Of a stretch of DNA of 64,000 bases, positions 1 through 64,000 are shown piece after piece. The notes under the pieces were generated by a model. The model was not told where the DNA came from and did not search any database. It saw only the letters and a list, made by a program, of their open reading frames with translations. The stretch is from Candidatus Micrarchaeota archaeon (GTDB taxonomy: Archaea; Micrarchaeota; Micrarchaeia; Norongarragalinales; Norongarragalinaceae): positions 96,001-160,000 of the forward strand of contig JACQQD010000001.1 in assembly GCA_016207165.1 (NCBI GenBank), given 5' to 3'. A program made the translations under genes and the position numbers. Each line of letters opens with the position of its first letter. Within the stretch, counting starts at the first letter, position 1.

Positions 1-2508
1 TGGGTGTGGATTGAAAACCTCCAGGAAAGCCGTTTTGTCGTTGAAGGCCAGCCCGCGTGGGACCGGGTTTTGTTTGATGGCGAGAAACTGGAGGTGCGCG
101 TGCGCGCGTTTCCCCATGCCATTGAACAGGGTAACCAATTGCTGCCGTTTTACTGGATTGATTTTGACACGACCTTGAAAACTTCGGAGCCGGATGTCGA
201 CGTGTTGGCGGAGTTGGAGGCGTTGCGCGTCATGTTTTCGCTGTACCAGCAAACCGGCCAGGGCTTGCCGGACATTGCGAAGAAAGCCGTGGGTTTCGAG
301 CGGTCGTTTCACGACCGCGATTTTTCCGCGGCCTCTTGTGAGGCGTCTTTGTCGGAACTCTTCAAGCAGTCCCTGCAAGCCGAGGAGCGCCTCATTTGGC
401 GGGGTCTCTTGTATCAAGGCGCCGACGGGGCGCTTTGGTTGCAGGTCGACGAGCGGCAAAACGAGAACTGGCATGGATTGGACTCGTGGGTGGAAGTCAA
501 CGTCAATTATCCGTACCACGATGTTCGAGGGGTGGACCGGGAATCCTTCAAAACCCGTCCGGCGTCGGAGCTCTTGGCGTTGTGGAAACAACATGTCGCG
601 GCGCTTGAACAAAACGGGCCTTCGGATTCAGGTTTTGCGCGTCGCGTGTCGGAAGTCAACGCGTTGGGAAACGTGTTATCCGAGAAAGCCAACGATGTTG
701 CCGACCCATTCACCGTTGAACAATGGCAGGCGGAACTAGAGTCCGCGTTTGACGCCTACACCACCGGCTTTTCGAAAACCCTGGTGCGCGAGAAAAACGT
801 GCACATCGCTTTGTTGTCCATGAACCAGACCCGTTCGAACTCCTATTGCCAGCCCGAACACCAGGAATGCGGGTTTTCGGACCGCTGCGAGAACGCGCAA
901 TGCGTGTTGGACCCCAGTCGCGGACCCCCAGAACCCGAGTTTGAACCTCCGGAATTCGTGGAACCGGTTCCGCCTATTGAACTGCCAGCGCCCGTGTCGG
1001 AACCCGTTGGTTCCGCGCCCACGGAAAACCCCTCGCTTTCGCCGACTCCGTCTGGTTCCCCGGCTGCAAGCCCGACGCCTTCCGTTGAACCCAGTGCCTC
1101 GCCGTCTCCGAGTCCCTCTGCGAGCCCAAGCCCGTCTCCGTCCGCGGAACCATCGTCTTTACCTAGTCCATTTCCAAGTCCGTCGCCCGCCGCCAACTTG
1201 TCCGCCCCAAGACTCTTCACGGGTTTTCTGACGCTTTCGGTTCCCGAAGAACCGGTGAGCTGCAATGCCAACCAGGTGTTCAACCCGGAATTCGGTCACT
1301 GCACGTGTTCCGCAGGATTTTTTGACTGCGACGGGGACTGGATTAACGGCTGCGAGTCGACGGTACAATGTCGTGAGTGTCAAGCGGACGCGGATTGCGC
1401 GCTGGCGCGCTGCGACGGCGACTATTCCACGGTCCGGTTCGTCTGCCGTTCAGGCGAGGCGTTTCAAGAACAGGTGGCGGCCGCGGAATTCGGCGCTTTT
1501 TGCCGGGAGGGCGTTGCGCGCGACGAATTCGGCGCGTGGGTCAGTGCATGGGGCGAAGGGTTCGAGTCCTTTGACCGGTTCAAGCAGGACGCGTGGAACG
1601 AAACGGAGAACCAGTGGTGCCAGCAGGAATTTGAATCGGCTCGGCTGGAGCGCTTGGCGTTGCAGGAAAGTTTGAACGACGAGTTCTTGACGTGGTTTTT
1701 CTCGGAGTTCGTGGACGAAAACGCCCGCGACTTTGAATCGCACGGCCGGTCGGTGCACGCCGTTTTTGACGCACTTCAAAGCGTGAACAGCGAATTGGCG
1801 CGCAGCATGGGCTGCTTGAAAATGACGGAATTGCCCGCCGAATTCAAGCCGGTATCCGTTTCCTTTGATTCCTTGGGGGGCGACGTGACGATTTGGGAAG
1901 AAGTCAAAACCGATGAAGAATTCGGGGAAGGAAAAACGCCCGTGATTTCCCCCTACGTGAAGATGTGGTTTTTCCCGCCCAAGGAAGAGTTCAAGAAGAT
2001 CTTCACGGAAAAAGTCAAGGAAAACTTTGTCGGCCCCACGCCGTCGGAAATCCAGTTCATCCGCCAGGACGAACAAGCCATGGCGAAAATCCGGAGCATT
2101 GCCAACGCGTTTGGCGGCGACGCCCGCATCGTCTTGGAGGTGCGCGACGGCGATGAAGTGGTATTGCGCAATTACAACGTGATCAACGAACGCGACGTCA
2201 TGAAAGTCTCTTTCGTGGATGAAGCGCCGCCGGACGCCAAAGTCACTTTGGTCATCGAATTTGACTTTTTGTATTCCATGATGGAAACCATCATCAAGGA
2301 TTTGGAGGGCGCCCGCACCCAGGGCCCGTGGTGGGAGGACCAATCCGAGCGGCCCCACGAATTCAACGAGGACCTCATCCCCATTCGCATGTTCTTGGGT
2401 TTGGTCGCCGGCATCTTCACCGGCGACATTCAAGTCCAGCCCGTCGACCAACTGCCGGCTGTAATCAGCGTGATTTCGGAATTGATGCAGGTCATGCCGA
2501 AACAGTAG
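1..2508 (+). CDS. Large probable surface/secreted protein, 5'-truncated, with Pro/Ser-rich linker and Cys-rich modules
   Basis: Open frame from the window edge (at least 834 aa); SPSPSPSA low-complexity tract; Cys clusters such as CTCSAGFFDCDGDWINGCES. Confidence 0.75.
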   Translation, partial: WVWIENLQESRFVVEGQPAWDRVLFDGEKLEVRVRAFPHAIEQGNQLLPFYWIDFDTTLKTSEPDVDVLAELEALRVMFSLYQQTGQGLPDIAKKAVGFERSFHDRDFSAASCEASLSELFKQSLQAEERLIWRGLLYQGADGALWLQVDERQNENWHGLDSWVEVNVNYPYHDVRGVDRESFKTRPASELLALWKQHVAALEQNGPSDSGFARRVSEVNALGNVLSEKANDVADPFTVEQWQAELESAFDAYTTGFSKTLVREKNVHIALLSMNQTRSNSYCQPEHQECGFSDRCENAQCVLDPSRGPPEPEFEPPEFVEPVPPIELPAPVSEPVGSAPTENPSLSPTPSGSPAASPTPSVEPSASPSPSPSASPSPSPSAEPSSLPSPFPSPSPAANLSAPRLFTGFLTLSVPEEPVSCNANQVFNPEFGHCTCSAGFFDCDGDWINGCESTVQCRECQADADCALARCDGDYSTVRFVCRSGEAFQEQVAAAEFGAFCREGVARDEFGAWVSAWGEGFESFDRFKQDAWNETENQWCQQEFESARLERLALQESLNDEFLTWFFSEFVDENARDFESHGRSVHAVFDALQSVNSELARSMGCLKMTELPAEFKPVSVSFDSLGGDVTIWEEVKTDEEFGEGKTPVISPYVKMWFFPPKEEFKKIFTEKVKENFVGPTPSEIQFIRQDEQAMAKIRSIANAFGGDARIVLEVRDGDEVVLRNYNVINERDVMKVSFVDEAPPDAKVTLVIEFDFLYSMMETIIKDLEGARTQGPWWEDQSERPHEFNEDLIPIRMFLGLVAGIFTGDIQVQPVDQLPAVISVISELMQVMPKQ

Positions 2509-2537
2509 CTTGCATTCTTGATGTGGCTCCTGACTCC

Positions 2538-2551
2538 AAAGCCCTTTTAAA
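2538..2551 (+). promoter_or_regulatory. Putative BRE/TATA promoter of tRNA-Phe
   Basis: AAAGCCCTTTTAAA about 70 nt upstream of the tRNA. Confidence 0.45.
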
Positions 2552-2621
2552 CCAATTCTTGCAAACCTTCTTCCTTGGGTTTGGCGGTGGCCGCTTCGCG
2601 GAAATCGTTCGACCTCAAGAT

Positions 2622-2819
2622 GCCGCTGTAGCTCAGCCTGATCGTTTAAACCCGGTTCGGGTTTAAGGCGAGGCTATGGAGAGCGTTCGATTTTCCTGAT
2701 GAGTTTTCATCCGGGAAAGACGAAGCTGAAGACCTGTCCTAGGCAGAAACCGATAGGAACCTGGCCCGTTTGGGTTTGGTTCTCGGTAAGTGCCGTGAGT
2801 TCAAATCTCACCAGCGGCA
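2622..2819 (+). tRNA. tRNA-Phe(GAA) with four introns (2641-2677, 2690-2724, 2732-2748, 2755-2789)
   Basis: Joined exons give GCCGCTG TA GCTC AGCCTGGGA GAGC G TTCGG CTGAAGA CCGAT GTGCC GTGAG TTCAAAT CTCAC CAGCGGC A (74 nt); three introns have clear BHB motifs and the 37/38 intron a relaxed one. Confidence 0.9.
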
Positions 2820-2843
2820 TTTTTCTTTTCTATTCTATTTTTG
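2820..2843 (+). terminator. Oligo-T archaeal terminator
   Basis: T-rich tract directly after the tRNA discriminator base. Confidence 0.5.
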
Positions 2844-2901
2844 GTTTGCCGGTCCAAGCTTATTCTAACCTTTTTATGGTTTGGCGACGTATTTTTTCGT
2901 C

Positions 2902-3687
2902 ATGGCGAATCGTCAAACGGCTTTGATCACCGGCGCGTCCAGCGGCATCGGCTTGGAGTTGGCCAAGGTGTTTGCAGGACACGGGTATGCCTTGGTGTTG
3001 GTGGCGCGTTCGAAAGACGCGTTGGAAAGGGCGGCTGCTTTTCTTCGATCCGAGTTTGACGTAGCCGTTTTCGTGGTGGCCTTGGATTTGTCGGATTCGT
3101 CGGCGCCCAAACGGCTTTTTGACGTGTTGAAGAAAAAGCGGATTGCCGTGGACGTGTTGGTTAACAATGCGGGGTTCGGCTTGCACGGCGAGTTTGTGGA
3201 CACGGATTTGAAGACGGAGTTGTCCATGATTCAAGTCAACGTGTCGGCGTTAACCGCGCTTTGCAAGTGGTTCGTCGGCCCCATGGCCCAAAAAGGTCGC
3301 GGCCGGATTCTCAACGTGGCCTCCACCGCCGCGTTTCAACCCGGTCCCTTCATGGCCGTCTATTATGCGTCCAAGGCGTATGTGCTTTCTTTTTCCGAGG
3401 CGTTGTCCGAGGAACTCCGTGGAACCGGGGTGACGGTGACGGCGTTGTGTCCGGGCCCCACGCGCACGCAATTCCAGCGCCAGGCCCGACTCGGTACCAA
3501 CCGACTTTTTTCAGGTCCCTTGGTCATGGATGCCTCGGACGTGGCGCGCATTGGTTTCAAGGCGTTGATGCGGGGAAAGCCGGTGGTCGTGACGGGTTTT
3601 TTGAACAAGTTGTTTTCGGAGGCCGTGCGTTTTACGCCGCGTCGCGTGGTGCGGCGGTTGGTGCGCAAGGTTCAAGAACGACGTTGA
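2902..3687 (+). CDS. Short-chain dehydrogenase/reductase (SDR)
   Basis: TGASSGIG, NNAG and YYASK motifs; ATG at 2902 preferred. Confidence 0.93.
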   Translation: MANRQTALITGASSGIGLELAKVFAGHGYALVLVARSKDALERAAAFLRSEFDVAVFVVALDLSDSSAPKRLFDVLKKKRIAVDVLVNNAGFGLHGEFVDTDLKTELSMIQVNVSALTALCKWFVGPMAQKGRGRILNVASTAAFQPGPFMAVYYASKAYVLSFSEALSEELRGTGVTVTALCPGPTRTQFQRQARLGTNRLFSGPLVMDASDVARIGFKALMRGKPVVVTGFLNKLFSEAVRFTPRRVVRRLVRKVQERR

Positions 3688-3778
3688 ACTCCAACCCTGG
3701 ATTAGGGGGTTGTCGCGTAGCGGCCTGAACGTATTCTTTAAAACGGGGGACGTCGTGGGTTGTGTTGGTGTAGTTTGC

Positions 3779-4192
3779 ATGAAGTGGTTTGGCCTTTTTT
3801 TGCTGTCTTTTTTGGCGTTGGGTTGTGTGCAACCTGGACCGCCCCTCGCGTCGCCGACGCCTTCGCCGGGCGGAAGCCAGTTGGCCAACCCCGCGGCGGT
3901 TCACTGTGCGGCGTTGGGCTATGAAAACAAGATTGCGGACGGGGCTGGAGGCCAATATGGCGTCTGCGTGTTTCCGGACGGTTCGTCCTGCGACGACTGG
4001 GCGTTTCTGCGCGGCGAATGCGGGCAAGCCTTTAGCGCGTGCGCGAAATCCGGGGGACGTCTTGGAGGGGTTTTGATGGGCCCCAACGGCCCCGTGACGT
4101 CCAATTCGACGTGCCAGTTTTCGGATGGCTCGATTTGCGAGGAATCGGATTTGGCGTCGGGTTCCTGCAAGCCGGCGCAGCAATTGCCGTGA
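3779..4192 (+). CDS. DUF333-family lipoprotein
   Basis: Lipobox LALGC; ANPAAVHC...GVCVFPDGSSCDDWAFLRGEC. Confidence 0.8.
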   Translation: MKWFGLFLLSFLALGCVQPGPPLASPTPSPGGSQLANPAAVHCAALGYENKIADGAGGQYGVCVFPDGSSCDDWAFLRGECGQAFSACAKSGGRLGGVLMGPNGPVTSNSTCQFSDGSICEESDLASGSCKPAQQLP

Positions 4193-4279
4193 TTTTCCGT
4201 AATCCGGCAACGCCTTTAAAACCCTTATCGCGCATAAGGTTTTTCCCTTTTTTGGCGAATTTCAAGGCACGAAACAAAC

Positions 4280-4350
4280 GCGACCGTGGTCTAGTGGTAT
4301 GATACGACCTTGCCAAGGTCGAGACCCGGGTTCGATTCCCGGCGGTCGCA
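4280..4350 (+). tRNA. tRNA-Gly(GCC)
   Basis: GCGACCG/CGGTCGC acceptor stem, GACCT TGCCA AGGTC anticodon arm, TTCGATT T-loop; T-run follows. Confidence 0.97.
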
Positions 4351-4381
4351 TTCTTTTTTTTTGGATTCCTTGGAAGACGTT

Positions 4382-4477
4382 TTAGCGCTTGATGCGCCGC
4401 CGGTACTTGTATTCCGTGGATTCGCCCCAGCGACAGGCGGGGTTCTGCGGTTTTTTCGGTTTGTATGATTTCGCCAT
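4382..4477 (-). CDS. Small basic protein, 31 aa (MAKSYKPKKPQNPACRWGESTEYKYRRRIKR)
   Basis: ATG-to-TAA ORF translated by hand in an otherwise empty intergenic gap; below the ORF-track cutoff. Confidence 0.5.
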   Translation of the reverse strand: MAKSYKPKKPQNPACRWGESTEYKYRRRIKR

Positions 4478-4676
4478 GTTTTCTTATGGTGTGGCTAGGT
4501 AATAACCCCTCGGCTTGCGCTGTAACGTACCTAACCGGCTTGCCGATTCCACGAGTGCATCGGGGAACCGTTCAAACCTTTTCTTCGACGAGTTGTTTTG
4601 GTTTTTCCGGTTGAAGGGCAAAAACCGTTTACGAGGCCCACAACCAAATCCGCGCCACCGACCAACGCCAAGAGTT

Positions 4677-5864
4677 TTATCTTGAAAGGCAATCCGAAGC
4701 GTAGCAGGGGCTGTTTTGCCCTTGACTTTTTTCCACGTCGTCGCATACGCCGTCACACCAGATTTTTCCGCCGGGCGGAGCGCCTTGGGCTGGTTGGTTC
4801 AATCCATTGGGTGGCGAGCCGAGGGTTCCGGTGGCGTTGTTGACTTTGTACGTCATCGCGTATGATCCATCGGAAAGACGGACTACGTCGGGGTCGCATA
4901 CGACGCCTCGGACTTGGCCTTGGAAGATGTCGCCTTGTTCTTTGGTGAACGTCGTTGCGTCCGGGGCGAAGGCGGTTTGGATGCCCATGCCGCAGGCGAA
5001 CAACCGGACGCCGTCGGGTGTGGAGATGGCGGAGGGCACGCCGCCGAGGTTTCCGCCGGTAATGGATCTTGCGGTGAACGTCAGTCCGTCGTCGCTGACC
5101 GCCAGTTCTGTGGCCTGGCCCACGGAGTAGTACATGAGCCATTGGCCGTTGTGCTCAATGACGTCGGGGTCGGTGAGGCCCTCGTCTTCAAACCGGGTTC
5201 CCGGTTCCGCGGCGAACGAGATGCCGTCCGTGGAGACGGCGCTGTATACCTTGTGCTTGCCTTCGGCACGGGCGGGGTCGCCGGTTGTGACTTCCGAGCC
5301 GAAAAAGTAGAGGCGAATTCTTCCGTCCTCCAATTGGACGATGCCGGGGTCGACCGCCGCTCCTGCGTTCTGTTTTCCGGTGATGGCCACGACGCCTTGG
5401 TCCGTCCAGGTTTTTCCTTGGTCGCTGGAGTAAAGCACTCGGATGTTCTCGGATCCGGGGGTAATGAATTGCGAGAAGTCCACGTAGTAAATCAGCAGGC
5501 CGCCTGGTTCAAAAGCCCCGGCGGGTTTTTCCAGGCGCAATAGCCCGGGCACCGAGGCTTGTTCGGCGACCCGCGGCCCGGGTTGCCAGTTTTTGCCGTC
5601 TTGCGAGAACGCGATGTACGTTTTGTCGTTCCAGGGGCCGTTGCCTTGGGTTTGGGCGATGGATGGCCGTGGACTGGCGGAAGGCGTGGGGGCTTGAGGC
5701 TTTGTTTCGTCGGAGTCGCAGATTTCGTTGCCGTTTTGGTCTAGACAACAGCTTGTGCCGACCAAGATGTAGGGCGCGTTGCACACGAAAGCGGGGGTTT
5801 GCGTTTGCAGGCATCCGGCCAAGAAGGCGGCCAGCATCACGACAGCAACCCACTTCATGAGCAT
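4677..5864 (-). CDS. Lipoprotein with Asp-box/beta-propeller glycosidase-like domain
   Basis: Lipobox FLAGC; repeated SxDGxxW/F boxes; DPGIV, DPDVI and DPDVV motifs. Confidence 0.75.
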   Translation of the reverse strand: MLMKWVAVVMLAAFLAGCLQTQTPAFVCNAPYILVGTSCCLDQNGNEICDSDETKPQAPTPSASPRPSIAQTQGNGPWNDKTYIAFSQDGKNWQPGPRVAEQASVPGLLRLEKPAGAFEPGGLLIYYVDFSQFITPGSENIRVLYSSDQGKTWTDQGVVAITGKQNAGAAVDPGIVQLEDGRIRLYFFGSEVTTGDPARAEGKHKVYSAVSTDGISFAAEPGTRFEDEGLTDPDVIEHNGQWLMYYSVGQATELAVSDDGLTFTARSITGGNLGGVPSAISTPDGVRLFACGMGIQTAFAPDATTFTKEQGDIFQGQVRGVVCDPDVVRLSDGSYAMTYKVNNATGTLGSPPNGLNQPAQGAPPGGKIWCDGVCDDVEKSQGQNSPCYASDCLSR

Positions 5865-5925
5865 ACTTTTTTTTTGAAGTATAAAACCAAAGCGTTTTCT
5901 TGGGCTTCATTCTTTTCCAGTTCCC

Positions 5926-6393
5926 ATGGATGGATTCGCGGTGAAACTGGAGGCGTACATGAAGGCGCACGGCGTTCAAGGAGAGTTGCTGTGGTTTGAT
6001 CAGTCGTGCCATTCCGTGGCCGAGGCGGCGCACGCCGTTGGTGCGCCTGAGTCGGATTTCGTGAAAAACATTTGCATGGTCGCGTCTGACGGAAGGCTGG
6101 TGGTGGCCGTGGTCAAGGGCGAAAATCGCGCCAGCACGACGGCGGTGGGCAACGTGTTGGGTTTGGCGGAGCGGCCGCGGACGGCGACGCCCGACGAGAT
6201 TCTTCAGAAGACGGGTTATCCGTGCGGGGGCACGCCGAGTTTCGGTTATTCCGCCGTTTTCTTGGTGGACGAGCGCGTGTTGGAAAACGAGGTCGTGTAT
6301 TCCGGCGGGGGTTCGACTCAGGCGTTGGTGAAAATGGCGCCGGTGGACTTGCTTTCAGCCAACCACGGTCAAGTGGCCCGGATTCGAAAGTAG
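5926..6393 (+). CDS. YbaK/EbsC aminoacyl-tRNA editing protein
   Basis: FVKNI, TGYPCGGTPSFG and YSGGGS motifs. Confidence 0.88.
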   Translation: MDGFAVKLEAYMKAHGVQGELLWFDQSCHSVAEAAHAVGAPESDFVKNICMVASDGRLVVAVVKGENRASTTAVGNVLGLAERPRTATPDEILQKTGYPCGGTPSFGYSAVFLVDERVLENEVVYSGGGSTQALVKMAPVDLLSANHGQVARIRK

Positions 6394-6397
6394 CGCT

Positions 6398-6853
6398 TCA
6401 AGTGAAGTGGATGCGGACGCGGTAGCGTCTTGGTCCCGGGCTTCCGTCGGGGTTTTCCATGTTCATGCCCACGTGGATTTCGTGTTGGATTCCGGGTTGC
6501 ATTTCCCCGAAGGGGTGGATTTGCCCTTTCGTCAATGGCGTGGGTTCTCCGCGTGTTGAGGCCGCTTCCGCCGTGTTTCGGCTGAAGTGATGGTAGTAGA
6601 GCCGCCCGCCGGAAATGACGAAGGCCCCGTGTTCGTTGGAAATGCCTTCAATGCTAGGCTTGATTTCTTCGCCTCCTTGGCTCTTTACGGCGAATCCGAG
6701 GTGGGATTGCGGGTGGCGGCCCATTTTAACGGTGAGGCCGTCGCGCGCGGGTTCCTCGTGGGACGCGTAGGGTTCGTATGTTCCTTTTTGGTTTCTTCGC
6801 TCCACCACGAAGCGCACGTTCATTTTTTCCACTTCAGTAGATTCGAGTGCCAA
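6398..6853 (-). CDS. FHA-domain-like protein (alternative start 6823)
   Basis: MGRHP...ISNEH...SRNT matches the FHA GR/SxxH/N pattern. Confidence 0.55.
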   Translation of the reverse strand: MALESTEVEKMNVRFVVERRNQKGTYEPYASHEEPARDGLTVKMGRHPQSHLGFAVKSQGGEEIKPSIEGISNEHGAFVISGGRLYYHHFSRNTAEAASTRGEPTPLTKGQIHPFGEMQPGIQHEIHVGMNMENPDGSPGPRRYRVRIHFT

Positions 6854-7166
6854 TGGGCGCGTCGCCGTCGGGGACCAGCAATTGGATGGATTCGTGGGTT
6901 TCGCCGGCGGCCAAAAGCATGCCTTCGCTTTGCACGCCTTTCATGGTTTTGGGTTCCAGGTTGCAGAGCACCACGATTTTTTTTCCGGCCAGGTCCTCGG
7001 GCGCGTAACGGAGGGCCAGTCCGGCGACCAGGGTTCGGGGCGCTTCTTCGCCGGTGTCCACGGAGAGTTTGAGGAGTTTGTCTGCGCCTTGGATTCTTTC
7101 GGCGGATAGGATTTGGCCGACGCGGATTTCCAGTTTCGAGAAGTCCTCGTATTTGACGGAGTCCAT
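6834..7166 (-). CDS. Stand-alone tRNA-binding OB-fold protein (MetRS C-terminal/Trbp111-like)
   Basis: DFSKLEIRVGQI, ADKLLKL, NLEPKTMKGVQSEGMLLAA. Confidence 0.92.
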   Translation of the reverse strand: MDSVKYEDFSKLEIRVGQILSAERIQGADKLLKLSVDTGEEAPRTLVAGLALRYAPEDLAGKKIVVLCNLEPKTMKGVQSEGMLLAAGETHESIQLLVPDGDAPIGTRIY

Positions 7167-7249
7167 CGCGTTTTTCCCTTTGTTCGATTCCTGGGTTTAG
7201 TGCGGCAGAGTGCTTTTGTTTGTTTGGGTTGGCCAGGCGGGTTTGTTTC

Positions 7250-8119
7250 TTACTCCAGGATTTCTACGGCGTCCACCACGCCGTCGCCGTCCTCGTCAAA
7301 GCCTTGAACAACGTGGGCGAAGGGTTCGGTGGAGAGCTTTTTGGGGTGTTTGGACAGGGCCAGCACGGCGGCGCGGGTGGCGTTGTGCGAGAGTCCGGCG
7401 ATGACGAAGAGTTTTTTTCCTTCGGTAAACGGGCTGTCCGCGGATTGGACGACGCCGACGTTGTCGCCGTATTTTTTGTGGGTCAGCGTGGAGTGGATGT
7501 CGAAGGCTTCGGTGAAGCGGATGGGCAAATGCGCGTTGGCTTCGTGCACCAGGGTGTTGACTTTGGGTCCTCCAACTAAAAACAGGTTTTCGTTGCGGAC
7601 GCGGTCCAGCGCTTCCGTGTCCAAGTAGTACAATGGATAGGGGCATTGCGCGTATTGGGAGAGGAAGGCCGAAAGCTCGATGGCGGCGAACTCCGAGCCG
7701 CGGGCGCGGTACGCTCCGTGGGGTTCCGGTGAGCCCACCACCAGGCGGGCGTTAAGCGTCCCGTCCTTTATGAATGCGTCCAAGAAGGCGGGCGGTTTTT
7801 TCGGGTTTTGGGCAAACGGGTGGAATTCCTCCGTCAGCGGCAGGGCGAGGGCTTTGGCGGTGGAAACGTATTGCTTGGCGATGCCTCCGTGCTTTTGTTC
7901 GAACCGCTCCAACTTGATGAGGCCCTCTTTTGAAAGAATGCGCAGGTGGTAGTACGCGGTCTGGGGATGCATGCGGAGCGTTTTGGCCAAGTCGGCGGCG
8001 TACCGAGGCTTTTCCGCCAAGGCCTTTAGAATGCGGAGGCGGTCGGGGTTAAGCACGCCCAACGCGTTTTCGTCGACTTGCAAGGCGTCCAGCGCCATTG
8101 AATCCTTGAGCAGTTTCAT
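7250..8119 (-). CDS. ArsR-type HTH regulator with C-terminal S-layer-like domain
   Basis: N-terminal winged helix (RLRILKAL...YYHLRILSKEGLI); NLFLVGGPKVN motif. Confidence 0.75.
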   Translation of the reverse strand: MKLLKDSMALDALQVDENALGVLNPDRLRILKALAEKPRYAADLAKTLRMHPQTAYYHLRILSKEGLIKLERFEQKHGGIAKQYVSTAKALALPLTEEFHPFAQNPKKPPAFLDAFIKDGTLNARLVVGSPEPHGAYRARGSEFAAIELSAFLSQYAQCPYPLYYLDTEALDRVRNENLFLVGGPKVNTLVHEANAHLPIRFTEAFDIHSTLTHKKYGDNVGVVQSADSPFTEGKKLFVIAGLSHNATRAAVLALSKHPKKLSTEPFAHVVQGFDEDGDGVVDAVEILE

Positions 8120-8880
8120 GGCCGCACGTCCTGGATTTGTCGGTGGATGGAACGGCTTGAAGCGATGATGAATGACGTTTTCTCCATGGTTGTGTCAATC
8201 GGTTTTCCGTTGGCTTGCGTGACGATTGCTCCGGCTTGTTTGGCGATGTGGGCGCCGGCGGCGATGTCGTAGGGGTTCACCCGGTAATCAAAGGACGCGT
8301 CGGCGCGGCTGGCGGCCACAAAACATGCCGAAAGCGCGCAGGAACCCAACGACTTGAGACTCATGTGGCGGTCCAGCAACGCGTTCATCCATTGCCTGTT
8401 TTTGGTGAATCCCTCGAGGCTGCGGGTGCAGATTTCCAGGCAGACGACGTCCAGGGTTTGGCTTGGCCGCACGCGCAGGCGTTTTTTGTTCAGGAACGCT
8501 CCACTGGATTCCGCGTAAAAAAGTTCGTCGGTGACGGGGTTTGACACGACGCCAAGAACGGTTTTCCCATTTTGGCCCAAGGCGATGCTGGTGGCAAAAT
8601 AGGGGATGCCGCGGATAAAGTTGGTCGTGCCGTCGATGGGGTCCACGATCCACGTGTATTTTTCTCCGTCGCGTCGGCCGGTTTCCTCGCCCCAAAACCC
8701 GTGGTCCGGGAAACGTCGGGACAAGACCTCGCGGATGGCGTTTTCCGCGGCGTGGTCGGTTTTCGTGACTTCCTCGCCATTTGGTTTTCGGTCTGCGCGC
8801 ACGTTTCGGCCGTACTGGGATTCAATGATTTCTCCTGCGGTTTTGGCGGCTTCCAACGCCACGTCCAAAAATTTAGTCAT
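8116..8880 (-). CDS. suhB: Inositol monophosphatase family protein
   Basis: GEE, WIVDPIDGTTNF and PYDIAAG; ATG at 8880 preferred. Confidence 0.88.
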   Translation of the reverse strand: MTKFLDVALEAAKTAGEIIESQYGRNVRADRKPNGEEVTKTDHAAENAIREVLSRRFPDHGFWGEETGRRDGEKYTWIVDPIDGTTNFIRGIPYFATSIALGQNGKTVLGVVSNPVTDELFYAESSGAFLNKKRLRVRPSQTLDVVCLEICTRSLEGFTKNRQWMNALLDRHMSLKSLGSCALSACFVAASRADASFDYRVNPYDIAAGAHIAKQAGAIVTQANGKPIDTTMEKTSFIIASSRSIHRQIQDVRP

Positions 8881-9003
8881 TTTAATACTATTTTTATGGT
8901 TTTGTTTAAAATCATATGGTTTGGGGCTAAAAATTTGAGTTTTCGGTTCAGCGGGCTTTATATGCAAATGTAAAGCATACTTTACTTTCCTTTTGGGATT
9001 GTT

Positions 9004-10773
9004 ATGTGCGGTATCTTGGGAATTGTTTCAAACAGACCAGTCGGACCCCTGGTTCTTGAGGGGCTCAAGAAACTGGAGTACCGGGGGTACGATTCGTGTG
9101 GAGTTTGCGGAGTCGACGGAGCGCTTCACGTCCGAAAGGGCGTCGGCAAGATTGACGACGTGGAGCAAAAGCACCGACTTAGTGACGTTCCTGGAAACAC
9201 CGTGATTTCCCACACGAGGTGGGCGACGCATGGGGGCGTGACGGATCCCAACGCGCACCCGCACCTGGATTGCCGGGGGGAAGTCGCGGTAGTGCACAAC
9301 GGCATCATCGAAAACTACCAGGAACTGCGCCGAACCCTTCAGGCGAAGGGCCACCACTTCGCTTCGGAAACCGATTCGGAGGCCATTGCGCACTTGATTG
9401 AGTCTGCGGCTTTTGGCTCCCTGGAGGAACGGGTGCAGGCGGCGGTAAAGCAATTGCACGGCAGTTTTGCGTTGTTGGCCGTGTCGGTGCGCGAGCCGGA
9501 TAAATTGGTGGCCGTTCGAAAGGAAAGCCCGATGGCCGTTGGGCTTGGAAAAGAGCACACGTTCGTGGCGTCGGACGTCATGCCGTTTCTTTCGCACACC
9601 AAACAAGCCGTTTTCCTTGAAGACCACGAAATGGCGGTGGTCACGTCCCAAGGCGTCCGGTTTTTGGACAGCCGGTCTGGGCAATCCGTGGAGAAGTCGC
9701 CGAGGACCCTGGAGTGGGATTCCGAATCCGCTTCAAAGGAAGGCTACCCGCATTACATGATCAAGGAGATTTTGGAACAACCGCAGGCTATCCGCAACGC
9801 GTTGCGTCAGGATCCAGAGAAATTGGAGGCCTTTGTGACGTTGCTGAAGGCAAGCCGGGACGTCAAGTTCGTCGCTTGCGGCACGTCGCGGCATGCCGCC
9901 TTGGTGGGGCGGTATGCCTTGAACCAGTTGGCGGGCCAAAGTGCGGAGGCCTACATCGCGTCTGAATTCGATTACTTTGCGGATCAGTGTACAGCCGATA
10001 CGCTTGTGGTGGCGGTGTCGCAAAGCGGCGAGACGGCCGACGTTTTGGTGGGTTTGCGGAAAGCCAAGGCAAAGGGTGCCAAAGTCGCGGCCATTGTCAA
10101 CGTGGCGGGGTCGTCCATTGACCGGGAAAGCGATGTGTGCCTGTACTTGAATTGCGGTCCGGAGATTGCCGTGGCGTCCACCAAGGCGTTTTTGGCGCAG
10201 TTGACGGTGTTCTTCGTGGTGGCGCATGCATTGGCAGGCAAACGTTCAGAAGGCGTGGCCACCATGACCAAGGTGGCCGACCAAGTGGAGGAATTCTTGC
10301 CGAAGTGGGAAACGCAGGCCAACGATTTGGCGGCGTCCTGGTCCGAAGTCCGCCACATGTATTACTTGGCGCGGGGAGTGAATTTTCCGGTGGCCCTTGA
10401 GGGCGCGCTCAAGATGAAGGAAATTTCTTACGTTCATGCGGAAGGCATGCCCGCCGGCGAACTCAAACACGGCACCCTGGCTCTTATCGAGAAAGGCACG
10501 CCGGTGGTGCTGGTCAACCCGAAAGACTACACGTTTTCCGATACGCTATCCAATGGTTTGGAGACCCAAGCCAGGGGCGCCTTTTTGGTGGGCGTTTCGG
10601 ACGAGCAAAACGAGGCGTACGACGCTTTCGTCGAATTGCCGAAAGCGCCGGCATTGTTTTACCCGTTGCTGGCTACCGTTCCAATGCAGTTGCTGGCGTA
10701 TTACGCTTCGGTCAATCGGGGTCTGGATCCAGATCACCCCCGATCGCTTGCGAAATCCGTGACCGTGCGCTAG
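9004..10773 (+). CDS. glmS: Glutamine-fructose-6-phosphate transaminase
   Basis: MCGI start, HTRWATHG, SQSGETAD and LAKSVTV. Confidence 0.97.
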   Translation: MCGILGIVSNRPVGPLVLEGLKKLEYRGYDSCGVCGVDGALHVRKGVGKIDDVEQKHRLSDVPGNTVISHTRWATHGGVTDPNAHPHLDCRGEVAVVHNGIIENYQELRRTLQAKGHHFASETDSEAIAHLIESAAFGSLEERVQAAVKQLHGSFALLAVSVREPDKLVAVRKESPMAVGLGKEHTFVASDVMPFLSHTKQAVFLEDHEMAVVTSQGVRFLDSRSGQSVEKSPRTLEWDSESASKEGYPHYMIKEILEQPQAIRNALRQDPEKLEAFVTLLKASRDVKFVACGTSRHAALVGRYALNQLAGQSAEAYIASEFDYFADQCTADTLVVAVSQSGETADVLVGLRKAKAKGAKVAAIVNVAGSSIDRESDVCLYLNCGPEIAVASTKAFLAQLTVFFVVAHALAGKRSEGVATMTKVADQVEEFLPKWETQANDLAASWSEVRHMYYLARGVNFPVALEGALKMKEISYVHAEGMPAGELKHGTLALIEKGTPVVLVNPKDYTFSDTLSNGLETQARGAFLVGVSDEQNEAYDAFVELPKAPALFYPLLATVPMQLLAYYASVNRGLDPDHPRSLAKSVTVR

Positions 10774-10780
10774 ACTTTGT

Positions 10781-11428
10781 TTGTTGTGTGTGATTTTCGT
10801 GACTATCAAAGCCGTGTTATTTGACGTGGACGGCGTGCTGTTGGATTCCGAGGAGGCCTTGGTGCGCATGCATTCGGATGCCTTGGCGCATTTTGGTTTT
10901 CCTCCAGCGTCCCGGGAGGCGATCGTGCGGACCAACGGCCACTTGTTCGTGAATTGTGTCCGGATGCTGGTGCCCGGCATCCCGGATTTTCAGGCCGAGG
11001 CGTACGCGGAATGGACGAATCCGAGGTTCACGTCGCACTACATCCCCGCGTTTTCCAATGCGTTTCCTGACGTGGCAGATGTCTTGCCGGCGTTGTCGGA
11101 CCGTGGAGTTCGTTTGGGGGTGGTGACTAGCCAGAACCGCGCCCAGTTTGCAAGCACGCTCAAGCGCATTGGCTTTAATGGATTTGACGTAGTGGTTACC
11201 GCGGATGACGTTAGGAGGCCCAAACCAAATCCCGAACCCCTTGAAAAAGCGTTGGCGGTTTTGGGCGTAGTCGGGCGCCAAGATGCCGTGTTTGTGGGGG
11301 ACTCTGAAGTGGATGTGCAAACCGGTCGGGTTTCCGGCGTCCAAACCGTGCTGATGGCGCGTCCTTGGAACGCGCATTTGGACGGGCCGCGCCTAAATGG
11401 ATTGTTGGATTTGTTGGAGTGGGTCTGA
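10781..11428 (+). CDS. HAD-superfamily phosphatase
   Basis: FDVDGVLLDS, KPNP and VGDSEVD. Confidence 0.88.
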   Translation: MLCVIFVTIKAVLFDVDGVLLDSEEALVRMHSDALAHFGFPPASREAIVRTNGHLFVNCVRMLVPGIPDFQAEAYAEWTNPRFTSHYIPAFSNAFPDVADVLPALSDRGVRLGVVTSQNRAQFASTLKRIGFNGFDVVVTADDVRRPKPNPEPLEKALAVLGVVGRQDAVFVGDSEVDVQTGRVSGVQTVLMARPWNAHLDGPRLNGLLDLLEWV

Positions 11429-12667
11429 GTGGTGCAATACGTCATTCTCGCCGCGGGCCGTGGAAGCCGTTTGTGGCCCGTTGGAGAGAGCTTGCCCAAA
11501 TGCATGGTGCGGGTTCTTGGAAAACCGTTGCTGGAATGGATTCTGGATGACGTGGTGGGTTTTGCGTCGAAAGTCGTGGTGGTGGTCGGCTACAAAAAAG
11601 AGTTGGTCACGGACTATTTTTCCAAGAAGCCATATTCCAAGAAACTGGTCTTCGTGGAACAGGCGGAACAAAAAGGCACGGGGCACGCGCTTTTGTGTGC
11701 CAAACGCCATGTTTCCGAGTCGTTCGTGACGGTCAACGCCGACAGTTTTTCCGAGCCGGCTTTGTTCGGCTTGATGCGTGAACGCATCGAAAAAAATCCG
11801 ACGCAGTTTTTCGGTTTGTCCAAGTTCGTGGATGACGCGCGGGCCTTCGGATTGTTTGACGTGAAAGACGGCCTCATTGCCGGCATCCGGGAAAAACCGA
11901 AGGAAAAAGTCGCGGGTTGGGTGGGTTTGGGCAATTACTATTTGCCCAAGGAATTCTTCGATTATTTGGAACGAGTGCCGTTGTCGCCGCGGGGCGAGTA
12001 CGAGTTGACGGATGCGTTGGTGGCGTTCTTGAACGCCCAACCCCTTCGTGCCGTGGAATTCCAGGGGTACCGAAGCGAAATCACGTATTTTTGGGACCAC
12101 TTGGACATCAACATCCACGCGTTGGAGCGCCTCATGCCCGAACGCGTGGAGGGCACCATTGAATCCGGCGCCGTCGTGCAGGGAAAACTCTTCTTGGGCA
12201 AGGGCAGCGTGATTCGGGCGGGAACCCGCGTGGAGGGCCCGGCGTACATCGGCGAGAATTGTCTGATTGGTCCGAACGCCTTCATCCGTCGGGGTTCCGT
12301 GATTGAAAACAACTGCCACGTGGGCACGTGCGAAATCAAGAATTCCGTGGTCATGAACGGCGCGAACGTCCCGCACTTTTCTTATGTGGGGGATTCCGTG
12401 CTCTGCGAGGACGTCAACTTGGGCGCGGGTTCCATGATCGCCAACCTTCGGTTTGACAACGAGCCCATCTTGGTGCACTTCAAGCAGGGTTCCGTGGATT
12501 CGGGGCGGAGGAAACTGGGGGCCGCCATCGGTTCCGGCACGAAGGTCGGCGTGAATTGTTCGATTAACTGCGGGGTCTTGATTGGGCACAACTGCCGGAT
12601 TTACCCGGGTGTTCAAGTCAAGCACAACTTGGATAATGAAACCGTGTTCAAGGGCGATGGAAGTTGA
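11429..12667 (+). CDS. glmU: Bifunctional sugar-1-phosphate nucleotidyltransferase/acetyltransferase (archaeal GlmU)
   Basis: ILAAGRGSRL, hexapeptide repeats, HFSYVGDS; lies between glmS and a mutase. Confidence 0.88.
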   Translation: MVQYVILAAGRGSRLWPVGESLPKCMVRVLGKPLLEWILDDVVGFASKVVVVVGYKKELVTDYFSKKPYSKKLVFVEQAEQKGTGHALLCAKRHVSESFVTVNADSFSEPALFGLMRERIEKNPTQFFGLSKFVDDARAFGLFDVKDGLIAGIREKPKEKVAGWVGLGNYYLPKEFFDYLERVPLSPRGEYELTDALVAFLNAQPLRAVEFQGYRSEITYFWDHLDINIHALERLMPERVEGTIESGAVVQGKLFLGKGSVIRAGTRVEGPAYIGENCLIGPNAFIRRGSVIENNCHVGTCEIKNSVVMNGANVPHFSYVGDSVLCEDVNLGAGSMIANLRFDNEPILVHFKQGSVDSGRRKLGAAIGSGTKVGVNCSINCGVLIGHNCRIYPGVQVKHNLDNETVFKGDGS

Positions 12668-13968
12668 CGGACGACCCATCCTGTTCGCCGAACGCTTCAA
12701 GTACTTCTTCCAAGGCGAACTTGCTTGAAGACAATTTTTGCAAGGCCTATGATTTCCGGGGGAAATACGGTTCCGAGGCCACGGAGGAAAAGTGTTTCCG
12801 GTTGGGGTTGGCCTGCAATGCCTTTAAGCGGCCGATTGCGTTGGGCATGGATTACCGGGAGCACAACGATTCGCTGGCCAAGGCGTTTCTGCAAGGGTTC
12901 AAGGGCGAGGTGCGTTTTGCCGGCGCCGTGCCGTCGCCCGTGATCGGCTATAACGCCACGGCGTGGGGCGTCGTTTTTACGGCGTCGCATAACCCGGCGG
13001 GGTACAACGGCGTCAAATTCAAGAAACACAAGCGGTGCTTTTTCGAGGGGGAGCTGGCGAAGCTTCGGGAGTGGTACGATGCATCCAACACGCCGTTTTT
13101 GTCCCAGGGAACGCCTTTGCCGGACGTGGATGGATCGCTTCGGCAAACCTATTTGGACGCGTTGCCGGAGTTTGAATCCGGTGTCTACGATTTGGCGGGT
13201 GGAGCCGTGTGCGCGGTCAAAGAGGTTTTCCCGGATTCCGTATTTTTTGATCCGGATCCCGCCTTTGAAAAGCACGCGCCGGAGCCGAAAAGCGGCGCGC
13301 TTTCCGTCTTGCAGAAAAAATCCATTGACTCAAAGAAGGTGGGCTTCGCGTTTGACGGAGACGGCGACCGCTGCGTGGTGGTGGACCGCGGAAACGTGGT
13401 GGACGGCGGTATTCTGGCGGCGTTCATTGCTTCCCGTCATCTGCCCAAAAAAGCGAAGGTGTTGGTGACGTTGGACACGCAAGCCGAAGTGTTCCGATTC
13501 CTGGAGGATGAGGGCTTTTCCGTGGCGTACACGGCGGTGGGGGACGTGTTCCTGTTGAAGGAAATGCTTTCAAGCCAAGCTGATTTTGCCGCCGAGCGGT
13601 CGGGACATTACTCGTTCAAGAAGCACATGCCGGATTCCGACGGGATTTTTGCGGCGGCGTTGTTGTCCGGCACGCGTTTTGGCGAGGTCGCGGACTTTGC
13701 CTTCCAGTTCAAGCAAGTTTCCTTGCAGCAAGAGGCGCGTTTTGCCTTGGACTTCTCAAAACTCAGGGCGCTGGCCGAGGAAAAGGCGGTGCGCGTGGAC
13801 GCGCTGGACGGCGTCAAAGCGGAATTCGAAGATTTCACGTTTTTGGTGCGCGCGTCCAGGACGGAGCCCAAGGTGCGGATCAACGTGGAAGCGGATTCCA
13901 AGGAATTGGCGGAGAAGGGCTTGGCATGGACGTTGGAGGCACTGCACCGTTGCCGGGTTCACTCGTAG
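12664..13968 (+). CDS. glmM: Phosphohexomutase (phosphoglucosamine mutase-like)
   Basis: TASHNP, FDGDGDR and RASRTEPKVR; operon context. Confidence 0.75.
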   Translation: MTDDPSCSPNASSTSSKANLLEDNFCKAYDFRGKYGSEATEEKCFRLGLACNAFKRPIALGMDYREHNDSLAKAFLQGFKGEVRFAGAVPSPVIGYNATAWGVVFTASHNPAGYNGVKFKKHKRCFFEGELAKLREWYDASNTPFLSQGTPLPDVDGSLRQTYLDALPEFESGVYDLAGGAVCAVKEVFPDSVFFDPDPAFEKHAPEPKSGALSVLQKKSIDSKKVGFAFDGDGDRCVVVDRGNVVDGGILAAFIASRHLPKKAKVLVTLDTQAEVFRFLEDEGFSVAYTAVGDVFLLKEMLSSQADFAAERSGHYSFKKHMPDSDGIFAAALLSGTRFGEVADFAFQFKQVSLQQEARFALDFSKLRALAEEKAVRVDALDGVKAEFEDFTFLVRASRTEPKVRINVEADSKELAEKGLAWTLEALHRCRVHS

Positions 13969-14801
13969 GGGTTCAGGCCTTCCAAGAATGAATCCAATTT
14001 CTCGCGAACCCATTCGGGGTAACGCGTGTGCGGAAAATGCGTGTTTTTGTCCAAGACGCGGATTTCCGCGTCTCCGTACATCCTCTTAAACTCATCGATG
14101 GGTTCTCGGGTGACGAGGAAGTCTTGTTGCGTGTGCAATACGCACAAGGGCGGCGGGTGGGCGATGGCGGGGGCTTCGGCGGTGTTGAATGCCAGGGAGT
14201 GGTTCTGGAGCACCTTGAGGGTTCCGCCCTTGAACGGGTTGAACAATCCAAGGACTTCCCGGACGCCGAAGCGGCCTTCGGTAAGCAGGTTGAGGGCCTT
14301 GAGTTTGAGCAGTTGCCTTCCGATCCGGTGGGAGAGGCTGGCCCCTGTTATTTCCAAGTCGTGTAGTTCCGCAAGTGTTGCGATGAGTTGCCGCGTTTCC
14401 TCTGGCAGTTTCCGGTAGGAGTTGACCAACGCCAGGGCTTTGACTTGGTTCGGGTGGTCAGCGCAAAATTGTTGGGCGATGACGCCGCCGTCGGAGTGGC
14501 CGACCAGCACGGTCCGTTGTACGCCGAGGCGGTCCAGGATTTTCTTGAGGCCGTCGGCGTGTTCCTGGAGGGTCAACGTGCCGTCGCCCGTGGATTTCCC
14601 GTGGCCGTCGAGGTCGTAGGTGATGACGCGGTAGCCTTTTCGGCGGTAGTGTTCGGCGTACGAGGACCAGTTTTCTTGGCTGGAAAAGCGGCCGTGGACG
14701 AAAACCAGGGTTTGCCGGCCGTTGTTCCCTGTTTTGGAGTCTTTGACGGCCCAGGTGTGGCCTGGCCGAATTTCGACGCGGTGGGTCTTCCAGTTATTCA
14801 T
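13959..14801 (-). CDS. Alpha/beta hydrolase
   Basis: FVHG, DLDGHGKS, GHSDGG nucleophile elbow and a C-terminal His. Confidence 0.88.
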   Translation of the reverse strand: MNNWKTHRVEIRPGHTWAVKDSKTGNNGRQTLVFVHGRFSSQENWSSYAEHYRRKGYRVITYDLDGHGKSTGDGTLTLQEHADGLKKILDRLGVQRTVLVGHSDGGVIAQQFCADHPNQVKALALVNSYRKLPEETRQLIATLAELHDLEITGASLSHRIGRQLLKLKALNLLTEGRFGVREVLGLFNPFKGGTLKVLQNHSLAFNTAEAPAIAHPPPLCVLHTQQDFLVTREPIDEFKRMYGDAEIRVLDKNTHFPHTRYPEWVREKLDSFLEGLNPYE

Positions 14802-17013
14802 GCCGCCGTCGTTCCCGGATTTCCTGGAGGAGGTCTTTCATGAATTCTTGCTGTTTTACGCCGTGTTTCTGGGTGCCGTCGCGTTTTCGCACGGAGACGG
14901 TTTTGGATTCCGTTTCCTTTTTGCCGACGACGAGCATGTACGGGACTTTGAAGAGTTGCGCGTCGCGGATCTTGCCTTCGATTTTACCGGAGGAAATGTC
15001 GGCGGTGGCCCGGATGCCGTTTTGTCTGAGTTCGTCGCGGACTTTTTCGGCGTACGCGTTTTCGTGGTCGGTGAGGGCAAGGACGCGGACTTGTTCGGGG
15101 GAAAGCCACGTGGGGAACGAACCGGCGAAGTGTTCGATGAGTATTCCTAGAAACCGTTCAAACGATCCGTAAATGACGCGGTGAAGCATCACCGGGCGTT
15201 TTTTGCCTTGGGGCCCTTCATAGTGCAAGTCAAATCGTTCCGGCATCTGGAAATCCAGTTGGATGGTGCCGCATTGCCACAGTCTTCCCAGCGCGTCCTT
15301 GATTTTGAAGTCAATTTTTGGGCCGTAGAATGCGCCGTCGCCTTCGTTGACTTCGTATTTCTTCTTGTTTTTCTCCAGCGCTTTCTTGAGCGCGGATTCG
15401 GCTTTTTCCCAGAGTGCGGGGTCGCCCATGGCTTTCTCGGGTTTGGTGGAAAGCTCGATGGAGTACGAAAAGCCGAAGGTTTTGTACATGAAGTCGATGA
15501 AGTCGATGAAGTTTTTGACTTCGTCCAGGATTTGATCTTCGGTGACAAACAGGTGCGCGTCGTCTTGGGTGAACGCGCGCACGCGGAACAGTCCACTTAG
15601 AACGCCGGATAATTCGTGGCGGTGGTCAACGCCGTTTTCGGCCAAGCGCAGCGGCAGTTCGCGGTAGGACCTGGGTTTGGTCTTGTACACCAGGATGGCT
15701 CCGGGGCAATTCATGGGTTTGACGGCGTGCGGTACGCCGTCGATTTCCGTGAAGTACATGTTTTCGTGGTAGTGGTCCCAGTGCCCGGATTGCCGCCACA
15801 AGTCTTCGTTGAGAATCAACGGCGTCTTGATTTCCTGGTAGCCGCGCTTTTCGTATTGTTCGCGCAAGAATTTTTCCAGTTCCTTGTAAAGCGTCATGCC
15901 GTTGGGGTGGTAGAAGATGAAGCCCACGCCTTCCTCGTGAATGCTGAACAGGTCGAGTTGTTTGCCGATTTTTCGGTGGTCGCGGGCTTCGGCTTCCTTT
16001 TGGAGTTGCTTGAATTCCAAGAGGGCGTCCTGGTTCTTGAAGACTTGCACGTGCACGCGCTGGAGTTTGGCGTTCTTGGAATTGTTTTTCCAGTACGATC
16101 CCCCGAATTTCGTCAACGCAAAGGCGGAGACGTCTTGCGAGGTCTTGGTGAAGGGCCCCGGCAGGAAATAGGTGTGTTTTCCAAAGCCTTGCACGAGCAC
16201 TTCCTTGGCTTTCGTTTCGGAGAGGGCTTCATTCAGGTACCGGTTTGGCATTTCCGCGTTTTTGCCGGTTTTTTTAAGTTCGATGGGCCACGCTTTTTGT
16301 TGGAGGGCGTGCATGGCAGACTCCAATTGGTTGAGGGTTTCCGGGGACACGCCGGGGCCTTCGAAATCCAGGTAGCCTTCGTTGTCTTTGCCGAAACCGG
16401 TTGTGGCTTTGCCGCCTAACTCGGTTTGAACGGCGTGGGCCAGCAAAAGCAGGGCGGTGTTGCGCCGGGCTTCAAGGGTTTGCGTTGGTTTGAGCGTTTT
16501 GGGGGTGGCGGCGCCGTAGTCCTCGAAAAGCGAGGGGAGTCTGAAGACTTCCGCGTCTTTGCCTCCCAATGTTTTGACTTGGGTTTGCAGGGTTTCCGAC
16601 GTGATGGTCTTTGAGAGTTCCGCCAGTGGGTGGCCCTTGCATTTCAACTCGAATTCCTTGTAGTATCCAAACGGCGATTTTTGCGCGTTGGGAGCGAAGG
16701 CGCGGACCTTGATCAGGAACGAGTCCAGCAGGGTTTGCGCCAGGGCGGGTTTGGCCAACTTGTGGGAGAGGTGGGCGTAGGGGTAGACCAGGACGGAGTC
16801 GGCGTTGACTTCCTTGAAGTTTTTCTGGATTTCAACGACGGCGCGCTCCAGGACGGATTCGTCGTCGCCTTCTTCAAATGAGCTGAACACGACGAGCACG
16901 TTTTCCATGCGGACGCCTTTTTTCTCGTCTTCGCTCAATTCGCCGATGCTTTTGAGCGCCTTCTTTTTGGGTAAGACGTTGATGTAGTCGCAGTGCAGTT
17001 CAAGCAAACGCAT
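14794..17013 (-). CDS. thrS: Threonyl-tRNA synthetase: archaeal editing domain, degenerate bacterial N2 domain, catalytic core
   Basis: KPMNCPG, RHELSG, FTQDDAH, GAFYGPKID; N-terminal YPYAHLS and PFGYYK; ATG at 17013. Confidence 0.96.
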   Translation of the reverse strand: MRLLELHCDYINVLPKKKALKSIGELSEDEKKGVRMENVLVVFSSFEEGDDESVLERAVVEIQKNFKEVNADSVLVYPYAHLSHKLAKPALAQTLLDSFLIKVRAFAPNAQKSPFGYYKEFELKCKGHPLAELSKTITSETLQTQVKTLGGKDAEVFRLPSLFEDYGAATPKTLKPTQTLEARRNTALLLLAHAVQTELGGKATTGFGKDNEGYLDFEGPGVSPETLNQLESAMHALQQKAWPIELKKTGKNAEMPNRYLNEALSETKAKEVLVQGFGKHTYFLPGPFTKTSQDVSAFALTKFGGSYWKNNSKNAKLQRVHVQVFKNQDALLEFKQLQKEAEARDHRKIGKQLDLFSIHEEGVGFIFYHPNGMTLYKELEKFLREQYEKRGYQEIKTPLILNEDLWRQSGHWDHYHENMYFTEIDGVPHAVKPMNCPGAILVYKTKPRSYRELPLRLAENGVDHRHELSGVLSGLFRVRAFTQDDAHLFVTEDQILDEVKNFIDFIDFMYKTFGFSYSIELSTKPEKAMGDPALWEKAESALKKALEKNKKKYEVNEGDGAFYGPKIDFKIKDALGRLWQCGTIQLDFQMPERFDLHYEGPQGKKRPVMLHRVIYGSFERFLGILIEHFAGSFPTWLSPEQVRVLALTDHENAYAEKVRDELRQNGIRATADISSGKIEGKIRDAQLFKVPYMLVVGKKETESKTVSVRKRDGTQKHGVKQQEFMKDLLQEIRERRRHE

Positions 17014-17106
17014 GGTGTTTGGGACCTCTTGGAAATGGATTGTGGGAAATGCCTTAAAGGGGTTGCGCTTCGCTTTTTTAAGTTGCCGTCCCAAGAATTC
17101 ATTTGC

Positions 17107-18201
17107 ATGAAGCGGCGCATTGAACGGCAGATGAAGCGGGCAGGCCGGACGCCGCCTCCTTTTTACCGGCGCTGGTTTTCCAGTTTAACGCAAGGCGCCC
17201 GCGACGCCTTGGCGGCCCTTGGGGCACGGTTGCGCCGCCTCAAGGAAAGAAACAAGGCGGCCCAACGTGTTGAACCCCAAGTGGAGCCGGAGCGTTCTTC
17301 CGTTTCCTCGGGCGCGCAAATCCCCCCAGAACCCACTCCAGAGATGCCGCAAAAATCCCCCGCCTTCGGAATGGCTTCTGCCGATCCAGTAGGCCGCGAC
17401 TTGAGGAGCTTTTTCCATCTGCGTCCGGATGACGTGTTTTCCATGCACGACTTGGAAAGGGAACGCATGATGCACGGACTTGACGAGATGCCGTACCAAT
17501 TGCGCCAGCGGACGGGCACCTCGGTGAGAATTCTTTCCGTGATGCGTGGACTGGACGGCGGGTCGGAGGACCACCAACTATCCATGGTCCTGGCGCGCGC
17601 CATGCATCGTGCGGAGTTCAAGTTCAAGAAAAACACGGCGGAACGCCTCCACGATTTTTTCATCCGGCATCCGCGTGCCATCAACGAGGAACTGGACTTG
17701 CATCCCGAAAGCCGGCGTCTTTACGGTGAAGTGGCCGCGTTGCGTCGGGGGTTGGCCGTCCGGTTGGGTCTCGTGCAAGCCGAGCGAGCGGTTGTTTCTG
17801 AGGGCGAACCGGTTCGTTTGCCGTTTTCCGAGGAGACGTTGGCGCATTTCGGCCGGATTGGCGTTGACCCCGACGTGATTTCCCACATTTTGGCGCACGG
17901 TTTTTCGGTTCAAGGACGTGGGGTTTTTGGCGCTTCGCATTTCAAGAAAAACTTTGTTTTCAACAACGTGCGGAACAAGGTGGGACGAAAGGTCGTGGAT
18001 TCCAGGCCGTACGCGCAAGCCTATGCCGCGGCGTGGAGTTGGTTGACTAGAACCAGCGTGGTGTGGGTGCGCAAGCGCGGTGGCCGGGAGGTCTCCATCA
18101 ACCCGCGGCCGGACACGTTGGTTGATTCGCATGCGCGCCACACGGCGGCGCTGATTGGGGAGTACTTCCGGGGAAAAGACGGGGGCGACTCCAGTGCTTG
18201 A
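17107..18201 (+). CDS. Hypothetical basic protein
   Basis: Long ORF divergent from thrS; no motif recognised. Confidence 0.65.
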   Translation: MKRRIERQMKRAGRTPPPFYRRWFSSLTQGARDALAALGARLRRLKERNKAAQRVEPQVEPERSSVSSGAQIPPEPTPEMPQKSPAFGMASADPVGRDLRSFFHLRPDDVFSMHDLERERMMHGLDEMPYQLRQRTGTSVRILSVMRGLDGGSEDHQLSMVLARAMHRAEFKFKKNTAERLHDFFIRHPRAINEELDLHPESRRLYGEVAALRRGLAVRLGLVQAERAVVSEGEPVRLPFSEETLAHFGRIGVDPDVISHILAHGFSVQGRGVFGASHFKKNFVFNNVRNKVGRKVVDSRPYAQAYAAAWSWLTRTSVVWVRKRGGREVSINPRPDTLVDSHARHTAALIGEYFRGKDGGDSSA

Positions 18202-18277
18202 GTCCGGAAAGAACAAGGTCTGCCGCCGGGGCCACCGTTTTGAGGGGAGCGGGCCCGCGTCCGGCGTGTTGGATAGG

Positions 18278-18613
18278 TTATTTTGGTAAGTTGTCCAAGA
18301 CGCGTTGGGCTTCTTTTCGCAAATTTTCGTGGTGGGCCAGTGCTTCCAGGACGGCGCGCACGTGCTTGGGTTCTTCAAGCGTCAAGAGGAATCCTTGACC
18401 GGTTTTCGCAAAGCCGATGGCCACGTGGCCTCTTCCGTGAGGGTTTAGTTGGCTTTCGATGGTTTCTCCCAATTCCAGTGCGTGTTCGGGTTGGATTCCG
18501 TGGATGTGTATTTTGTGGTTGGAACTTGGCTTTCGTGGTTTTTCGTACGTCAAGCCGGTGGCGGGGCCCACGTGTCTTCTGATTTGTCCGTAGAATTCAA
18601 GGCTGGTTGGCAT
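18278..18613 (-). CDS. Hypothetical protein
   Basis: 111-aa ATG ORF directly downstream of priS. Confidence 0.55.
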   Translation of the reverse strand: MPTSLEFYGQIRRHVGPATGLTYEKPRKPSSNHKIHIHGIQPEHALELGETIESQLNPHGRGHVAIGFAKTGQGFLLTLEEPKHVRAVLEALAHHENLRKEAQRVLDNLPK

Positions 18614-18630
18614 GCTTGTTTCCAGGTTGT

Positions 18631-19752
18631 TCAGGGTATAAACGCTTTTTCCTGGCAGGCCAGATAGATGCCTAGCGGCAGGGGGACTTCAGAGAAGCGC
18701 GCGCGCGGCAGGGTCCAGATTTCGTCCAAGAATTCGAATTTGAGGTCTTGGCGGGCAATCACGGTGGTTTGTTGTCTGGAGTCGAAGGCGAGCACGTCCC
18801 GGATGCGGAATGTTTCGGGGTCTTCCAGGGGCTTTGTGATGAACCCGGTGGAACCGTGGATGGAGCCGGGGACGCGGATGAGGCGGGACAAGTCGTAGGT
18901 GACGGCTTTGTCGGTTTGCACGACTTGGACGTCGGCGATGAGTGATTCGGTGTTGGGTTGTTTGTCTTTTCCCAACAGTGCGCCCCAATGACCGCTGTTG
19001 ATTTGTGAAAGCGCGGGCGCGGGGTCGTCTTGGATGGCGGAAACGGTTTTGCGGGAGAAACCGTAGCGCTTCAACGCGGAGACGTCTTTTTCTTGGATGG
19101 CGCGTCGGACGCGTTGATAGATTTTGGCCGTCCACCCCGTGCTTTGGGAAGAGGGGCCTTGGAGGGTTTCAACGGGTTTGACGTGGTGTTCCAAGTCGTA
19201 AGCGGTTTTCCGAAATAAGGTGGAGGCGTCCAGGCCTTCGGCGGCCACGTATTCGGCGAGTTGGCGTCGGGCGTCTTTGGACAAGTCCATGACGTCGGGG
19301 GACTGGACGTGGACGTGGAATCCTTTTTGCCCGGAGAAAACGAGTTTGGGTTGCTGGAACCCGAAGTCCTCTTCAAGCATTTTCTTGAGCTGGAGGGCTT
19401 GTTGGTGGATGTCCTCCAGGCACGTCCTGCATAGTACGGGTTCGTGGTCGTGTTCTTGTTTGGGGGAATCCAGGTCGAAGACCAAGTCGGCGCCTTGGAA
19501 GCCTTTTTCGCCCATGGGCTGTTTTTCGGGGAATTGGTAGTATGCCAGGGAGTACGACATGTAAAGCGGGGCTTCCTGGCGGACGAATTGCTCGTACTCC
19601 CATGAAGAGATGAAGCCGCGGTGGCGGTAATCGATTTTGCTTTGCCAGCCGAAGCCGAATTCGCGTTGGCTGACGGCCGGAGGAACCGGGACTTTTTTTT
19701 GGTAGAATCCTTGGACGTGGTGTTGGACGAAGCGGCGCTCTTTTTCGTTCAT
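18631..19752 (-). CDS. priS: DNA primase catalytic subunit
   Basis: QREFGF, DLVFDLD, FSGQKGFHVH and RLIRVPGSIHG; ATG at 19752. Confidence 0.95.
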   Translation of the reverse strand: MNEKERRFVQHHVQGFYQKKVPVPPAVSQREFGFGWQSKIDYRHRGFISSWEYEQFVRQEAPLYMSYSLAYYQFPEKQPMGEKGFQGADLVFDLDSPKQEHDHEPVLCRTCLEDIHQQALQLKKMLEEDFGFQQPKLVFSGQKGFHVHVQSPDVMDLSKDARRQLAEYVAAEGLDASTLFRKTAYDLEHHVKPVETLQGPSSQSTGWTAKIYQRVRRAIQEKDVSALKRYGFSRKTVSAIQDDPAPALSQINSGHWGALLGKDKQPNTESLIADVQVVQTDKAVTYDLSRLIRVPGSIHGSTGFITKPLEDPETFRIRDVLAFDSRQQTTVIARQDLKFEFLDEIWTLPRARFSEVPLPLGIYLACQEKAFIP

Positions 19753-20492
19753 AGCGCTTCGGAGGCCTCGCAGGCGTCGGCGTACACGTGAAACGCGCCG
19801 GCGCGTTCGAGTTGTTTTTTCGTGGCGGCGCCGCTGAGAACGCCGATGGGCACCGCCTGAGCGTTTTGGGCGGCGATCATGTCGGATTGCGCGTCGCCGA
19901 CGTAGTACGCGTCCGTGGGGTTGACGTCCAGTTGTTTGGCGCAGGCCCAAATCCCGTCGGGGTGCGGTTTTTTTCTGGGCACGTCTTGTTCAGCCAGAAT
20001 GGCGCCGAAAAACCCGTCCAATCCGTGGAACGAAAGCCACGCGCGGTTGAACGCCGTGCCGCCGTTGGAGAACGCGCCGACTTTGTATTTTTTGGTGAAG
20101 TTTTCAAGGGCTTGCCTGGATTTCGGAAGCGGGTGGATGGAGGCGAGGTGGTCGGCGTCGGTTCGGCGGAAGTCGGCTTTGGCGTCCTGCGCGATTCCGT
20201 GTTTGTCGGGGAGGGGGTGTTTTTTCACGGCGTCCGCGATTTTTTCGGGGTTTTCGATGGCGTCTTGCACGTCCACGTTTTCGTCTTGCAATGCGCAAAT
20301 GGCTTCGATGGCGTTTTCCACGAGGTTGTATTCGGTTAATCCCCGTAACCGGTAGGCGTGGTCGGCGGAAGCGGTAACCGCGATGCCTTTCGCGGAAAGC
20401 GCGCGGCGGCAACTGTCCCAGATGGCTTGCCGGTTGTCGCGGAGCACTCCTGAAACGTCCAGGATGACGGCCTTCACGTTTTCTTCCTCCAA
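19749..20492 (-). CDS. HAD-superfamily hydrolase
   Basis: LDVSGVL, KKPHPD and VGDAQSD. Confidence 0.85.
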   Translation of the reverse strand: MEEENVKAVILDVSGVLRDNRQAIWDSCRRALSAKGIAVTASADHAYRLRGLTEYNLVENAIEAICALQDENVDVQDAIENPEKIADAVKKHPLPDKHGIAQDAKADFRRTDADHLASIHPLPKSRQALENFTKKYKVGAFSNGGTAFNRAWLSFHGLDGFFGAILAEQDVPRKKPHPDGIWACAKQLDVNPTDAYYVGDAQSDMIAAQNAQAVPIGVLSGAATKKQLERAGAFHVYADACEASEAL

Positions 20493-21307
20493 TTCAGGGG
20501 ACAGGCGGGGCAGTACGTGCCTTCGAATCCGTTGTCCATCATGACTTTGCAGGAAAACCCGATGTCGCGATCATACACCCAGTTCAGCGTGCTTTCCCCT
20601 TCGCTTGGCGTGAAGGGTTTGGTGCCGGAACACCGCGAAACGTAGTCTTGCATGAGTTTTTGTGCGGCGTCTTTGGGCACGCCGTCGCGGCGCGCGGCAA
20701 TGCTTAACCCCATGGCGCCGTAGAATCGCTTGCCTTCCGGCGAACCGGTTAGAATGGATTGGATGCAGCCGAGGTCCAAAAACTTTTTGCCGTAGCTTTT
20801 CTTTTTGGGTTGGTCGTCCAATGCGCTGGCTTTGCGTTGGATGGCGTCCGGCACGTCTTGGGCGGCGGAGTCGGTGAATTTTTCGGCGATGGCTTTGCTC
20901 AAAAGGGCGTTGAGTTCCTGGTTGTTGATGGCCACCCGCCCGTCGCGCGCGGTTTGGTGCACGAGGTTCTCGCCGAACCTCAGGTAGTCGGAAAGCGTCA
21001 GCGAATAGCGTTCGCCTTCCGCGTGCAGGCTTTCCAGGAAGGCGCGTCCGACGGAGAGCTGTTCGTTCTTGCGGTTGATGCGTTGGACGTACTCTTCGGC
21101 TTTTTTCTTGGCGTACTTTTTTTTGACGTAGTCGCTCAAGCAACTCAAGAGTGCCTTGGAGAGGGCGTACAATTTGACGTGGCGGCCGGTGTTCTCGTAG
21201 GTGGATTCCGTGACGGGTTGTTTGAGGAACAAAATCGCGGCGTCGATGTCCGCGTCGTTCAGGCCGGGCTCCAGTTGCGCTTTGGCGTCGGGAAGAAACG
21301 GGTACAT
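20474..21307 (-). CDS. priL: DNA primase large subunit
   Basis: YPFL start; C-terminal Cys residues (GCI...FSC...CPACP); same operon as priS. Confidence 0.75.
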   Translation of the reverse strand: MYPFLPDAKAQLEPGLNDADIDAAILFLKQPVTESTYENTGRHVKLYALSKALLSCLSDYVKKKYAKKKAEEYVQRINRKNEQLSVGRAFLESLHAEGERYSLTLSDYLRFGENLVHQTARDGRVAINNQELNALLSKAIAEKFTDSAAQDVPDAIQRKASALDDQPKKKSYGKKFLDLGCIQSILTGSPEGKRFYGAMGLSIAARRDGVPKDAAQKLMQDYVSRCSGTKPFTPSEGESTLNWVYDRDIGFSCKVMMDNGFEGTYCPACPLNWRKKT

Positions 21308-21330
21308 GATGCATGGGCCCTGTGGCGGCC

Positions 21331-21346
21331 AAACTATAAATGGTCT
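21331..21346. promoter_or_regulatory. NrdR-box-like site overlapping the TATA box of the priL operon
   Basis: AAACTATAAATGGTCT compared with consensus acaCwAtATaTwGtgt; the reverse strand contains TTTATA. Confidence 0.4.
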
Positions 21347-21409
21347 TGCGGCGCCGCGGCTTGAATCAAAGCCCGGTGTTTAAATCCGGTTTTTCCTACA
21401 ATCCATGGT

Positions 21410-21862
21410 ATGAAGTGCCCGTACTGCGACCACGAGCAGACCAAGGTGTTGGATTCGCGGGACGCCGAGGACGTGGAAGTCACGCGCCGGCGGCGCGAGT
21501 GCGAGAAATGCCAGAAGCGGTTCACCACGTACGAACGCGTGGAACTCTTGGACTTGCACGTCATCAAGAAAGATGGGCGGAAGGAAAAGTTTTCCCACGA
21601 CAAACTCCTCCACGGCTTGCAAAAAGCGTGCGTCAAGCTGCCGGTTACGCACGAGCAACTCGCGGATTTGGTGGACAAAGTCGAGCGGGACTTGCGGCGG
21701 AGGGCCTCCAGCGAAATTCCTTCGGCCAAAGTCGGCGAGTTGGTGCTCAAGCGGCTGAAGAAACTCAACGAAATCGCGTACATCCGTTTTGCTTCGGTGT
21801 ACCGGAACTTTTCCGACTTGGATTCGTTCGTCGCGGAAGTCAAGAAACTGCAGAGCGAGTAG
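21410..21862 (+). CDS. nrdR: Transcriptional repressor NrdR
   Basis: MKCPYC...VLDSR...RRRRECEKCQKRFTTYE, ATP cone and AYIRFASVY. Confidence 0.97.
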   Translation: MKCPYCDHEQTKVLDSRDAEDVEVTRRRRECEKCQKRFTTYERVELLDLHVIKKDGRKEKFSHDKLLHGLQKACVKLPVTHEQLADLVDKVERDLRRRASSEIPSAKVGELVLKRLKKLNEIAYIRFASVYRNFSDLDSFVAEVKKLQSE

Positions 21863-21864
21863 GC

Positions 21865-23226
21865 ATGCAACGATTTGGCCAAGTGTACCGGCAGGCTGGC
21901 AACATGCTTTTGTTTACGTGCAGTCCTTGGATTGTGGCGTTTGGACGGCCTACTTTCGAGGTGTACGGCAAGGCGGTTTCGCCGTTCGCATATTACTACC
22001 AGGGAACGCGGTTCGTCAACGTGTACGAGAAAAGCCGTTTGGACGAGGTGGCGTACGCCGCTTTAGAAAAGCTGGGTACGCCCCAACGGTTTGAATCGGT
22101 GTACCGCAAATGGTTGGAAATCGCCCGTCGCCTGGATGAACAGTCCTGGTCGATTTACCAAGGCAACTTGGCTTCTTTTGAGTCCATGTGGCGGGAACTT
22201 GTTTCATACTGGGGTCATTCCGTTTTCATCGACTGTTTTGACGCGGGCGTGGACTTTTTGGAAATGAGCCGCATTGCGTCGGAGCATGATTTGTCGCGGG
22301 AAGACATCCAATTGTTGACGACGCCCACGGAGTTGTCGTACTTGCAGGATTATGAACGCGAACTTTCCAACGCCGCGATTTCCGGGAACTTTTCCGAGTT
22401 TTTGCGGACATTTTACTGGTATCCGACCAACTACGTGGATTTCGGCTGCATTTCGGAAGAAAAAGCCAATGCCCTGGCCTCCGCGGCAAAACGGGAAGCT
22501 CAAAAAACGCTGAGGCTTCTTTCCGCCCAAGTCGTTTCGCTTGAAGACCGGCAGAGCGCCTTGTTGGACGACAAAGGCCTTTCGGAGAACCCGTTGTGGC
22601 TGTACCAAAAGTTGGTGGCGTGGCGGGACTTGCGCAAGCGCCTGAATTTTACGGCTTTGTTTGGCTTTGACGTTCTATGTCGGCAATGGCTGAAGGAACA
22701 GGGCATCGATCCGGAGCTTTTCGGAGCGGTTTGGCCTTTTGAGGTCTTGGAAGGCCGCGTCTTGGAGAAGACGCTCAAGGCGCGTCGGGTTCATGGCGTA
22801 CTGGTTTGGGCGGATGTGGATTCGTTTGATTTTCTGGTGGGGCCGGCAGGCGCCAAAAAATTGGCGGAATTGGATGTCGGCCCGAAATCCGAAAAGCTGG
22901 AACTAAGAGGCCAGCCGGCGTGTCTGGGTCGCGTGATCGCGTCGGTGCGGATCGTGAACGACCCGTCGGAAGACTTTCATGCGGGCGAGATCTTGGTGAC
23001 GGCCATGACGCGCCCTGAATTCGTGCCGTTGATGAAGAAAGCGGTAGGCATCATCACGGACGAGGGCGGCATCACCTCGCATGCGGCCGTGGTGTCCCGC
23101 GAGTTGAACAAGCCATGCATCGTCGGAACGCAGGTTGCCACGCGCAAGCTCAGAACCGGTGACGTGGTGGAACTGGACGCGTTTCACGGATTGGTCAGGA
23201 GCGCGCAACTGATTCGTTCGCCCTGA
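21865..23226 (+). CDS. PEP-utilising enzyme mobile (phosphohistidine swivel) domain protein
   Basis: ILVTAMTRP and TDEGGITSHAAVVSREL at the C-terminus; ATG at 21865. Confidence 0.85.
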   Translation: MQRFGQVYRQAGNMLLFTCSPWIVAFGRPTFEVYGKAVSPFAYYYQGTRFVNVYEKSRLDEVAYAALEKLGTPQRFESVYRKWLEIARRLDEQSWSIYQGNLASFESMWRELVSYWGHSVFIDCFDAGVDFLEMSRIASEHDLSREDIQLLTTPTELSYLQDYERELSNAAISGNFSEFLRTFYWYPTNYVDFGCISEEKANALASAAKREAQKTLRLLSAQVVSLEDRQSALLDDKGLSENPLWLYQKLVAWRDLRKRLNFTALFGFDVLCRQWLKEQGIDPELFGAVWPFEVLEGRVLEKTLKARRVHGVLVWADVDSFDFLVGPAGAKKLAELDVGPKSEKLELRGQPACLGRVIASVRIVNDPSEDFHAGEILVTAMTRPEFVPLMKKAVGIITDEGGITSHAAVVSRELNKPCIVGTQVATRKLRTGDVVELDAFHGLVRSAQLIRSP

Positions 23227-23309
23227 CGCGGTTTCCGCCTCTTTTTTCCCGGGGTCTGTCTTTTGCCGTTTCCGCGCGTTTTTATTTGCGGGCGCCGTGA
23301 TGAAGGGTC

Positions 23310-25217
23310 ATGAGCCTGGACGTCAGCCAATTGCCCGTCATTGCGTTGGGCGTCATTACGTTAGTCGCTCTTCTGGTCGGCGTCTTGTTCACGCGCCTGG
23401 GCTTGTCATCGTCGTTGGGCTACATTTTCTCCGGCATTTTTTTGGGGCCCATGGCCTTGGGCTTCATGGTGCCGGGCGAGCCCATCACGCTTTTGTTTGG
23501 CGAGATCGGCGTTTTGATGCTCTTGTTTTACTTGGGCTTGGAGTTGAGCATCGAGAAATTCAAGAAGAACGGCGTGGTGGCGCTGATTTTGGCGTCCGTG
23601 GAAATGGCGACGGCGTTTGTGGCGGGCTTTGCGGTCGCCAAGTTCTTCGGTTTCGGGGATGTGGAGGCCATCGTGGTCGGTTCGCTTTTGCCGGCCACGT
23701 CCACCGTGATCGCGCTGAAATTCATGCTGGAGAAAAAGATTTTGGACCGCTTCGAATCGCAGATTGCCGTGAGCGCCTTGATCATTGAGGACTTCTTCGC
23801 GATTTTGGTCCTGGTTCTTCTGACCAGTTTTTCGGCGGCCACGTCGTTTAACTTCCTGGTTTTAAACGGCTTGTTTTTCGTGGTGGCCATGTTCGTCGTG
23901 GTGCGGCGCTTCTCCCCGTTGGCGTTATCCTACTTGGCCCAAATCGGCCACGAGGACAAGATGGCGTTGTATGCCGTGGGCGTGGGCATCGTGGTGGGCT
24001 ACTTCGGGCAGCTTTTGGGCCTCTCGCCGGCGTTGGGCGCGTATTTTGCCGGGTTTGCGCTGGCGGAGTCCAAGTACGGCGTGCGCATCAAGCGGGAACT
24101 GGGCCTGTTTCGCGAATTTTTCATCCTGTTTTTCTTCGTCTCGTTTGGCGCCACCGTGATCTTTCCGGCGTCCATCACCCTCTACGCGCTTTTGGCGTGC
24201 TTGTTGGTCGCCTACTTGGTGGCCAAGATTCTCGCGTACGGCGTTTTCGGGTCCGCCATTGGGTTGAACACGAAGTCGGCGATCACCACGGGCATGCTCA
24301 TGCTTTCCATCGGCGAGTTCTCCATCATCATTGCCGCCGCCGCGGCCCCCCTGGTGTCCAATCCCGCGGACATCACGGCGTTGGCGTTTCTGTTGACGAT
24401 CACCACTGGCTTTTTGGCGCCGGTGTGCTTTGCGCGCAGCGACCGGATCGCGGACGCGTTTCTCCGCGTCTACCCCAAACGCATCCGGAATGCGTTGTCG
24501 GTGGTGGGCCAGGAAATGCATGCCGTGGAGGCGTTCTCCAAGGCGTTTGAAAAGCCGTTCTGGCGATCGGTGCAGAACCTGTTGGCGAATTTTGTTATCG
24601 CGTTGGCCGTGGTCTACGTGGCCGCGCTTCTCAATACGTACTTCATCTTTCCGGCGTTTCCCGATCTTCCTTCTTCCGCCACCCTGGCGGTGTTGGTGTT
24701 GCCCTTCATCGTGTGGCCGATTTACCGGTCGCTGCAGGAACTGAAATTCCTCGTCGAAACCTTGGTGCGGCACCTGGTTCACCCCGTTTTGGTGGAGCGC
24801 GCATCGGAGTTGTTTGTCGGAACGTTTTTGGCGCTCTCCAGCCTCTTCGTAGCCGCGTGGCTGTACTTCCAGAAGACGCCGCCGCTGTTCATCCTGCTTC
24901 CCGGCGTCTACTTCGTTCTGGCTTTGGTGTTTCTTTCGCGGGCCGTGTGGTCGTTTTTCGACCGGTTGGAATCCGTGGCTTCTTTGGCCGGCGGCGCGGA
25001 CGCGTCCACCCGGCGTTTGGCCAACGCGTTTGACGCGGAAGGCTTGGCCTTGGACCGGTTGAATGACCTGCGGGTCGTGTCCAAGGACAAGATATCCAGC
25101 GCGCTTCGGTCCGGCAAGCCTGGCTTGGCCCGCAAGCGGTTGTCGGATTTCCAAAAAGACCGGTCCCGGTTGCTCCGACCCGCTTCTTTCCGCCGGAGCC
25201 GAAAGCCCCGCCGCTGA
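23310..25217 (+). CDS. Cation:proton antiporter (CPA2/Kef family)
   Basis: Many TM segments; LFYLGLE, LIIED, LGAYFAG and IGEFS. Confidence 0.88.
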   Translation: MSLDVSQLPVIALGVITLVALLVGVLFTRLGLSSSLGYIFSGIFLGPMALGFMVPGEPITLLFGEIGVLMLLFYLGLELSIEKFKKNGVVALILASVEMATAFVAGFAVAKFFGFGDVEAIVVGSLLPATSTVIALKFMLEKKILDRFESQIAVSALIIEDFFAILVLVLLTSFSAATSFNFLVLNGLFFVVAMFVVVRRFSPLALSYLAQIGHEDKMALYAVGVGIVVGYFGQLLGLSPALGAYFAGFALAESKYGVRIKRELGLFREFFILFFFVSFGATVIFPASITLYALLACLLVAYLVAKILAYGVFGSAIGLNTKSAITTGMLMLSIGEFSIIIAAAAAPLVSNPADITALAFLLTITTGFLAPVCFARSDRIADAFLRVYPKRIRNALSVVGQEMHAVEAFSKAFEKPFWRSVQNLLANFVIALAVVYVAALLNTYFIFPAFPDLPSSATLAVLVLPFIVWPIYRSLQELKFLVETLVRHLVHPVLVERASELFVGTFLALSSLFVAAWLYFQKTPPLFILLPGVYFVLALVFLSRAVWSFFDRLESVASLAGGADASTRRLANAFDAEGLALDRLNDLRVVSKDKISSALRSGKPGLARKRLSDFQKDRSRLLRPASFRRSRKPRR

Positions 25218-25274
25218 CCCCCGCGTTTCCAACCCGCTTCCGGATGCCTGGCGAGTTCGTCGTTAGACGTAAAA

Positions 25275-25335
25275 ACACTATGGGTGGTGGTTGACTGTTG
25301 TTTTTGATACCATATCTGGGCAATACTTATTTATA
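25275..25335 (+). promoter_or_regulatory. Tandem NrdR boxes (25275-25290, 25307-25322) followed by a TATA box (25330-25335)
   Basis: ACACTATGGGTGGTGG and ATACCATATCTGGGCA, 32 bp apart start to start, then TTTATA, upstream of nrdA. Confidence 0.65.
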
Positions 25336-25423
25336 GGGGTCAACCGAAATGAACCGGGGCAGTCCGTTTGGGTAGCGGGTGGCCATGCCCTTTCGGGATC
25401 GTTTTCCAGGTGGTGTTTTTTTG

Positions 25424-28279
25424 ATGGAGGCTTCCAAACTTCTCATTTCCAAGCGCAACGGCGACGTAGTCGCCTTCGATTCGGCGCGCATCGAGAACGC
25501 GATTACCAAGGCCGTCATTGCCAGCTCCAGTGACGTGCCCGCGGCGCAGGTTCAAGAGCTCACGCGCGAGATTGTGGGGGAGGTCCGGGAGCGCTTCGTC
25601 GACTTTTTCCCGAACGTGGAAAACATCCAGGACATCGTGGAGAAGCACCTCGTCAAATCCGGCCTTTACGAGGTCGCCAAGTCGTACATTTTGTACCGGG
25701 CCAAGCGCCAGAAAGAGCGTGAGGAAGAACGAAGGAAAAACATCGAAAAGACGTTGTTGGGCAAGCTGACCGTCCAGAAGCGGGACGGGCGGCTGGTATT
25801 GTTTGATTTCCGCAAGTTCAAGGAGGCCGTGGCGCGTCACGCGCGGGATCTGGAGGGCGTGGACGTGGACAAGGTCTGCCACGAGGCCATCAAGAACATT
25901 TACGATGGCGTGCCCACCCAGGAAATCGAGCGGGCCTTGGTGTTGGCGTGCATTTCGTTCATCGAGAAGGACCCGGCCTACGATTACCTGTCCGCGCGCG
26001 TGTTTTTGCAGAAGCTTTACAAGGAAGTCATTGGCCTGTCGGTCACCGAAGGCGTGCTGGAGGCCGGTTACCGCGACGCGTTCGTCCGCGGGATCCGGGA
26101 CGGCGTGTCCCGGGGCCTGTTTGACCCCCGCATGGCGGAATTTGATTTGAAGAAGATGGCGCAGGGCCTTATCGTCGAGCGCGATGGCCTGTTCAAGTAC
26201 ATGGGCATCCAGACGCTGTACGACCGCTATTTTGCGAAGTGGGAAAACCAGCGGCGCGAGTTGCCTCAAGCGTTTTGGATGCGCGTGGCCATGGGTTTGG
26301 CGTTGGAAGAGGAAAACCGTGAGGAAAAGGCGTTGGGGTTCTACGAATTGCTGTCGTCCATGCGCTTCGTCTCGTCCACGCCGACGCTGTTTCACGCCGG
26401 TACCCTGCACCCCCAGCTTTCCTCGTGTTACTTGACGACGGTGGAGGATGATTTGACGCACATTTTCAAGTGCATCGGCGACAACGCCCAACTTTCAAAA
26501 TGGTCCGGGGGCTTGGGCAACGACTGGACGAACGTCCGCGCCACGGGCGCCTGGATCAAGTCCACGGGCGTGGAGAGCCAGGGCGTGGTGCCGTTTCTGA
26601 AGATCGCCAACGACGTGACGGTGGCGATCAACCGTTCCGGGAAACGCCGGGGGGCCACATGCGCGTATTTGGAGACGTGGCACTTGGACATCGAGGACTT
26701 CCTGGATTTGCGGAAGAACACCGGAGATGACCGCCGGCGCACGCACGACATGAATACGGCGAACTGGATTCCCGATCTTTTCATGCAACGCGTTTTAAGC
26801 GATGGGTCCTGGACGCTGTTCACGCCCAACGAGGTGCCGGAATTGCATCACGTGTTTGGCGACGCGTTCAAGAAGAAATACGAGGAATGCGAACTGAAAG
26901 CGCGCGAGGGAAAAATCCGTAAATTCAAGGTGGTCTCGGCGCAAAAGCTGTGGCGCCGCATGCTGTCGAGTTTGTTTGAGACGGGTCACCCGTGGGTCAC
27001 GTTCAAGGATCCCTGCAACATTCGTTCCCCTCAGGACCACGTGGGCGTCGTGCACTCGTCGAACCTCTGCACGGAAATCACGTTGAACACGTCCTCGGAG
27101 GAGACGGCCGTGTGCAACCTGGGTTCCGTCAACTTGGAGCGGCACGTGATTGACGGGCGACTGGACGAGGACCTTTTAGCGGAGACGGTCCACACGGCGA
27201 TTCGCATGCTGGACAACGTCATCGACATCAACTTTTATCCCACCACCGAGGCCAAAACGTCCAACGTGCGCCACCGGCCCATTGGTTTAGGCATCATGGG
27301 CTTTCAGGACGCCTTGTTCAAGTTGGACTTGGCGTTCGAGTCCAAGGGCGCCTTGGAGTTTTCCGGCCGCAGCATGGAGTTTGTTTCTTTCCATGCGATT
27401 TTGGCGTCGTCCCGTCTGGCCCAGGAACGGGGCCCGTATGAGTCCTACCGGGGTTCCAAGTGGGACCGAGGCCTCATGCCTTTGGACACGTTGGACCTCT
27501 TGGAAAAAGAGCGCGGCATGAGGGTGGACGTTTCGCGGCACGCTTCCATGGATTGGACGCCGGTGCGCGAGCACGTGAAGCGACACGGCATGCGCAACTC
27601 CAATACCATGGCCATTGCGCCAACGGCCACGATTTCCAACGTTTCGGGGTGTTTTCCGTCCATCGAACCGATTTACAAGAACTTGTACGTCAAGGCCAAC
27701 ATTTCCGGCGAGTTCACCGTCGTCAACGCGTACCTGGTGGAGGACCTCAAGAAACTCGGGCTTTGGGACCAGGAAATGCTGGACCAACTCAAGTACTACG
27801 ACGGCAGCGTACAAAGCCTTGCGCGCGTGCCGGACCCGCTCAAGGCCAAGTACAAGGAGGCCTTTGAAGTCGATCCGGAGTTCATGATCAAAATGGCGGC
27901 GGAACGCGGCAAGTGGATTGACCAAAGCCAGTCGCTCAACGTGTTTCTCAAGGGCACGTCCGGAAAGCAGTTGTCCGACGTGTACCTGGCGGCGTGGCGC
28001 ATGGGTTTGAAGACCACGTATTACTTGCGGACACTGGCCGCCTCGCAAATCGAGAAGTCGACTCTGGACGCGTCCAAGTTTGGCTTCACCCAGAAGCGCG
28101 AGTACGCGGAAGTGCCGGAACAACCAGACGCCAAGGCGTTCACTGTCCAAGCCGGGCCGGAGGCAGACCGTGCCGTGGTTCACGCCGTAACGCCGCCTCT
28201 GAAGTCCCTGATGCCGGCGTCGGATGCCGCACCCAAGACGTGTTCGATTCTGGACCCGGATTGCGAGGCCTGCCAGTAA
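25424..28279 (+). CDS. nrdA: Class I ribonucleotide reductase alpha subunit with two ATP cones
   Basis: STPTLFHAG, LSSCY, SSNLCTEI, KTTYYLR and C-terminal CEAC; two KRNG/KRDG cones. Confidence 0.96.
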   Translation: MEASKLLISKRNGDVVAFDSARIENAITKAVIASSSDVPAAQVQELTREIVGEVRERFVDFFPNVENIQDIVEKHLVKSGLYEVAKSYILYRAKRQKEREEERRKNIEKTLLGKLTVQKRDGRLVLFDFRKFKEAVARHARDLEGVDVDKVCHEAIKNIYDGVPTQEIERALVLACISFIEKDPAYDYLSARVFLQKLYKEVIGLSVTEGVLEAGYRDAFVRGIRDGVSRGLFDPRMAEFDLKKMAQGLIVERDGLFKYMGIQTLYDRYFAKWENQRRELPQAFWMRVAMGLALEEENREEKALGFYELLSSMRFVSSTPTLFHAGTLHPQLSSCYLTTVEDDLTHIFKCIGDNAQLSKWSGGLGNDWTNVRATGAWIKSTGVESQGVVPFLKIANDVTVAINRSGKRRGATCAYLETWHLDIEDFLDLRKNTGDDRRRTHDMNTANWIPDLFMQRVLSDGSWTLFTPNEVPELHHVFGDAFKKKYEECELKAREGKIRKFKVVSAQKLWRRMLSSLFETGHPWVTFKDPCNIRSPQDHVGVVHSSNLCTEITLNTSSEETAVCNLGSVNLERHVIDGRLDEDLLAETVHTAIRMLDNVIDINFYPTTEAKTSNVRHRPIGLGIMGFQDALFKLDLAFESKGALEFSGRSMEFVSFHAILASSRLAQERGPYESYRGSKWDRGLMPLDTLDLLEKERGMRVDVSRHASMDWTPVREHVKRHGMRNSNTMAIAPTATISNVSGCFPSIEPIYKNLYVKANISGEFTVVNAYLVEDLKKLGLWDQEMLDQLKYYDGSVQSLARVPDPLKAKYKEAFEVDPEFMIKMAAERGKWIDQSQSLNVFLKGTSGKQLSDVYLAAWRMGLKTTYYLRTLAASQIEKSTLDASKFGFTQKREYAEVPEQPDAKAFTVQAGPEADRAVVHAVTPPLKSLMPASDAAPKTCSILDPDCEACQ

Positions 28280-28404
28280 GGTGAATTGTCATGAGCATCA
28301 TCAACAATCCCAGGACCGCGGGAGGCTCCGCCTCCCCCAGTCCCATGGTCCCCCTGACCCCTCCGACTCAAGGTGAATTGACATGAGCATCATTAACAAT
28401 CCCA
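28278..28404 (+). repeat. 35-bp direct repeat (28278-28312, 28370-28404) of the nrdB RBS and start, flanking a 57-nt hairpin-containing spacer
   Basis: AAGGTGAATTG(T/A)CATGAGCATCAT(C/T)AACAATCCCA, 33 of 35 positions identical. Confidence 0.9.
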
Positions 28405-29378
28405 AAACCGATCCGAACAAGATTCTGCCCATGAAGTACTTGTGGGCGCGCGAGCACTACAAAAGCGGTGTGGCGAACAACTGGGTGCCGGAGGAAGTCT
28501 CCATGCAGAAAGACGTGGAGCAGTGGAAGGATCCAAGCGTCTTGTCGGAAACGGAGCGCCGCATGATTTTGTGGAACCTCGGCTTTTTCTCGACGGCGGA
28601 GTCCCTCACGGCCAACAACATCGTTTTGGCGGTGTACAACCACGTGACGAACCCCGAATGCCGCCAGTACTTGTTGAGGCAGGCGTACGAGGAGGCCGTG
28701 CACACCGACACGTTCATTTACTGCTGTGATACGCTGGGCTTGGATCCCGAGGAAATCTACAACATGTACAAGACCATTCCGTCCATCAAGAAGAAAGACG
28801 ACTTCGTCGTTGACCTGACCAAATCGATTTTCGACCCGCACTTTACCACGGAAGGCACGCAGAACATTCAGGCTTTTTTGCGGGACTTGGTGGGTTTCTA
28901 CGTCATCATGGAGGGCATCTTCTTTTACGCGGGCTTCGCCATGATGTTGGCGCTCAAGCGGCAGAACAAGATGGTGGGCGTGGGCGAGCAGTTCGAGTAC
29001 ATCATGCGGGACGAGAGCCTGCACTTGGCGTTTGGCTGTGACTTGATCAACCAGATCAAGGCGGAATTTCCCCAGGCGTGGACGCAGGAGTTCCAGGACG
29101 AAATCGTTGACTTGGTCAAAAAATCCGTGGTCTTGGAGCAGACGTACGCCGACGACGCGTGTCCGCAAGGGCTTTTGGGCATCAATTCCAAGGAATTCAA
29201 GAAATACGTTGAGTACATTGCGGACCGGCGGCTGTTGAGACTGGACTTGCCGAAGGTCTACAACCGGGAAAACCCGTTTCCCTGGATGAGCACGGCGACC
29301 GACTTGAACAAGGAAAAGAATTTCTTCGAGACGCGGGTCACGGAGTACCAGACCGCCGGATCGCTTGAATGGGATTGA
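28383..29378 (+). CDS. nrdB: Ribonucleotide reductase beta subunit, class Ic (R2c)-type
   Basis: FFSTAESL, EEAVHTDTF, EGIFFY, RDESLH and NFFE. Confidence 0.95.
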   Translation: MSIINNPKTDPNKILPMKYLWAREHYKSGVANNWVPEEVSMQKDVEQWKDPSVLSETERRMILWNLGFFSTAESLTANNIVLAVYNHVTNPECRQYLLRQAYEEAVHTDTFIYCCDTLGLDPEEIYNMYKTIPSIKKKDDFVVDLTKSIFDPHFTTEGTQNIQAFLRDLVGFYVIMEGIFFYAGFAMMLALKRQNKMVGVGEQFEYIMRDESLHLAFGCDLINQIKAEFPQAWTQEFQDEIVDLVKKSVVLEQTYADDACPQGLLGINSKEFKKYVEYIADRRLLRLDLPKVYNRENPFPWMSTATDLNKEKNFFETRVTEYQTAGSLEWD

Positions 29379-29416
29379 CTTTTAGTTTTTTTCTTTTTTC
29401 CCAGGCGAAAAGCACT

Positions 29417-29968
29417 CTAGCTTTTTTTCTTCTTTTTCGCAAGCGCCGGCTGCCTTTCGGTTTTGTGCGTTTTGTCGTGGGAGTCTTCGTGGAAGACGCG
29501 TCGGCCGGAGAGCTTGAGGTTGGCCCAATTCAACACCACGAACGTGACGAAGTACGACGCCATGGCGTGCACGCTGGTCCAGCCGTTGGCGTACGTCAAC
29601 AACTTGTAATCCAAGAGCAGGCCTTCAATGCCGACGCCGACCATGGCCAGCAACAGCGACGTGGACACGACGTACAAGGCGTCGGCGCGGGGCTGCATGA
29701 TGAGGTGGTAGGCCATGCCGGCCAGAATCGCGATGAAGACGACTTGGATGGGAACCGCCCACAGGAACAGGGGGCTTCCAAAGGAAGTCCAGAGCCCGGC
29801 TTGTGCGCCGAAGTTTTCGAACACGAAGTCAGCCAGCGCCAGAAACAATCCGAGGAGAATCGCTTTTTTCAGGGTTTCCGCATTGGGGCGGAGGTAGGCG
29901 ATGATTGTGGCGAGGAGGCCGACTCCCAACGCAAAAAGGTACGTCCACAACGTGATTTCGACGAGCAT
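29417..29968 (-). CDS. Membrane protein
   Basis: About six hydrophobic segments. Confidence 0.7.
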   Translation of the reverse strand: MLVEITLWTYLFALGVGLLATIIAYLRPNAETLKKAILLGLFLALADFVFENFGAQAGLWTSFGSPLFLWAVPIQVVFIAILAGMAYHLIMQPRADALYVVSTSLLLAMVGVGIEGLLLDYKLLTYANGWTSVHAMASYFVTFVVLNWANLKLSGRRVFHEDSHDKTHKTERQPALAKKKKKS

Positions 29969-30002
29969 GGAAGGCTTACGCGGACTTGGTTTTTAAACCA
30001 TT

Positions 30003-30530
30003 TCAATTGACGTTGATGGTCAGCGTTCCTTTCAGCACGCCGGAGGTCGGCCAGTAATTCGAGATTTTGACTTGGCCTTGCGGCGTGAATTCCACTGTCT
30101 TGGTCTCGCCCACGGCAAAGCGGACGGTTTCAAATGCGTCGCTTTTGACGTCGCCTCCGGCAAAGTAGACGTTGGTGTCCCGCATCTTGATGGTCAGCTT
30201 CAGTGGCACGCCTTTCTTGACGGTGATTTCTCCGGGGTACCACGCGTTGTCGTCGACTTCCACGTACACTCCGGGTTCCGGCGTGGGCGTCTGAGTCGGC
30301 GTCAACGTGGCGGTGGCGTTTGGTTCACTTGCCACTTCCGTTGGTTCGGATGCCGCTTCTGGGCTCGGCGTTTCTGTGGGCGTGGCCGTCACCGTGGGGG
30401 TTTGGGTGGGCGTGACGTCTTCGTGAAGCACGTCTTGGATCGGCGTGGGGGTGGCTTGCGCGCCTCCGGGTGGTTGCACGCAACCGAACAGGAACACGGA
30501 GGCCAAAAGCAATGCGGCGAGCAACTTCAT
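30003..30530 (-). CDS. Lipoprotein with cupredoxin-like C-terminal domain
   Basis: LFGC lipobox, Thr/Pro linker, PGEITVKKG...GETKTVEFTP...KGTLTIN. Confidence 0.65.
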   Translation of the reverse strand: MKLLAALLLASVFLFGCVQPPGGAQATPTPIQDVLHEDVTPTQTPTVTATPTETPSPEAASEPTEVASEPNATATLTPTQTPTPEPGVYVEVDDNAWYPGEITVKKGVPLKLTIKMRDTNVYFAGGDVKSDAFETVRFAVGETKTVEFTPQGQVKISNYWPTSGVLKGTLTINVN

Positions 30531-30617
30531 GAATCAATTCACTTGTTGGCCCTATGGGGTTTCGTGGTTTAAGTGGGTTTTGTTTTCAGGATCGCGTGGT
30601 TGATTCGCCTCGGCACG

Positions 30618-31313
30618 TCACGTTTTCTTGATGATGTTGCCCCGTCCCTTCTTGATTTTCCGGATGAGGTTTCGGTCCTCCAATTCCGTCAGTTCCATGG
30701 AGACTTTTGCCTCGCTCCAGTCGTTCAAGGCTTTGCGCAGTTCCTTTTGCGCGCAGCGTCCGTTAAAGGAGTCGATGACTCGCAAGACCTTGTTTTGGTC
30801 GGTTGTCAGGGGCGTGTCAATGGGTTTAGCGGGCGTCAAGCCGGGCTGAATTTTGGTTTCCTGGGGCGCACGGGTTTTGTTCCGGTACATCAGGTACGCC
30901 GCGGCGGCCAAGGCCAAAAGCGTCGCCAAGGCGTAGGCCCACCAAGCCGACGATTCGGTTTGCGTGGATGGATTGGTCGGAACGTCGGATGCGTTAAGGA
31001 CCTCTTCCAACAGTTCCGTGTCGTCGTCCACGTCGCCCAACAATATCAAGTCGATGCGGTAGCTTCCCTCCTGGGCTACGGTCACCATTTTTTCCGCCGA
31101 GGCGTTGGCTTGCCGGGCGGACAGAAGGTACGTGCCCGGCCCGACTTGGAATTCATAGGAGCCGTTGACGGCCACGATTTCCTGCAAAGGCGTCGTGTTC
31201 AAAGTCACCAACGCCTGAGTGCTTGGGTTGAGTGACTCGTCGTAGAGGTTTCCGTACAAGACGGATGCCGAAGCCAATCCGCAGAACGCCAACCAGAAAA
31301 ACCATTGCTTCAT
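30618..31313 (-). CDS. Membrane-anchored protein with C-terminal winged HTH
   Basis: Signal peptide, TM helix, QKELRK...SEAKVSMELTELE...KKGRGN; ATG at 31313. Confidence 0.8.
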   Translation of the reverse strand: MKQWFFWLAFCGLASASVLYGNLYDESLNPSTQALVTLNTTPLQEIVAVNGSYEFQVGPGTYLLSARQANASAEKMVTVAQEGSYRIDLILLGDVDDDTELLEEVLNASDVPTNPSTQTESSAWWAYALATLLALAAAAYLMYRNKTRAPQETKIQPGLTPAKPIDTPLTTDQNKVLRVIDSFNGRCAQKELRKALNDWSEAKVSMELTELEDRNLIRKIKKGRGNIIKKT

Positions 31314-31524
31314 GCAGAACTTCTTTGGCGCGTGCCGCACTTTTAATCCGTCCGTTTTTGCCAAAACGCAGGCTTCCTGAAGCTTTGCTTGCTTTTTTGA
31401 GACTGGGTAAAGCTTTGCGGACTGGTTTTTTCGAAAGAATGTTTTTATACGCCGAATTCCGCAGGTGTCCGGTTTTAATGAAATGCGGCGTTGGGTGCCG
31501 CGTGAACTTCGAGGTGTTGAAGGT

Positions 31525-32751
31525 ATGAAATGGTTGAACGTGGGTTTGATGGCGTTGTTGTTGATTGGAATGGTGGGCTTGGTGGCTGCCGAGGACACCG
31601 GTGCGTCGGCTGGCGGTTCGGCGGATGCTTCCGTGAACGTCAAGCCATCCGCCCGGCCGTTGGGCGCCAAGGTGGCGGATCGCGTCAATGACGTCGCAGC
31701 CAATGCCCGAGATCGGGTTCAAAACGTCCGGGATAACGTCCAGGACCGCGTTAAGGATGTCCGTGAGAACGTGAGGGAGCGTCTGAACGAAGCGGATGAC
31801 CGAAAAGTTCTTGACCGCCAGCAGGCGTTTCGTGATAAGGTGGTTGACCGACAAAACCGGATTCAAGACGGCCTCCAGGAAAAGTTTGGTGACCGTTTGG
31901 AGCAAGTCCGGGAACAGCGCGCCGAGCGCTTGGACGCGGTGAAAGAGAGAATTGCGGACGCGGAAGGCCGGTTGAAGGAGTTTCGAGCCAAATTGAACTT
32001 GACGGATGAAGAAAAAAACGAGTTTAAGGCCAAGGTCGTCGAACACTTGCAGGCGGGCTTTGACCAACGCATCGCGTTGGCGGAAAAACTGGAAGCGGAG
32101 GGGGCGGACGCCCAGTTGGTGGCGGACTTTATCTTGTTTGCCCAAGGCCAAAAGGAAGCGTTTGCCGCGGCGGAGACCAACGATGAACGCCGTGACTTGG
32201 TCGTGGAATTCAACCAGAAATGGCGTGAGTTCAAGCAGGCCGTTGCCAAAGGCATGGCGTCGCACCGGATCGAGTTGGCGGTTGCCAAGGCGCGGGAATT
32301 GCTGGAGCGCATGTCGGGCGTGATTGACCGGTTGGAAGCGGCAGGCTTTGACGTCTCCAAATTGGATGCGTTGGAGGACCGCATTGACGAGAAACTGGAA
32401 TCCGTGCTTCAGCAGGAGACCCTGCGCGAGGCGGTGCACGAGTTGAAGCAAGCGCACAAGGGCCTGATGCATTTAAAGCGCGCCATTCAGGCCGTCATCA
32501 ACCACGAATTGGTCGACGAATTCCGGGAAGACCCGGCGCCGTCGGCGGTGGGCGCTGACGTGGCCGTCGAGTTGACTACGTCGGCTGCGGTGGACGCTGA
32601 AGCCGGGGAATCCACGGATTCCGATGACGCGGCACAAGAACCTTCCGCCACGCCGTCGGCCTCCGAAATTCCGACCGCATCGGCGGACGCGTCCGCTTCT
32701 CCGCAAGCCTCCGCCAGTGCCGAGGCTTCGGTGGCCGCTTCCGCTTCCTGA
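31525..32751 (+). CDS. Secreted coiled-coil protein
   Basis: Signal peptide, charged helical repeats and an Ala/Ser tail. Confidence 0.75.
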   Translation: MKWLNVGLMALLLIGMVGLVAAEDTGASAGGSADASVNVKPSARPLGAKVADRVNDVAANARDRVQNVRDNVQDRVKDVRENVRERLNEADDRKVLDRQQAFRDKVVDRQNRIQDGLQEKFGDRLEQVREQRAERLDAVKERIADAEGRLKEFRAKLNLTDEEKNEFKAKVVEHLQAGFDQRIALAEKLEAEGADAQLVADFILFAQGQKEAFAAAETNDERRDLVVEFNQKWREFKQAVAKGMASHRIELAVAKARELLERMSGVIDRLEAAGFDVSKLDALEDRIDEKLESVLQQETLREAVHELKQAHKGLMHLKRAIQAVINHELVDEFREDPAPSAVGADVAVELTTSAAVDAEAGESTDSDDAAQEPSATPSASEIPTASADASASPQASASAEASVAASAS

Positions 32752-32839
32752 CTTTTTTCTTTTTCCCTTTTTTTATCCAAAGGCATAAAAGGCGTGCGTG
32801 CCTGTGCTGTCAAAACGTAATTGTTGAGGTGTTTCCGTC

Positions 32840-33079
32840 TTGAGGTTTGCATTGTTGGGTTTGCTGTTGGTGGCTTCGTTGGTTTTGTTCGGTTGCACGC
32901 AGCCAACGTCGCCTTCCGCTACGCCGGGTCCCTCTGCTTCCGCATCGGTTGTGCCAAGCGTGGATGCGTCGGTGGCGTCTGAAGTCAGCGCCGTGGATAC
33001 GAGTTTGGGCGACTTGGAGTCGTTGGACGAGTTGACGGCCGGCGACTTGGACACGTCCGACTTTGACCGGCTGGGCTAG
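32840..33079 (+). CDS. Small lipoprotein
   Basis: LFGC lipobox and acidic C-terminus. Confidence 0.65.
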   Translation: MRFALLGLLLVASLVLFGCTQPTSPSATPGPSASASVVPSVDASVASEVSAVDTSLGDLESLDELTAGDLDTSDFDRLG

Positions 33080-33080
33080 A

Positions 33081-34559
33081 TTATTTTTCTATTTTTTCCC
33101 TTTTTTTGCGGTGGAAGGTCACCGCGAAGCGGTGGACTTCGTCCCTCATTTTCTGGAGGAGTTTGAGGCCGGCGTGGTTTTTCGGCAATTGGATGGGTTG
33201 GCTTCGGCCTTGCACGTGGATTTCCTCGAATTCTTTGGCCAACGCGATGGTGGAGATGCGCACCGCGGCGTCATCCATGGCTTTAAGCGAAGCGGATAAT
33301 TGGCCTTTGCCGCCGTCGATGAGGACGAGGTCGGGAAGTTTCTTGTTTTCGCGGCGGAGCCGGTCGTAGCGTCGGAAAACCATTTCGCGCATGGCGGCGA
33401 AGTCGTCGGGCATCGGGTTTTGGGTGTTTGCCGCTTGGATGTTGAAGTGGCGGTAGTTTTTTTTGTCGGGTTGGCCGTCTTGGAAACAAACCATGGCGCC
33501 CACGGTTTGATTGCCTTGGAGGGTGGATACATCAAATGCTTCGATGACGTGTGGGGTTTTGCGGAGGTTCAAGGTTTTTTGCAGGTCGAGGATTTCCACG
33601 GGAATGGTTTGGTGGAGCATGCGGGCCGCGTTTTCTTCGGCGAGTTCAAGCAGGTTGGCGGCGACGCCAGTCTTGGGTGTTTTCAGGCGCGTGTCCGGGA
33701 AAAGGGCTTGGGGTAAGGGCTGGCGGGTAATGATTTCTTTTGGAGGACGGCGCGTGGCGTAGTACTGGATGAGGAATTCCTCCACCGGGTTTTCGTTGAG
33801 GGACTCGTACGCGTATTTTTGTTGTTCGGATAGAACGCCAAATCGGACGCGGAAGACTTGGAAGGCCACGCGTTCTCCGTCTTGGCCAAATCCCAGCACG
33901 TCTTGGTGGGCGGAGGTTTTTTGTTCGACGCTTTGTTTTTCTTCCAGCGCATCCAAGGCGGCCAACCGGTTTTTGTAAAGCAACGCTTTCTCGTATTCCT
34001 GGTTGTTGGAGGCGGTTTTCATGCGTTCTTGGAGTTGGTCCTTCAGGTCGGTTTTTCCTTCCAACACCGTTTCAAAGAGCGCGTAGGCTTCGTCTTGTTC
34101 GGCTTTTTCCAGGGGTTTCCCGGTTTTCTGGAAATACAGGGCGCGCAGGTACTTGATCAATTCGAATCGGTGGCTGCCTTTTCCAAACGGGCCATAGACT
34201 TTGCCTTTCGGGAATTTTTGTCCGGGCACTCGGCGCACGGTTTTGAGGCGAAGCGGATTCTTCTGTAAAACCAGGTACGCGTAGCGGATGCCGTCCTTGA
34301 GCATGACGTTGTATTGCGGCTGAAGGGCTTGGATGAGGCGTTGTTCCAAGAGCAGCGCCTCCGTTTCGGTGTGCGTGACGGTGACGTCCACGGACGTGGC
34401 TTCCAGAACCAGGCGTTGGGCTTTTTCGGGCGCGTCGGATGAAAAGTATGAGGCGACGCGGTGGGAGATGTTTTTGGCTTTGCCGACGTACAATACCTCG
34501 TCGCCGTGCTTGAATTGGTAGACGCCGGGGCGGTTGGGTAGGGCTTCGGGCTTGTTCAT
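33081..34559 (-). CDS. uvrC: Excinuclease ABC subunit C
   Basis: PGVY...YVGKAKN GIY-YIG domain, LIDGGKGQL and RDEVHRFA; ATG at 34559. Confidence 0.95.
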   Translation of the reverse strand: MNKPEALPNRPGVYQFKHGDEVLYVGKAKNISHRVASYFSSDAPEKAQRLVLEATSVDVTVTHTETEALLLEQRLIQALQPQYNVMLKDGIRYAYLVLQKNPLRLKTVRRVPGQKFPKGKVYGPFGKGSHRFELIKYLRALYFQKTGKPLEKAEQDEAYALFETVLEGKTDLKDQLQERMKTASNNQEYEKALLYKNRLAALDALEEKQSVEQKTSAHQDVLGFGQDGERVAFQVFRVRFGVLSEQQKYAYESLNENPVEEFLIQYYATRRPPKEIITRQPLPQALFPDTRLKTPKTGVAANLLELAEENAARMLHQTIPVEILDLQKTLNLRKTPHVIEAFDVSTLQGNQTVGAMVCFQDGQPDKKNYRHFNIQAANTQNPMPDDFAAMREMVFRRYDRLRRENKKLPDLVLIDGGKGQLSASLKAMDDAAVRISTIALAKEFEEIHVQGRSQPIQLPKNHAGLKLLQKMRDEVHRFAVTFHRKKREKIEK

Positions 34560-34681
34560 TTGGTTTTCTTTTTGTTTTTTTTGAAGACGTTTTCCCATTC
34601 TTCATCTTCGGGGTTGTCCCAAAGCTCCGTCATTTTAGGTTTTTGGGCCTGTTTGAGGAACTCCTTTTCTTCGTTGTTCAT
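34556..34681 (-). CDS. Small protein, 41 aa (MNNEEKEFLKQAQKPKMTELWDNPEDEEWENVFKKNKKKTK)
   Basis: ATGA overlaps with both the uvrA stop and the uvrC start. Confidence 0.6.
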   Translation of the reverse strand: MNNEEKEFLKQAQKPKMTELWDNPEDEEWENVFKKNKKKTK

Positions 34682-37500
34682 GGTGATGCCTCTTGGAGGG
34701 TTTTCTTCAAATAGGCTCCTGTGAAGCTGTCCTTGTTTTTGGCGACGTCTTCCGGCGTGCCTTGGGCGACGATGTATCCGCCGGCGTCCCCGCCTTCGGG
34801 GCCCAAGTCAATGACCCAGTCGGATGACTTGACCACGTCCAAGTTGTGTTCGATGACCAAAACAGTGTTGCCAGCGTCCACGAGGCGTTGCAGGACGTTG
34901 AGGAGTTTGTCGACGTCGTCGAAATGCAGGCCGGTGGTGGGTTCATCCAGCAAGTACAGGGTGTTGCCGGTGGCGCGTTTGGAGAGTTCCGCGGCCAGTT
35001 TGATGCGCTGCGCTTCGCCGCCGGAAAGGGTTGTAGCGGATTGGCCGAGTTTGATGTAGCCGAGGCCCACGTCGAAGATGGTTTGGAGTTTTTCCTGGAC
35101 GCGGGGAATTTTTGAAAAGAATTCCAGGGCTTCCTCGACGCTCATGTCCAAGACGTCGGAAATGGTTTTGTGTTTGTACGTCACGTCCAACGTCTCTTTC
35201 TGGTATCTTCGGCCGAGGCATTGTTCGCAGGACACGTACACGTCCGGCAAGAATTGCATCTCGATTTTTATGGTGCCGTGGCCCTCGCATTTCTCGCAGC
35301 GGCCGGACTTGACGTTGAACGAGAACCGTCCGGCGCTGTATCCGCGGGCGCGCGCCTCCGGCGTGGCGGCGAAAAGCTGTCGGATGACGTCAAACACGCC
35401 GATGTACGTGGCGGGATTGCTTCGGGGCGTGCGGCCGATGGGGGACTGGTCCACCAAAATGATTTTGTCGACTTCGTTTCGGCCCTCGATTTTCTCGTGT
35501 TGGCCCGGTTTTTCCTTGGCGCCAAAGAAGTGTTGGGCGAGGGCTTTGTAGAGCACGTCGTGGCACAGCGTGCTTTTCCCAGAACCGGACACGCCGGTGA
35601 CGCACGTGAATGTCTTGAGGGGGATGGACACGTCGATGTGTTTGAGGTTGTGTTCGCCTGCTTTTTTCACGACCATTTTTTTCTTTCCCGTACGGCGTTT
35701 GGGGGGTAGGGCAATGGATTTTTCGCGGCGGAGGTAGGCGCCGGTGAGGCTGTTTTTGTTGGATTGGATTTGCTTGGGGGTTCCCTGCGCCACCACGTGG
35801 CCGCCGTGGATGCCGGCTTTGGGTCCCAAGTCGACGACGAAGTCCGCGGCGCGGATGGTGTCCTCGTCGTGTTCTACGACGAGAACCGAGTTGCCCAAGT
35901 CGCGAAGGCGTTGAAGGGTTTCGATGAGTTTGTGGTTGTCTTTTTGGTGTAAGCCGATGGAGGGTTCGTCCAATACGTACAGGACGCCGGTGAGGTTGGA
36001 GCCGATTTGGGTGGCCAATCGGATGCGTTGGCCTTCGCCTCCGCTTAAAGTCGCGGCTTTTCTGGATAACGTCAGGTAGTCCAGGCCCACGTTGTGCAGG
36101 AACGACAGCCGGGAATTGATTTCCTTGAGGATCATCGACGCGATTTGGCGTTGGCGGTTGTCGAGTTTCACGGCTTGGAAGAATTCCCGGAGTTCGTGGA
36201 TGGGGTAATTGGTTAATTCAATGATGTCTTGGCCTTGGATTTTGACGGCGAGGCTTTCTTTTTTGAGTCGTTTGCCGTTGCACGCCGTGCAGTCAATGGA
36301 CCGCATGTATTGCTCGAGTTGTTCCCTTCGGGCGTCGGTTTCCGCGGACTCGTACTGGCGCAAAAGTTGGGGTATGACGCCTTCAAAGCTTCCGGAGTGT
36401 TGCCACTTGGAGTCGCTGGTTTTGGCGTAGAACGTGAATTGGAAGGTGTCCTCGGACCCAAACAAGAGGGCTTGGCGTTGTTGGGGGGTGTATTGGCGGA
36501 GGGGTTGGTTCAAGTCGAATCCCAGGCGTTTGCCGACTTGGGCGGCGGTCTGCAGGCGGTAGGACTTGAACATGCCGCGCCAGGGCCGAACGGCTCCCTC
36601 GTTGAGCGAAAGCTCGGGTTCGGGGATGATCAAGTCGGGGTCGAACTCTTTTTTTTCGCCGAGCCCGTTGCATTCCGGGCACGCGCCAAACGGCGAGTTG
36701 AAGGAGAACATGCGGGGCTCGACTTGCTGGATGCTGGTGCCGCAGTCCGCGCAGGCGTTGTTTTGGGAGTAGAGCTGGTCCTTTCCGTTCAGGACGGCTA
36801 TCATTTCGCCTTTTCCGGATTTCAGCGCCGCTTCCACGCTGTCCGCCAAGCGCGTTCGTTCCAGTTCGCCGGGCGCAAACCGGTCGACGACGGCTTCAAT
36901 GGAGTGGCGCTCGTATTTGGCGAGTTTGACTTGGTCGGCGTCATCCAAATCCAGGGGTTTTCCGTCGACGCGGGCCATGGAGTAACCTTGTTTTTTCAGA
37001 TCGGAAAACACGTATTCGTAAGTGCCTTTTTTTTCGCGGACGACGGGGGACAACACCACGACTTCGCCTTCTTCTTTCAGAAGCGCTTCGGTGATGCGTT
37101 GCGCGGACTGGCCTTCAATGGGTTTGCCGCATTTCGGACAATGCGCGGTGCCGATGCGGGCGTACAACAACCTCAAGTAGTCGTAGATTTCCGTGACCGT
37201 TCCGACGGTGGAGCGGGGGTTCTTGGACACGCTTTTTTGTTCGATGGCGATCGCCGGACTTAGTCCGTCGATGGAGTCGACGTCGGGTTTTTCCATCAAG
37301 CCCAAGAATTGCCGTGCGTAGGCGGAGAGGGATTCGACGTAGCGGCGTTGGCCTTCGGCGTAAATGGTGTCAAACGCGAGGGTGGATTTTCCGCTTCCGC
37401 TTAAACCGGTGATGACGACCAACTGGTTTTTGGGAATGTCCAGGGAAATGTTTTTGAGGTTGTGTTCGCGGGCTCCTTTGACGGAAATGTAGTTTTTCAT
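34678..37500 (-). CDS. uvrA: Excinuclease ABC subunit A
   Basis: GAREHNLK, two Walker A motifs, LSGGE signatures and zinc fingers. Confidence 0.98.
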   Translation of the reverse strand: MKNYISVKGAREHNLKNISLDIPKNQLVVITGLSGSGKSTLAFDTIYAEGQRRYVESLSAYARQFLGLMEKPDVDSIDGLSPAIAIEQKSVSKNPRSTVGTVTEIYDYLRLLYARIGTAHCPKCGKPIEGQSAQRITEALLKEEGEVVVLSPVVREKKGTYEYVFSDLKKQGYSMARVDGKPLDLDDADQVKLAKYERHSIEAVVDRFAPGELERTRLADSVEAALKSGKGEMIAVLNGKDQLYSQNNACADCGTSIQQVEPRMFSFNSPFGACPECNGLGEKKEFDPDLIIPEPELSLNEGAVRPWRGMFKSYRLQTAAQVGKRLGFDLNQPLRQYTPQQRQALLFGSEDTFQFTFYAKTSDSKWQHSGSFEGVIPQLLRQYESAETDARREQLEQYMRSIDCTACNGKRLKKESLAVKIQGQDIIELTNYPIHELREFFQAVKLDNRQRQIASMILKEINSRLSFLHNVGLDYLTLSRKAATLSGGEGQRIRLATQIGSNLTGVLYVLDEPSIGLHQKDNHKLIETLQRLRDLGNSVLVVEHDEDTIRAADFVVDLGPKAGIHGGHVVAQGTPKQIQSNKNSLTGAYLRREKSIALPPKRRTGKKKMVVKKAGEHNLKHIDVSIPLKTFTCVTGVSGSGKSTLCHDVLYKALAQHFFGAKEKPGQHEKIEGRNEVDKIILVDQSPIGRTPRSNPATYIGVFDVIRQLFAATPEARARGYSAGRFSFNVKSGRCEKCEGHGTIKIEMQFLPDVYVSCEQCLGRRYQKETLDVTYKHKTISDVLDMSVEEALEFFSKIPRVQEKLQTIFDVGLGYIKLGQSATTLSGGEAQRIKLAAELSKRATGNTLYLLDEPTTGLHFDDVDKLLNVLQRLVDAGNTVLVIEHNLDVVKSSDWVIDLGPEGGDAGGYIVAQGTPEDVAKNKDSFTGAYLKKTLQEASP

Positions 37501-37504
37501 TTTT

Positions 37505-39445
37505 TTAGTTTACCTCGTTGTTTTTTTTCTTTCGCGCGGCCACTTGTTTTTGGAGTTGGCGAAGTTGGTTGCGCAAGTCGATGGCTTTCTCGAATTCCAG
37601 GTTGGTGGCGGCGTTTTGCATGGACGTTTCCGTGTTGACCAGTTCCTCACGGAGTTTCTTGTCGGAAAGCACCGTGACGTCCAGGTGTTCGACGGGCTGC
37701 TCGAGGATTTTTTTCTGGATGGTTTTAGGGGTGATGCCGTGGGCGGCGTTGTACGCCAACTGTTTTTCGCGTCGTCGCGCCGTCTCGTCCATGGCGGTTT
37801 GCATGGATTTTGTGACGTGGTCGGCGTAGAGGATGACTTGGGCGTCCGTGTTGCGGCAGGCCCGCCCGATGGTTTGGATCAAGCTTTTTTCGGCGCGCAA
37901 GAAGCCTTCCTTGTCGGCGTCCAAAATGGCGACCAGGGCGACTTCGGGCAGGTCCAATCCTTCTCGCAGCAAGTTGATTCCCACCAGGCAATCAAATTCG
38001 CCGAGGCGCAACTGGCGCAAGAGTTCGGTGCGTTCCAGGGTCTTGATTTCCGAGTGCAAGTAGCGCACTCGGATTTGTTTTTCGGAGAGGTATTCGGTGA
38101 GGTCTTCGGCAAAGCGTTTGGTCAGCACCGTCACCAGGGTTCGGTGCCCTTTCTTGGCGGTTTCCCGGATTTGTTTTTCCACGTCTTGGATTTGGGTTTT
38201 GGCGGGACGGACTTCGACGTGCGGGTCCACGACGCCGGTAGGCCTAATGAGTTGTTCGACGACGGGGTACTCTAGTTCGAATTCACCGGGGGTGGCGGAG
38301 ACGAAGATGACGTTTTTCATGTATTTCTGGAATTCGTTGAATTTCAGGGGCCGGTTGTCCATGGCCGATGGAAGGCGGAAGCCGTAGTCCACGAGGTTTT
38401 TCTTGCGGGTGAAATCGCCGTGGTACATGCCTCGCAGTTGTGGAAGGGTTACGTGGGACTCGTCGATGATGGTGAGGAAGTCCTCCGGGAAATAGTCCAG
38501 CAGGCAGGAAGGCGGCGTGCCGGGGGCTCGTCCGTCGAAATGCCTGGAATAGTTTTCGATTCCGGAGCAGTACCCCAATTCCTGGATTTGTTCCACGTCG
38601 TATTCGGTTCGTTGCTTGAGGCGGTGGCGTTCCAGTTCCGAAAGCTGGGGCAGGCGGTCGTCCAGTTCGCGTTGAATGCTTTGGATGGCGGAATCCACTT
38701 TTTCTTGGGGGGTGACGAAGTGCTTGGCGGGCACGATGAACGCTTTTTGCATGTCTTGGATTCTTTCTCCGGAAACCCCTCGAATCCGCGTGATTTTCTC
38801 GATTTTTTTCCCGAAAAAGCGGATGCGGAACGCGTCGTCGCCGTATCCCGGAAACACGTCGACGGTGTCGCCTTGGACGCGGAAAGAGCCTTTCTTGGGG
38901 TCGGTGGTGCGCTGGTACTGCATGTGGATGAGTTGGCGCAAAAAGGTTTGGCGGTCAAGTTCCTGGTTTTTCTGGAGGGTGGCGCTTAACGCGGCAAAGT
39001 CCTTTGGTGAGCCGAGGCCGTAGATGCAGGACACGGTGGCCACCACCACGGTACACGGGTCGGAGAGCAGGGACGCGGTGGCTTGCAACCGCAATTCCTC
39101 GATTTTCTCGTTTCGTTTGACGTCTTTTTCGATGTAGAGGTCCTGGGCGGGCAAGTAGCTTTCGGGTTGGTAGTAGTCGAAATAGGACACGAAGTAGCCG
39201 ACTTGGTTGTGGGGGAAAAACTCGCGAAATTCCTGGTAGAGTTGCGCGGCCAGCGTCTTGTTGTGGGAGATGACCAACGCGGGTTTTTGGGTTTGGGCGA
39301 TGACGTTGGATACGGTGAACGTCTTGCCCGTGCCGGTCGCACCCAGAAGCGTCTGCTTGCCGCCTTTTTTGACTCCTTGGACCAATGCTTGGATGGCTTG
39401 GGGCTGGTCGCCGGTGGGCGTGAACGGTGCCGCTACGTCATACAT
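37505..39445 (-). CDS. uvrB: Excinuclease ABC subunit B
   Basis: GATGTGKT, YFDYYQPESY, DESH and LREGLDLPEV. Confidence 0.98.
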   Translation of the reverse strand: MYDVAAPFTPTGDQPQAIQALVQGVKKGGKQTLLGATGTGKTFTVSNVIAQTQKPALVISHNKTLAAQLYQEFREFFPHNQVGYFVSYFDYYQPESYLPAQDLYIEKDVKRNEKIEELRLQATASLLSDPCTVVVATVSCIYGLGSPKDFAALSATLQKNQELDRQTFLRQLIHMQYQRTTDPKKGSFRVQGDTVDVFPGYGDDAFRIRFFGKKIEKITRIRGVSGERIQDMQKAFIVPAKHFVTPQEKVDSAIQSIQRELDDRLPQLSELERHRLKQRTEYDVEQIQELGYCSGIENYSRHFDGRAPGTPPSCLLDYFPEDFLTIIDESHVTLPQLRGMYHGDFTRKKNLVDYGFRLPSAMDNRPLKFNEFQKYMKNVIFVSATPGEFELEYPVVEQLIRPTGVVDPHVEVRPAKTQIQDVEKQIRETAKKGHRTLVTVLTKRFAEDLTEYLSEKQIRVRYLHSEIKTLERTELLRQLRLGEFDCLVGINLLREGLDLPEVALVAILDADKEGFLRAEKSLIQTIGRACRNTDAQVILYADHVTKSMQTAMDETARRREKQLAYNAAHGITPKTIQKKILEQPVEHLDVTVLSDKKLREELVNTETSMQNAATNLEFEKAIDLRNQLRQLQKQVAARKKKNNEVN

Positions 39446-39594
39446 TTTTTTCTTGGCCTTCCCCCGAGAAATCGGTCGTATTTTGATGCCGTTACTGGCT
39501 TTTTTGGCTTTGCCCCAGTGGCTGGCCGGTGAACGTCAGTCCGGTGGGGTGGGGGGCGGGCTTGTTTTGGCCGGATAACGTGCGTTTTGCGCTT

Positions 39595-39831
39595 CTAGGG
39601 CACGCGGACGCCCAGGATTTTCAGCACCATCAAAACGACGAGCACGATTAACGCGGCGATGGCCAAGATGCCGAGGCCTTGCGTGAGCATGGCGGGTCGA
39701 ATGAGGGAGTTGTAGCTTCGTTCGGATGGTTCTTCCGGGGGTTTTGGGGGCAGGGCCGTTCTTCGTTCCAGTACGATGTGGCCGTTGAGGTCTTCGGGGC
39801 TGAAGGGTACGTGGGGCCGCAGCCTAGCCAC
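39595..39831 (-). CDS. Small membrane protein
   Basis: C-terminal TM helix; overlaps the stop of the upstream gene. Confidence 0.5.
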   Translation of the reverse strand: MARLRPHVPFSPEDLNGHIVLERRTALPPKPPEEPSERSYNSLIRPAMLTQGLGILAIAALIVLVVLMVLKILGVRVP

Positions 39832-41230
39832 GGGGTTTTCCCTCTTCCAGGTTGGGTTGCGTCAGGCGGGTGGGTTCAAGCAGGGCATCCAACTCTTTTT
39901 TCGTCAAGAGTTTTTTCTCCAGGACCACGTCCGCGACGCTTTGGCCTTTCGTCAATGCCTCTTGGACCAGCTTGGAGACTTGGCTGTAGCCCAAGATGGG
40001 GTTCAGGGCCGTGGCGACAATGGTGCTTTCCCGGACGTACCGGTCCAAGGTTTTGGCGTTCGCCGTGATGCCATCCACGCATGAATCCGCGAGCATAGTG
40101 CAGGTTTTGGTGTAGAGGTCCATGGTGGACAGCAATTCAAAGGCGATCAGAGGCGTGTTGGAGTTCAAGTCCAGTTGCGTGTTCTGGCAGGACAGTTCCA
40201 CGGCGTGCATGGCGCCGATGCCGTGCATGGCCGCCATTTCCGCGGCTTCCACGATGGAGGGGTTGACTTTGCCGGGCATGATGGAACTTCCGGGCTCGAC
40301 TTCCGGCAACCGGATTTCGGATAGGCCTGTTTTCGGGCCGCTAGAAAGCAGTTTGAGGTTGGCGCTGATGCGGACCAGGTCCGTGCCCAACAGCGTGAGG
40401 GATTGGGCGGCGTGAAGAAAATCGTTGTGGTTCTGCGTCAGTTCGATGGGGTCGTCGGTGGGCGAAAGTGGGACGCCGCAGAGCTTGGAAAGTTGTATGC
40501 AAACGGTTTTCCGGTACGCGGGCGTGGTGTTGATTCCGGTTCCCGCCGCGGTCCCGCCTAAATGGATTTCCGAGAGGGCGGCGAAACCGGCCTTCATGCG
40601 CGTGCGGCTGCGGTGGACGGCCGAGGCGTACGATTGGAATTGTTGGCCCAAGGTCATGGGCACGGCGTCCTGCAAATGGGTGCGCGCGGGCTTGACGAGT
40701 TTGGAAAACGCGGTGGCTTTTTTGGAGAACGCGTCTTGCAGGTTCTTGGCGGCGGCCTCCAGTTTCGGCCACGCCATGAGGCACGCGACGCGCGCCGCCG
40801 TGGGGATCACGTCGTTGGAGGACTGGCTCATGTTGACGTGGTTGTTGGGATGGACGGTATACTCGCCTTTTTTTCCGCCTAACAATTCGGTGGCGCGGTT
40901 GGCCAGGACTTCGTTGACGTTCATGTTGTAGGGCGTTCCGGCTCCGGCTTGGAAGGCGTCGAGGGGGAACTGGTCGTCGAATTTTCCGGCGAGTGTCTCG
41001 TCGACCGCCCTGGAAATGGCGTCGGCTTTTTCTTTTTCCAACCGCCTTTCCTTGGCGTTGGCCTGCGCCGAGGCTTTCTTGACCAGCAAAAGCGCGTTTA
41101 ACAAGAGCGGCGGGATTTTGTGCGGGGAGAGGTTGAAATTCTCCAGGGCGCGCACGGTGAACGCGCCAAAGTAGGCGTCTTTCGGCACGCGGACGCTGCC
41201 CAGGAAATCGTGTTCCATGCGGTAGGCCAT
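39824..41230 (-). CDS. Aspartate ammonia-lyase / class II fumarase
   Basis: GSSIMPGKVNP, NMSQSSND and RTHLQDAVP; ATG at 41230. Confidence 0.92.
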   Translation of the reverse strand: MAYRMEHDFLGSVRVPKDAYFGAFTVRALENFNLSPHKIPPLLLNALLLVKKASAQANAKERRLEKEKADAISRAVDETLAGKFDDQFPLDAFQAGAGTPYNMNVNEVLANRATELLGGKKGEYTVHPNNHVNMSQSSNDVIPTAARVACLMAWPKLEAAAKNLQDAFSKKATAFSKLVKPARTHLQDAVPMTLGQQFQSYASAVHRSRTRMKAGFAALSEIHLGGTAAGTGINTTPAYRKTVCIQLSKLCGVPLSPTDDPIELTQNHNDFLHAAQSLTLLGTDLVRISANLKLLSSGPKTGLSEIRLPEVEPGSSIMPGKVNPSIVEAAEMAAMHGIGAMHAVELSCQNTQLDLNSNTPLIAFELLSTMDLYTKTCTMLADSCVDGITANAKTLDRYVRESTIVATALNPILGYSQVSKLVQEALTKGQSVADVVLEKKLLTKKELDALLEPTRLTQPNLEEGKPRG

Positions 41231-41286
41231 AACGCCTTTATCGCTGACCGAAGTTTTAAATGGTTGTTCGGTCAGCTTTACCCCCA

Positions 41287-42948
41287 ATGCAGTTTGACGT
41301 CGTCATCGTGGGTGCGGGCCTGGCGGGTCTGCGCGCGGCCATTGAATTGGAGGGCCGGTGTGCGGTGTTCTCCAAGTTCTACCCCAATTTGTCCCATTCC
41401 ACCGAAGCCCAGGGTGGCATCAACGCGGTGCTGGATCCCGTGGACAAGACGGAAAACCACTTTTTCGACACTGTGAAGGGCTCCGACTGGCTGGGGGACC
41501 AGGATAAAATCGATATTCTGGTGCAAGACGCGCCCCGCGTCATTTCGGAGATGCAGGAATGGAACGTGTCTTTTTCCCAAACCAACCAAGGCCAGGTGGC
41601 CCAGCGGCCGTTTGGAGGCCAGAACTTCAACCGGACTTGTTTTGTGGCGGACAAGACCGGTCACGCGTTGCTGTCGGGAACTCTCGCCAAGGCCAGGGAA
41701 AAGGACATCCAAATTTTTTCCGAGTGGTTCGTCACGAAAATCGTCGTTCAAGACGGCAAAGCGGTGGGCGTCGTGGCGTTGGAGCTTTCCTCCGGAAAAT
41801 TCCACTCCGTCGCTTGCAAGGCCGTGCTGTTGGCTACCGGAGGCGCGGGACGCGTGTACGGCAGGACGACGAACGAAAAGAACACCGGCGACGGCATTTT
41901 TTTGGCGTTTGAGGCCGGCGCGCCCATCATGGACTTGGAATTCGTTCAATTCCATCCCACCACGCTTTTCGGCTCCAACAAGTTGATGAGCGAGGGCGCG
42001 CGCGGGGAAGGCGGCTATTTGCGGAACAAAAACGGCGAGCGTTTCATGAAGAATTACGCGCCGGACAAGATGGAGCTGGCGCCCCGCGACGTGGTGGCCC
42101 GCGCCATCACGCGCGAAATTTTGGCGGGCCGGGCGTTTGAGGACGAGTACGTGCACTTGGACTTGACGCATTTAGGCAAAGAACACGTCTTGGAAAAGTT
42201 GCCGCAGATCCGCGAAATCGCGTTGCAGCGGACGGGCAAGGACATGATTTCCGAACCCATTCCCGTGCAGCCGGGCCAGCATTACACCATGGGCGGCGTG
42301 GCCACGGACGCCGACGGGAAAACGGGGGTGCCCGCCGGCCTTTTTGCCGCCGGCGAGTGCGCGTGCGTGTCGGTTCACGGAGCCAACCGTTTGGGCGGCA
42401 ACTCCCTTTTGGAAACCTTGGTCTTCGGACGCCGGGCGGGCCGGGCCATCCGCGATTACGTGGAAGGCCAGTCCTTTGTTGGCTTGCCGGCGGACGCGGC
42501 CAACGCGGACGCGTCGTTCCGTGACGCGTTGTTTAAACGCTATGAAGGCGAGAAAGTCGCGGACGTGCGCCGGGAAATGGGGGCCGTCATGGACCGGTAC
42601 GTCGGCGTGTTGCGCACTGAAAAGAGCTTGATGGAGGCCCGCGCCCGGTTGGCGGAAATTCGGAAGCGCTTTCAAAACGTGTTCATTTACGACCACAGCC
42701 ACGCGTTCAACAACGACTTGGTGGCCGCGTTTGAGTTGAAGGGCATGCTGAAACTCGCGGAAATCATGGTGGAGGGCGCCCTGATGCGAAAGGAAAGCCG
42801 GGGAAGCCATTTTCGGGAAGACGTTCCCGGAAGAGACGACGAAAAATGGTTGAAGCACACGTTGGCGTTCAAGGACGACGACGGAATCCGGTTGGACTAC
42901 AAACCAGTGACCGTCACGACGCTGCCGCCGCAAAAGCGGGAGTATTAG
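41287..42948 (+). CDS. sdhA: Succinate dehydrogenase/fumarate reductase flavoprotein subunit
   Basis: [37 protein letters not shown] and ESRGSH. Confidence 0.9.
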
Positions 42949-42961
42949 TAGTGATGTTTCA

Positions 42962-44455
42962 ATGACTTTTTCTATGGTTTTCAACACTGAGCAAGTTTTC
43001 AAAACTGAAGGCGTTCCAGATTATACCTTTGTTAAGCCATCGAATTACACCGATATTTTCATTGATTTTCGTAATCCGAAAAAGCCGGTAATTCTTGAAG
43101 GCCAATCTGGTACGGGTAAAACTACTGTTGCTTTGAAAATACTAAGTGAGCTTTACACTGGAAACGAGCCAAAGGTTTACAGCGGCCGCAATCGAGACGA
43201 CGTTACTGCCTTAAGGAGTGCACTTTTGAGTAGAACCAGTCCGGTAATAATTATAGATGATTTTCATAGGCTTTCTGATGACCTAAAGGAGGAAATTGGC
43301 GAAAGCATAAAGATTTTTGCCGAGAAAGATTCAACCCCCGTTCCCAAAGTAATCATTATTGGGATTAACAAAATTGGCACAAGTTTAGTTCAGTTTACTC
43401 CGGACTCAGCAAAACGACTTGGAATACATAAAATTGCCAAGGGTTCCAGATCCCAAATCTTCGAACTTATTTCTAAAGGCGAAGCCACGTTGAATCTGGC
43501 ATTTTCGGACGAAGATAAAGAAAAAATTCTAAATGAAGCTGAAGGTGACTATTGGCTCACTCAATTAATCTGTCAGAAGATTTGTATCCAGCACGACATT
43601 CTTTCTACTCAGTCATCCACCGTCACTTTACCTTTCGATGTTAATAGTGTTAGACTTGCATTGGTTGATAAGTTTGATGAACGTTACAAGCCTTTTGTTT
43701 TAGAATTTGTTAAGGGGACTCGATTTAGACAATCGAACCGAGGTTACTTTAGACTTCTCCATGCGGTTTCCGAATCAGGTAAGGCCACGGTTAGTTTTGA
43801 CGAATTATCTGGAGAAAATCCGAAGATTAAGCCTACGCTTGACCAGATTAAGAAAAAGCGTCTGGCCCAATTAATTCAGAAAAAGAATTTAGAAAATTTC
43901 TTTTACTTTGATTCAAAACTCTATACGTTTTCAATTGAGGATCCTGCTGTGGCGTATTATGTTCGATATCTAACCTGGGAGAACCTACGGAAGGATGCTG
44001 GTTTTTCTAAAGAAGTATCTGAGTTTAAGTATGATGTTGCGTTTTCATTCGCTGGGTCTAGCAGAGATTTAGTCGAATTGGTTAAGACCGAACTCGAGGA
44101 ACAAGACGTCACCTGCTTCTATGATCGGGATTATGAGCACAAATTGTTGGGTTCGGATTTAGAAGCGGAGTTCGAGGCAGTCTACTCTAAAGATTCTCAT
44201 CTAGTTGTAGCATTTATTGACGAAGAATACAAGACTCGAATCTGGCCCAAATTTGAACGAAGCTGTTATAATTCGAGAGTTGGATCCGGTCAAGTAATTC
44301 CTGTGCGGCTAGACGACACGATTATACATGAAATCTCCGACAGTATCGGTAGAATCGACTTTTCTCTATCCTCGGGTTGGGAGTCAAAAACTAAATCTCT
44401 TTTAACAGATAAAATATTTGAACGATTGAAGGAATTAGATTCTAGCGTTTCGTGA
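42962..44455 (+). CDS. P-loop ATPase fused to a C-terminal TIR domain (putative antiviral defence)
   Basis: GQSGTGKT, IIIDDFH; YDVAFSFAG...FYD...WPKFE...IPVRLDD; AT-rich relative to flanks. Confidence 0.85.
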   Translation: MTFSMVFNTEQVFKTEGVPDYTFVKPSNYTDIFIDFRNPKKPVILEGQSGTGKTTVALKILSELYTGNEPKVYSGRNRDDVTALRSALLSRTSPVIIIDDFHRLSDDLKEEIGESIKIFAEKDSTPVPKVIIIGINKIGTSLVQFTPDSAKRLGIHKIAKGSRSQIFELISKGEATLNLAFSDEDKEKILNEAEGDYWLTQLICQKICIQHDILSTQSSTVTLPFDVNSVRLALVDKFDERYKPFVLEFVKGTRFRQSNRGYFRLLHAVSESGKATVSFDELSGENPKIKPTLDQIKKKRLAQLIQKKNLENFFYFDSKLYTFSIEDPAVAYYVRYLTWENLRKDAGFSKEVSEFKYDVAFSFAGSSRDLVELVKTELEEQDVTCFYDRDYEHKLLGSDLEAEFEAVYSKDSHLVVAFIDEEYKTRIWPKFERSCYNSRVGSGQVIPVRLDDTIIHEISDSIGRIDFSLSSGWESKTKSLLTDKIFERLKELDSSVS

Positions 44456-44461
44456 TTTTCA

Positions 44462-46099
44462 ATGAATGCCGCGGATTTGTTCGTCCAATGCTTGGAAGTG
44501 GAAGGCGTCCAATACGTTTTCGGCATTCCGGGCGAGGAAACGCTGGAGATCAACGAGGCGTTGGACCAGTCCAAGCAAATCCAGTTCATCGCTTTTCGCC
44601 ACGAGCAGGGCGCCGCGTTTGCGGCGGACGTGTACGGCCGGCTGACCGGCAGACCCGGGGTTTGTTTGGCCACGTTGGGCCCTGGGGCCACCAACCTCAT
44701 TACCGGAGTGGCGGATGCGAACCTGGACCGGGCTCCGCTTGTAGCCATCACTGGCCAAAAGGCGTTGCGGTCGGCGCACAAGGAGTTCCACCAGTACATT
44801 GACGTGCCGCAGGTGTTTAAAGCGGTGACGAAGTGGACGCAACGCATCTTGACGCCGGACACGGTTCCGGAAGTGGTGCGCAAGGCGTTCCGCATCGCGA
44901 TTTTGGAAAAGCCCGGGGCCACGCACGTGGAACTCTCGGAAGACGTGGCTTCCGCGCCCGTGATTGGAAAGCCCTTGCGTCCGGCGCCCAAACTCATGTT
45001 TCGCGCGTCGGACAAAGAGCGCCGGGAGGCGTTGGCCATTCTGGATAACGCCGCGCGTCCGTTGATTTTGGCTGGAAACGGGGTGATTCGTTCGCGCGCC
45101 ACCCCGGAACTCGTTGCTTTCGCCGAAAAGACGAACATTCCCGTGGCCAACACCTTCATGGCCAAGGGCGCGTTTCCCTCCGATCACCCGTTGCACGTGT
45201 CCACCCTGGGTCTTCAGTCCAAGGATTACTTGACGTGCGGGTTTGACCGGGCGGACTTGGTCATTGCCATCGGCTACGATTTGGTCGAATACGCGCCCGC
45301 GTTTTGGAACCCCAACAAGGACAAGAAGATTTTGTGCATCGACTTGGTTCCCAGCGAAGTGGACGCCCACTACAACTTCGACTTGGAGCTGGTCGGCAAC
45401 ATTTCCTACGTGCTCAAGAAGCTCACCGAGGAAACCACGTACCGCAACGGGGACGATTACTCGTTGGGTTTGAAGCGGTTGATGGCCGAAGAGAAAAAAC
45501 AGGTGGGTTCCGACTCCGATTTTCCCGTCAAACCGCAACGCATCATTGCCGACTTGCGCGCCGCTTTGGGAAGGTCCGACATCCTCATTTCCGACGTGGG
45601 CGCGCACAAGCTGTGGATTGGACGGCTGTATTCGGCGTACGAGCCGAACACGTGCATCATTTCCAATGGTTTTGCTTCCATGGGCATCGCTTTACCGGGA
45701 GCCATTGGCGCCAAGCTGGCGTTTCCCGAAAAGAAAGTCGTGGCCGCCATGGGGGATGGATGCTTTTTGATGAATTCCCAGGAGCTGGAGACGGCGGTTC
45801 GGCTGGGCCTGGATTTCGTGGTCGTGATTTGGAGCGACCGGGAATTCGGCGCCATTTCCTGGCACCAGAAAAAGCGTGGTTTCAAGCCCGCCGGCATTTC
45901 GTTTACCAATCCGGACTTCGTCAAGTACGCGGAAAGCTTCGGGTGCCGGGGCGTTCGCGTTTCCAGGGCCTCGGAGTTTTTGCCGGCATTGCAGAAGGCC
46001 CTGGATTTTAAGGGCATCACCGTGATTGACGTGCCGGTGGACTACTCGGAGAATATGACGCTGACGCAGAAGTTGGGCCAGAACATTTGCCCTGTTTAA
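44462..46099 (+). CDS. ThDP-dependent acetolactate-synthase-like enzyme (candidate 2-oxoglutarate decarboxylase)
   Basis: RHEQGAAF, TLGPGATN, GDGCFLMNSQELET and DVPVDYSEN. Confidence 0.9.
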   Translation: MNAADLFVQCLEVEGVQYVFGIPGEETLEINEALDQSKQIQFIAFRHEQGAAFAADVYGRLTGRPGVCLATLGPGATNLITGVADANLDRAPLVAITGQKALRSAHKEFHQYIDVPQVFKAVTKWTQRILTPDTVPEVVRKAFRIAILEKPGATHVELSEDVASAPVIGKPLRPAPKLMFRASDKERREALAILDNAARPLILAGNGVIRSRATPELVAFAEKTNIPVANTFMAKGAFPSDHPLHVSTLGLQSKDYLTCGFDRADLVIAIGYDLVEYAPAFWNPNKDKKILCIDLVPSEVDAHYNFDLELVGNISYVLKKLTEETTYRNGDDYSLGLKRLMAEEKKQVGSDSDFPVKPQRIIADLRAALGRSDILISDVGAHKLWIGRLYSAYEPNTCIISNGFASMGIALPGAIGAKLAFPEKKVVAAMGDGCFLMNSQELETAVRLGLDFVVVIWSDREFGAISWHQKKRGFKPAGISFTNPDFVKYAESFGCRGVRVSRASEFLPALQKALDFKGITVIDVPVDYSENMTLTQKLGQNICPV

Positions 46100-47466
46100 T
46101 AGATGTTGTAGGCTTTGACGTTGCAGAATTCCTTCAAGCCGAATTCTCCCAATTCCCGTCCGATCCCCGATTTCTTGATGCCGCCAAACGGCATGCGGGG
46201 GTCGCTTTGGGTGACGTGGTTGACGAACACCGCTCCGGCCTGGATTTGTCGGGCCACGTTTTCCCCGCGTTTGACGTCTTTCGTCCACACGGAGCCGCCC
46301 AGTCCCAGTTCCGAGTCGTTGGCCAACGCCACGGCTTCTTCATCCGATGAAACGATCATGATGGGGGCGGCTGGGCCGAAGACTTCCTCGCTCCACACCC
46401 GCATGTCTTTGGCCACTTGGCTTAAGACGGTGGGCGCGTAGAACGCTCCCTTCGGAAAACCCGCCGGAATTTTTCCGCCGCAAAGCACTTTCGCGCCTTT
46501 GGCCACTGAATCGTCGACTTGGTTTTTGACTTCGTCGCGTTGCTTGGCCGATGAAAGGGGGCCGATTTGCGTGTCGGAGTCCATGGGGTCCCCGACTTTC
46601 AACGACGCCATCTTTTGTACGAATCCCTTCGTGAACGCGTCCGCGATTTTTTCGTGGACGATGAAGCGCTTGGCGGCGATGCAGCTTTGCCCGTTGTTCT
46701 GGACTCGTCCGTGGACGGCGGCGGCCACGGTTTTCTCCAAGTCCGCATCCTCCAACACGATGAACGGATCGGATCCCCCCAACTCCAACACGAGTTTCTT
46801 GAGGTTTTCGGAGGCTTGCGCGCCAACGATTTTTCCGGCTTTCTCGCTGCCCGTCAAGGAAACGCCTTGGATGTACGGGGACTGGACCATGGCTTCCACG
46901 GCGTCATGCCCCGTGATGACGACGTTGAAAACGTTTTCAGGAAAACCCGCTTCCCGGAACGCCTCGCCTAAGGCGTTGGCGCACAAAGGCACGTTGTTGG
47001 AGTGCCGCAAGACCAGGGTGTTGCCCGCCAGCATGGTGGGAATGGCCACGCGAAGCAACTGCCAGAACGGAAAATTCCACGGCATGACGGCCAGCACCGT
47101 GCCCAGCGGCTCAAATCGGACGACGTGCTTGCGGCCATCGGCATGCACTTCGTGGTCTTTGAGCCATTCCGACGCGTTTTCCGCGTAGACTTCCGCCGTC
47201 CACGCGCTTTTCTCGACTTCCGCTTCGGCTTGGCGGATGGGTTTGCCCATTTCCCGGACCATGGTCTCCGCGTACTCTTTTTTCTTTGCGCGGAGTGCCC
47301 GCGCCAGTTTTTTTAGGCAGGCCCCCCGTTTTTCCAGGGCAACGTTTTTCCACCCCGCAAACGCGTCATGGGTTTTCCGGCAGGCGTCCACGGCTTGCGC
47401 CGCGGTCATGGCCTCCAAGGTGGCGTTGATGGTTCCGTCAAACGGGTTGATGGATTGAATCGGCAT
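46096..47466 (-). CDS. NAD(P)-dependent succinate-semialdehyde dehydrogenase-like aldehyde dehydrogenase
   Basis: MPWNFPFWQ, LELGGSDP, NNGQSCIAAKRF and EEVFGP. Confidence 0.9.
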   Translation of the reverse strand: MPIQSINPFDGTINATLEAMTAAQAVDACRKTHDAFAGWKNVALEKRGACLKKLARALRAKKKEYAETMVREMGKPIRQAEAEVEKSAWTAEVYAENASEWLKDHEVHADGRKHVVRFEPLGTVLAVMPWNFPFWQLLRVAIPTMLAGNTLVLRHSNNVPLCANALGEAFREAGFPENVFNVVITGHDAVEAMVQSPYIQGVSLTGSEKAGKIVGAQASENLKKLVLELGGSDPFIVLEDADLEKTVAAAVHGRVQNNGQSCIAAKRFIVHEKIADAFTKGFVQKMASLKVGDPMDSDTQIGPLSSAKQRDEVKNQVDDSVAKGAKVLCGGKIPAGFPKGAFYAPTVLSQVAKDMRVWSEEVFGPAAPIMIVSSDEEAVALANDSELGLGGSVWTKDVKRGENVARQIQAGAVFVNHVTQSDPRMPFGGIKKSGIGRELGEFGLKEFCNVKAYNIY

Positions 47467-47507
47467 GGTTGCCTGTCACCCTCTGTAAACCTGGTGTTGG
47501 CCCTTGA

Positions 47508-48191
47508 TTAATTTTTGTGCGGTGGGCGTTTGCCTTCCAGCTTCAAAAACCATTTCTTGAAGGCGTCAAACCCATCGGCTTGCGCATGCACGCTGCGCGT
47601 CCCAAGCACCACGGCGTCCACGCCGAGTTGAGCGAGTTTCCGGATGTCGGCTTGGGTCGTCACGCCGAAGCCTGCGACGACCGGAATTTTTTTCGTGGCG
47701 CGGATGCGGTCCACCGTTTTTTTGATGGCGTCGCTTCGGTACATGGTTTGGCCGCGGCCGGGCGCGCATTGCAGGTAGACGAATGCTTGGGAGGCGGAAA
47801 CTCGTGCTTCCAGGTTTTTTTGTCCCGGCTGCACTTTCGCGGCAAAGCGCGTGCCTTTGACGGCGTTGAGGCGATGGAGGGTAGAGGGGGACGCGGGAAA
47901 AAGCGTGACGTCAAAGGTTTCGCGGATTTGTTGGAGGGTGCAGGCGTCGGGCTTTTTGGAAAGCATTAAAAAATTGGGGTGGATGTTTTGGAACGCTTCA
48001 AAGACGTCCGATGTCATGACGCCGTTTTCACGGGCGGCGCGGTGCACTTGCCTGACGATGCCTTTGGCGTGGGACGGGTTTTTGGGCAGAGTCGTTTCCA
48101 CCATGGCGCCCCGCGTTTTGAGAAACGCTAGCACAGAAAGCGAGTCTTCAAGCGTGGGATAACCCAGCATGACGAACGGCACGCGCTTCAT
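47508..48191 (-). CDS. Divergent tryptophan synthase alpha-like TIM barrel
   Basis: PFVMLGYP, FVY, PVVAGFGV and DAVVLGT. Confidence 0.65.
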   Translation of the reverse strand: MKRVPFVMLGYPTLEDSLSVLAFLKTRGAMVETTLPKNPSHAKGIVRQVHRAARENGVMTSDVFEAFQNIHPNFLMLSKKPDACTLQQIRETFDVTLFPASPSTLHRLNAVKGTRFAAKVQPGQKNLEARVSASQAFVYLQCAPGRGQTMYRSDAIKKTVDRIRATKKIPVVAGFGVTTQADIRKLAQLGVDAVVLGTRSVHAQADGFDAFKKWFLKLEGKRPPHKN

Positions 48192-48198
48192 GCGGTAC

Positions 48199-49110
48199 TC
48201 AGGGTCCGGGGGCTTTTATGGCTGGCGCCGTTTTCGGGACCGCGATCCAATACAATCCCGACAACACCAGGGCCATGCCGGCGAGGAAAAAGGCGGACAG
48301 TTGCTCGCCGAGAAACAAGGCCGAGTACGCGACGGCGAAAACCGGCAAGAGCAGCTTGAAACTGGAGGCCGTGACCACGCCCAACTGCTTGATGCCTTCA
48401 AACAAGAGGCTCCAACACACGCCGCTCACGACGAAGCCAATCCAAAAAAGCCCCGCCCAGTTGGCAATGGAAATGCCGGCGGCGTGTCGCCATTCACCCA
48501 ACGCCAGCCACGTGATGAAAAAACCGGCCAAGGCCGGCAGGATGCCCCAGAACTGGCCTTGCACGGCCCTGTATTTTTTCGCCAACGGCACGATGGCAAT
48601 GGCCGCGATGGCGATGCAGAATGCCCCTGCCAACAAGAGGAGGTTGCCGGCGAAGTACGCGGGGTCGGCGGCCCACGCCAGTTCGCCGTTGGTGACGACC
48701 AAAACGATGCCGAAAAACGCGAGGCTTAAGCCTGCGAGAGTGCGGGGCGTGAGGCGTTCGCGGAGGATGGCGGCGGCCAAAAGCGCGACGAACAGGGGGT
48801 TGGCGTTGACCAGCACCGCCGACGCGGAGGCGGTGGACAACTGCAACCCCGTGTTGTTCAGCCATACCGCGAGAAAGGCGCCAAACGCGGCGTTGATGAA
48901 AACGTACTTCCAGTCCTTTTTTTCGGGCCACGCGATTTGCTTTTGGTACGCCAAATAGGGCACGAAGAAGAAAAGCGCGAAAAACAAGCGGAAAAACGAG
49001 AGCGTCAGCGGTGAGACGTCGTTCAGGACGAGTTTGGCGATGGGGTGAAAGCTCGCCCAAACGGCCATGGCGATAAACAGGATGACCATCCAGCGGGTGC
49101 GGGAATCCAT
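48199..49110 (-). CDS. DMT/EamA family transporter
   Basis: About ten TM helices; ILRERL and LFLGE motifs. Confidence 0.88.
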   Translation of the reverse strand: MDSRTRWMVILFIAMAVWASFHPIAKLVLNDVSPLTLSFFRLFFALFFFVPYLAYQKQIAWPEKKDWKYVFINAAFGAFLAVWLNNTGLQLSTASASAVLVNANPLFVALLAAAILRERLTPRTLAGLSLAFFGIVLVVTNGELAWAADPAYFAGNLLLLAGAFCIAIAAIAIVPLAKKYRAVQGQFWGILPALAGFFITWLALGEWRHAAGISIANWAGLFWIGFVVSGVCWSLLFEGIKQLGVVTASSFKLLLPVFAVAYSALFLGEQLSAFFLAGMALVLSGLYWIAVPKTAPAIKAPGP

Positions 49111-49220
49111 GTCTGCGATTAGACGCTTGGCCGTCTTATCGCTTTGGGCTGCGTCGAATGATTTTTTTCCAACCACTGCTTTTTATTAATTCTCAATGCA
49201 CTGGAACTGTTGGTGATACG

Positions 49221-49499
49221 ATGTCTTATCGTCAGTTGGTCGGGATGATTCGGCGGCTTGAAACGGGTGAACACAAGTTGACCCCTAATGAGCGCAGGGC
49301 ACTTGACAATGCCCTTTCTGGCACATCATGTCAAATGAATACGTTGAACATGGGTGGCGGCATTGTGCGTGCTGTGGAACTACTTTTGGATCTCGCTGAG
49401 AGGTCCCGCTCGGAACCGAAGATAAAATTGAGTTTTAATCCGGATCATTTGGATTCTGCGTATTCAAAACTCTTGGCGGCTCATGAAAAGAGCAAGTAA
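49221..49499 (+). CDS. Hypothetical protein
   Basis: GGTGA RBS before the ATG; fills an intergenic gap. Confidence 0.55.
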   Translation: MSYRQLVGMIRRLETGEHKLTPNERRALDNALSGTSCQMNTLNMGGGIVRAVELLLDLAERSRSEPKIKLSFNPDHLDSAYSKLLAAHEKSK

Positions 49500-49520
49500 C
49501 GTTGGCGGTTTGGTTTCCGC

Positions 49521-50267
49521 TTACTCGTTTTCGACGCGGGGCGCCAGGTAGTACGTGAGTTGGGCGTCGCCGATGGGGTACGTGATTTTGATCGGTGCGT
49601 CGCTTTTGAGGTGGACGTTGACAGCCGCGTCGTCGGGGCAGCCTTTGGTGATGTTGTTCAAATAGTCAAACGGGTACATGGAGCGACTGGGCTTTTTCAC
49701 GTCCAGCGCCGCCAACGAATCGGAGTCCTTCATGGTCTCCGTCTTGACGTCGCCGGCGTCGCCTTTGGCCTCCAAATTGAACTGGTGCTCGGACACATCG
49801 AAAATCACGTGGCTGGACAAAAGTCCGGCGTCCTGGAGCATGGATTTGAGTGCTCCCCCTTGGATTTTGACTTGCGCGTCAAAAGGCACGTTGGGCTCCT
49901 TGGGCATGGCCGTGGAGGAATCCAGCAGCGGCATTTTGAACACTCTTTTTGATGATCCGGTGAACGTCAACTGTAGTTTGGCGTCTTTTTCGTCCAAGAC
50001 AATTTCCAGGCTTTCGCCGGCCCGGCTGCGCGAGAGGATTTTCGAAAAATCCACGAGGTTCAACGTGGCCGAAGATTTTTCGTCCACGTCCAGTTTGTCC
50101 AACGCCGTGGCGGGAAGCCGAAAGTCCACCATCGCGATCTGCGAGGGGTCCATGGTGCGCAGGTGCAATCCTTCCTTGGTGGCGACAAAGCTTCCTTCAT
50201 CCACCAAGCTTACGATGGCGTCCACGCAGGACTTGAAGAATTTGGCGTCCTTGACGGAAAAGCGCAT
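49521..50267 (-). CDS. pcn: DNA polymerase sliding clamp PCNA
   Basis: MDPSQIAMV and YYLAPRVE. Confidence 0.95.
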   Translation of the reverse strand: MRFSVKDAKFFKSCVDAIVSLVDEGSFVATKEGLHLRTMDPSQIAMVDFRLPATALDKLDVDEKSSATLNLVDFSKILSRSRAGESLEIVLDEKDAKLQLTFTGSSKRVFKMPLLDSSTAMPKEPNVPFDAQVKIQGGALKSMLQDAGLLSSHVIFDVSEHQFNLEAKGDAGDVKTETMKDSDSLAALDVKKPSRSMYPFDYLNNITKGCPDDAAVNVHLKSDAPIKITYPIGDAQLTYYLAPRVENE

Positions 50268-50325
50268 AGGCTCTCTTGTGTGAGTCGTCAAGCATATTAA
50301 GGTTTTTGTGGAATTGGCGGGGTTT

Positions 50326-51261
50326 TCACGCGGGCGGATGCAAAAACGAGTCGCAGCCCGCCGGCGTCTCGATCTGCAGAAACAAGAGCAGTTTGACGTA
50401 GCCGATGTACGGAATTTTGAATAAGACGTTTCCTTTTACAGGCACCTGGCTTTCGGACTGCCAGACGAATCCATTCTTCCAAGAAAGAATGCCCAGCAGG
50501 GGTAGGTTCAAAAGCACGCGGTCAGCCGTCTTGGCGGGGATGAGTTTGAACCCGCTTTGCTGGTCCAAAAACGGATTGTTGTCGCCTTTCGTCAAATAGT
50601 ATGTTCCGTCCGTGGCCTCCAGCACGGCAAAGAGGCGGTGGACGATGAGGCCCGCCGATGTGTTCGAGTCAAACACCGAAATGGAGCTGGATTCAAGCAC
50701 GGAAATTTTTTGGCCTTGAAGCGTGACGCCGGAAAGGCAAACCGTGGTGCGGTTGCCGTCCGCGCTTTGCCTCTGGCACGTGGAAATGACGGGTTCAAAG
50801 AGGGGTTGCCCGTTGACGTGGGGCTGAAGCACGCGGGCCACGGTTTGGCCTTGGAGTTGGATTTCGGCGGGCGCGTATTGCGTCTCGTCTAGGGCAAAGG
50901 GCACCGAGACGTTGGGGGCGTCGGGTTTTCCGCCGTAAAGGAAAATCAAGTCGCCGCGCTCGTACCCCGGCAGCATGCTGCACGACGTAATGATGTTGAT
51001 GGGGCTGGCGGTGTTCAATAGGAAACTCAACAAAAGCCACGCGCTCAGCGCGATGCCGGCGCTGGCCGCCAATTCCTTCCAGTTCTGCGTGTACTGGAAC
51101 TCCACGTAAAGAACTCCGGCAAGAAACGCCAACGCCACCAGCGCCAAGACGGGGTGCTGGGTGAGGGCGAACAGGACGACCGAGAGAAGGAGTCCGAATA
51201 ACAGGAGGTACTGCGCATTTTTGGAGAGTTTAGGCTTTGCGGAGGGCTTCTTCGAAGGCAT
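50326..51261 (-). CDS. Signal peptidase I (S26, Sec11-type)
   Basis: SCSMLP...RGDL, IVHR, TKGDNN and IPYIG. Confidence 0.85.
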   Translation of the reverse strand: MPSKKPSAKPKLSKNAQYLLLFGLLLSVVLFALTQHPVLALVALAFLAGVLYVEFQYTQNWKELAASAGIALSAWLLLSFLLNTASPINIITSCSMLPGYERGDLIFLYGGKPDAPNVSVPFALDETQYAPAEIQLQGQTVARVLQPHVNGQPLFEPVISTCQRQSADGNRTTVCLSGVTLQGQKISVLESSSISVFDSNTSAGLIVHRLFAVLEATDGTYYLTKGDNNPFLDQQSGFKLIPAKTADRVLLNLPLLGILSWKNGFVWQSESQVPVKGNVLFKIPYIGYVKLLLFLQIETPAGCDSFLHPPA

Positions 51262-51487
51262 GGCCTTCCTCCTTGACGGCTTTCACGGCGTTAGCGACTT
51301 CCTTCTTGAGGTTCTTGCCCTTGACGTGCAGGATGGGGTTTCGTTTGGTGGGGTGGTCGTACACGGCCGAGGCAAACGTCACATCCTTGTTTTCCAATAG
51401 TTTTTCCGCCAGGGCTTGGGCCACGCCCATGTCGACGCCTTCCAGCAACAGTTTGAGGCTTCCTCGGTCTTCTTCCAAGATTTTCAT
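51230..51487 (-). CDS. rpoL: RNA polymerase subunit L (Rpo11)
   Basis: VTFASAVYDHP motif, size and csl4 neighbourhood. Confidence 0.8.
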   Translation of the reverse strand: MKILEEDRGSLKLLLEGVDMGVAQALAEKLLENKDVTFASAVYDHPTKRNPILHVKGKNLKKEVANAVKAVKEEGHAFEEALRKA

Positions 51488-51496
51488 GTGGTTTGC

Positions 51497-52033
51497 TTAC
51501 CTCGAATTGGTTTTTAGAGCGATTTTGCGTTGTTGGCGTCGGCCGCAGTTCTTGCACGTCAGGTCGCGTTTGGTTACCGGCAATTCGTGGCGGCACGAGG
51601 CGCAGAACGCTCGGACGACGCCCAAGTCGGCGTCGGCCATGGTCAAATAGATGCCCAAGGGCTTCACTTCGTGCACGCGGGCACGGACAAAATCGCCGAT
51701 GCGGAACACGTCGCGGAAGTGCTCGGTGAATCCGCGCTGGACATGCGCGATGCGCATGTACGCGTACGTGTTGGTGGCGGCCCGGTAGGGCACGGACTGG
51801 AATTCAAGCAGGGCCACTTGGTCGTAGACGTTCCGCACGATGGAGTACACCAAGTCGCCGCGGGCCAACGCCCGAACGGCTTTTTGGTTTTCGACTTTCG
51901 CCACCGCGTTCTCCATTTTGGCGGTTCCCGGAATGCTGGCGTAGACGATGCCTTCTTCCTCGAAAGCGCCAAAACCCGGCTGGAATTCCTCGACGATGGC
52001 CAACTGGTCTCCTGGAATGCTCAAGTCAATCAC
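51497..52033 (-). CDS. csl4: Exosome RNA-binding protein Csl4
   Basis: IPGDQL..EEF, S1 domain (IGDFVRARV) and LGVVRAFC..C...C..C zinc ribbon. Confidence 0.9.
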   Translation of the reverse strand: MIDLSIPGDQLAIVEEFQPGFGAFEEEGIVYASIPGTAKMENAVAKVENQKAVRALARGDLVYSIVRNVYDQVALLEFQSVPYRAATNTYAYMRIAHVQRGFTEHFRDVFRIGDFVRARVHEVKPLGIYLTMADADLGVVRAFCASCRHELPVTKRDLTCKNCGRRQQRKIALKTNSR

Positions 52034-52395
52034 TGGTTCTGCAGGGCCATGAGGTTCTTCATGAGCGCGTCCGCGGTTTCCACGTTCTTTTTCACGGCCG
52101 AAGCGGCCTGGTCCGGTTTTTTTTCGACGGCCTGCACCGTGGCCTGGGTTTGCTTTTGGAATTTTTCGTTTTGTTCCGCGATTTTGTCGGCGTGCTCTTC
52201 CGACAATTCGCCGTGCACGTCTTGCACGATGGAATGCGTTTCGCGGGCGATGTGCTCCACGATGCTTTTCGTGATGTCCGCGTGGTCGGCTTTTTGGTCT
52301 TTGACGGCGTCTTTGAGTACGGCGACCAACTCGTTTAAACCCATTAGGCGGCCTTCGATATACGCCTCTTTAGGGGTCGTGGATTTGGGTTCCAT
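52030..52395 (-). CDS. Hypothetical helical protein
   Basis: 121-aa ORF coupled to csl4. Confidence 0.65.
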   Translation of the reverse strand: MEPKSTTPKEAYIEGRLMGLNELVAVLKDAVKDQKADHADITKSIVEHIARETHSIVQDVHGELSEEHADKIAEQNEKFQKQTQATVQAVEKKPDQAASAVKKNVETADALMKNLMALQNQ

Positions 52396-52436
52396 GGATG
52401 TAACGTTTGGGTTTTCAACGGTATAAAAAGCTTGTA

Positions 52437-53396
52437 CTAGGCCGCGTTGGCGTCGTCCTTGTAGGCTTTGACCAATTCCTTGGCCAGCTTCTTTTCGTCC
52501 ACGCCCCGGTTTTTCAGGCTCCGGGTGATGCCTTGGGCCAAGTCCGAGAGCTCCACGGGCAGAATGATTTTGGAGCTTCGGCCGTCCGCCACGCGCTTGA
52601 GCGTGTCCAAATAAAGGTAGGCAATGGTTTTTTCGTCCATGTCCTGCGTGGCTTCGTTCAGGATGCGCACGGCTTCGCGGCGGGCCGCGGCCTCGATTTC
52701 GATTTTCTCCTTGTATTGCTTGGCTTCTTCCCGGCGGCGAAACGCATCTTCCAGTCCTTGCGGCAATTCAATGTCGGTAATTTCCACGTTGATGGCCTTG
52801 ATGCCCCAGTCGTCTTCCACCTGCTTGAGGGCCAGATAGAGTTTCGCGTTGAGTTCATCCATGTTCTCCAAGACATCCTGCATGGGCAAGCGGCCGATTT
52901 GCGACCGCAATTCGCCGTGCAAAAGATGGGAAACGGCGTTCGTGATGTCTTTGACTTCAATGACGGCCTTTTTGGCGTCGACGATGCGGATGTACGCAAT
53001 GGCGTCGATGCGAAGCCGAATGTCTTCCTTGGTAATGACGTCCTGGGGATCCACGTCCAGCGTCTGGGTGCGCATGTCCACGACTTCCACGGTCTGAAAT
53101 GCCGGGAACAAGACGTGCCATCCGGGCTGGGCCACGTACTGGAACCGGCCAAGCCTAAAAATCACGCCCCGCTCGTACTCCTTGAATTCGTAAAGCCGGG
53201 GTGCCAACGCGGCTAAAAGAGCGATGAGGGCCAAGGCAAAGACGGCCAGTGCGGGCGGGAGGTTGAAGACGAAAATCATGCCCAGCGGAATGGCCAGGGC
53301 CGCGGCCAAAAGCAAGACGAAGATGACCGGCTCACGCTTGGGCACGTCCTGCCCATGGCCCTTGGTTCCGCCTCCTCCGCGACCGTGATCCGCCAT
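52437..53396 (-). CDS. SPFH/band 7 protein
   Basis: EYERGVIFRLG, VDMRTQT, QDVITKE and DWGIK. Confidence 0.9.
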   Translation of the reverse strand: MADHGRGGGGTKGHGQDVPKREPVIFVLLLAAALAIPLGMIFVFNLPPALAVFALALIALLAALAPRLYEFKEYERGVIFRLGRFQYVAQPGWHVLFPAFQTVEVVDMRTQTLDVDPQDVITKEDIRLRIDAIAYIRIVDAKKAVIEVKDITNAVSHLLHGELRSQIGRLPMQDVLENMDELNAKLYLALKQVEDDWGIKAINVEITDIELPQGLEDAFRRREEAKQYKEKIEIEAAARREAVRILNEATQDMDEKTIAYLYLDTLKRVADGRSSKIILPVELSDLAQGITRSLKNRGVDEKKLAKELVKAYKDDANAA

Positions 53397-53535
53397 ATGT
53401 TATTACTACTCTTAAGTAGCATCTTTAAAAGCTTTGGGTTTTGGCTTTCAAAGCCTTTTTATTGGCCCGTGCGCCTAGTTCGTTTCCGAATGCCTTTGGA
53501 GCTAAACGCCACCGAAGGCCATGCGTGATTTAAAC

Positions 53536-54681
53536 ATGCGAGCAATCATTTTGGCGGGCGGGTATGGAAAACGCTTGGCCCCATTGACGTTGCGCTTGCC
53601 CAAGGCCTTGGTGGCGGTAGCTGGGGAACCCATCATTTCCCATTTGTTGCACCTGATTTCCGAGGCTCATATCACCCGGGCCGTCATTTCCTTGAACAAG
53701 AACCAAAAACAAATCGAGGAATTCTTTGGAGACGGCTCGGATTTCGGCGTTTCCGTGGAGTACCACTACGAGCACTCGGAAAGCGATTTGGACAAGCCCG
53801 GCGCCGTGGGGGCGCTCTCGGAACTGGTTTCCGAATTGGGGCCGGAGGAGAGCTTCGTCATCGGCGGCGACAACATCGTCTACGGATTGGACTTGGACAA
53901 GATGCTGGCGTTTCACAAGTCCAGCCGCGCCGCGGCCACGTTGGCGCTGTACGAATTGTCCAACCCGCGCCTGGTGGAATTGTACGGCGTGTGCAAGACG
54001 GAGCCGGACGGCCGCATCGCCGCCTTCCAGGAAAAGCCTTCGGCCAAAGACGCCGTTTCCAGGCTGGCGTCCACCGCCGTGTACGTCATGGGCGAATCGT
54101 TTCTGCGCGAGAAGCTGCCGGCCTACGTCCAGGAAAAAAAAGGCGAGGCCGACCGTATCGGGGATTTGTGGCTCCATTACTTGGATTCCGAGGACTTGTA
54201 CGGTTTTGCGTTTTCCGGGGTTTGGGGCGACGCGAACTCGCCGGAAAGCTATTTGGAAACCCATCAGCGCGTCATGCAATACCAAGGCGAACGCGTGGAT
54301 GTCGACGAATCCGCTTCCGTGTCACCGGACGCGCAACTGGTCTCGCCGGTGGTCATCGGGCCGGATTGCGTCGTTGAAGCCGGGGCGGTGGTCGGTCCGT
54401 TCACGACGCTGGGAGCCCGCGTCTGTCTTGGCAAAGGGGCCATCGTCGCCAAAAGCATTCTCTACGACGGCGTGTCGTTGGGCCAAAAAACCCATGTGGA
54501 CGCGTCGGTTTTGGATCAAGGCGTGCGATTGGAGGACGAGGCCCGCGTGGAAAAGCATGCGGTGCTGGGTGAACGGGTGCGTTTGGAGAAAGCCGCGCGC
54601 GTCCTGATGGGCTCGCGCATTTGGCCGAAAATGAATTTGGATGCCCAATCGGTGGTCCGCGGATGCCTGTCGTACGACTGA
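53536..54681 (+). CDS. NDP-sugar synthase (mannose-1-phosphate guanylyltransferase-like)
   Basis: ILAGGYGKRL..LT...PK, FQEKP and hexapeptide repeats. Confidence 0.88.
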   Translation: MRAIILAGGYGKRLAPLTLRLPKALVAVAGEPIISHLLHLISEAHITRAVISLNKNQKQIEEFFGDGSDFGVSVEYHYEHSESDLDKPGAVGALSELVSELGPEESFVIGGDNIVYGLDLDKMLAFHKSSRAAATLALYELSNPRLVELYGVCKTEPDGRIAAFQEKPSAKDAVSRLASTAVYVMGESFLREKLPAYVQEKKGEADRIGDLWLHYLDSEDLYGFAFSGVWGDANSPESYLETHQRVMQYQGERVDVDESASVSPDAQLVSPVVIGPDCVVEAGAVVGPFTTLGARVCLGKGAIVAKSILYDGVSLGQKTHVDASVLDQGVRLEDEARVEKHAVLGERVRLEKAARVLMGSRIWPKMNLDAQSVVRGCLSYD

Positions 54682-56036
54682 ACCCGGACATGTTCCGCGC
54701 GTACGACATCCGAGGCATCGTCGGAGAGGACCTCAACGACGCCGTCTTTGAACGCCTGGGCCAGGCCTTCGGGCAATACCTGCGCGAACGCTCTGGAAAC
54801 AAGCCGTCGTGTGCCGTCGGCGGCGACAACCGCGAATCGTCGGCTTCCTATTTGAGCGCCTTCACCACGGGCTTGCTTTCCGTGGGCTGCGACGTGATGC
54901 ACGTCGGCGAGATCACGACTCCCGGCCTTTACTTTGCCAATTCCTTTTTGAAAACCACCGGCGCGGCCGCGGTGACGGCGTCGCACAACCCGCCGAAGTA
55001 CAACGGCGTGAAGTTCATTTTCCAAGGAAAAAGCGCGGGCGGAGCCGAGGTCCAGCGCGTGCGCGAACTGGCCGAGAAAAACTCGTTTTCAAAAGGGCAA
55101 GCCACCCTCTCCAAAAAGGACGTCACGCCGGCTTATTTGGAGGCCTTGTCGGAAAATGCCGAGCCCCTCAAACTCAAGGTGGTGGCGGACTGCGGCAACG
55201 GCGTGGCCTCCGATTTCGCTGTTTCCTACTTGAAGTCGCTGGGTTGCGACGTGGTGCCGCTTCACTGCGATTCCTCCAAGCCTTTTTCCGTGCACGTGCC
55301 GGACCCCGTGGACCCCGACAACTACGTGGATTTGGCGGCCGCCGTCCGCAAGCACGAGGCCGACGTGGGCTTGTTGTTTGACGGCGACGGCGACCGCGTG
55401 GGCGCCGTGGACGAGTTCGGTGGCATCGTGTCACCCGACAAGATGTTGATCTTGTTCGCGCGCAAGTTCCTCAAGGAAAACCCCGGCGAAAAAGTCGTCA
55501 TTGAAATCAAGTGTTCGCAGGCCGTTCAGGACGAAGTCGAGAAGCTCGGCGGAACGGCGGTGTGGGCGCCCACAGGCAGAACGGTGATTGAAGACGTTTT
55601 GTTCAAGGAACACGCGAAGCTGGCTGGGGAAATGTCGGGCCACTTTTTCTTTTTGAACGGCCGGGCGTGGCTTTCCGAATCGCTGTACGCGGCACGGCAG
55701 TTGCTTGAAATCATCGCTGAAAACGGTTCGCTTTCCAAGCAGGTCGCTTCCATGCCGAAGTACGTGTCGTCCCGCGAGTACCGAGTGGACGTCACTGACG
55801 GGGAAAAATTCCGAATCGTTTCGAAACTGTCCAGCCAATTCAAGAAGACGCACCGCGTTTTGGAACTGGATGGCGCCAAGGTGTTGTTTGACGATGGTTG
55901 GGGCTTGGTTCGAGCGTCCAATTCCGAAGCCAAGGTGTCCCTCCGGTTTGAATCCAAAACGCGGAAGGGCTTGGCGGCGATTGAGTCCGCTTTCAAGGAA
56001 AAACTCTTGGCCGCAGGCGTGTCCGTGCCGTTTTAG
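54663..56036 (+). CDS. Phosphomannomutase/phosphoglucomutase
   Basis: FRAYDIRG, TASHNP, DGDGDR and GEMSGH. Confidence 0.93.
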   Translation: MPVVRLNPDMFRAYDIRGIVGEDLNDAVFERLGQAFGQYLRERSGNKPSCAVGGDNRESSASYLSAFTTGLLSVGCDVMHVGEITTPGLYFANSFLKTTGAAAVTASHNPPKYNGVKFIFQGKSAGGAEVQRVRELAEKNSFSKGQATLSKKDVTPAYLEALSENAEPLKLKVVADCGNGVASDFAVSYLKSLGCDVVPLHCDSSKPFSVHVPDPVDPDNYVDLAAAVRKHEADVGLLFDGDGDRVGAVDEFGGIVSPDKMLILFARKFLKENPGEKVVIEIKCSQAVQDEVEKLGGTAVWAPTGRTVIEDVLFKEHAKLAGEMSGHFFFLNGRAWLSESLYAARQLLEIIAENGSLSKQVASMPKYVSSREYRVDVTDGEKFRIVSKLSSQFKKTHRVLELDGAKVLFDDGWGLVRASNSEAKVSLRFESKTRKGLAAIESAFKEKLLAAGVSVPF

Positions 56037-56425
56037 AGTCTCAATTCTTCCGGACGAATGATTTGGATTCCGCGAAATTCCTTGAGTTTCAGCAAGTGCC
56101 GATCGTACGTGAGGATATGGGTCGCATGGCCGTCTACCGCACACGCCAGTACCTTGTCGTCTTCGGGGTCATCTTTCACGGCGTGTATGACCGTCGTTAC
56201 TGCAACTATGTTTGTCAGCGCGGTGACTCTTGACGTGGCGTCTTGCACTTCTCTGGTCTGGTACTCGAAGTCCCTATGCAAGACGGATTGAAGTTCTTCA
56301 AGGATTTCTTTTGAAACCAACAGGGTTGCATGTGTCTTGTGCAACGCGCGGATTTTTTTGTCCGCCTCGCTACCGTCCCACTGGGTGGCAGAAACTAAAA
56401 TGTTCGTATCCAGCACCACCCGCAT
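56033..56425 (-). CDS. vapC: PIN-domain toxin
   Basis: VVLDTNILVS, DPEDDKVLACA and TYDRHLL. Confidence 0.9.
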   Translation of the reverse strand: MRVVLDTNILVSATQWDGSEADKKIRALHKTHATLLVSKEILEELQSVLHRDFEYQTREVQDATSRVTALTNIVAVTTVIHAVKDDPEDDKVLACAVDGHATHILTYDRHLLKLKEFRGIQIIRPEELRL

Positions 56426-56428
56426 GTT

Positions 56429-56704
56429 TCAGAAACGCCTTTTCCGATGCTTTTCAATGAGGTCCGGAATATCCCTTTCAGTCAATCCCTTCTTTTGTAG
56501 CCGTTTCTTGCCTTCTTTTCCCATGGTTTCCCAATCCTTCCAAAACTGTTCTTCCGTCGGCGGAAGCATGCGTTTAAGTACAATCGTGTCGCCGCGGACC
56601 GCCAAGGCAAACGCCGTGCCCTCTTCAATGCCCATTTCGTCCCGCGTTTCTTTAGGAATCACGAGCTGTCCCTTGCTGGATACTTTTACGATTTCAACGT
56701 GCAT
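56429..56704 (-). CDS. AbrB/MazE-type antitoxin
   Basis: KVSSKGQLVIPKETR; directly upstream of the PIN gene. Confidence 0.88.
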   Translation of the reverse strand: MHVEIVKVSSKGQLVIPKETRDEMGIEEGTAFALAVRGDTIVLKRMLPPTEEQFWKDWETMGKEGKKRLQKKGLTERDIPDLIEKHRKRRF

Positions 56705-56883
56705 GGCCTTCTCCTCCACGGTCCAAAAATCCATAAATCTTACTTTTGGATTCGGCCTATTAATGCTTTTCGGAATTCGCGGCAAACCTGACCCGCACTT
56801 GAAACCCCTTAAAAACGTCTTTGGACACAAGAATTTTCCTGATTCGCCCAGTTTCTGTTTATTCAGTTACTGGCAATCAAGAC

Positions 56884-57013
56884 GCCGAGGTAGCTCAGCC
56901 TGGCTAGAGCGCTAGACTCATATGCCCGTTTCCTTGTTTAGGGAGCGGTGGAATTCTATGCCGGTGGTTGCTGGGCCATCTAGAAGTCGAGGGTTCAAAT
57001 CCCTCCCTCGGCA
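56884..57013 (+). tRNA. tRNA-Met(CAT), elongator-type, with 55-nt intron at 37/38 (56923-56977)
   Basis: GCCGAGG/CCTCGGC acceptor, CTAGA/TCTAG anticodon stem; BHB with CTCA/TGGG helix and TA^T and CC^A bulges. Confidence 0.92.
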
Positions 57014-58113
57014 TGACCCGGAAAGTTCATGTGCCGCACTCCATCAAGATTCAAACGAGCGTACTGTTTGAGCAAATCCATTTTGCCTTCGTCAAAGATT
57101 TTCCTGACGATTTGACGCATCAAGTCCTTGTCCTTCCGGATCAATTCGACGACTTCATCCGAAAAGCCTTCCAGGAATTCCTCGGGAGACGTGGCCCCCA
57201 TTTTCTGCAATTCACCCATGAGCGCCTGCTCTCCGGAGTGATCGTACACTGAAAGCATGTTGGACTTCTTGGACCACCGCGCAAACGTGCGCGTCGCCGA
57301 ATCACTAGCGCCGTTGGCCCGCAACTGCGTGATCTTGGAGTGCCGGAACCAATGCGGGTTGATCCGCTTCTTGACGCCGGCACGCTGGCCGAGGCCACGC
57401 AAGAACTTGGCCAAGTTCGCCGGCTCCAACGCATCACCATGAAAATTCAGCCAAAGCGGGGCCTCCGAATCCGATTTCTTCGGGTGTTCACGCAAGTACG
57501 CCCGGAACAAGTCGACGGCGTGACGATTGATCACCGGCACGCGGCCGTTCCGGTACGGCGTCTTGGTACCATGAAAGTGAAAGATCAAAAACGGCGGCCG
57601 ATCCGTGACGTCGCCCACCTTCAAATCCGTGAACTCCTTGGCGGCGCCCCCGGATTCAAACAAGCACCGCACCACAACTTGCTCCCGCACGCTGCGACAC
57701 GCCGCCTCCAAGCGCGTGATGTCCTCATCGGTGAGAACCTCGTTCTCCGGAATCAATTTGTCCGCCGGCCGAACCACGCGCACCCGGCCCGCCCGCTTGG
57801 CGTCACCATCCAAGAACCGGTAAAACTTTTTGAGAGCCACCTGGTAGTCGTGCTTGGTCCACGCCCGCCACTTGCTCGTGTTAATGGCCACTAGGACGGC
57901 ATCCAAGTCTTCGTCCTGGAGATCCACCAACGCCTTGGAAGTCAAGCGCTTGATGGACGTAAAATTGCTGATGTACTTGCTCAACCGCAACTCGCCCACG
58001 CCCTGGGCCTGCAAGTTGTTCAAGAACCGCGTGATGGCCTCCTTGTCCCGCGCCGAAAAAGTAGACCTAGCCAACGACAGCTGGCGTTGCGCGTACAAAG
58101 CCACTCCATCCAT
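56995..58113 (-). CDS. int: Tyrosine recombinase/integrase
   Basis: KT, PHWFRHS, W(SKKS) and VYDH catalytic Tyr; the first catalytic Arg position reads ESGGAAKE. Confidence 0.92.
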   Translation of the reverse strand: MDGVALYAQRQLSLARSTFSARDKEAITRFLNNLQAQGVGELRLSKYISNFTSIKRLTSKALVDLQDEDLDAVLVAINTSKWRAWTKHDYQVALKKFYRFLDGDAKRAGRVRVVRPADKLIPENEVLTDEDITRLEAACRSVREQVVVRCLFESGGAAKEFTDLKVGDVTDRPPFLIFHFHGTKTPYRNGRVPVINRHAVDLFRAYLREHPKKSDSEAPLWLNFHGDALEPANLAKFLRGLGQRAGVKKRINPHWFRHSKITQLRANGASDSATRTFARWSKKSNMLSVYDHSGEQALMGELQKMGATSPEEFLEGFSDEVVELIRKDKDLMRQIVRKIFDEGKMDLLKQYARLNLDGVRHMNFPGHAEGGI

Positions 58114-58181
58114 TACAGGTACCCTTCCTCTCGCGCTACTTTAAGCAAATCCAATAAAAAACGCATTCTCGACCGCGACAC

Positions 58182-58283
58182 TCAAACCACCAAGAAAACC
58201 CGGTCGCCCACGCGCTCAACCACGCCGTGCGGAAACAAGCTTAACGCTTCCACCGGCACCCTTGAAATATCCCAACGCCTCAC
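58182..58283 (-). CDS. Possible 33-aa protein
   Basis: GTG start overlaps the RHH stop (GTGA). Confidence 0.3.
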   Translation of the reverse strand: MRRWDISRVPVEALSLFPHGVVERVGDRVFLVV

Positions 58284-58414
58284 GCCGACCCCTCCGCATA
58301 CTTCTGCAAAACGCACGACCGGATCAACTCACTGCGAGACAAGCCGATACGCTCCGACTCCTTGTCCAACAACTTGACAATTTTCTCCGGCAACGAAATT
58401 GAAACAAGTTCCAT
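58280..58414 (-). CDS. Ribbon-helix-helix (CopG-like) protein, 44 aa
   Basis: Hand translation MELVSISLPEKIVKLLDKESERIGLSRSELIRSCVLQKYAEGSA. Confidence 0.85.
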   Translation of the reverse strand: MELVSISLPEKIVKLLDKESERIGLSRSELIRSCVLQKYAEGSA

Positions 58415-58496
58415 ACGAAGGCCTATCGGTTAACACTTAATCTATTCTTAAAGGTTTCGTTGCTTGCCAGTAGTTTAAGTACAAATCATATACGCT

Positions 58497-58844
58497 ATGC
58501 GTATGGCGGACGAGCCGACTATTGAAGAAATGGTCCAACTCCTAAAGAAACGGCGTTTCCTGCCGTTTGGCCACTCGTCTTACTTGGCAATCTTCATCGC
58601 AATGCTGGAAAAACCGCTCTCCAAGGCCGAAATGCAGGAAATCGCAGGGCCCACTCCGCAAGGCGCGTTCATTCGAATTTTTGCAGCCCCGGGCGTCGGC
58701 TTCATGAACCGCGTCTTCGGCAAAAGCAAGCAAGGTAGCGACATCGTCAAGTACGAGTTGACGGAGAACGGACGCCAATTCGTCCTGGATCAACTGGACC
58801 TACTCAAAACGTTTTATAAGGCCACAGAACCAAAAAAAGAGTGA
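58497..58844 (+). CDS. Winged-helix DNA-binding protein
   Basis: LEKPLSKAEM and wing KYELTENGRQ. Confidence 0.65.
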   Translation: MRMADEPTIEEMVQLLKKRRFLPFGHSSYLAIFIAMLEKPLSKAEMQEIAGPTPQGAFIRIFAAPGVGFMNRVFGKSKQGSDIVKYELTENGRQFVLDQLDLLKTFYKATEPKKE

Positions 58845-58851
58845 ACAGCCA

Positions 58852-59160
58852 ATGGACAACTTCGAAGCGCAAGTAATTTCAATAACCCCCGTTCACTGGC
58901 CGGATGGCACTCTTGCCGTTAGCGTCGTCTTCGGTAACCCCGTTGCCGTTCAACAAAAAACACCAGATCAAAAAAACGTCGTACACGTTCAATTGCCAGG
59001 CCAACTACAAAACCAAGCGGTTCCACTCGCAAATCGCGTTATACTTCTTTTAACCCAAAAAGAATGGGACCAACTTCAACACAAGCCGACATACGGGGAA
59101 GCTTTCACATTCGCATCAACGAAAAACGGTTTCAAATTTGAACGGGCTGCAAAAAATTAA
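58852..59160 (+). CDS. Hypothetical beta-rich protein
   Basis: 102-aa ORF in an operon with the wHTH gene and hicBA. Confidence 0.65.
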   Translation: MDNFEAQVISITPVHWPDGTLAVSVVFGNPVAVQQKTPDQKNVVHVQLPGQLQNQAVPLANRVILLLTQKEWDQLQHKPTYGEAFTFASTKNGFKFERAAKN

Positions 59161-59161
59161 C

Positions 59162-59482
59162 ATGTTTTGTTTTGACCTCCGGTTCAACACAAAAAAAGAC
59201 GGAAAATTTTGGTTTATCGAGTGCCCAGACTATCCCGTGTTCACGCAAGGCCGAACCAAAAAAGAAGCCAAAGAAAACCTCAAAGAAGCATTTTTGCTTT
59301 ACGCCTCCGATTCAGATGCACAAGCCAAGCATCCCGAGCTAAAGCAATTATTCGCCCAGCAGCCAACCCAAGTCAAGTCCCTTACCGTTACGTTCGCGGT
59401 ACCCGTCGATTCTTTCCTCTCAGCCATTTATGCCCCGCTTGCCGATTCTGTCAGGAAAACAACTGGCGAAAATCCTCTGTAA
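59162..59482 (+). CDS. hicB: HicB-family antitoxin
   Basis: CPDYPVFTQGRTKKEAKENLKEA. Confidence 0.85.
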   Translation: MFCFDLRFNTKKDGKFWFIECPDYPVFTQGRTKKEAKENLKEAFLLYASDSDAQAKHPELKQLFAQQPTQVKSLTVTFAVPVDSFLSAIYAPLADSVRKTTGENPL

Positions 59483-59660
59483 ACACTTCGGCTTCACGGA
59501 ATCCCGAATAGCTGGAAGCCACCTCATCCTGAAAGGCGCCCGAAACGGCCAAGCCAAGACCATTCCAATTCCACTGCACCCGGAAATCGGGCGGCACTTG
59601 TTGAGCAGGATACTAAAAGAAGCCGAAATTTCACGAGAAGAATTCGAAAACGCGTTATAG
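59430..59660 (+). CDS. hicA: HicA-family toxin
   Basis: MPRLPILSGKQL, GF, GSH, IPLH and LLSRILKEAEISREEF. Confidence 0.9.
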   Translation: MPRLPILSGKQLAKILCKHFGFTESRIAGSHLILKGARNGQAKTIPIPLHPEIGRHLLSRILKEAEISREEFENAL

Positions 59661-59867
59661 GCCGCGCAAATCTGAGAAGATTACGTTCAAGCCAAGCAAC
59701 GCCTTGCTTTTCTCCTCCGGCGACAACTCCGGCTTGTCCACCAACCTCATGACCATGGCGTGGTACTTGCGTTGTTCTTCCAGCGTAATCCAGTGGCGTT
59801 CCACGGCCCGCGCCAAATCCGATTCAATCTGCTCAAGGTACCGAGCGTAGGCCTTCCCCATCACCAA
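59655..59867 (-). CDS. Hypothetical protein
   Basis: 70-aa ORF with an upstream TTTTAAA element. Confidence 0.55.
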   Translation of the reverse strand: MVMGKAYARYLEQIESDLARAVERHWITLEEQRKYHAMVMRLVDKPELSPEEKSKALLGLNVIFSDLRGL

Positions 59868-59976
59868 AGACTCGCGGGAACCCTTTAAAACCCTGGAGGC
59901 AGCAGCTGGCCGGTGAAATTTCAGCCTTTCTTGCGGCGTTTTTCTTCTAGTTTAACCAGAATCTCTAGGTGATTTT

Positions 59977-60318
59977 ATGACCAAAAAAACCCAAAGCCAA
60001 ATTCTCGCGGAACTCCAGAACGGCTTGCACGACTCAAGCATCAAAGCAATGGACGGCTACCTGAAATACCTCCAGGAATTAAAGGTGCATTCAGACGAAC
60101 TAGAAAAGCTCGAATTTACCTCTGCTTACGGCACAACGGCGCTTTTGCAAATGAGCGCTGTCACGTCAACTCTTGGTAAACAAATTTTTGAATTGGAGAG
60201 CTCCTTGAACCGTTTTTCCGAAACGACGACGAAACTGACCCACGTCCTGATAGTTCTTGCAGGACTCCAAATCGTTTTAGTCGTCCTGCAGGTTGGCCGG
60301 ATGTTCAATTTCTTTTGA
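59977..60318 (+). CDS. Hypothetical protein with coiled coil and C-terminal TM helix
   Basis: GGTGA RBS; hydrophobic C-terminus. Confidence 0.6.
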   Translation: MTKKTQSQILAELQNGLHDSSIKAMDGYLKYLQELKVHSDELEKLEFTSAYGTTALLQMSAVTSTLGKQIFELESSLNRFSETTTKLTHVLIVLAGLQIVLVVLQVGRMFNFF

Positions 60319-60329
60319 TGTCGACTTCA

Positions 60330-60509
60330 TCACTTTCCGCGGCGGATGAGTTCTTCCCGAAGCGCATCAATGGCGTCAATCAACCGTTCGTGGGACGCCT
60401 GGAGCTTTCGGAACACGGTTTCATGGATGTACACCATGTACGCAAGCCATAGCGCGACGATGCCGTTGTTCGCCAGCGCGTCCAAAATGATTGCGGAGAA
60501 ATCAGTCAC
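60330..60509 (-). CDS. Small single-TM plus coiled-coil protein (holin-like architecture), 59 aa
   Basis: GTG overlaps the upstream stop; NNGIVALWLAYMVY TM followed by a helix. Confidence 0.55.
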   Translation of the reverse strand: MTDFSAIILDALANNGIVALWLAYMVYIHETVFRKLQASHERLIDAIDALREELIRRGK

Positions 60510-60715
60510 ACGCCAAACCCCATTTTCCGCAGGCGCTCCGCCAAAGCGTTTGCGTCCATGTATGAAGACTTTACGGTGACTTCCACGTCCACCGTGCCAT
60601 CCGGATTCGTCGCCACGACCTCCCACTTGACGGCGTTGGCCAACTCCAAGGCCTCCGGCGACAACGACCCCAAAACCCCTTGCGGTTTCAACGGAATGTT
60701 TTTGAGCCTCATCAA
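60506..60715 (-). CDS. Hypothetical viral protein
   Basis: Four-base overlaps with both neighbours. Confidence 0.6.
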   Translation of the reverse strand: MMRLKNIPLKPQGVLGSLSPEALELANAVKWEVVATNPDGTVDVEVTVKSSYMDANALAERLRKMGFGV

Positions 60716-61761
60716 ACCACCCCGTCAACCAGCAACGGCGTTCCCAAGTCGATGTTGATAGTCCTGTCAACGAAACCCGCGCAGTACAACCCGAATCCGG
60801 CAACGCTTGCCGGGCCGGTGTTCGTCGTCGTCAGCGTGGGTCCACCCGTGGCTGCGTGCGCGGGCAAATTCTGCCAGTACGAAAACTCGACTCCAGCCTT
60901 CCAATAGACTTCAAAGGTGTTGAATGCGGTTCCAACGGCTGCACCGGTGGCGTGGTTCGTCGCCGCGCCCGCCGCACTCGTCGTCTGCAAACGGAAACCC
61001 GCGCTTGCAATGTTGATGCCGAAAGCACTTTTCGGGTATGCGCCGGTAATGTCCGCCGTCGCGCTTTCCGTGAAATAGATTCCCGCTTCCATGTTGGCGT
61101 CCACCACGGACGCGCGAATGGAAAACTTCGCCCAAAGTTCGGTCACGGACGCGCCGATGGGCCAAATCAATTGCGTCTTGTTGTTCGCCCCGGACCGCGT
61201 GCTGGCCATTCGCGCGTAGGCCACGGCTTGCGATTGCACGTTCGTGCTTCCTGCTCCCTGGTTGTCCGTGCTGGGAGCGCTACCTAGAACTGTGCCGTCC
61301 ACGTGGGCGATTCGTGCCGCGGGAGCAACCATGCGCATGTTCACGCGGTACTTGAGGGCGTTGGCGACGTTGGGCAAACCAAGGCCGCCGACTTGGGCTG
61401 CTGTTGGCGAGGAAATCGCGCACAACACTTCGTTGACAAAACCGTTTCCAAACTTTCCGCGCCCCGTTGCATCCGCAGTAAACACTCCAACCGGCAACTT
61501 TGACAAGAGAACTTGGTTGTCGCCCAGCAATCCCGAGTCCACGAAAGAACTGGCGAATTTGCCGCGTCCCGTCGCATCCGCCGTGAACAAGCCGGTGGGC
61601 ACGTGGCCCAAAGCCATGGCCGCCCACGCTGCCAAGCTGGATCCATTCGTCGCAAGCAACTGGTTTGCGGTGCCGCCCTTGACGCGACTGGACCCGCCGG
61701 CAGTGGTCTCCAGCGTGACGTTGTCGGGAGTAAAAACGCTTCCACCAGGAAGAAAACCCAT
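60712..61761 (-). CDS. Putative spike/fibre protein
   Basis: Gly/Ala/Thr-rich; repeat P.G.FTADATGRGKF with 35-aa period; beta-rich C-terminal domain. Confidence 0.6.
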   Translation of the reverse strand: MGFLPGGSVFTPDNVTLETTAGGSSRVKGGTANQLLATNGSSLAAWAAMALGHVPTGLFTADATGRGKFASSFVDSGLLGDNQVLLSKLPVGVFTADATGRGKFGNGFVNEVLCAISSPTAAQVGGLGLPNVANALKYRVNMRMVAPAARIAHVDGTVLGSAPSTDNQGAGSTNVQSQAVAYARMASTRSGANNKTQLIWPIGASVTELWAKFSIRASVVDANMEAGIYFTESATADITGAYPKSAFGINIASAGFRLQTTSAAGAATNHATGAAVGTAFNTFEVYWKAGVEFSYWQNLPAHAATGGPTLTTTNTGPASVAGFGLYCAGFVDRTINIDLGTPLLVDGVV

Positions 61762-61764
61762 TCG

Positions 61765-62907
61765 TCAAATCAACCCGGCTTTGCGCATGCCTTCCCGAAT
61801 CACGCCCGTGTCAAAGCCAAGGCCCGACTGGGAAAGCACGGTCAAGAAACTTTCTCCGGAGGTCGACGGCGACACCGTCAGCAAGAAAGCCAGCTGGCGT
61901 TCAAGCGTCGATCGAAGGCCGGCGTCGACGAATCCGCTTTCTCCAGCCAACGATCGGCGGATGGCGTCTTCGGCGACTTGCCGCGCCGTCATGCCCGGAG
62001 ACGCAAAGTCTCCAGACAAGAGGCGCAACTGCGCGGGGGGAGCCGGCAGTGGAACAGGAGAATAATTCGGGATGACTTGCGCAGGCGATGGTTGCGGGGG
62101 CAAAGTAACCTGGACTTGCAGCGGGTAACCGCCAGTAGGCTCGGCGGTGCCGACTTCGCCAAAGTAAAGCCTCACCGCTTCCAAACCCGCATTCAACGAG
62201 TCTTTGGCCGTCCAACCAAACGCCCAAAACACGGGAGCGCCGATGCCCAAGTCTACGCGCTTGATGAACACGTCACCGCTTTGCGTAACTGCCTCTTGGG
62301 CATCCGGGGACAAACGCAGCAACAACGAGCCGAGGCCCGTTTCAAAGCCCGGCGTCAGCCAACCCCCAAGCACCAAGTAATTGACTTTGCGAGCGGAAAC
62401 GCCCAGGCTTCTAGCCACGGTAGCCGTGACGGTAAACGCGGACGCGTCCATGGTTTCCACGGACAAGCCCACCGCCTGAATCGCGCCCTTGACTGTCGGC
62501 AGAATCGTTTGGCTGCCAGCATCTTTTCCGGTCACGATGACGACGATGCCGCTTGTTTCCGCCGGCTTTTGAGCAGCCGCTTGCTCCCGGACGCCGCCTA
62601 AGACGAAGTCGTAGATGCCAGCCGGGATTCCGAACAACGGGTTAGTGGCCGTCAAGGCTTGCGCGGCCGGCGACGTGGCCAATTGCTGCGACGTTTCAGC
62701 CAAGGCTGGCAACACGGGTTGAAAAGAGACTTCCGGAGCGCGAGGAAACACGGGTTCCGGGGCCTTGGGTTCCTCGATGACGAACGCGTTGCGTGGCAAC
62801 GGCACGTTCTTAAACTCCTTGGGCTTGGCTTCGTCTTTCACCGACAGCCAGTAGCCTAACGCCAGGAGGCCAGCCGCGGCCAAAACCAACGTGCCCTGGT
62901 TCGCCAT
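61765..62907 (-). CDS. Putative virion membrane protein
   Basis: N-terminal TM helix and Pro-rich linkers. Confidence 0.6.
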   Translation of the reverse strand: MANQGTLVLAAAGLLALGYWLSVKDEAKPKEFKNVPLPRNAFVIEEPKAPEPVFPRAPEVSFQPVLPALAETSQQLATSPAAQALTATNPLFGIPAGIYDFVLGGVREQAAAQKPAETSGIVVIVTGKDAGSQTILPTVKGAIQAVGLSVETMDASAFTVTATVARSLGVSARKVNYLVLGGWLTPGFETGLGSLLLRLSPDAQEAVTQSGDVFIKRVDLGIGAPVFWAFGWTAKDSLNAGLEAVRLYFGEVGTAEPTGGYPLQVQVTLPPQPSPAQVIPNYSPVPLPAPPAQLRLLSGDFASPGMTARQVAEDAIRRSLAGESGFVDAGLRSTLERQLAFLLTVSPSTSGESFLTVLSQSGLGFDTGVIREGMRKAGLI

Positions 62908-62908
62908 T

Positions 62909-63148
62909 TCATTTCCTCAACAGCAGAAACGCTGCGATCGCCAGTCCTCCAAGCAAAATCAAGGGGCTAATAGAGAATCCCGAAGACGTGGCTTGAACGG
63001 CCGGCGCTGGCTGCGTGATCGGCTTGACGATTTCCTCTCCAACCACGAATGCAGTCACTGCGATAGCGCCCAACGCCAAAACCGTGGGCAAGGCAGGCAA
63101 CGCGGCAACAGCAATCAAAGGCAAAACCATTTTTTTCAACACCTTCAA
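62909..63148 (-). CDS. Small membrane protein (putative virion membrane component)
   Basis: Hydrophobic N-terminal half and C-terminal TM helix ending in RK. Confidence 0.65.
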   Translation of the reverse strand: MKVLKKMVLPLIAVAALPALPTVLALGAIAVTAFVVGEEIVKPITQPAPAVQATSSGFSISPLILLGGLAIAAFLLLRK

Positions 63149-63507
63149 GCTGGGATCAAGTCCCCTTGGATCATCAACTGGACGACGCCCGAGCTGGAGG
63201 CAACCAAGGCCAACAATTCGATGGTTTCGTTTTGGTCCAGGACAAGAGGTTTTCCGCTTCGGTTCACAGTGAACGCTTGCGTCAAGCGGCGTGAAGACGT
63301 CGTGGTCAACAACGGCTTACCTTTGATCCGTAAATCAATTTGACCGGCCACCGCCGACCCCGTGAAATTCGAGTCCGCCGTAATGCTGATCTCGAGGATC
63401 TCCGCCTTTTTTCCAGCGGGAACCGTGAACGTGACCTGACTGGTCAAAGCCGTCTGGTTGACAGTGATCGCGTCCGAGAGGAACACGAAGGGATCCGACG
63501 CCGGCAT
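63145..63507 (-). CDS. Putative single-jelly-roll minor capsid/penton protein
   Basis: 120 aa of alternating beta pattern (FTVPAGKKAEILEISI...LVLDQNETIEL). Confidence 0.5.
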   Translation of the reverse strand: MPASDPFVFLSDAITVNQTALTSQVTFTVPAGKKAEILEISITADSNFTGSAVAGQIDLRIKGKPLLTTTSSRRLTQAFTVNRSGKPLVLDQNETIELLALVASSSGVVQLMIQGDLIPA

Positions 63508-63514
63508 GGCGCCA

Positions 63515-64000
63515 TCACTCCCTGATGCCCAGGTACCAGTTGATCGTGTCCGAGCCGGCGCCCGTCACGTCCAACTGCATCTGGCTGGAGGGAATGAAGG
63601 GCGTCACCGGCACGCGGAAGCGACCGGTGATGTGTCCGGACACGAAGCGGTCCTGGTCAAGCGCAATCAAGTCCGCCGGCGTGAGAGCTGACAATTCCAG
63701 CGATCCATCCCGCGAAAGCGTGAAGTCCGTAACGTTGGCCTCCGTGCCGACCGTGAACCCCACGAGTTCAATGCGGCGGCCTTGCGGCAGGTTCGGCCCA
63801 AAACGGTTTGCTCCGGACACGATGGACTGCGACAAGCGCATGTACCGTTGCGTGAAACCCGAATCCACGTTGGAGTAAAGACCCACGACAGTCAACGTCA
63901 CCGTGCCACCCGTGGCGCCGGACGTAGCCATGTCACTGAACGGAGCAATGGTGACTTGCAGCCGCGCGTCCATGTCTTTTTGCGCAATCGCGTTCGGCAA
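63515..64000 (-). CDS. Putative double-jelly-roll major capsid protein, C-terminal part (5'-truncated)
   Basis: LPQGRRIELVGF...VTDFTLSRDG...DLIALDQDRF...GRFRV resembles the second jelly roll of STIV-like capsid proteins (recognised by eye). Confidence 0.5.
   Translation of the reverse strand: MPNAIAQKDMDARLQVTIAPFSDMATSGATGGTVTLTVVGLYSNVDSGFTQRYMRLSQSIVSGANRFGPNLPQGRRIELVGFTVGTEANVTDFTLSRDGSLELSALTPADLIALDQDRFVSGHITGRFRVPVTPFIPSSQMQLDVTGAGSDTINWYLGIRE

What the first reader, a model, noticed from the sequence alone, without database searches (positions are those of the whole stretch)
2622..2819. tRNA-Phe gene interrupted by four introns
Seen: five exons (19, 12, 7, 6 and 30 nt) join into a 74-nt tRNA-Phe(GAA). 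The introns are 37, 35, 17 and 35 nt at positions 18/19, 30/31, 37/38 and 43/44. Intron 1 has helix AGCC/GGCT with bulges TG^A and AT^G. Intron 2 has CGTT/GACG with CG^A and AA^G. Intron 4 has ACCG/CGGT with AT^A and AA^G. Intron 3 is relaxed (CTGA/GCAG). BHB geometry leaves a U27-U43 mismatch; shifting intron 4 by one base would give a perfect stem but break the BHB. Known: Thermoproteales and ARMAN/Micrarchaeota have multi-intron tRNAs; as I recall the reported maximum is three per gene. Inference: this is an unusually fragmented tRNA that standard scanners probably miss.
Basis: partly seen in the sequence, partly recalled or inferred. Interest (0 to 1): 0.9.

Follow-up and report, generated by a model that had tools for sequence, protein, structure and literature searches.

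The report
Phenylalanine tRNA gene with four introns
A tiny groundwater archaeon carries its only detectable phenylalanine tRNA gene in five pieces separated by four short introns, one more than the maximum of three stated in the tRNA papers I could read.

Summary
Exons 2622-2640, 2678-2689, 2725-2731, 2749-2754 and 2790-2819 join into a 74-nt tRNA-Phe(GAA) cloverleaf. ARAGORN and Rfam both miss it on genomic DNA.

All four introns carry a bulge-helix-bulge (BHB) motif in the canonical register. Three are strict and the one at 37/38 is relaxed.

Among 68 genomes of the same order, 57 tRNA-Phe genes were resolved. They carry 0 (30 genes), 1 (18), 2 (4), 3 (3) or 4 (2) introns, at recurring sites, with compensatory changes that keep the BHB helices paired.

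The genome encodes a full-length epsilon2-type splicing endonuclease, homologous to PDB 4fz2 with the catalytic and ASL residues conserved, and an RtcB ligase. No second tRNA-Phe was found.

The BHBs of introns 3 and 4 overlap by one base, so splicing probably needs more than one round.

No RNA data exist, so splicing is inferred. The papers I read state a maximum of three introns per tRNA gene, and six searches found no four-intron report. Verdict: a real gene and a record-extending variant of a known kind.

The parts
2538..2551 (+). BRE/TATA-like promoter element (AAAGCC + TTTTAAA). It is conserved upstream of tRNA-Phe in the two other species of the genus.
   Evidence: the motif aligns in G000, G002 and G001. 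In G001 and G002 it lies about 30 nt upstream of the tRNA. In G000 about 44 extra bases separate it from the tRNA. Promoter function is inferred, not shown.
2552..2621 (+). Spacer and predicted 5' leader, unusually long. The transcription start is not mapped.
   Evidence: Inference only.
2622..2640 (+). Exon 1 (19 nt): acceptor 5' strand, D-stem 5' strand and D-loop up to G18.
2641..2677 (+). Intron 1 (37 nt, site 18/19). Strict hBHBh': central helix 2635-2638/2672-2675, bulges 2639-2641 and 2676-2678, inner helix 6 bp, outer helix 3 bp.
   Evidence: H4, h'6, h3; present in the MFE fold with pair probabilities 0.78-0.82; 13 species have an intron at this site, with 49 of 52 inner-helix cells paired.
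2678..2689 (+). Exon 2 (12 nt): G19 to G30.
2690..2724 (+). Intron 2 (35 nt, site 30/31). BHB: central helix 2684-2687/2719-2722 (one G.U), bulges 2688-2690 and 2723-2725, inner helix 2691-2696/2713-2718.
   Evidence: H4, h'6, h2; 8 species, 32 of 32 inner-helix cells paired, with exon/intron compensatory changes; the canonical register is 5.7 kcal/mol less stable locally than a shifted continuous helix.
2725..2731 (+). Exon 3 (7 nt): G31 to G37, including anticodon GAA.
2732..2748 (+). Intron 3 (17 nt, canonical site 37/38). Relaxed BHB: 3 bp 2726-2728/2744-2746 plus an A x G mismatch, bulges 2730-2732 and 2747-2749.
   Evidence: H3, h'4, h1. Identical 17 of 17 in same-genus G002. Not formed in the MFE folds.
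2749..2754 (+). Exon 4 (6 nt): A38 to U43.
2755..2789 (+). Intron 4 (35 nt, site 43/44). BHB: central helix 2749-2752/2784-2787, bulges 2753-2755 and 2788-2790, inner helix 2756-2761/2778-2783.
   Evidence: H4, h'6, h1. The central helix and the 3' bulge are in the MFE fold. The boundary is supported by collinearity with intronless orthologues.
2790..2819 (+). Exon 5 (30 nt): variable loop, T-arm, acceptor 3' strand and discriminator A73. No CCA is encoded.
2820..2848 (+). T-rich tract (TTTTT, TTTT, TTTTT) directly after A73. Likely transcription termination signal.
   Evidence: Read directly. Function inferred from general knowledge of archaeal termination at T-runs.

Best explanation
This is the working, and probably only, tRNA-Phe(GAA) gene of a small Micrarchaeota-type archaeon. 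Four endonuclease-type (BHB) introns interrupt it at 18/19, 30/31, 37/38 and 43/44.

Proposed pathway:
1. The gene is transcribed from the conserved BRE/TATA-like element as a precursor of at least 198 nt.
2. The genome's three-unit epsilon2 EndA dimer recognises each bulge-helix-bulge and cuts after the second base of each 3-nt bulge.
3. RtcB joins the exons.
4. The ends are trimmed and CCA is added.

The BHBs of introns 1, 2 and 4 can coexist in the primary transcript. The relaxed BHB of intron 3 shares base 2749 with the central helix of BHB 4, and it gains its outer helix (the anticodon stem) only after intron 2 is gone. Exons 3 and 4 are only 7 and 6 nt long. I therefore infer that splicing runs in at least two cut-and-ligate rounds, with the canonical intron removed last.

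Shown: gene anatomy, BHB geometry, conservation and covariation in relatives, and presence of the enzymes. Inferred: transcription, actual cleavage and ligation, and the order of removal.
For: **Product**
- The five exons give a clean 74-nt Phe(GAA) cloverleaf.
- 68 of 74 bases match the intronless orthologue L013. That orthologue scores 64 bits with Rfam tRNA, and two others score 62.5 and 67.4.

**Chance control**
- Spliced-alignment score is 89, against a maximum of 31 in 150 random genome windows.

**BHB geometry**
- All 4 introns have the motif in the exact canonical register.

**Relatives**
- Among 68 genomes of the order, 57 tRNA-Phe genes were resolved: 30 with no intron, 18 with one, 4 with two, 3 with three (G002, G060, G037) and 2 with four (G000, G015).
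- Four of the one-intron calls (G058, G035, G062, G063) rest on BLAST coordinates only.

**Covariation**
- Site 18/19: 49 of 52 inner-helix cells are paired in 13 species, with 2-4 pair types per position. Controls with the partner slid give 24-41 of 52.
- Site 30/31: 32 of 32 cells are paired in 8 species, against 21-26 when slid.
- Exon changes are compensated in the intron: AGTC/GACT in G044 and CATT/GATG in G015.

**U27.U43**
- The mismatch also occurs in intronless orthologues.

**Enzymes**
- One 428-aa EndA ORF has two tRNA_int_endo matches and N-terminal domains.
- It aligns end to end with PDB 4fz2 (E 1.9e-120). 4fz2 is the ARMAN-2 epsilon2 enzyme (PMC3488258, abstract seen in the listing).
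- By my hand count on the alignment, chain positions Y160, K161, Y236, H251 and K282 are identical in the query. PMC12397907 (passages) names these as the ASL and catalytic residues.
- RtcB is present.

**Single copy**
- No second tRNA-Phe was found.
- ARAGORN's two 'Phe(aaa)' calls resolve as Arg(GCG) and Pro(CGG), each with one non-canonical intron.

**Folding**
- BHB 1, 2 and 4 can coexist with the acceptor and T arms at -81.8 kcal/mol, against an MFE of -87.8.

**DNA**
- The locus is identical in contigs from other samples of one study, including one 652-nt contig with 0 differences.

**Promoter**
- A promoter-like motif is conserved within the genus.
Against: - There is no RNA evidence of any kind.
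- BHB 3 is relaxed (3 of 4 pairs). It is absent from the MFE of the precursor and from the MFE of the intermediate lacking introns 1, 2 and 4.
- Canonical BHB 2 is 5.7 kcal/mol less stable locally than a register-shifted helix.
- The product scores 114.8 in ARAGORN. That is below three alternatives that differ only in the intron 4 boundaries (116.9-121.1), and in the lower part of the range of the 22 intronless tRNAs ARAGORN finds in this genome (100.2-123.9).
- The product has a U27.U43 mismatch.
- The genome is 90% complete, so a second tRNA-Phe cannot be excluded.
- I could not score the spliced sequence with Infernal or tRNAscan-SE.
- Several other tRNA loci of the genome stayed unresolved, so I cannot say that Phe is the most fragmented gene here.
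Confidence: 0.85

Rival explanations
1. The gene is real, but intron 4 is cut elsewhere. One option is 2753-2784, giving a 77-nt tRNA with G.U pairs at 27-43 and 28-42 and an 8-nt variable loop. Another is a one-base shift that gives A43 and a perfect stem.
For: The MFE fold extends the central helix by an A2753-U2783 pair, which moves the 5' bulge to 2754-2756. Same-genus G002 has A43.
Against: Only 2755-2789 has a 4-bp central helix flanked by two 3-nt bulges plus a 6-bp inner helix. The others score H3/h'4 or H4/h'5 with no outer helix. Only 2755-2789 gives a product collinear, without indels, with every intronless orthologue. Those orthologues also carry T27 and T43. By hand, the register AACC/TCGG does not pair.
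Confidence: 0.07
2. This is a decaying or silent gene copy. The functional tRNA-Phe lies in the roughly 10% of the genome that is not assembled, or is a still more cryptic split or permuted gene.
For: Genome completeness is 90.22%. There is no expression data. BHB 3 is weak. About five expected anticodons were not found in my census, so hidden tRNA genes do exist.
Against: All stems, the anticodon, G18, G19, G20, the T-loop and A73 are intact. All four BHBs are intact. The same interrupted gene is the only tRNA-Phe found in relatives G002 and G015. BHB helices show compensatory change, which implies continuing selection. Promoter-like and T-run signals are kept.
Confidence: 0.06
3. The pattern is a chance look-alike or an assembly chimera, not a gene.
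For: ARAGORN is permissive once a real acceptor stem and T-arm are given: 211 of 1740 arbitrary splice combinations gave some tRNA call. Contigs of runs X1 and X4 break or branch around 2719-2755.
Against: The spliced-alignment score is about 14 sd above random windows. Orthologues in dozens of relatives share exon sequences and intron sites. One contig from another sample spans 2450-2980 with 0 differences.
Confidence: 0.01

Closest known systems
Multi-intron tRNA genes of Thermoproteales (Pyrobaculum, Thermofilum, Caldivirga) with (alpha-beta)2 EndA
   Same: Several short BHB introns sit at canonical and non-canonical positions in one collinear tRNA gene, removed by a broad-specificity EndA. 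In both cases iterative intron removal is needed, because one BHB forms only after another intron is gone (tRNAscan-SE 2.0 paper PMC8450103, passages).
   Different: The stated maximum there is three per gene (PMC8450103; PMC3239211), and here there are four. The host is a DPANN-type Micrarchaeota relative with a single-chain epsilon2 enzyme, not a crenarchaeon. No paralogous intron copies exist in the genome: blastn of each intron gives self-hits only. I therefore saw no sign of the intron transposition proposed for Thermoproteales (that proposal is recalled and cited in PMC3239211).
Disrupted tRNA genes of ARMAN-2 (Candidatus Micrarchaeum acidiphilum) and its epsilon2 EndA (PDB 4fz2)
   Same: The endonuclease architecture is the same, with a full-length alignment and conserved ASL Tyr-Lys and catalytic Tyr/His/Lys. 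Many tRNA genes have introns at non-canonical sites, including strict and relaxed BHB. The ARMAN-2 enzyme cleaves both types in vitro (PMC3239211 abstract and passages; PMC12397907 passages).
   Different: The passages I read on ARMAN-2 describe at most two introns in one tRNA (two in a T-loop). Here four introns leave 6- and 7-nt exons.
Multi-intron nuclear tRNA genes of the red alga Cyanidioschyzon merolae
   Same: These genes have up to three BHB-type introns per gene, including a tRNA-Phe(GAA) with a D-arm intron plus 37/38. RT-PCR intermediates showed that non-canonical introns are removed before the canonical 37/38 intron (PMC3728597 passages). That is the same order I infer here.
   Different: It is a eukaryotic nucleus with a eukaryotic endonuclease and a maximum of three introns. 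The order of removal was measured there and is only inferred here.
Split, tri-split and permuted tRNA genes (Nanoarchaeum, Caldivirga, Thermofilum)
   Same: The tRNA is fragmented at BHB-forming junctions that EndA processes.
   Different: Those pieces are encoded at separate loci or in permuted order. Here all five exons are collinear within 198 nt on one strand.

Membership tests
Archaeal EndA-dependent (BHB) tRNA intron | Two 3-nt bulges separated by a 4-bp helix at the exon-intron junctions, with cuts after the second bulge base | tested here: met
   introns 1, 2 and 4 have 4 of 4 central pairs with 3-nt bulges and 6-bp inner helices. Intron 3 has 3 of 4 (relaxed form).
Archaeal EndA-dependent (BHB) tRNA intron | Removal restores a canonical cloverleaf tRNA | tested here: met
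   (ARAGORN cloverleaf, Phe GAA, 74 nt). (score 114.8, and the top-ranked combinations share introns 1-3). Infernal or tRNAscan-SE scoring of the spliced product was not possible.
Archaeal EndA-dependent (BHB) tRNA intron | Structure is conserved by compensatory change in homologous introns | tested here: met
   sites 18/19 (13 species) and 30/31 (8 species) show covarying inner and central helices. Site 37/38 (5 species) is inconclusive: 10 of 20 cells paired in strict register and 16 of 20 with the partner slid by one. Sites 43/44 and 44/45 have one example each.
Archaeal EndA-dependent (BHB) tRNA intron | Host encodes a splicing endonuclease able to cut non-canonical or relaxed BHB, and an RtcB ligase | tested here: met
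   (epsilon2-type EndA, E 1.9e-120 to 4fz2). (residue roles). (RtcB, 479 bits).
Archaeal EndA-dependent (BHB) tRNA intron | Introns are actually excised and exons ligated in vivo or in vitro | not testable with these tools
   No RNA run holds the locus. Needs tRNA-seq or RT-PCR, or an EndA cleavage assay.
tRNA-Phe | Anticodon GAA in a 7-nt loop, plus the Phe identity set G20 and A73 (identity set recalled from the yeast, human and archaeal literature, not from a call) | tested here: met
   anticodon GAA, discriminator A73, D-loop with G18 G19 G20. 68 of 74 bases are identical to intronless tRNA-Phe of G021.
Multi-intron tRNA genes as described so far | One to a maximum of three introns per gene | tested here: not met
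   Four introns. The limit of three is stated in PMC3239211 and PMC8450103. Literature searches found no four-intron tRNA.
Split or permuted tRNA gene | Exons at separate loci or in permuted order | tested here: not met
   Exons are collinear within 2622-2819 on the + strand.
Hammerhead ribozyme (type III), suggested by CUGAUGA...CGAA in intron 2 | Rfam RF00008 score at or above 48.5 bits | tested here: not met
   12.9 bits, E 7.9. The motif is absent from the intron at the same site in G002 and G015.

The most novel reading that the evidence does not exclude
This gene and its G015 counterpart are the most fragmented collinear tRNA genes yet described, with four BHB introns and 6-7-nt micro-exons. 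Because two of the BHBs are mutually exclusive, maturation must follow an obligatory multi-round, ordered cut-and-ligate pathway. The micro-exons could not stay bound if all eight cuts came first.

tRNA-Phe in this Micrarchaeota order is also an intron hot spot. I saw eight sites (17/17a, 18/19, 27/28, 30/31, 37/38, 43/44, 44/45, 59/60). Gain and loss are fast even within a genus (4, 3 and 1 introns in G000, G002 and G001), and there may be a one-base intron slide (43/44 versus 44/45).
Probability: 0.5. Interest if true: 0.65.

Novelty: new variant of a known kind. Interest (0 to 1): 0.55.

Why it matters
- **It breaks a textbook-style limit.** Papers state that archaeal tRNA genes contain up to three introns, and gene finders stop looking accordingly. 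ARAGORN and Rfam both miss this gene, so an essential tRNA would be scored as absent from such genomes.
- **It offers a natural substrate for open questions about the splicing machinery.** How does one EndA dimer choose among four neighbouring BHBs? Is removal ordered? How small an exon can RtcB join? Here the exons are 6 and 7 nt.
- **The enzyme is already in hand.** The ARMAN-2 enzyme, a close homologue, is purified and crystallised with RNA.
- **It gives a compact data set on intron evolution.** The 0-to-4 intron series in one orthologous gene across 57 related genomes bears on how quickly BHB introns are gained, lost and moved.

Tried and rejected
- **Infernal or tRNAscan-SE score of the spliced product.** I used ARAGORN in the script box, plus Rfam scores of intronless orthologues as a proxy.
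- **Expression.** The look-up of sequencing runs listed no RNA holder. The runs laid were DNA contigs only, so nothing can be said about transcripts, junctions or ends.
- **Whole-genome tRNA census.** I used my own BHB plus ARAGORN screen.
  - It resolved most genes with 0-1 introns.
  - It left C3:89779-89896, C9:46942-47034, C12:25733-25840, C7:25089-25148, C6:120659-120714, C6:89898-90067, C8:93189-93329, C6:95280-95384 and C8:101473-101652 unresolved, and found only low-scoring solutions for C1:179844-180062.
  - About five anticodons were not found.
  - I therefore do not claim that Phe is the only highly fragmented gene in this genome.
  - The screen needs an uninterrupted T-arm and a 7-bp acceptor stem.
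- **Rejected as other tRNAs.** In G016 and G020, loci L007 and L005 (anticodon region reads GCA). Also loci L108, L109 and L120-L122 (low scores).
- **Left unresolved.** G012 (L011) has a masked N stretch inside the gene. G048 ends at a contig end.
- **Intron paralogues or transposition.** blastn-short of each intron against the genome gave self-hits only, and pairwise scores among the four introns were low.
- **Homology of intron interiors between species.** Only intron 3 of G000 and G002 is clearly the same (17 of 17). Introns 1, 2 and 4 are no more alike than shuffled partners. Common descent versus independent gain of the fourth intron (43/44 versus 44/45) therefore stays open.
- **Hammerhead or C/D-box reading of intron 2.** Rejected (not conserved).
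- **Thermodynamic folding as a test of BHB 2 and BHB 3.** The MFE prefers other pairings. I report this against the model rather than discarding it.
- **The search of earlier findings was closed.** No earlier findings were seen.
- **Supplementary tables.** Those of PMC3239211, PMC5829648 and PMC8450103, which list per-gene intron counts, could not be opened. They might hold a four-intron case that the main texts do not mention.
Full report
**1. What is there**

A script joined 2622-2640, 2678-2689, 2725-2731, 2749-2754 and 2790-2819. ARAGORN called the 74-nt product tRNA-Phe(GAA), with a 7-bp acceptor stem, a 4-bp D-stem, a 5-bp T-stem, a 7-nt anticodon loop and a single U27.U43 mismatch. With its 9-nt D-loop, the four gaps fall at Sprinzl 18/19, 30/31, 37/38 and 43/44.

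On the unspliced DNA the gene is invisible to all of these:
- ARAGORN without introns and with -i.
- Rfam at gathering threshold.
- Rfam at E<=10 on the region, where the only hit is a 12.9-bit hammerhead look-alike.
- RF00005 over the whole genome at E<=10.

**2. More than chance**

I ran a spliced alignment of an intronless tRNA-Phe from a relative (L013:1371-1444) against window 2560-2880. It scores 89. 150 random 321-nt windows of the same genome gave mean 8.9, sd 5.6, max 31.

ARAGORN alone is not proof. Given the real gene ends, 211 of 1740 BHB-compatible splice combinations produced some tRNA call. The genome's 22 intronless tRNAs found by ARAGORN score 100.2-123.9.

**3. Intron anatomy**

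Each intron has a bulge-helix-bulge in the canonical register, with the 4-bp helix ending two bases before each cut.

| Intron | Central pairs | Inner helix | Outer helix |
|---|---|---|---|
| 1 | 4 of 4 | 6 bp | 3 bp |
| 2 | 4 of 4 (one G.U) | 6 bp | 2 bp |
| 3 | 3 of 4 (relaxed) | 4 bp | 1 bp |
| 4 | 4 of 4 | 6 bp | 1 bp |

For intron 4, only 2755-2789 gives the 3-4-3 geometry. Only that choice yields a product collinear, without indels, with every intronless orthologue. The orthologues themselves often carry T27 and T43, for example L013, L009, L012 and L020. The mismatch is therefore a lineage trait, not a splice error.

**4. Relatives**

The genome has 1.27 Mb in 12 contigs, 56% G+C and 90% completeness. 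It has 67 species-level relatives in its order, each 0.4-1.6 Mb. I located tRNA-Phe in them by BLAST, fetched loci and resolved the genes by spliced alignment and by BHB plus ARAGORN. Tally over all 68 genomes including this one:

| Introns | Genomes | Notes |
|---|---|---|
| 0 | 30 | |
| 1 | 18 | 9 at 18/19; 4 at or near 30/31 (G032 checked by sequence; G035, G062 and G063 read from BLAST coordinates only); 3 at 59/60; 1 each at 17/17a, 27/28 and 37/38 (G058, from BLAST coordinates only) |
| 2 | 4 | G004, G011: 30/31 + 37/38. G024, G027: 18/19 + 30/31 |
| 3 | 3 | G002: 18/19, 30/31, 37/38. G060, G037: 30/31, 37/38, 59/60 |
| 4 | 2 | G000; G015 with 18/19, 30/31, 37/38, 44/45 |
| Unresolved or not found | 11 | G005, G009, G041, G016, G020, G012, G028, G048, G049, G059, G061 |

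Within the genus the counts are 4 (G000), 3 (G002) and 1 (G001).

At every shared site the BHB is in the same register, while the intron interiors differ.
- At 18/19, 49 of 52 cells of the first four inner-helix pairs are paired in 13 species, with two to four pair types per position. Controls with the partner slid give 24-41 of 52.
- At 30/31, 32 of 32 cells are paired in 8 species, against 21-26 when slid.
- Two exon substitutions are compensated in the intron strand of the central helix, in G044 and G015.
- Site 37/38 is inconclusive, with 10 of 20 cells paired in strict register.
- Intron 3 is identical in G000 and G002. The other intron interiors are no more alike than shuffled partners.

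**5. Host machinery**

One ORF (G000:C4, L021:1198-2484 minus strand, 428 aa) carries two tRNA_int_endo catalytic-domain matches and N-terminal domains. It aligns over residues 52-428 with PDB 4fz2 at E 1.9e-120. 4fz2 is the three-unit epsilon2 EndA of ARMAN-2 (PMC3488258, abstract in the listing).

Counting along that alignment by hand, chain positions 160-161 (Tyr-Lys of the ARMAN-specific loop) and 236, 251 and 282 (Tyr, His, Lys) are identical in the query. PMC12397907 (passages) assigns these to substrate positioning and catalysis. It also shows that the enzyme cuts both BHB and relaxed substrates.

197 relatives of this EndA were confirmed in the species-genome collection. The 80 listed are almost all labelled Micrarchaeota, Micrarchaeia or Norongarragalinales. 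RtcB is present (479 bits).

**6. Is it the only tRNA-Phe?**

My T-arm/acceptor-anchored screen of the whole genome found one credible Phe(GAA), and that is this locus. The only other 'Phe' solution (C3, score 103.6, five weak introns) reuses the 3' end of tRNA-Glu(TTC). ARAGORN's two 'Phe(aaa)' calls resolve as Arg(GCG) and Pro(CGG), each with one non-canonical intron. blastn-short of the spliced product finds no second locus.

The other genes that resolved need 0-1 introns. Several loci and about five anticodons stayed unresolved, so I make no claim that Phe is unique in its degree of fragmentation here.

**7. How it probably works**

Shown: the anatomy, the enzymes and the conservation. Inferred: the rest.
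- The 198-nt precursor folds much more stably than mononucleotide shuffles (-87.8 kcal/mol, z about -6.4). Its MFE contains BHB 1 and the central helix and 3' bulge of BHB 4. BHB 2 appears in a shifted register, and BHB 3 is absent.
- Forcing canonical BHB 1, 2 and 4 together is compatible with the acceptor and T arms, at -81.8 kcal/mol.
- BHB 3 cannot coexist with BHB 4. Base 2749 is the third bulge base of BHB 3 and the first pair of the central helix of BHB 4.
- The outer helix of BHB 3 is the anticodon stem, whose 5' strand is broken by intron 2.
- Exons 3 and 4 are 7 and 6 nt. If all eight cuts preceded ligation, they would be held by very few pairs.

I therefore propose at least two rounds. 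Introns 1, 2 and 4 are cut and ligated first, and the relaxed canonical intron 3 goes last. That order matches what RT-PCR showed for three-intron genes of C. merolae (PMC3728597 passages).

Against this model, the MFE of the intermediate lacking introns 1, 2 and 4 still does not form BHB 3.

**8. Context**

- A BRE/TATA-like element (2538-2551) is conserved upstream of tRNA-Phe in all three species of the genus. In G000 about 44 extra bases lie between it and the tRNA.
- T-runs follow A73 directly, and CCA is not encoded.
- The flanking genes are an 834-aa ORF with no Pfam family and a short-chain dehydrogenase.
- DNA contigs of four groundwater runs from one study carry the locus. One 652-nt contig from a different sample spans 2450-2980 with no differences. 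One contig in X4 branches away right after 2755, the first base of intron 4, which suggests a co-occurring variant.
- No RNA run holds the locus.

**9. Novelty**

Passages read:
[quoted passage not shown] - Up to three in C. merolae (PMC3728597) and in another eukaryote's tRNA genes (PMC4090602).

Full-text searches found no four-intron tRNA. Subscription journals and supplementary tables were not searchable.

The mechanism is the known one. What is new is the number of introns, the micro-exons and the implied ordered pathway, plus a 0-4 intron series in one orthologous gene. I rate it a new variant of a known kind, with interest 0.55.

Noticed in passing
window 56884-57013 (+) = G000:C1:152884-153013: A second intron-containing tRNA in the window: tRNA-Met(CAT), 75 nt after removal of one 55-nt intron (my screen, ARAGORN score 122.2). 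Rfam finds it at 59.1 bits. ARAGORN without the intron option miscalls it as 'tRNA-??? (gctg)' at 56935-57014.
   Followed up: partly
G000:C9:93630-96344 (+), outside the window: The RtcB ligase gene lies in a 963-aa open frame. Pfam profile positions 1-50 and 48-426 are about 1350 nt apart, which looks like an intein-sized insertion in RtcB.
   Followed up: no
window 2554-2621: About 44 extra bases lie between the conserved TATA-like element and the tRNA 5' end in G000, compared with G001 and G002. This implies either an unusually long 5' leader or a displaced promoter. The insert contains a small G+C-rich hairpin-like stretch.
   Followed up: partly
window 2696-2724 (intron 2): A CUGAUGAG...CGAA stretch gives a weak Hammerhead_3 match (12.9 bits, E 7.9, cut-off 48.5) and resembles a C box. 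It is not conserved in the intron at the same site in G002 or G015, so it is probably chance.
   Followed up: yes
window 2726-2755; run X4 record 26: A 252-nt contig shares 2726-2755 and then continues with unrelated letters immediately after 2755, the first base of intron 4. Contigs of X1 also break at 2719-2755 with higher depth there. This suggests co-occurring relatives that share exon 3, intron 3 and exon 4 but differ in intron 4.
   Followed up: no
G000:C1:33951-34054 and G000:C12:130940-131051: ARAGORN -i labels both as tRNA-Phe(aaa). With a BHB-guided non-canonical intron (30 nt and 39 nt) they become tRNA-Arg(GCG) and tRNA-Pro(CGG), scoring 115.6 and 118.6. This shows how intron-blind tools mislabel tRNAs in this lineage.
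   Followed up: yes
L111 (G046), L113 (G029), L115 (G038), L117 (G037), L118 (G060): In these relatives tRNA-Phe carries an intron in the T-loop at 59/60, with lengths from 45 to 136 nt. G046 and G038 share the same intron ends.
   Followed up: partly
window 4-2508 (+): An 834-aa ORF directly upstream of the tRNA has no Pfam family at E<=0.001.
   Followed up: no
L011 (G012:C33, about 20807-20959): The tRNA-Phe locus of this relative contains a run of N (masked or withheld stretch) inside the gene, so its intron content cannot be read.
   Followed up: no
whole genome G000: Anticodons not found by any method used: Gln(CTG), Leu(TAA), Leu(GAG), Thr(GGT) and a third CAT tRNA. Several tRNA-like loci remain unresolved, for example C3:89779-89896, C12:25733-25840 and C6:89898-90067. 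They may hide further multi-intron genes.
   Followed up: partly

Follow-up and report, generated by a model that had tools for sequence, protein, structure and literature searches.

DPANN archaea are ultrasmall episymbionts with genomes of about 1 Mb, and to our knowledge their viruses are barely known. Seven new groups of DPANN viruses, tailless icosahedral viruses among them, were reportedly described by Wu, Liu, and Ni in Nature Microbiology in 2024, and the archaeal proviruses TKV4, MVV, and pTN3 are said to have been attributed to the STIV group by Krupovic and Bamford in 2008. Passages of a later analysis also list these three as STIV-group archaeal proviruses (Yutin et al. 2018; PMC5894146). 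AMDV5, an uncultured archaeal virus from acid mine drainage, is linked to I-plasma (PMC2745766), and a published survey of archaeal proviruses reports zero in 1,356 Micrarchaeota genomes (PMC13573593).

We analyzed a 64,000-nt stretch of DNA (the window) from a groundwater Micrarchaeota chromosome. The window end cuts a capsid gene, and the contig was extended to recover the rest of the element; features past that end are given in coordinates of the extended contig (L002), on which 13682-13696 is window-equivalent 68682-68696. The element is very probably the integrated genome of a temperate, tailless icosahedral virus of the PRD1/STIV/PM2 class (double jelly roll [DJR], Varidnaviria). A first-pass annotation had suggested a tailless DJR provirus in a Micrarchaeota-like host; the fold, the packaging ATPase, the att sites, and the host, which is a member of the Micrarchaeota, all support that reading.

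Borders and accessory genes

The element extends from window position 57001 to window-equivalent 68696 (about 11.7 kb, 23 ORFs), with 4.7 kb lying beyond the window end. The genes first noticed at 60330-64000 are real, but the element is not confined to that interval. Its integration target is a host tRNA-Met(CAU) gene on the plus strand (56884..57013; Rfam tRNA, 59.1 bits, E = 6e-11), located by ARAGORN in intron mode as tRNA-Met(cat) at contig C1:152884-153013 with an intron of 55-57 nt; default settings miscall this intron-bearing tRNA. The 15-nt core of attL (57001..57015) comprises the tRNA's final 13 nt and 2 further nt. The second att site that the first-pass annotation advised seeking was found beyond the window: attR (L002 13682-13696) is identical to attL and lies 11.68 kb from the copy at the tRNA 3′ end, and this repeat (D14) is the sole exact direct repeat bracketing the element.

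A tyrosine integrase of 372 aa is encoded on the minus strand at the tRNA border (56995..58113; Pfam Phage_integrase, E = 3.3e-13; phrog_1 integrase, E = 2.9e-17). Its last seven codons span the att core and terminate in tRNA sequence, and its motifs, read from the translation, are intact; an integrase and a flanking direct repeat of a tRNA 3′ end, both features of integrated elements, are present together. Both junctions are crossed by Logan contigs from two samples (X1 records 1 and 2; X2 records 9 and 15). No virion was seen, and these contigs showed neither an excised or free circular form nor an attP junction or excess coverage; the single run that allows a comparison gave a depth of 20.5 for the provirus contig and 24.2 for the host flank, both being contig-level figures. 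A blastn search for CRISPR matches to the element within its own genome returned none.

Inward of the integrase gene lies a gene for a 44-aa ribbon-helix-helix (CopG-type) DNA-binding protein (58280..58414, minus strand; Pfam RHH_1, E = 5.7e-9), followed by a lower-GC accessory region (58497..59160, GC 0.46-0.51) with two plus-strand ORFs of 115 and 102 aa, for which scans of Pfam, PHROGs, and NCBIfam (22, 19, and 23 element proteins, respectively) gave no family above cut-off. Also on the plus strand are a HicB-like antitoxin (114 aa) and a HicA toxin (76 aa) (59138..59660; Pfam HicA_toxin, E = 1.9e-11); the antitoxin-like Pfam matches of the HicB-like partner, which lies upstream of HicA, are weak. 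Two small ORFs of 70 aa (minus strand) and 113 aa (plus strand), the latter with a hydrophobic segment at its C-terminus, occupy 59655..60318 and have no family matches in the same three libraries. Beyond the window, minus-strand genes encode proteins of 67 aa (L002 9757-9960), 100 aa (10501-10803), and 68 aa (11721-11927), a 223-aa zinc-ribbon protein (11060-11731), a serine recombinase (11931-12713), and a 308-aa wHTH protein (12694-13620).

Capsid, packaging, and late-operon proteins

The beta-rich, capsid-like C-terminus reported at first pass (63515..64000, minus strand) is the last 161 of the 279 codons of a major capsid protein (MCP) gene, which runs on to L002 9354 (window-equivalent 64354) and is assigned from fold and context. 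An AF2 model of the full 279 aa (pLDDT 89, pTM 0.84) is a double jelly roll, that is, as modeled, the MCP is two jelly-roll barrels in one chain. Comparison of the full protein with the STIV and PM2 capsid proteins, recommended before the gene was complete, agrees with the original call by eye: in a VIA-align search of 48,161 chains the STIV MCP scored Z = 20.5 (rmsd 2.8, 254 aa), PRD1 P3 20.3, PM2 P2 18.2, and FLiP 16.8, and the best 11 rows are viral DJR capsid proteins throughout. Foldseek matched PRD1/PR772 P3 (E = 4e-12) and the STIV MCP (E = 2.6e-11, TM 0.70/0.62) in the PDB, and AMDV5 protein 4 (AMDV5_4; E = 2.8e-15, TM 0.76/0.74) was the top match in BFVD. The MCPs of PRD1, STIV, PM2, FLiP, and PBCV-1 head the Foldseek and VIA-align lists, at Z 15-20.5.

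No sequence similarity between this protein and known MCPs was detectable. A profile search of the PDB matched no MCP; a local hmmsearch gave E = 0.088 (4.8 bits); and hhalign of the MCP (A2) with STIV2 A345 gave a probability of 0.4%. The family is recognized by none of Pfam, PHROGs, and NCBIfam, and by MCP sequence similarity in these searches, similarity being the clustering criterion of Yutin et al. (2018), the element falls outside the STIV group.

A packaging ATPase, likewise listed earlier as something to look for, is encoded upstream of the MCP gene (193 aa; L002 9923-10504, minus strand). A phmmer search of the PDB matched it to STIV B204 (E = 3.8e-9, 179 of 193 residues), and in the alignment the Walker A, Walker B, and downstream arginine motifs all line up. 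A genome-packaging ATPase of the FtsK/HerA superfamily (A32-like) and a two-barrel MCP are traits of the DJR-MCP viruses (Varidnaviria/Bamfordvirae, Tectiliviricetes-like), and the element shows both. Among the phage-record matches listed (20 of 23), all are to tailless membrane-containing viruses, including STIV2, NO16-like Vibrio phages, AP50, phiG2, phiKo, and MetSV. The protein also matches phrog_2666 (E = 6e-26), whose label, "terminase large subunit," is that carried by the ATPases in the STIV2 and MetSV records, with phrog_2666 itself noted on the MetSV one. Homologs were found in eight of the 11 related loci; of the three loci without one, two are truncated contigs, and L017 gave none in the 10 kb upstream of its MCP gene.

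The neighboring 120-aa beta protein (63145..63507, minus strand) has an all-beta AF2 model of intermediate confidence (pLDDT 76.9) with a single jelly roll. Its structural matches, which include STIV A223, HHIV-2, SPV1, and PRD1 P5, fall at Z 8-10, a range common for any jelly roll. Homologs were identified in all 11 related loci, directly 3′ of the MCP gene in seven, and this protein is a candidate penton (vertex) protein.

These genes belong to a tight minus-strand operon, as first described, with intergenic gaps of -4 to +12 nt from a 98-aa membrane protein gene through the last peptide. The small membrane proteins seen at first pass are multi-TM proteins flanking the capsid genes: the 98-aa protein, with three hydrophobic segments, lies just past the window end (L002 9367-9663), and a 79-aa protein with two to three such segments (62909..63148) is 52% identical to its L004 homolog. 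A 380-aa protein (61765..62907; 46% identity to its L004 homolog), which begins with a hydrophobic anchor and contains Pro-rich stretches, has no match in Pfam, PHROGs, or the ESM Atlas, and is a candidate membrane-anchored virion protein. The Gly/Ala/Thr-rich protein of the earlier reading (349 aa, 60712..61761; A 16%, G 13%, T 10%) is conserved in a same-genus provirus over residues 1-115 alone (40% identity), the remainder being divergent; its ESM Atlas neighbors are viral hypothetical proteins, with Mtd_N in 15% of the members of one cluster. It is a candidate spike or receptor-binding protein, offered as a lead only. A 69-aa protein (60506..60715) has no homolog among the related loci, and its stop overlaps the GTG start of the last late-operon gene (60330..60509), which encodes the 59-aa peptide previously called holin-like. 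This peptide was confirmed to have a single hydrophobic segment and, after it, a charged C-terminal helix; it has no convincing homolog in the related loci (best E = 0.005) and keeps the holin label as a candidate. The minus strand carries all of these late genes. Roles in the penton, spike, membrane, and egress are candidate assignments, made from fold, position, and conservation only.

Relatives, alternative readings, and proposed life cycle

An MCP profile search recovered the protein from seven of 401 genomes of the phylum. MAGs of Micrarchaeota, Aenigmatarchaeota, and Woesearchaeota contain relatives of the element, as do contigs of about 10 kb, and remote MCP relatives lie on similarly sized marine and Bathyarchaeia- or Thermoplasmata-binned contigs. 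The relatives have virus-like traits: the longest contig measures 7.6-12.9 kb in 12 of 25 MCP clusters. One relative, the contig L007, spans 9,465 bp and has a terminal direct repeat of 22 nt, another (G286) is a 10-kb element with an integrase, set between 22-nt repeats at a tRNA-Ser, and those in G147 and G329 have integrases adjoining tRNAs. The same-genus provirus has an MCP only 68% identical and occupies a different locus, which suggests separate recent infections.

That divergence argues against an inactive cryptic relic, a DJR provirus by descent that no longer makes virions and persists in the chromosome thanks to its HicAB addiction module or to genes that have been domesticated. The HicA/HicB pair, the short 15-nt att core, and the want of an excised form or excess coverage in the Logan contigs would all suit such a relic, but all 23 ORFs are open, the late operon keeps its overlapping start and stop codons, the two att copies are identical, and the integrase motifs are intact; we regard this reading as unlikely. 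ATPase, MCP, and jelly-roll protein are conserved across phyla, the hallmark of a functional morphogenesis module, and Pfam, PHROGs, and NCBIfam revealed no plasmid replication or conjugation families. Both points make it very improbable that the element is a pTN3-type integrative plasmid-virus hybrid that has kept its capsid genes and spreads by membrane vesicles or other non-virion routes, even though it carries two recombinases and, in passages of Yutin et al. (2018; PMC5894146), pTN3 and TKV4-like elements, an integrative plasmid included, sit in the STIV group.

The 120-aa model also matches capsid proteins of HHIV-2, HCIV-1, SH1, and P23-77, and Thermus phage phiKo is among the matches of the ATPase, as might be expected if the 279-aa and 120-aa proteins were the large and small single-jelly-roll (SJR) MCPs of a Sphaerolipoviridae-like member of the Singelaviria. 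The chance of this is slight: the 279-aa chain aligns over 254-270 residues with the STIV and PRD1 DJR MCPs at Z >20, and VIA-align gave no SJR capsid protein a comparable score. Assignment to the Singelaviria by two SJR MCPs was rejected, both barrels lying within the 279-aa chain. It is scarcely credible that this chain is a cellular DJR protein of the DUF2961/PNGase-F-like kind in an unrelated integrated element; DUF2961 (Z 11.3), glycosidases (Z 11.4-11.5), and PNGase F (Z 6-7) do appear in the fold list, but trail the viral MCPs by about 9 Z units, and the gene is flanked, within the DNA that the att sites bound, by a viral packaging ATPase on one side and a conserved jelly-roll protein on the other. 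Membership in the Caudoviricetes was also rejected: no HK97-fold MCP, portal, large terminase, or tail genes were found in the Pfam, PHROGs, and NCBIfam scans. The first-pass annotation had seen no terminase, portal, or tail genes, which the Pfam and PHROGs results bear out, and had named loss of the jelly-roll fold, or HK97-type or conjugative machinery, as grounds for abandoning its reading; the fold holds and no such machinery was found.

For a temperate tailless DJR virus, the gene content suggests the following cycle. A circular viral genome, its attP located within the terminal part of int, would be recombined by the integrase with the 3′ end of the tRNA, which would thereby be restored. 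After induction, MCP trimers would assemble as pseudo-hexameric capsomers around a lipid membrane inside the particle, where the 79-aa and 98-aa proteins would reside; pentons would be made of the 120-aa jelly-roll protein, and the TM-anchored 380-aa protein may form a vertex spike or receptor-binding complex with the 349-aa protein and its variable C-terminus. The ATPase would pump dsDNA into the procapsid via a vertex, and the terminal 59-aa membrane peptide possibly aids egress. The element contains no polymerase, so replication would depend on the host and on element DNA-binding proteins (the 308-aa wHTH and zinc-ribbon proteins).

Significance and comparison with known viruses

We put at about even the chances that the element represents an undescribed DJR lineage, of family level or higher, specialized on DPANN hosts, with temperate, tRNA-targeting genomes of 9-12 kb. 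Since its MCP has no profile in public libraries, standard virus-detection pipelines seem to miss it; if the undescribed-lineage reading is true, the invisibility of the MCP to Pfam, PHROGs, NCBIfam, and known-MCP searches would explain the zero count in the Micrarchaeota survey. The element carries the PRD1-STIV-adenovirus capsid lineage into another deep archaeal branch, which bears on the age of that lineage. The MCP, ATPase, and candidate penton profiles form a set usable for mining DPANN viromes, and the tRNA-targeting integrase/att pair could be put to use in the genetics of organisms for which such tools are lacking.

The Corticoviridae (PM2) and PM2-like, NO16-like prophages share with the element a small DJR MCP (PM2 P2 has 269 aa), genomes of about 10 kb that are probably circular, and temperate relatives, and the NO16-like phages match its ATPase. 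PM2-type viruses differ in having bacterial hosts and in lacking MCP sequence similarity to the element, in which no PM2-type replication initiator was found. AMDV5 protein 4 (UniProt B3GAN6), the only protein of that virus compared, is the best viral predicted-structure match of the MCP (rmsd 3.4, 289 aa); it is only 18% identical, and its assigned host belongs to the Thermoplasmatales.

The element departs from the Turriviridae/STIV group (STIV, STIV2, TKV4, MVV, and pTN3) in its MCP, which showed no sequence similarity in the searches described above (STIV2 A345 and the PDB among the targets) and has 279 aa versus 345 aa, in having no recognizable turret proteins, and in its host, a DPANN archaeon rather than a member of the Thermoproteota, Euryarchaeota, or Thaumarchaeota. 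It shares with that group a DJR MCP, for which STIV is the best structural match, and a B204-type ATPase, whose gene lies upstream of that for the MCP, an order also found in STIV2; in both, a beta-sandwich protein adjoins the MCP, the genome is small and polymerase-free, and entry into the archaeal chromosome is integrase-mediated.

Capsid protein and packaging ATPase

Because the flagged operon reaches the end of the window, the analysis was carried 20 kb further along the contig (L002, whose positions plus 55000 give window positions). The open frame at window 63515–64000 corresponds to the 161 C-terminal codons of a gene encoding 279 aa (L002 8515–9354), which lies in a long minus-strand gene train. 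No match to the encoded protein was obtained in Pfam, PHROGs, or NCBIfam; sequence searches of the PDB (phmmer and profile) and of 50,697 phage records (tblastn) were also negative. A collection of 5.8 billion proteins contains 24 homologs besides the protein itself (25 listed); the longest contig measures 7.6–12.9 kb in 12 of the 25 clusters, is shorter than 5 kb in ten, and exceeds 100 kb in three (MAG contigs).

A structural model built from the homolog alignment (AlphaFold2; pLDDT 89, pTM 0.84) consists of two successive eight-strand beta blocks. Its first match in the PDB is PRD1/PR772 P3 (Foldseek; E 4e-12); the STIV major capsid protein (MCP) is also matched (E 2.6e-11, TM 0.70/0.62), with PBCV-1 Vp54 next. 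The closest BFVD entry is AMDV5_4 (E 2.8e-15, TM 0.76/0.74); tectivirus, STIV, and giant-virus MCPs rank behind it. VIA-align, which is independent of Foldseek and was run against 48,161 chains, places the STIV MCP at Z 20.5 (rmsd 2.8 over 254 aa), PRD1 P3 at Z 20.3, PM2 P2 at Z 18.2, FLiP at Z 16.8, and phiCjT23 at Z 16.1, whereas cellular double-jelly-roll (DJR) proteins score Z 11 and below only. Judged by this predicted fold, the 279-aa protein is a DJR MCP; the first-pass annotation had proposed a jelly-roll capsid from the truncated gene, and the full-length candidate has that fold. A three-copy complex prediction scored 0.00 with controls not run, and was counted neither for nor against a trimer.

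The gene for a 193-aa protein lies upstream of the MCP gene. Over residues 6–184 this protein matches B204, the genome-packaging NTPase of STIV with a solved structure (E 3.8e-9), and the GxxGSGKS motif, the hhhhDEA Walker B motif, and an RH..G....T.R motif all align. Among phage records it has 23 matches (tblastn), and the 20 listed all belong to tailless membrane-containing icosahedral viruses. The packaging ATPase that the first-pass annotation had proposed to look for is thus present. Every item named there was found in the sequence, and its overall reading, a DJR provirus, is supported by the fold, the ATPase, and the repeat-bounded element described below.

Integration site and state of the element

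The source genome spans 1.27 Mb in 12 contigs and is an estimated 90% complete. A tRNA with a 55–57-nt intron (57 nt in the Rfam match) lies at L002 1884–2013 (window 56884–57013) and was identified as tRNA-Met(CAU), anticodon cat, by ARAGORN in intron mode; with default settings the same program miscalls it as "tRNA-???" with an anticodon of four bases. In intron mode, introns are assigned to 23 of the 35 tRNAs predicted in the genome, some with implausible lengths. An exact 15-nt direct repeat, the only meaningfully placed pair in the 16 kb searched, defines the att core: the left copy (L002 2001–2015) is made up of the final 13 nt of the tRNA and 2 nt more, and the right copy (attR) is at L002 13682–13696. 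Between them lie 11.68 kb and 23 ORFs. Host genes to the left of the tRNA encode sugar-nucleotide enzymes and a PIN/AbrB pair; to the right of attR are genes for a BNR/sortilin-type protein and a pirin. The pair, at window 56033–56830 and immediately adjacent to the tRNA, consists of a PIN-domain protein of 130 aa and an AbrB/SpoVT-like protein of 133 aa, and appears VapBC-like when its translations are inspected by eye. Farther left, GC content falls to 0.39 over 1 kb at window 43001–44000 (genome approximately 0.57).

The element encodes a tyrosine integrase (Pfam E 3.3e-13) whose gene has its 3′ end inside the att core; the last seven codons, at window 56995–57015, consist of the core and six bases of the tRNA and encode HAEGGI-stop. 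Since the gene ends within the core, a circular form would carry attP in the 3′ end of int and the enzyme would have another short tail; since core and tRNA bases encode this tail, integration would exchange it and leave the catalytic domain unsplit. The same overlap between integrase gene and tRNA occurs in a relative in another genome of the phylum (G329).

Both junctions of the element are spanned by Logan contigs from two samples of a groundwater study (X1, records 1 and 2; X2, records 9 and 15); the assembly may derive from X1. Depth in X1 is similar for the provirus contig and the flank contig (20.5 versus 24.2). No circular junction is listed among the Logan contigs; four runs were found, with no RNA listed.

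Just right of attR, at L002 13686–13846 (window-equivalent 68686–68846), is a dispersed repeat of approximately 40–110 nt, with eight further copies in the same genome and 17 and seven matches in two genomes of the same genus; one copy sits at the edge of the provirus in G147, a congeneric genome. It could be a tRNA-downstream motif, a MITE, or a terminator. In the two same-genus genomes, examined for an unoccupied tRNA-Met site, synteny is lost past the left-flank gene, the right flank being a dispersed repeat. A Logan joint found in X1 and in another set, X4, runs from 2007 to 13730, tRNA end to right flank, and skips 11,722 nt; only 21 letters match on its shorter side, and 29 unlike letters lie between the two sides. 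It may represent the empty site in a related population; a different tRNA with the same dispersed repeat behind it would explain it equally well. Because the right flank is a dispersed repeat, with one copy directly 3′ of tRNA-Leu(CAG) on another contig of the genome (C6), the joint is uninterpretable and was not counted.

Other genes of the element

From the gene for a 98-aa membrane protein to the last peptide of the operon, successive genes are spaced by −4 to +12 nt. The 98-aa protein and a 79-aa protein contain two to three hydrophobic segments apiece, a 380-aa protein has an N-terminal anchor and no usable match in the ESM Atlas, and the terminal 59-aa peptide was identified by direct reading of the sequence. 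A 349-aa protein has only its first 115 residues in common with its counterpart in the same-genus provirus; receptor-binding proteins typically combine a conserved N-terminus with a divergent remainder. In the ESM Atlas a weak pointer leads from the 349-aa protein to viral proteins, Mtd_N-bearing clusters among them, which is a lead only.

The model of the 120-aa protein (pLDDT 76.9) is an eight-strand jelly roll that matches Ena3A (Z 10.2), the cement protein of phage KHP40 (Z 9.7), STIV A223 and HHIV-2 (both Z 8.7), SPV1 (Z 8.2), and PRD1 P5 (Z 7.8); for the predicted structure, these values establish the jelly-roll fold, not the role. The protein was aligned with 12 homologs (alignment A3), and a local iterative HMM search (inclusion E ≤ 1e-3) was made of 1,105 ORFs from 11 loci; its E-values are inflated once iteration has brought members into the model. 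MCP and 120-aa homologs were recovered at all 11 loci and ATPase homologs at eight, two of the three misses being truncated contigs. In 11 of 11 loci the 120-aa homolog is on the MCP strand and within 2 kb downstream, and in seven it directly adjoins the MCP gene. Fold, conservation, and position together suggest that this protein is the putative penton.

In the early or accessory part of the element are genes for an RHH protein, a HicA/HicB pair, a serine recombinase, a zinc-ribbon protein, and a wHTH protein of 308 aa. The serine recombinase (Resolvase E 7.6e-27; L002 11931–12713) is of the resolvase/invertase type, has a C-terminal HTH, and is additional to the tyrosine integrase; as called, its ORF has a hydrophobic N-terminal extension, and the true start may be an internal Met. 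The HicB-like/HicA pair (window 59138–59660) lies in an accessory region whose GC content, 0.46–0.51, is below that of the rest; it could act as an addiction or anti-virus module of a DPANN virus. Pfam, PHROGs, and NCBIfam scans of the element's proteins revealed no polymerase, terminase, portal, HK97 capsid, tail, or conjugation family. The lack of terminase, portal, and tail genes noted at first pass is therefore borne out over the whole element, and the HK97-type or conjugative machinery that would have spoken against a DJR virus was not found.

Relatives and comparison with known viruses

Between the zinc-ribbon gene and the N-terminus of the 349-aa homolog, the G147 provirus is syntenic with the element (MCP 68% and ATPase 61% identical); it has its own integrase, occupies a different locus, and shows no att repeat of at least 12 nt at a sensible distance. 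More distant MCP relatives (35–36% identity) are on contigs binned as Aenigmatarchaeota and Woesearchaeota, and on a 9,465-bp contig (DYHT01000067.1) binned as Chloroflexus sp., with a 22-nt terminal direct repeat and genes for an archaeal-type MCP, an ATPase, and a jelly-roll protein; this last contig is probably a mis-binned, complete, circular viral genome. Among 401 sampled genomes of the phylum, seven, the window's own included, have an MCP match at E ≤ 1e-5; one of them (G286) carries a 10-kb copy with an integrase, bracketed by 22-nt repeats at the 3′ end of a tRNA-Ser.

When 1.84 billion representatives were scanned in full by HMMER with the MCP, 136 proteins scored at E ≤ 1e-3; the number fell to 95 at E ≤ 1e-10 and to 55 at E ≤ 1e-30. 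Ten clusters were sampled; among their members are MAG contigs of Micrarchaeota, Bathyarchaeia, and Thermoplasmata as well as marine contigs of 7–17 kb, and all real product names in them are "hypothetical protein." No MCP relative was present among 354 pattern matches to IMG/VR viral contigs, and a scan of a metagenome contig collection yielded only two short loci. Comparison of the element with its own genome (blastn) detected nothing outside the element itself: no second copy and no CRISPR spacer match.

DPANN virus groups, tailless icosahedral forms among them, were reportedly described in 2024 by Wu and colleagues. Our literature search found no Micrarchaeota with a jelly-roll MCP; the supplements to that work (Wu et al. 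2024) may bear on novelty. A 2026 provirus survey detected none in 1,356 Micrarchaeota genomes (PMC13573593). Among archaea, DJR proviruses that combine an integrase and a B204-type ATPase with a beta-sandwich protein are described from Thermoproteota, Euryarchaeota, and Thaumarchaeota (the STIV group; Yutin 2018, PMC5894146); the main texts of Yutin 2018 and Woo 2021 make no mention of Micrarchaeota, DPANN, Woesearchaeota, or Aenigmarchaeota. The element has an ordinary DJR provirus architecture in an unusual host phylum, Micrarchaeota, and its capsid-protein family is not recognized by public libraries. As in STIV2, the ATPase gene is upstream of the MCP gene. The MCP is unrelated in sequence to STIV2 A345 (hhalign probability 0.4%; hmmsearch 4.8 bits), and local hmmsearch against the ORFs of STIV2 and MetSV gives no link to known MCPs.
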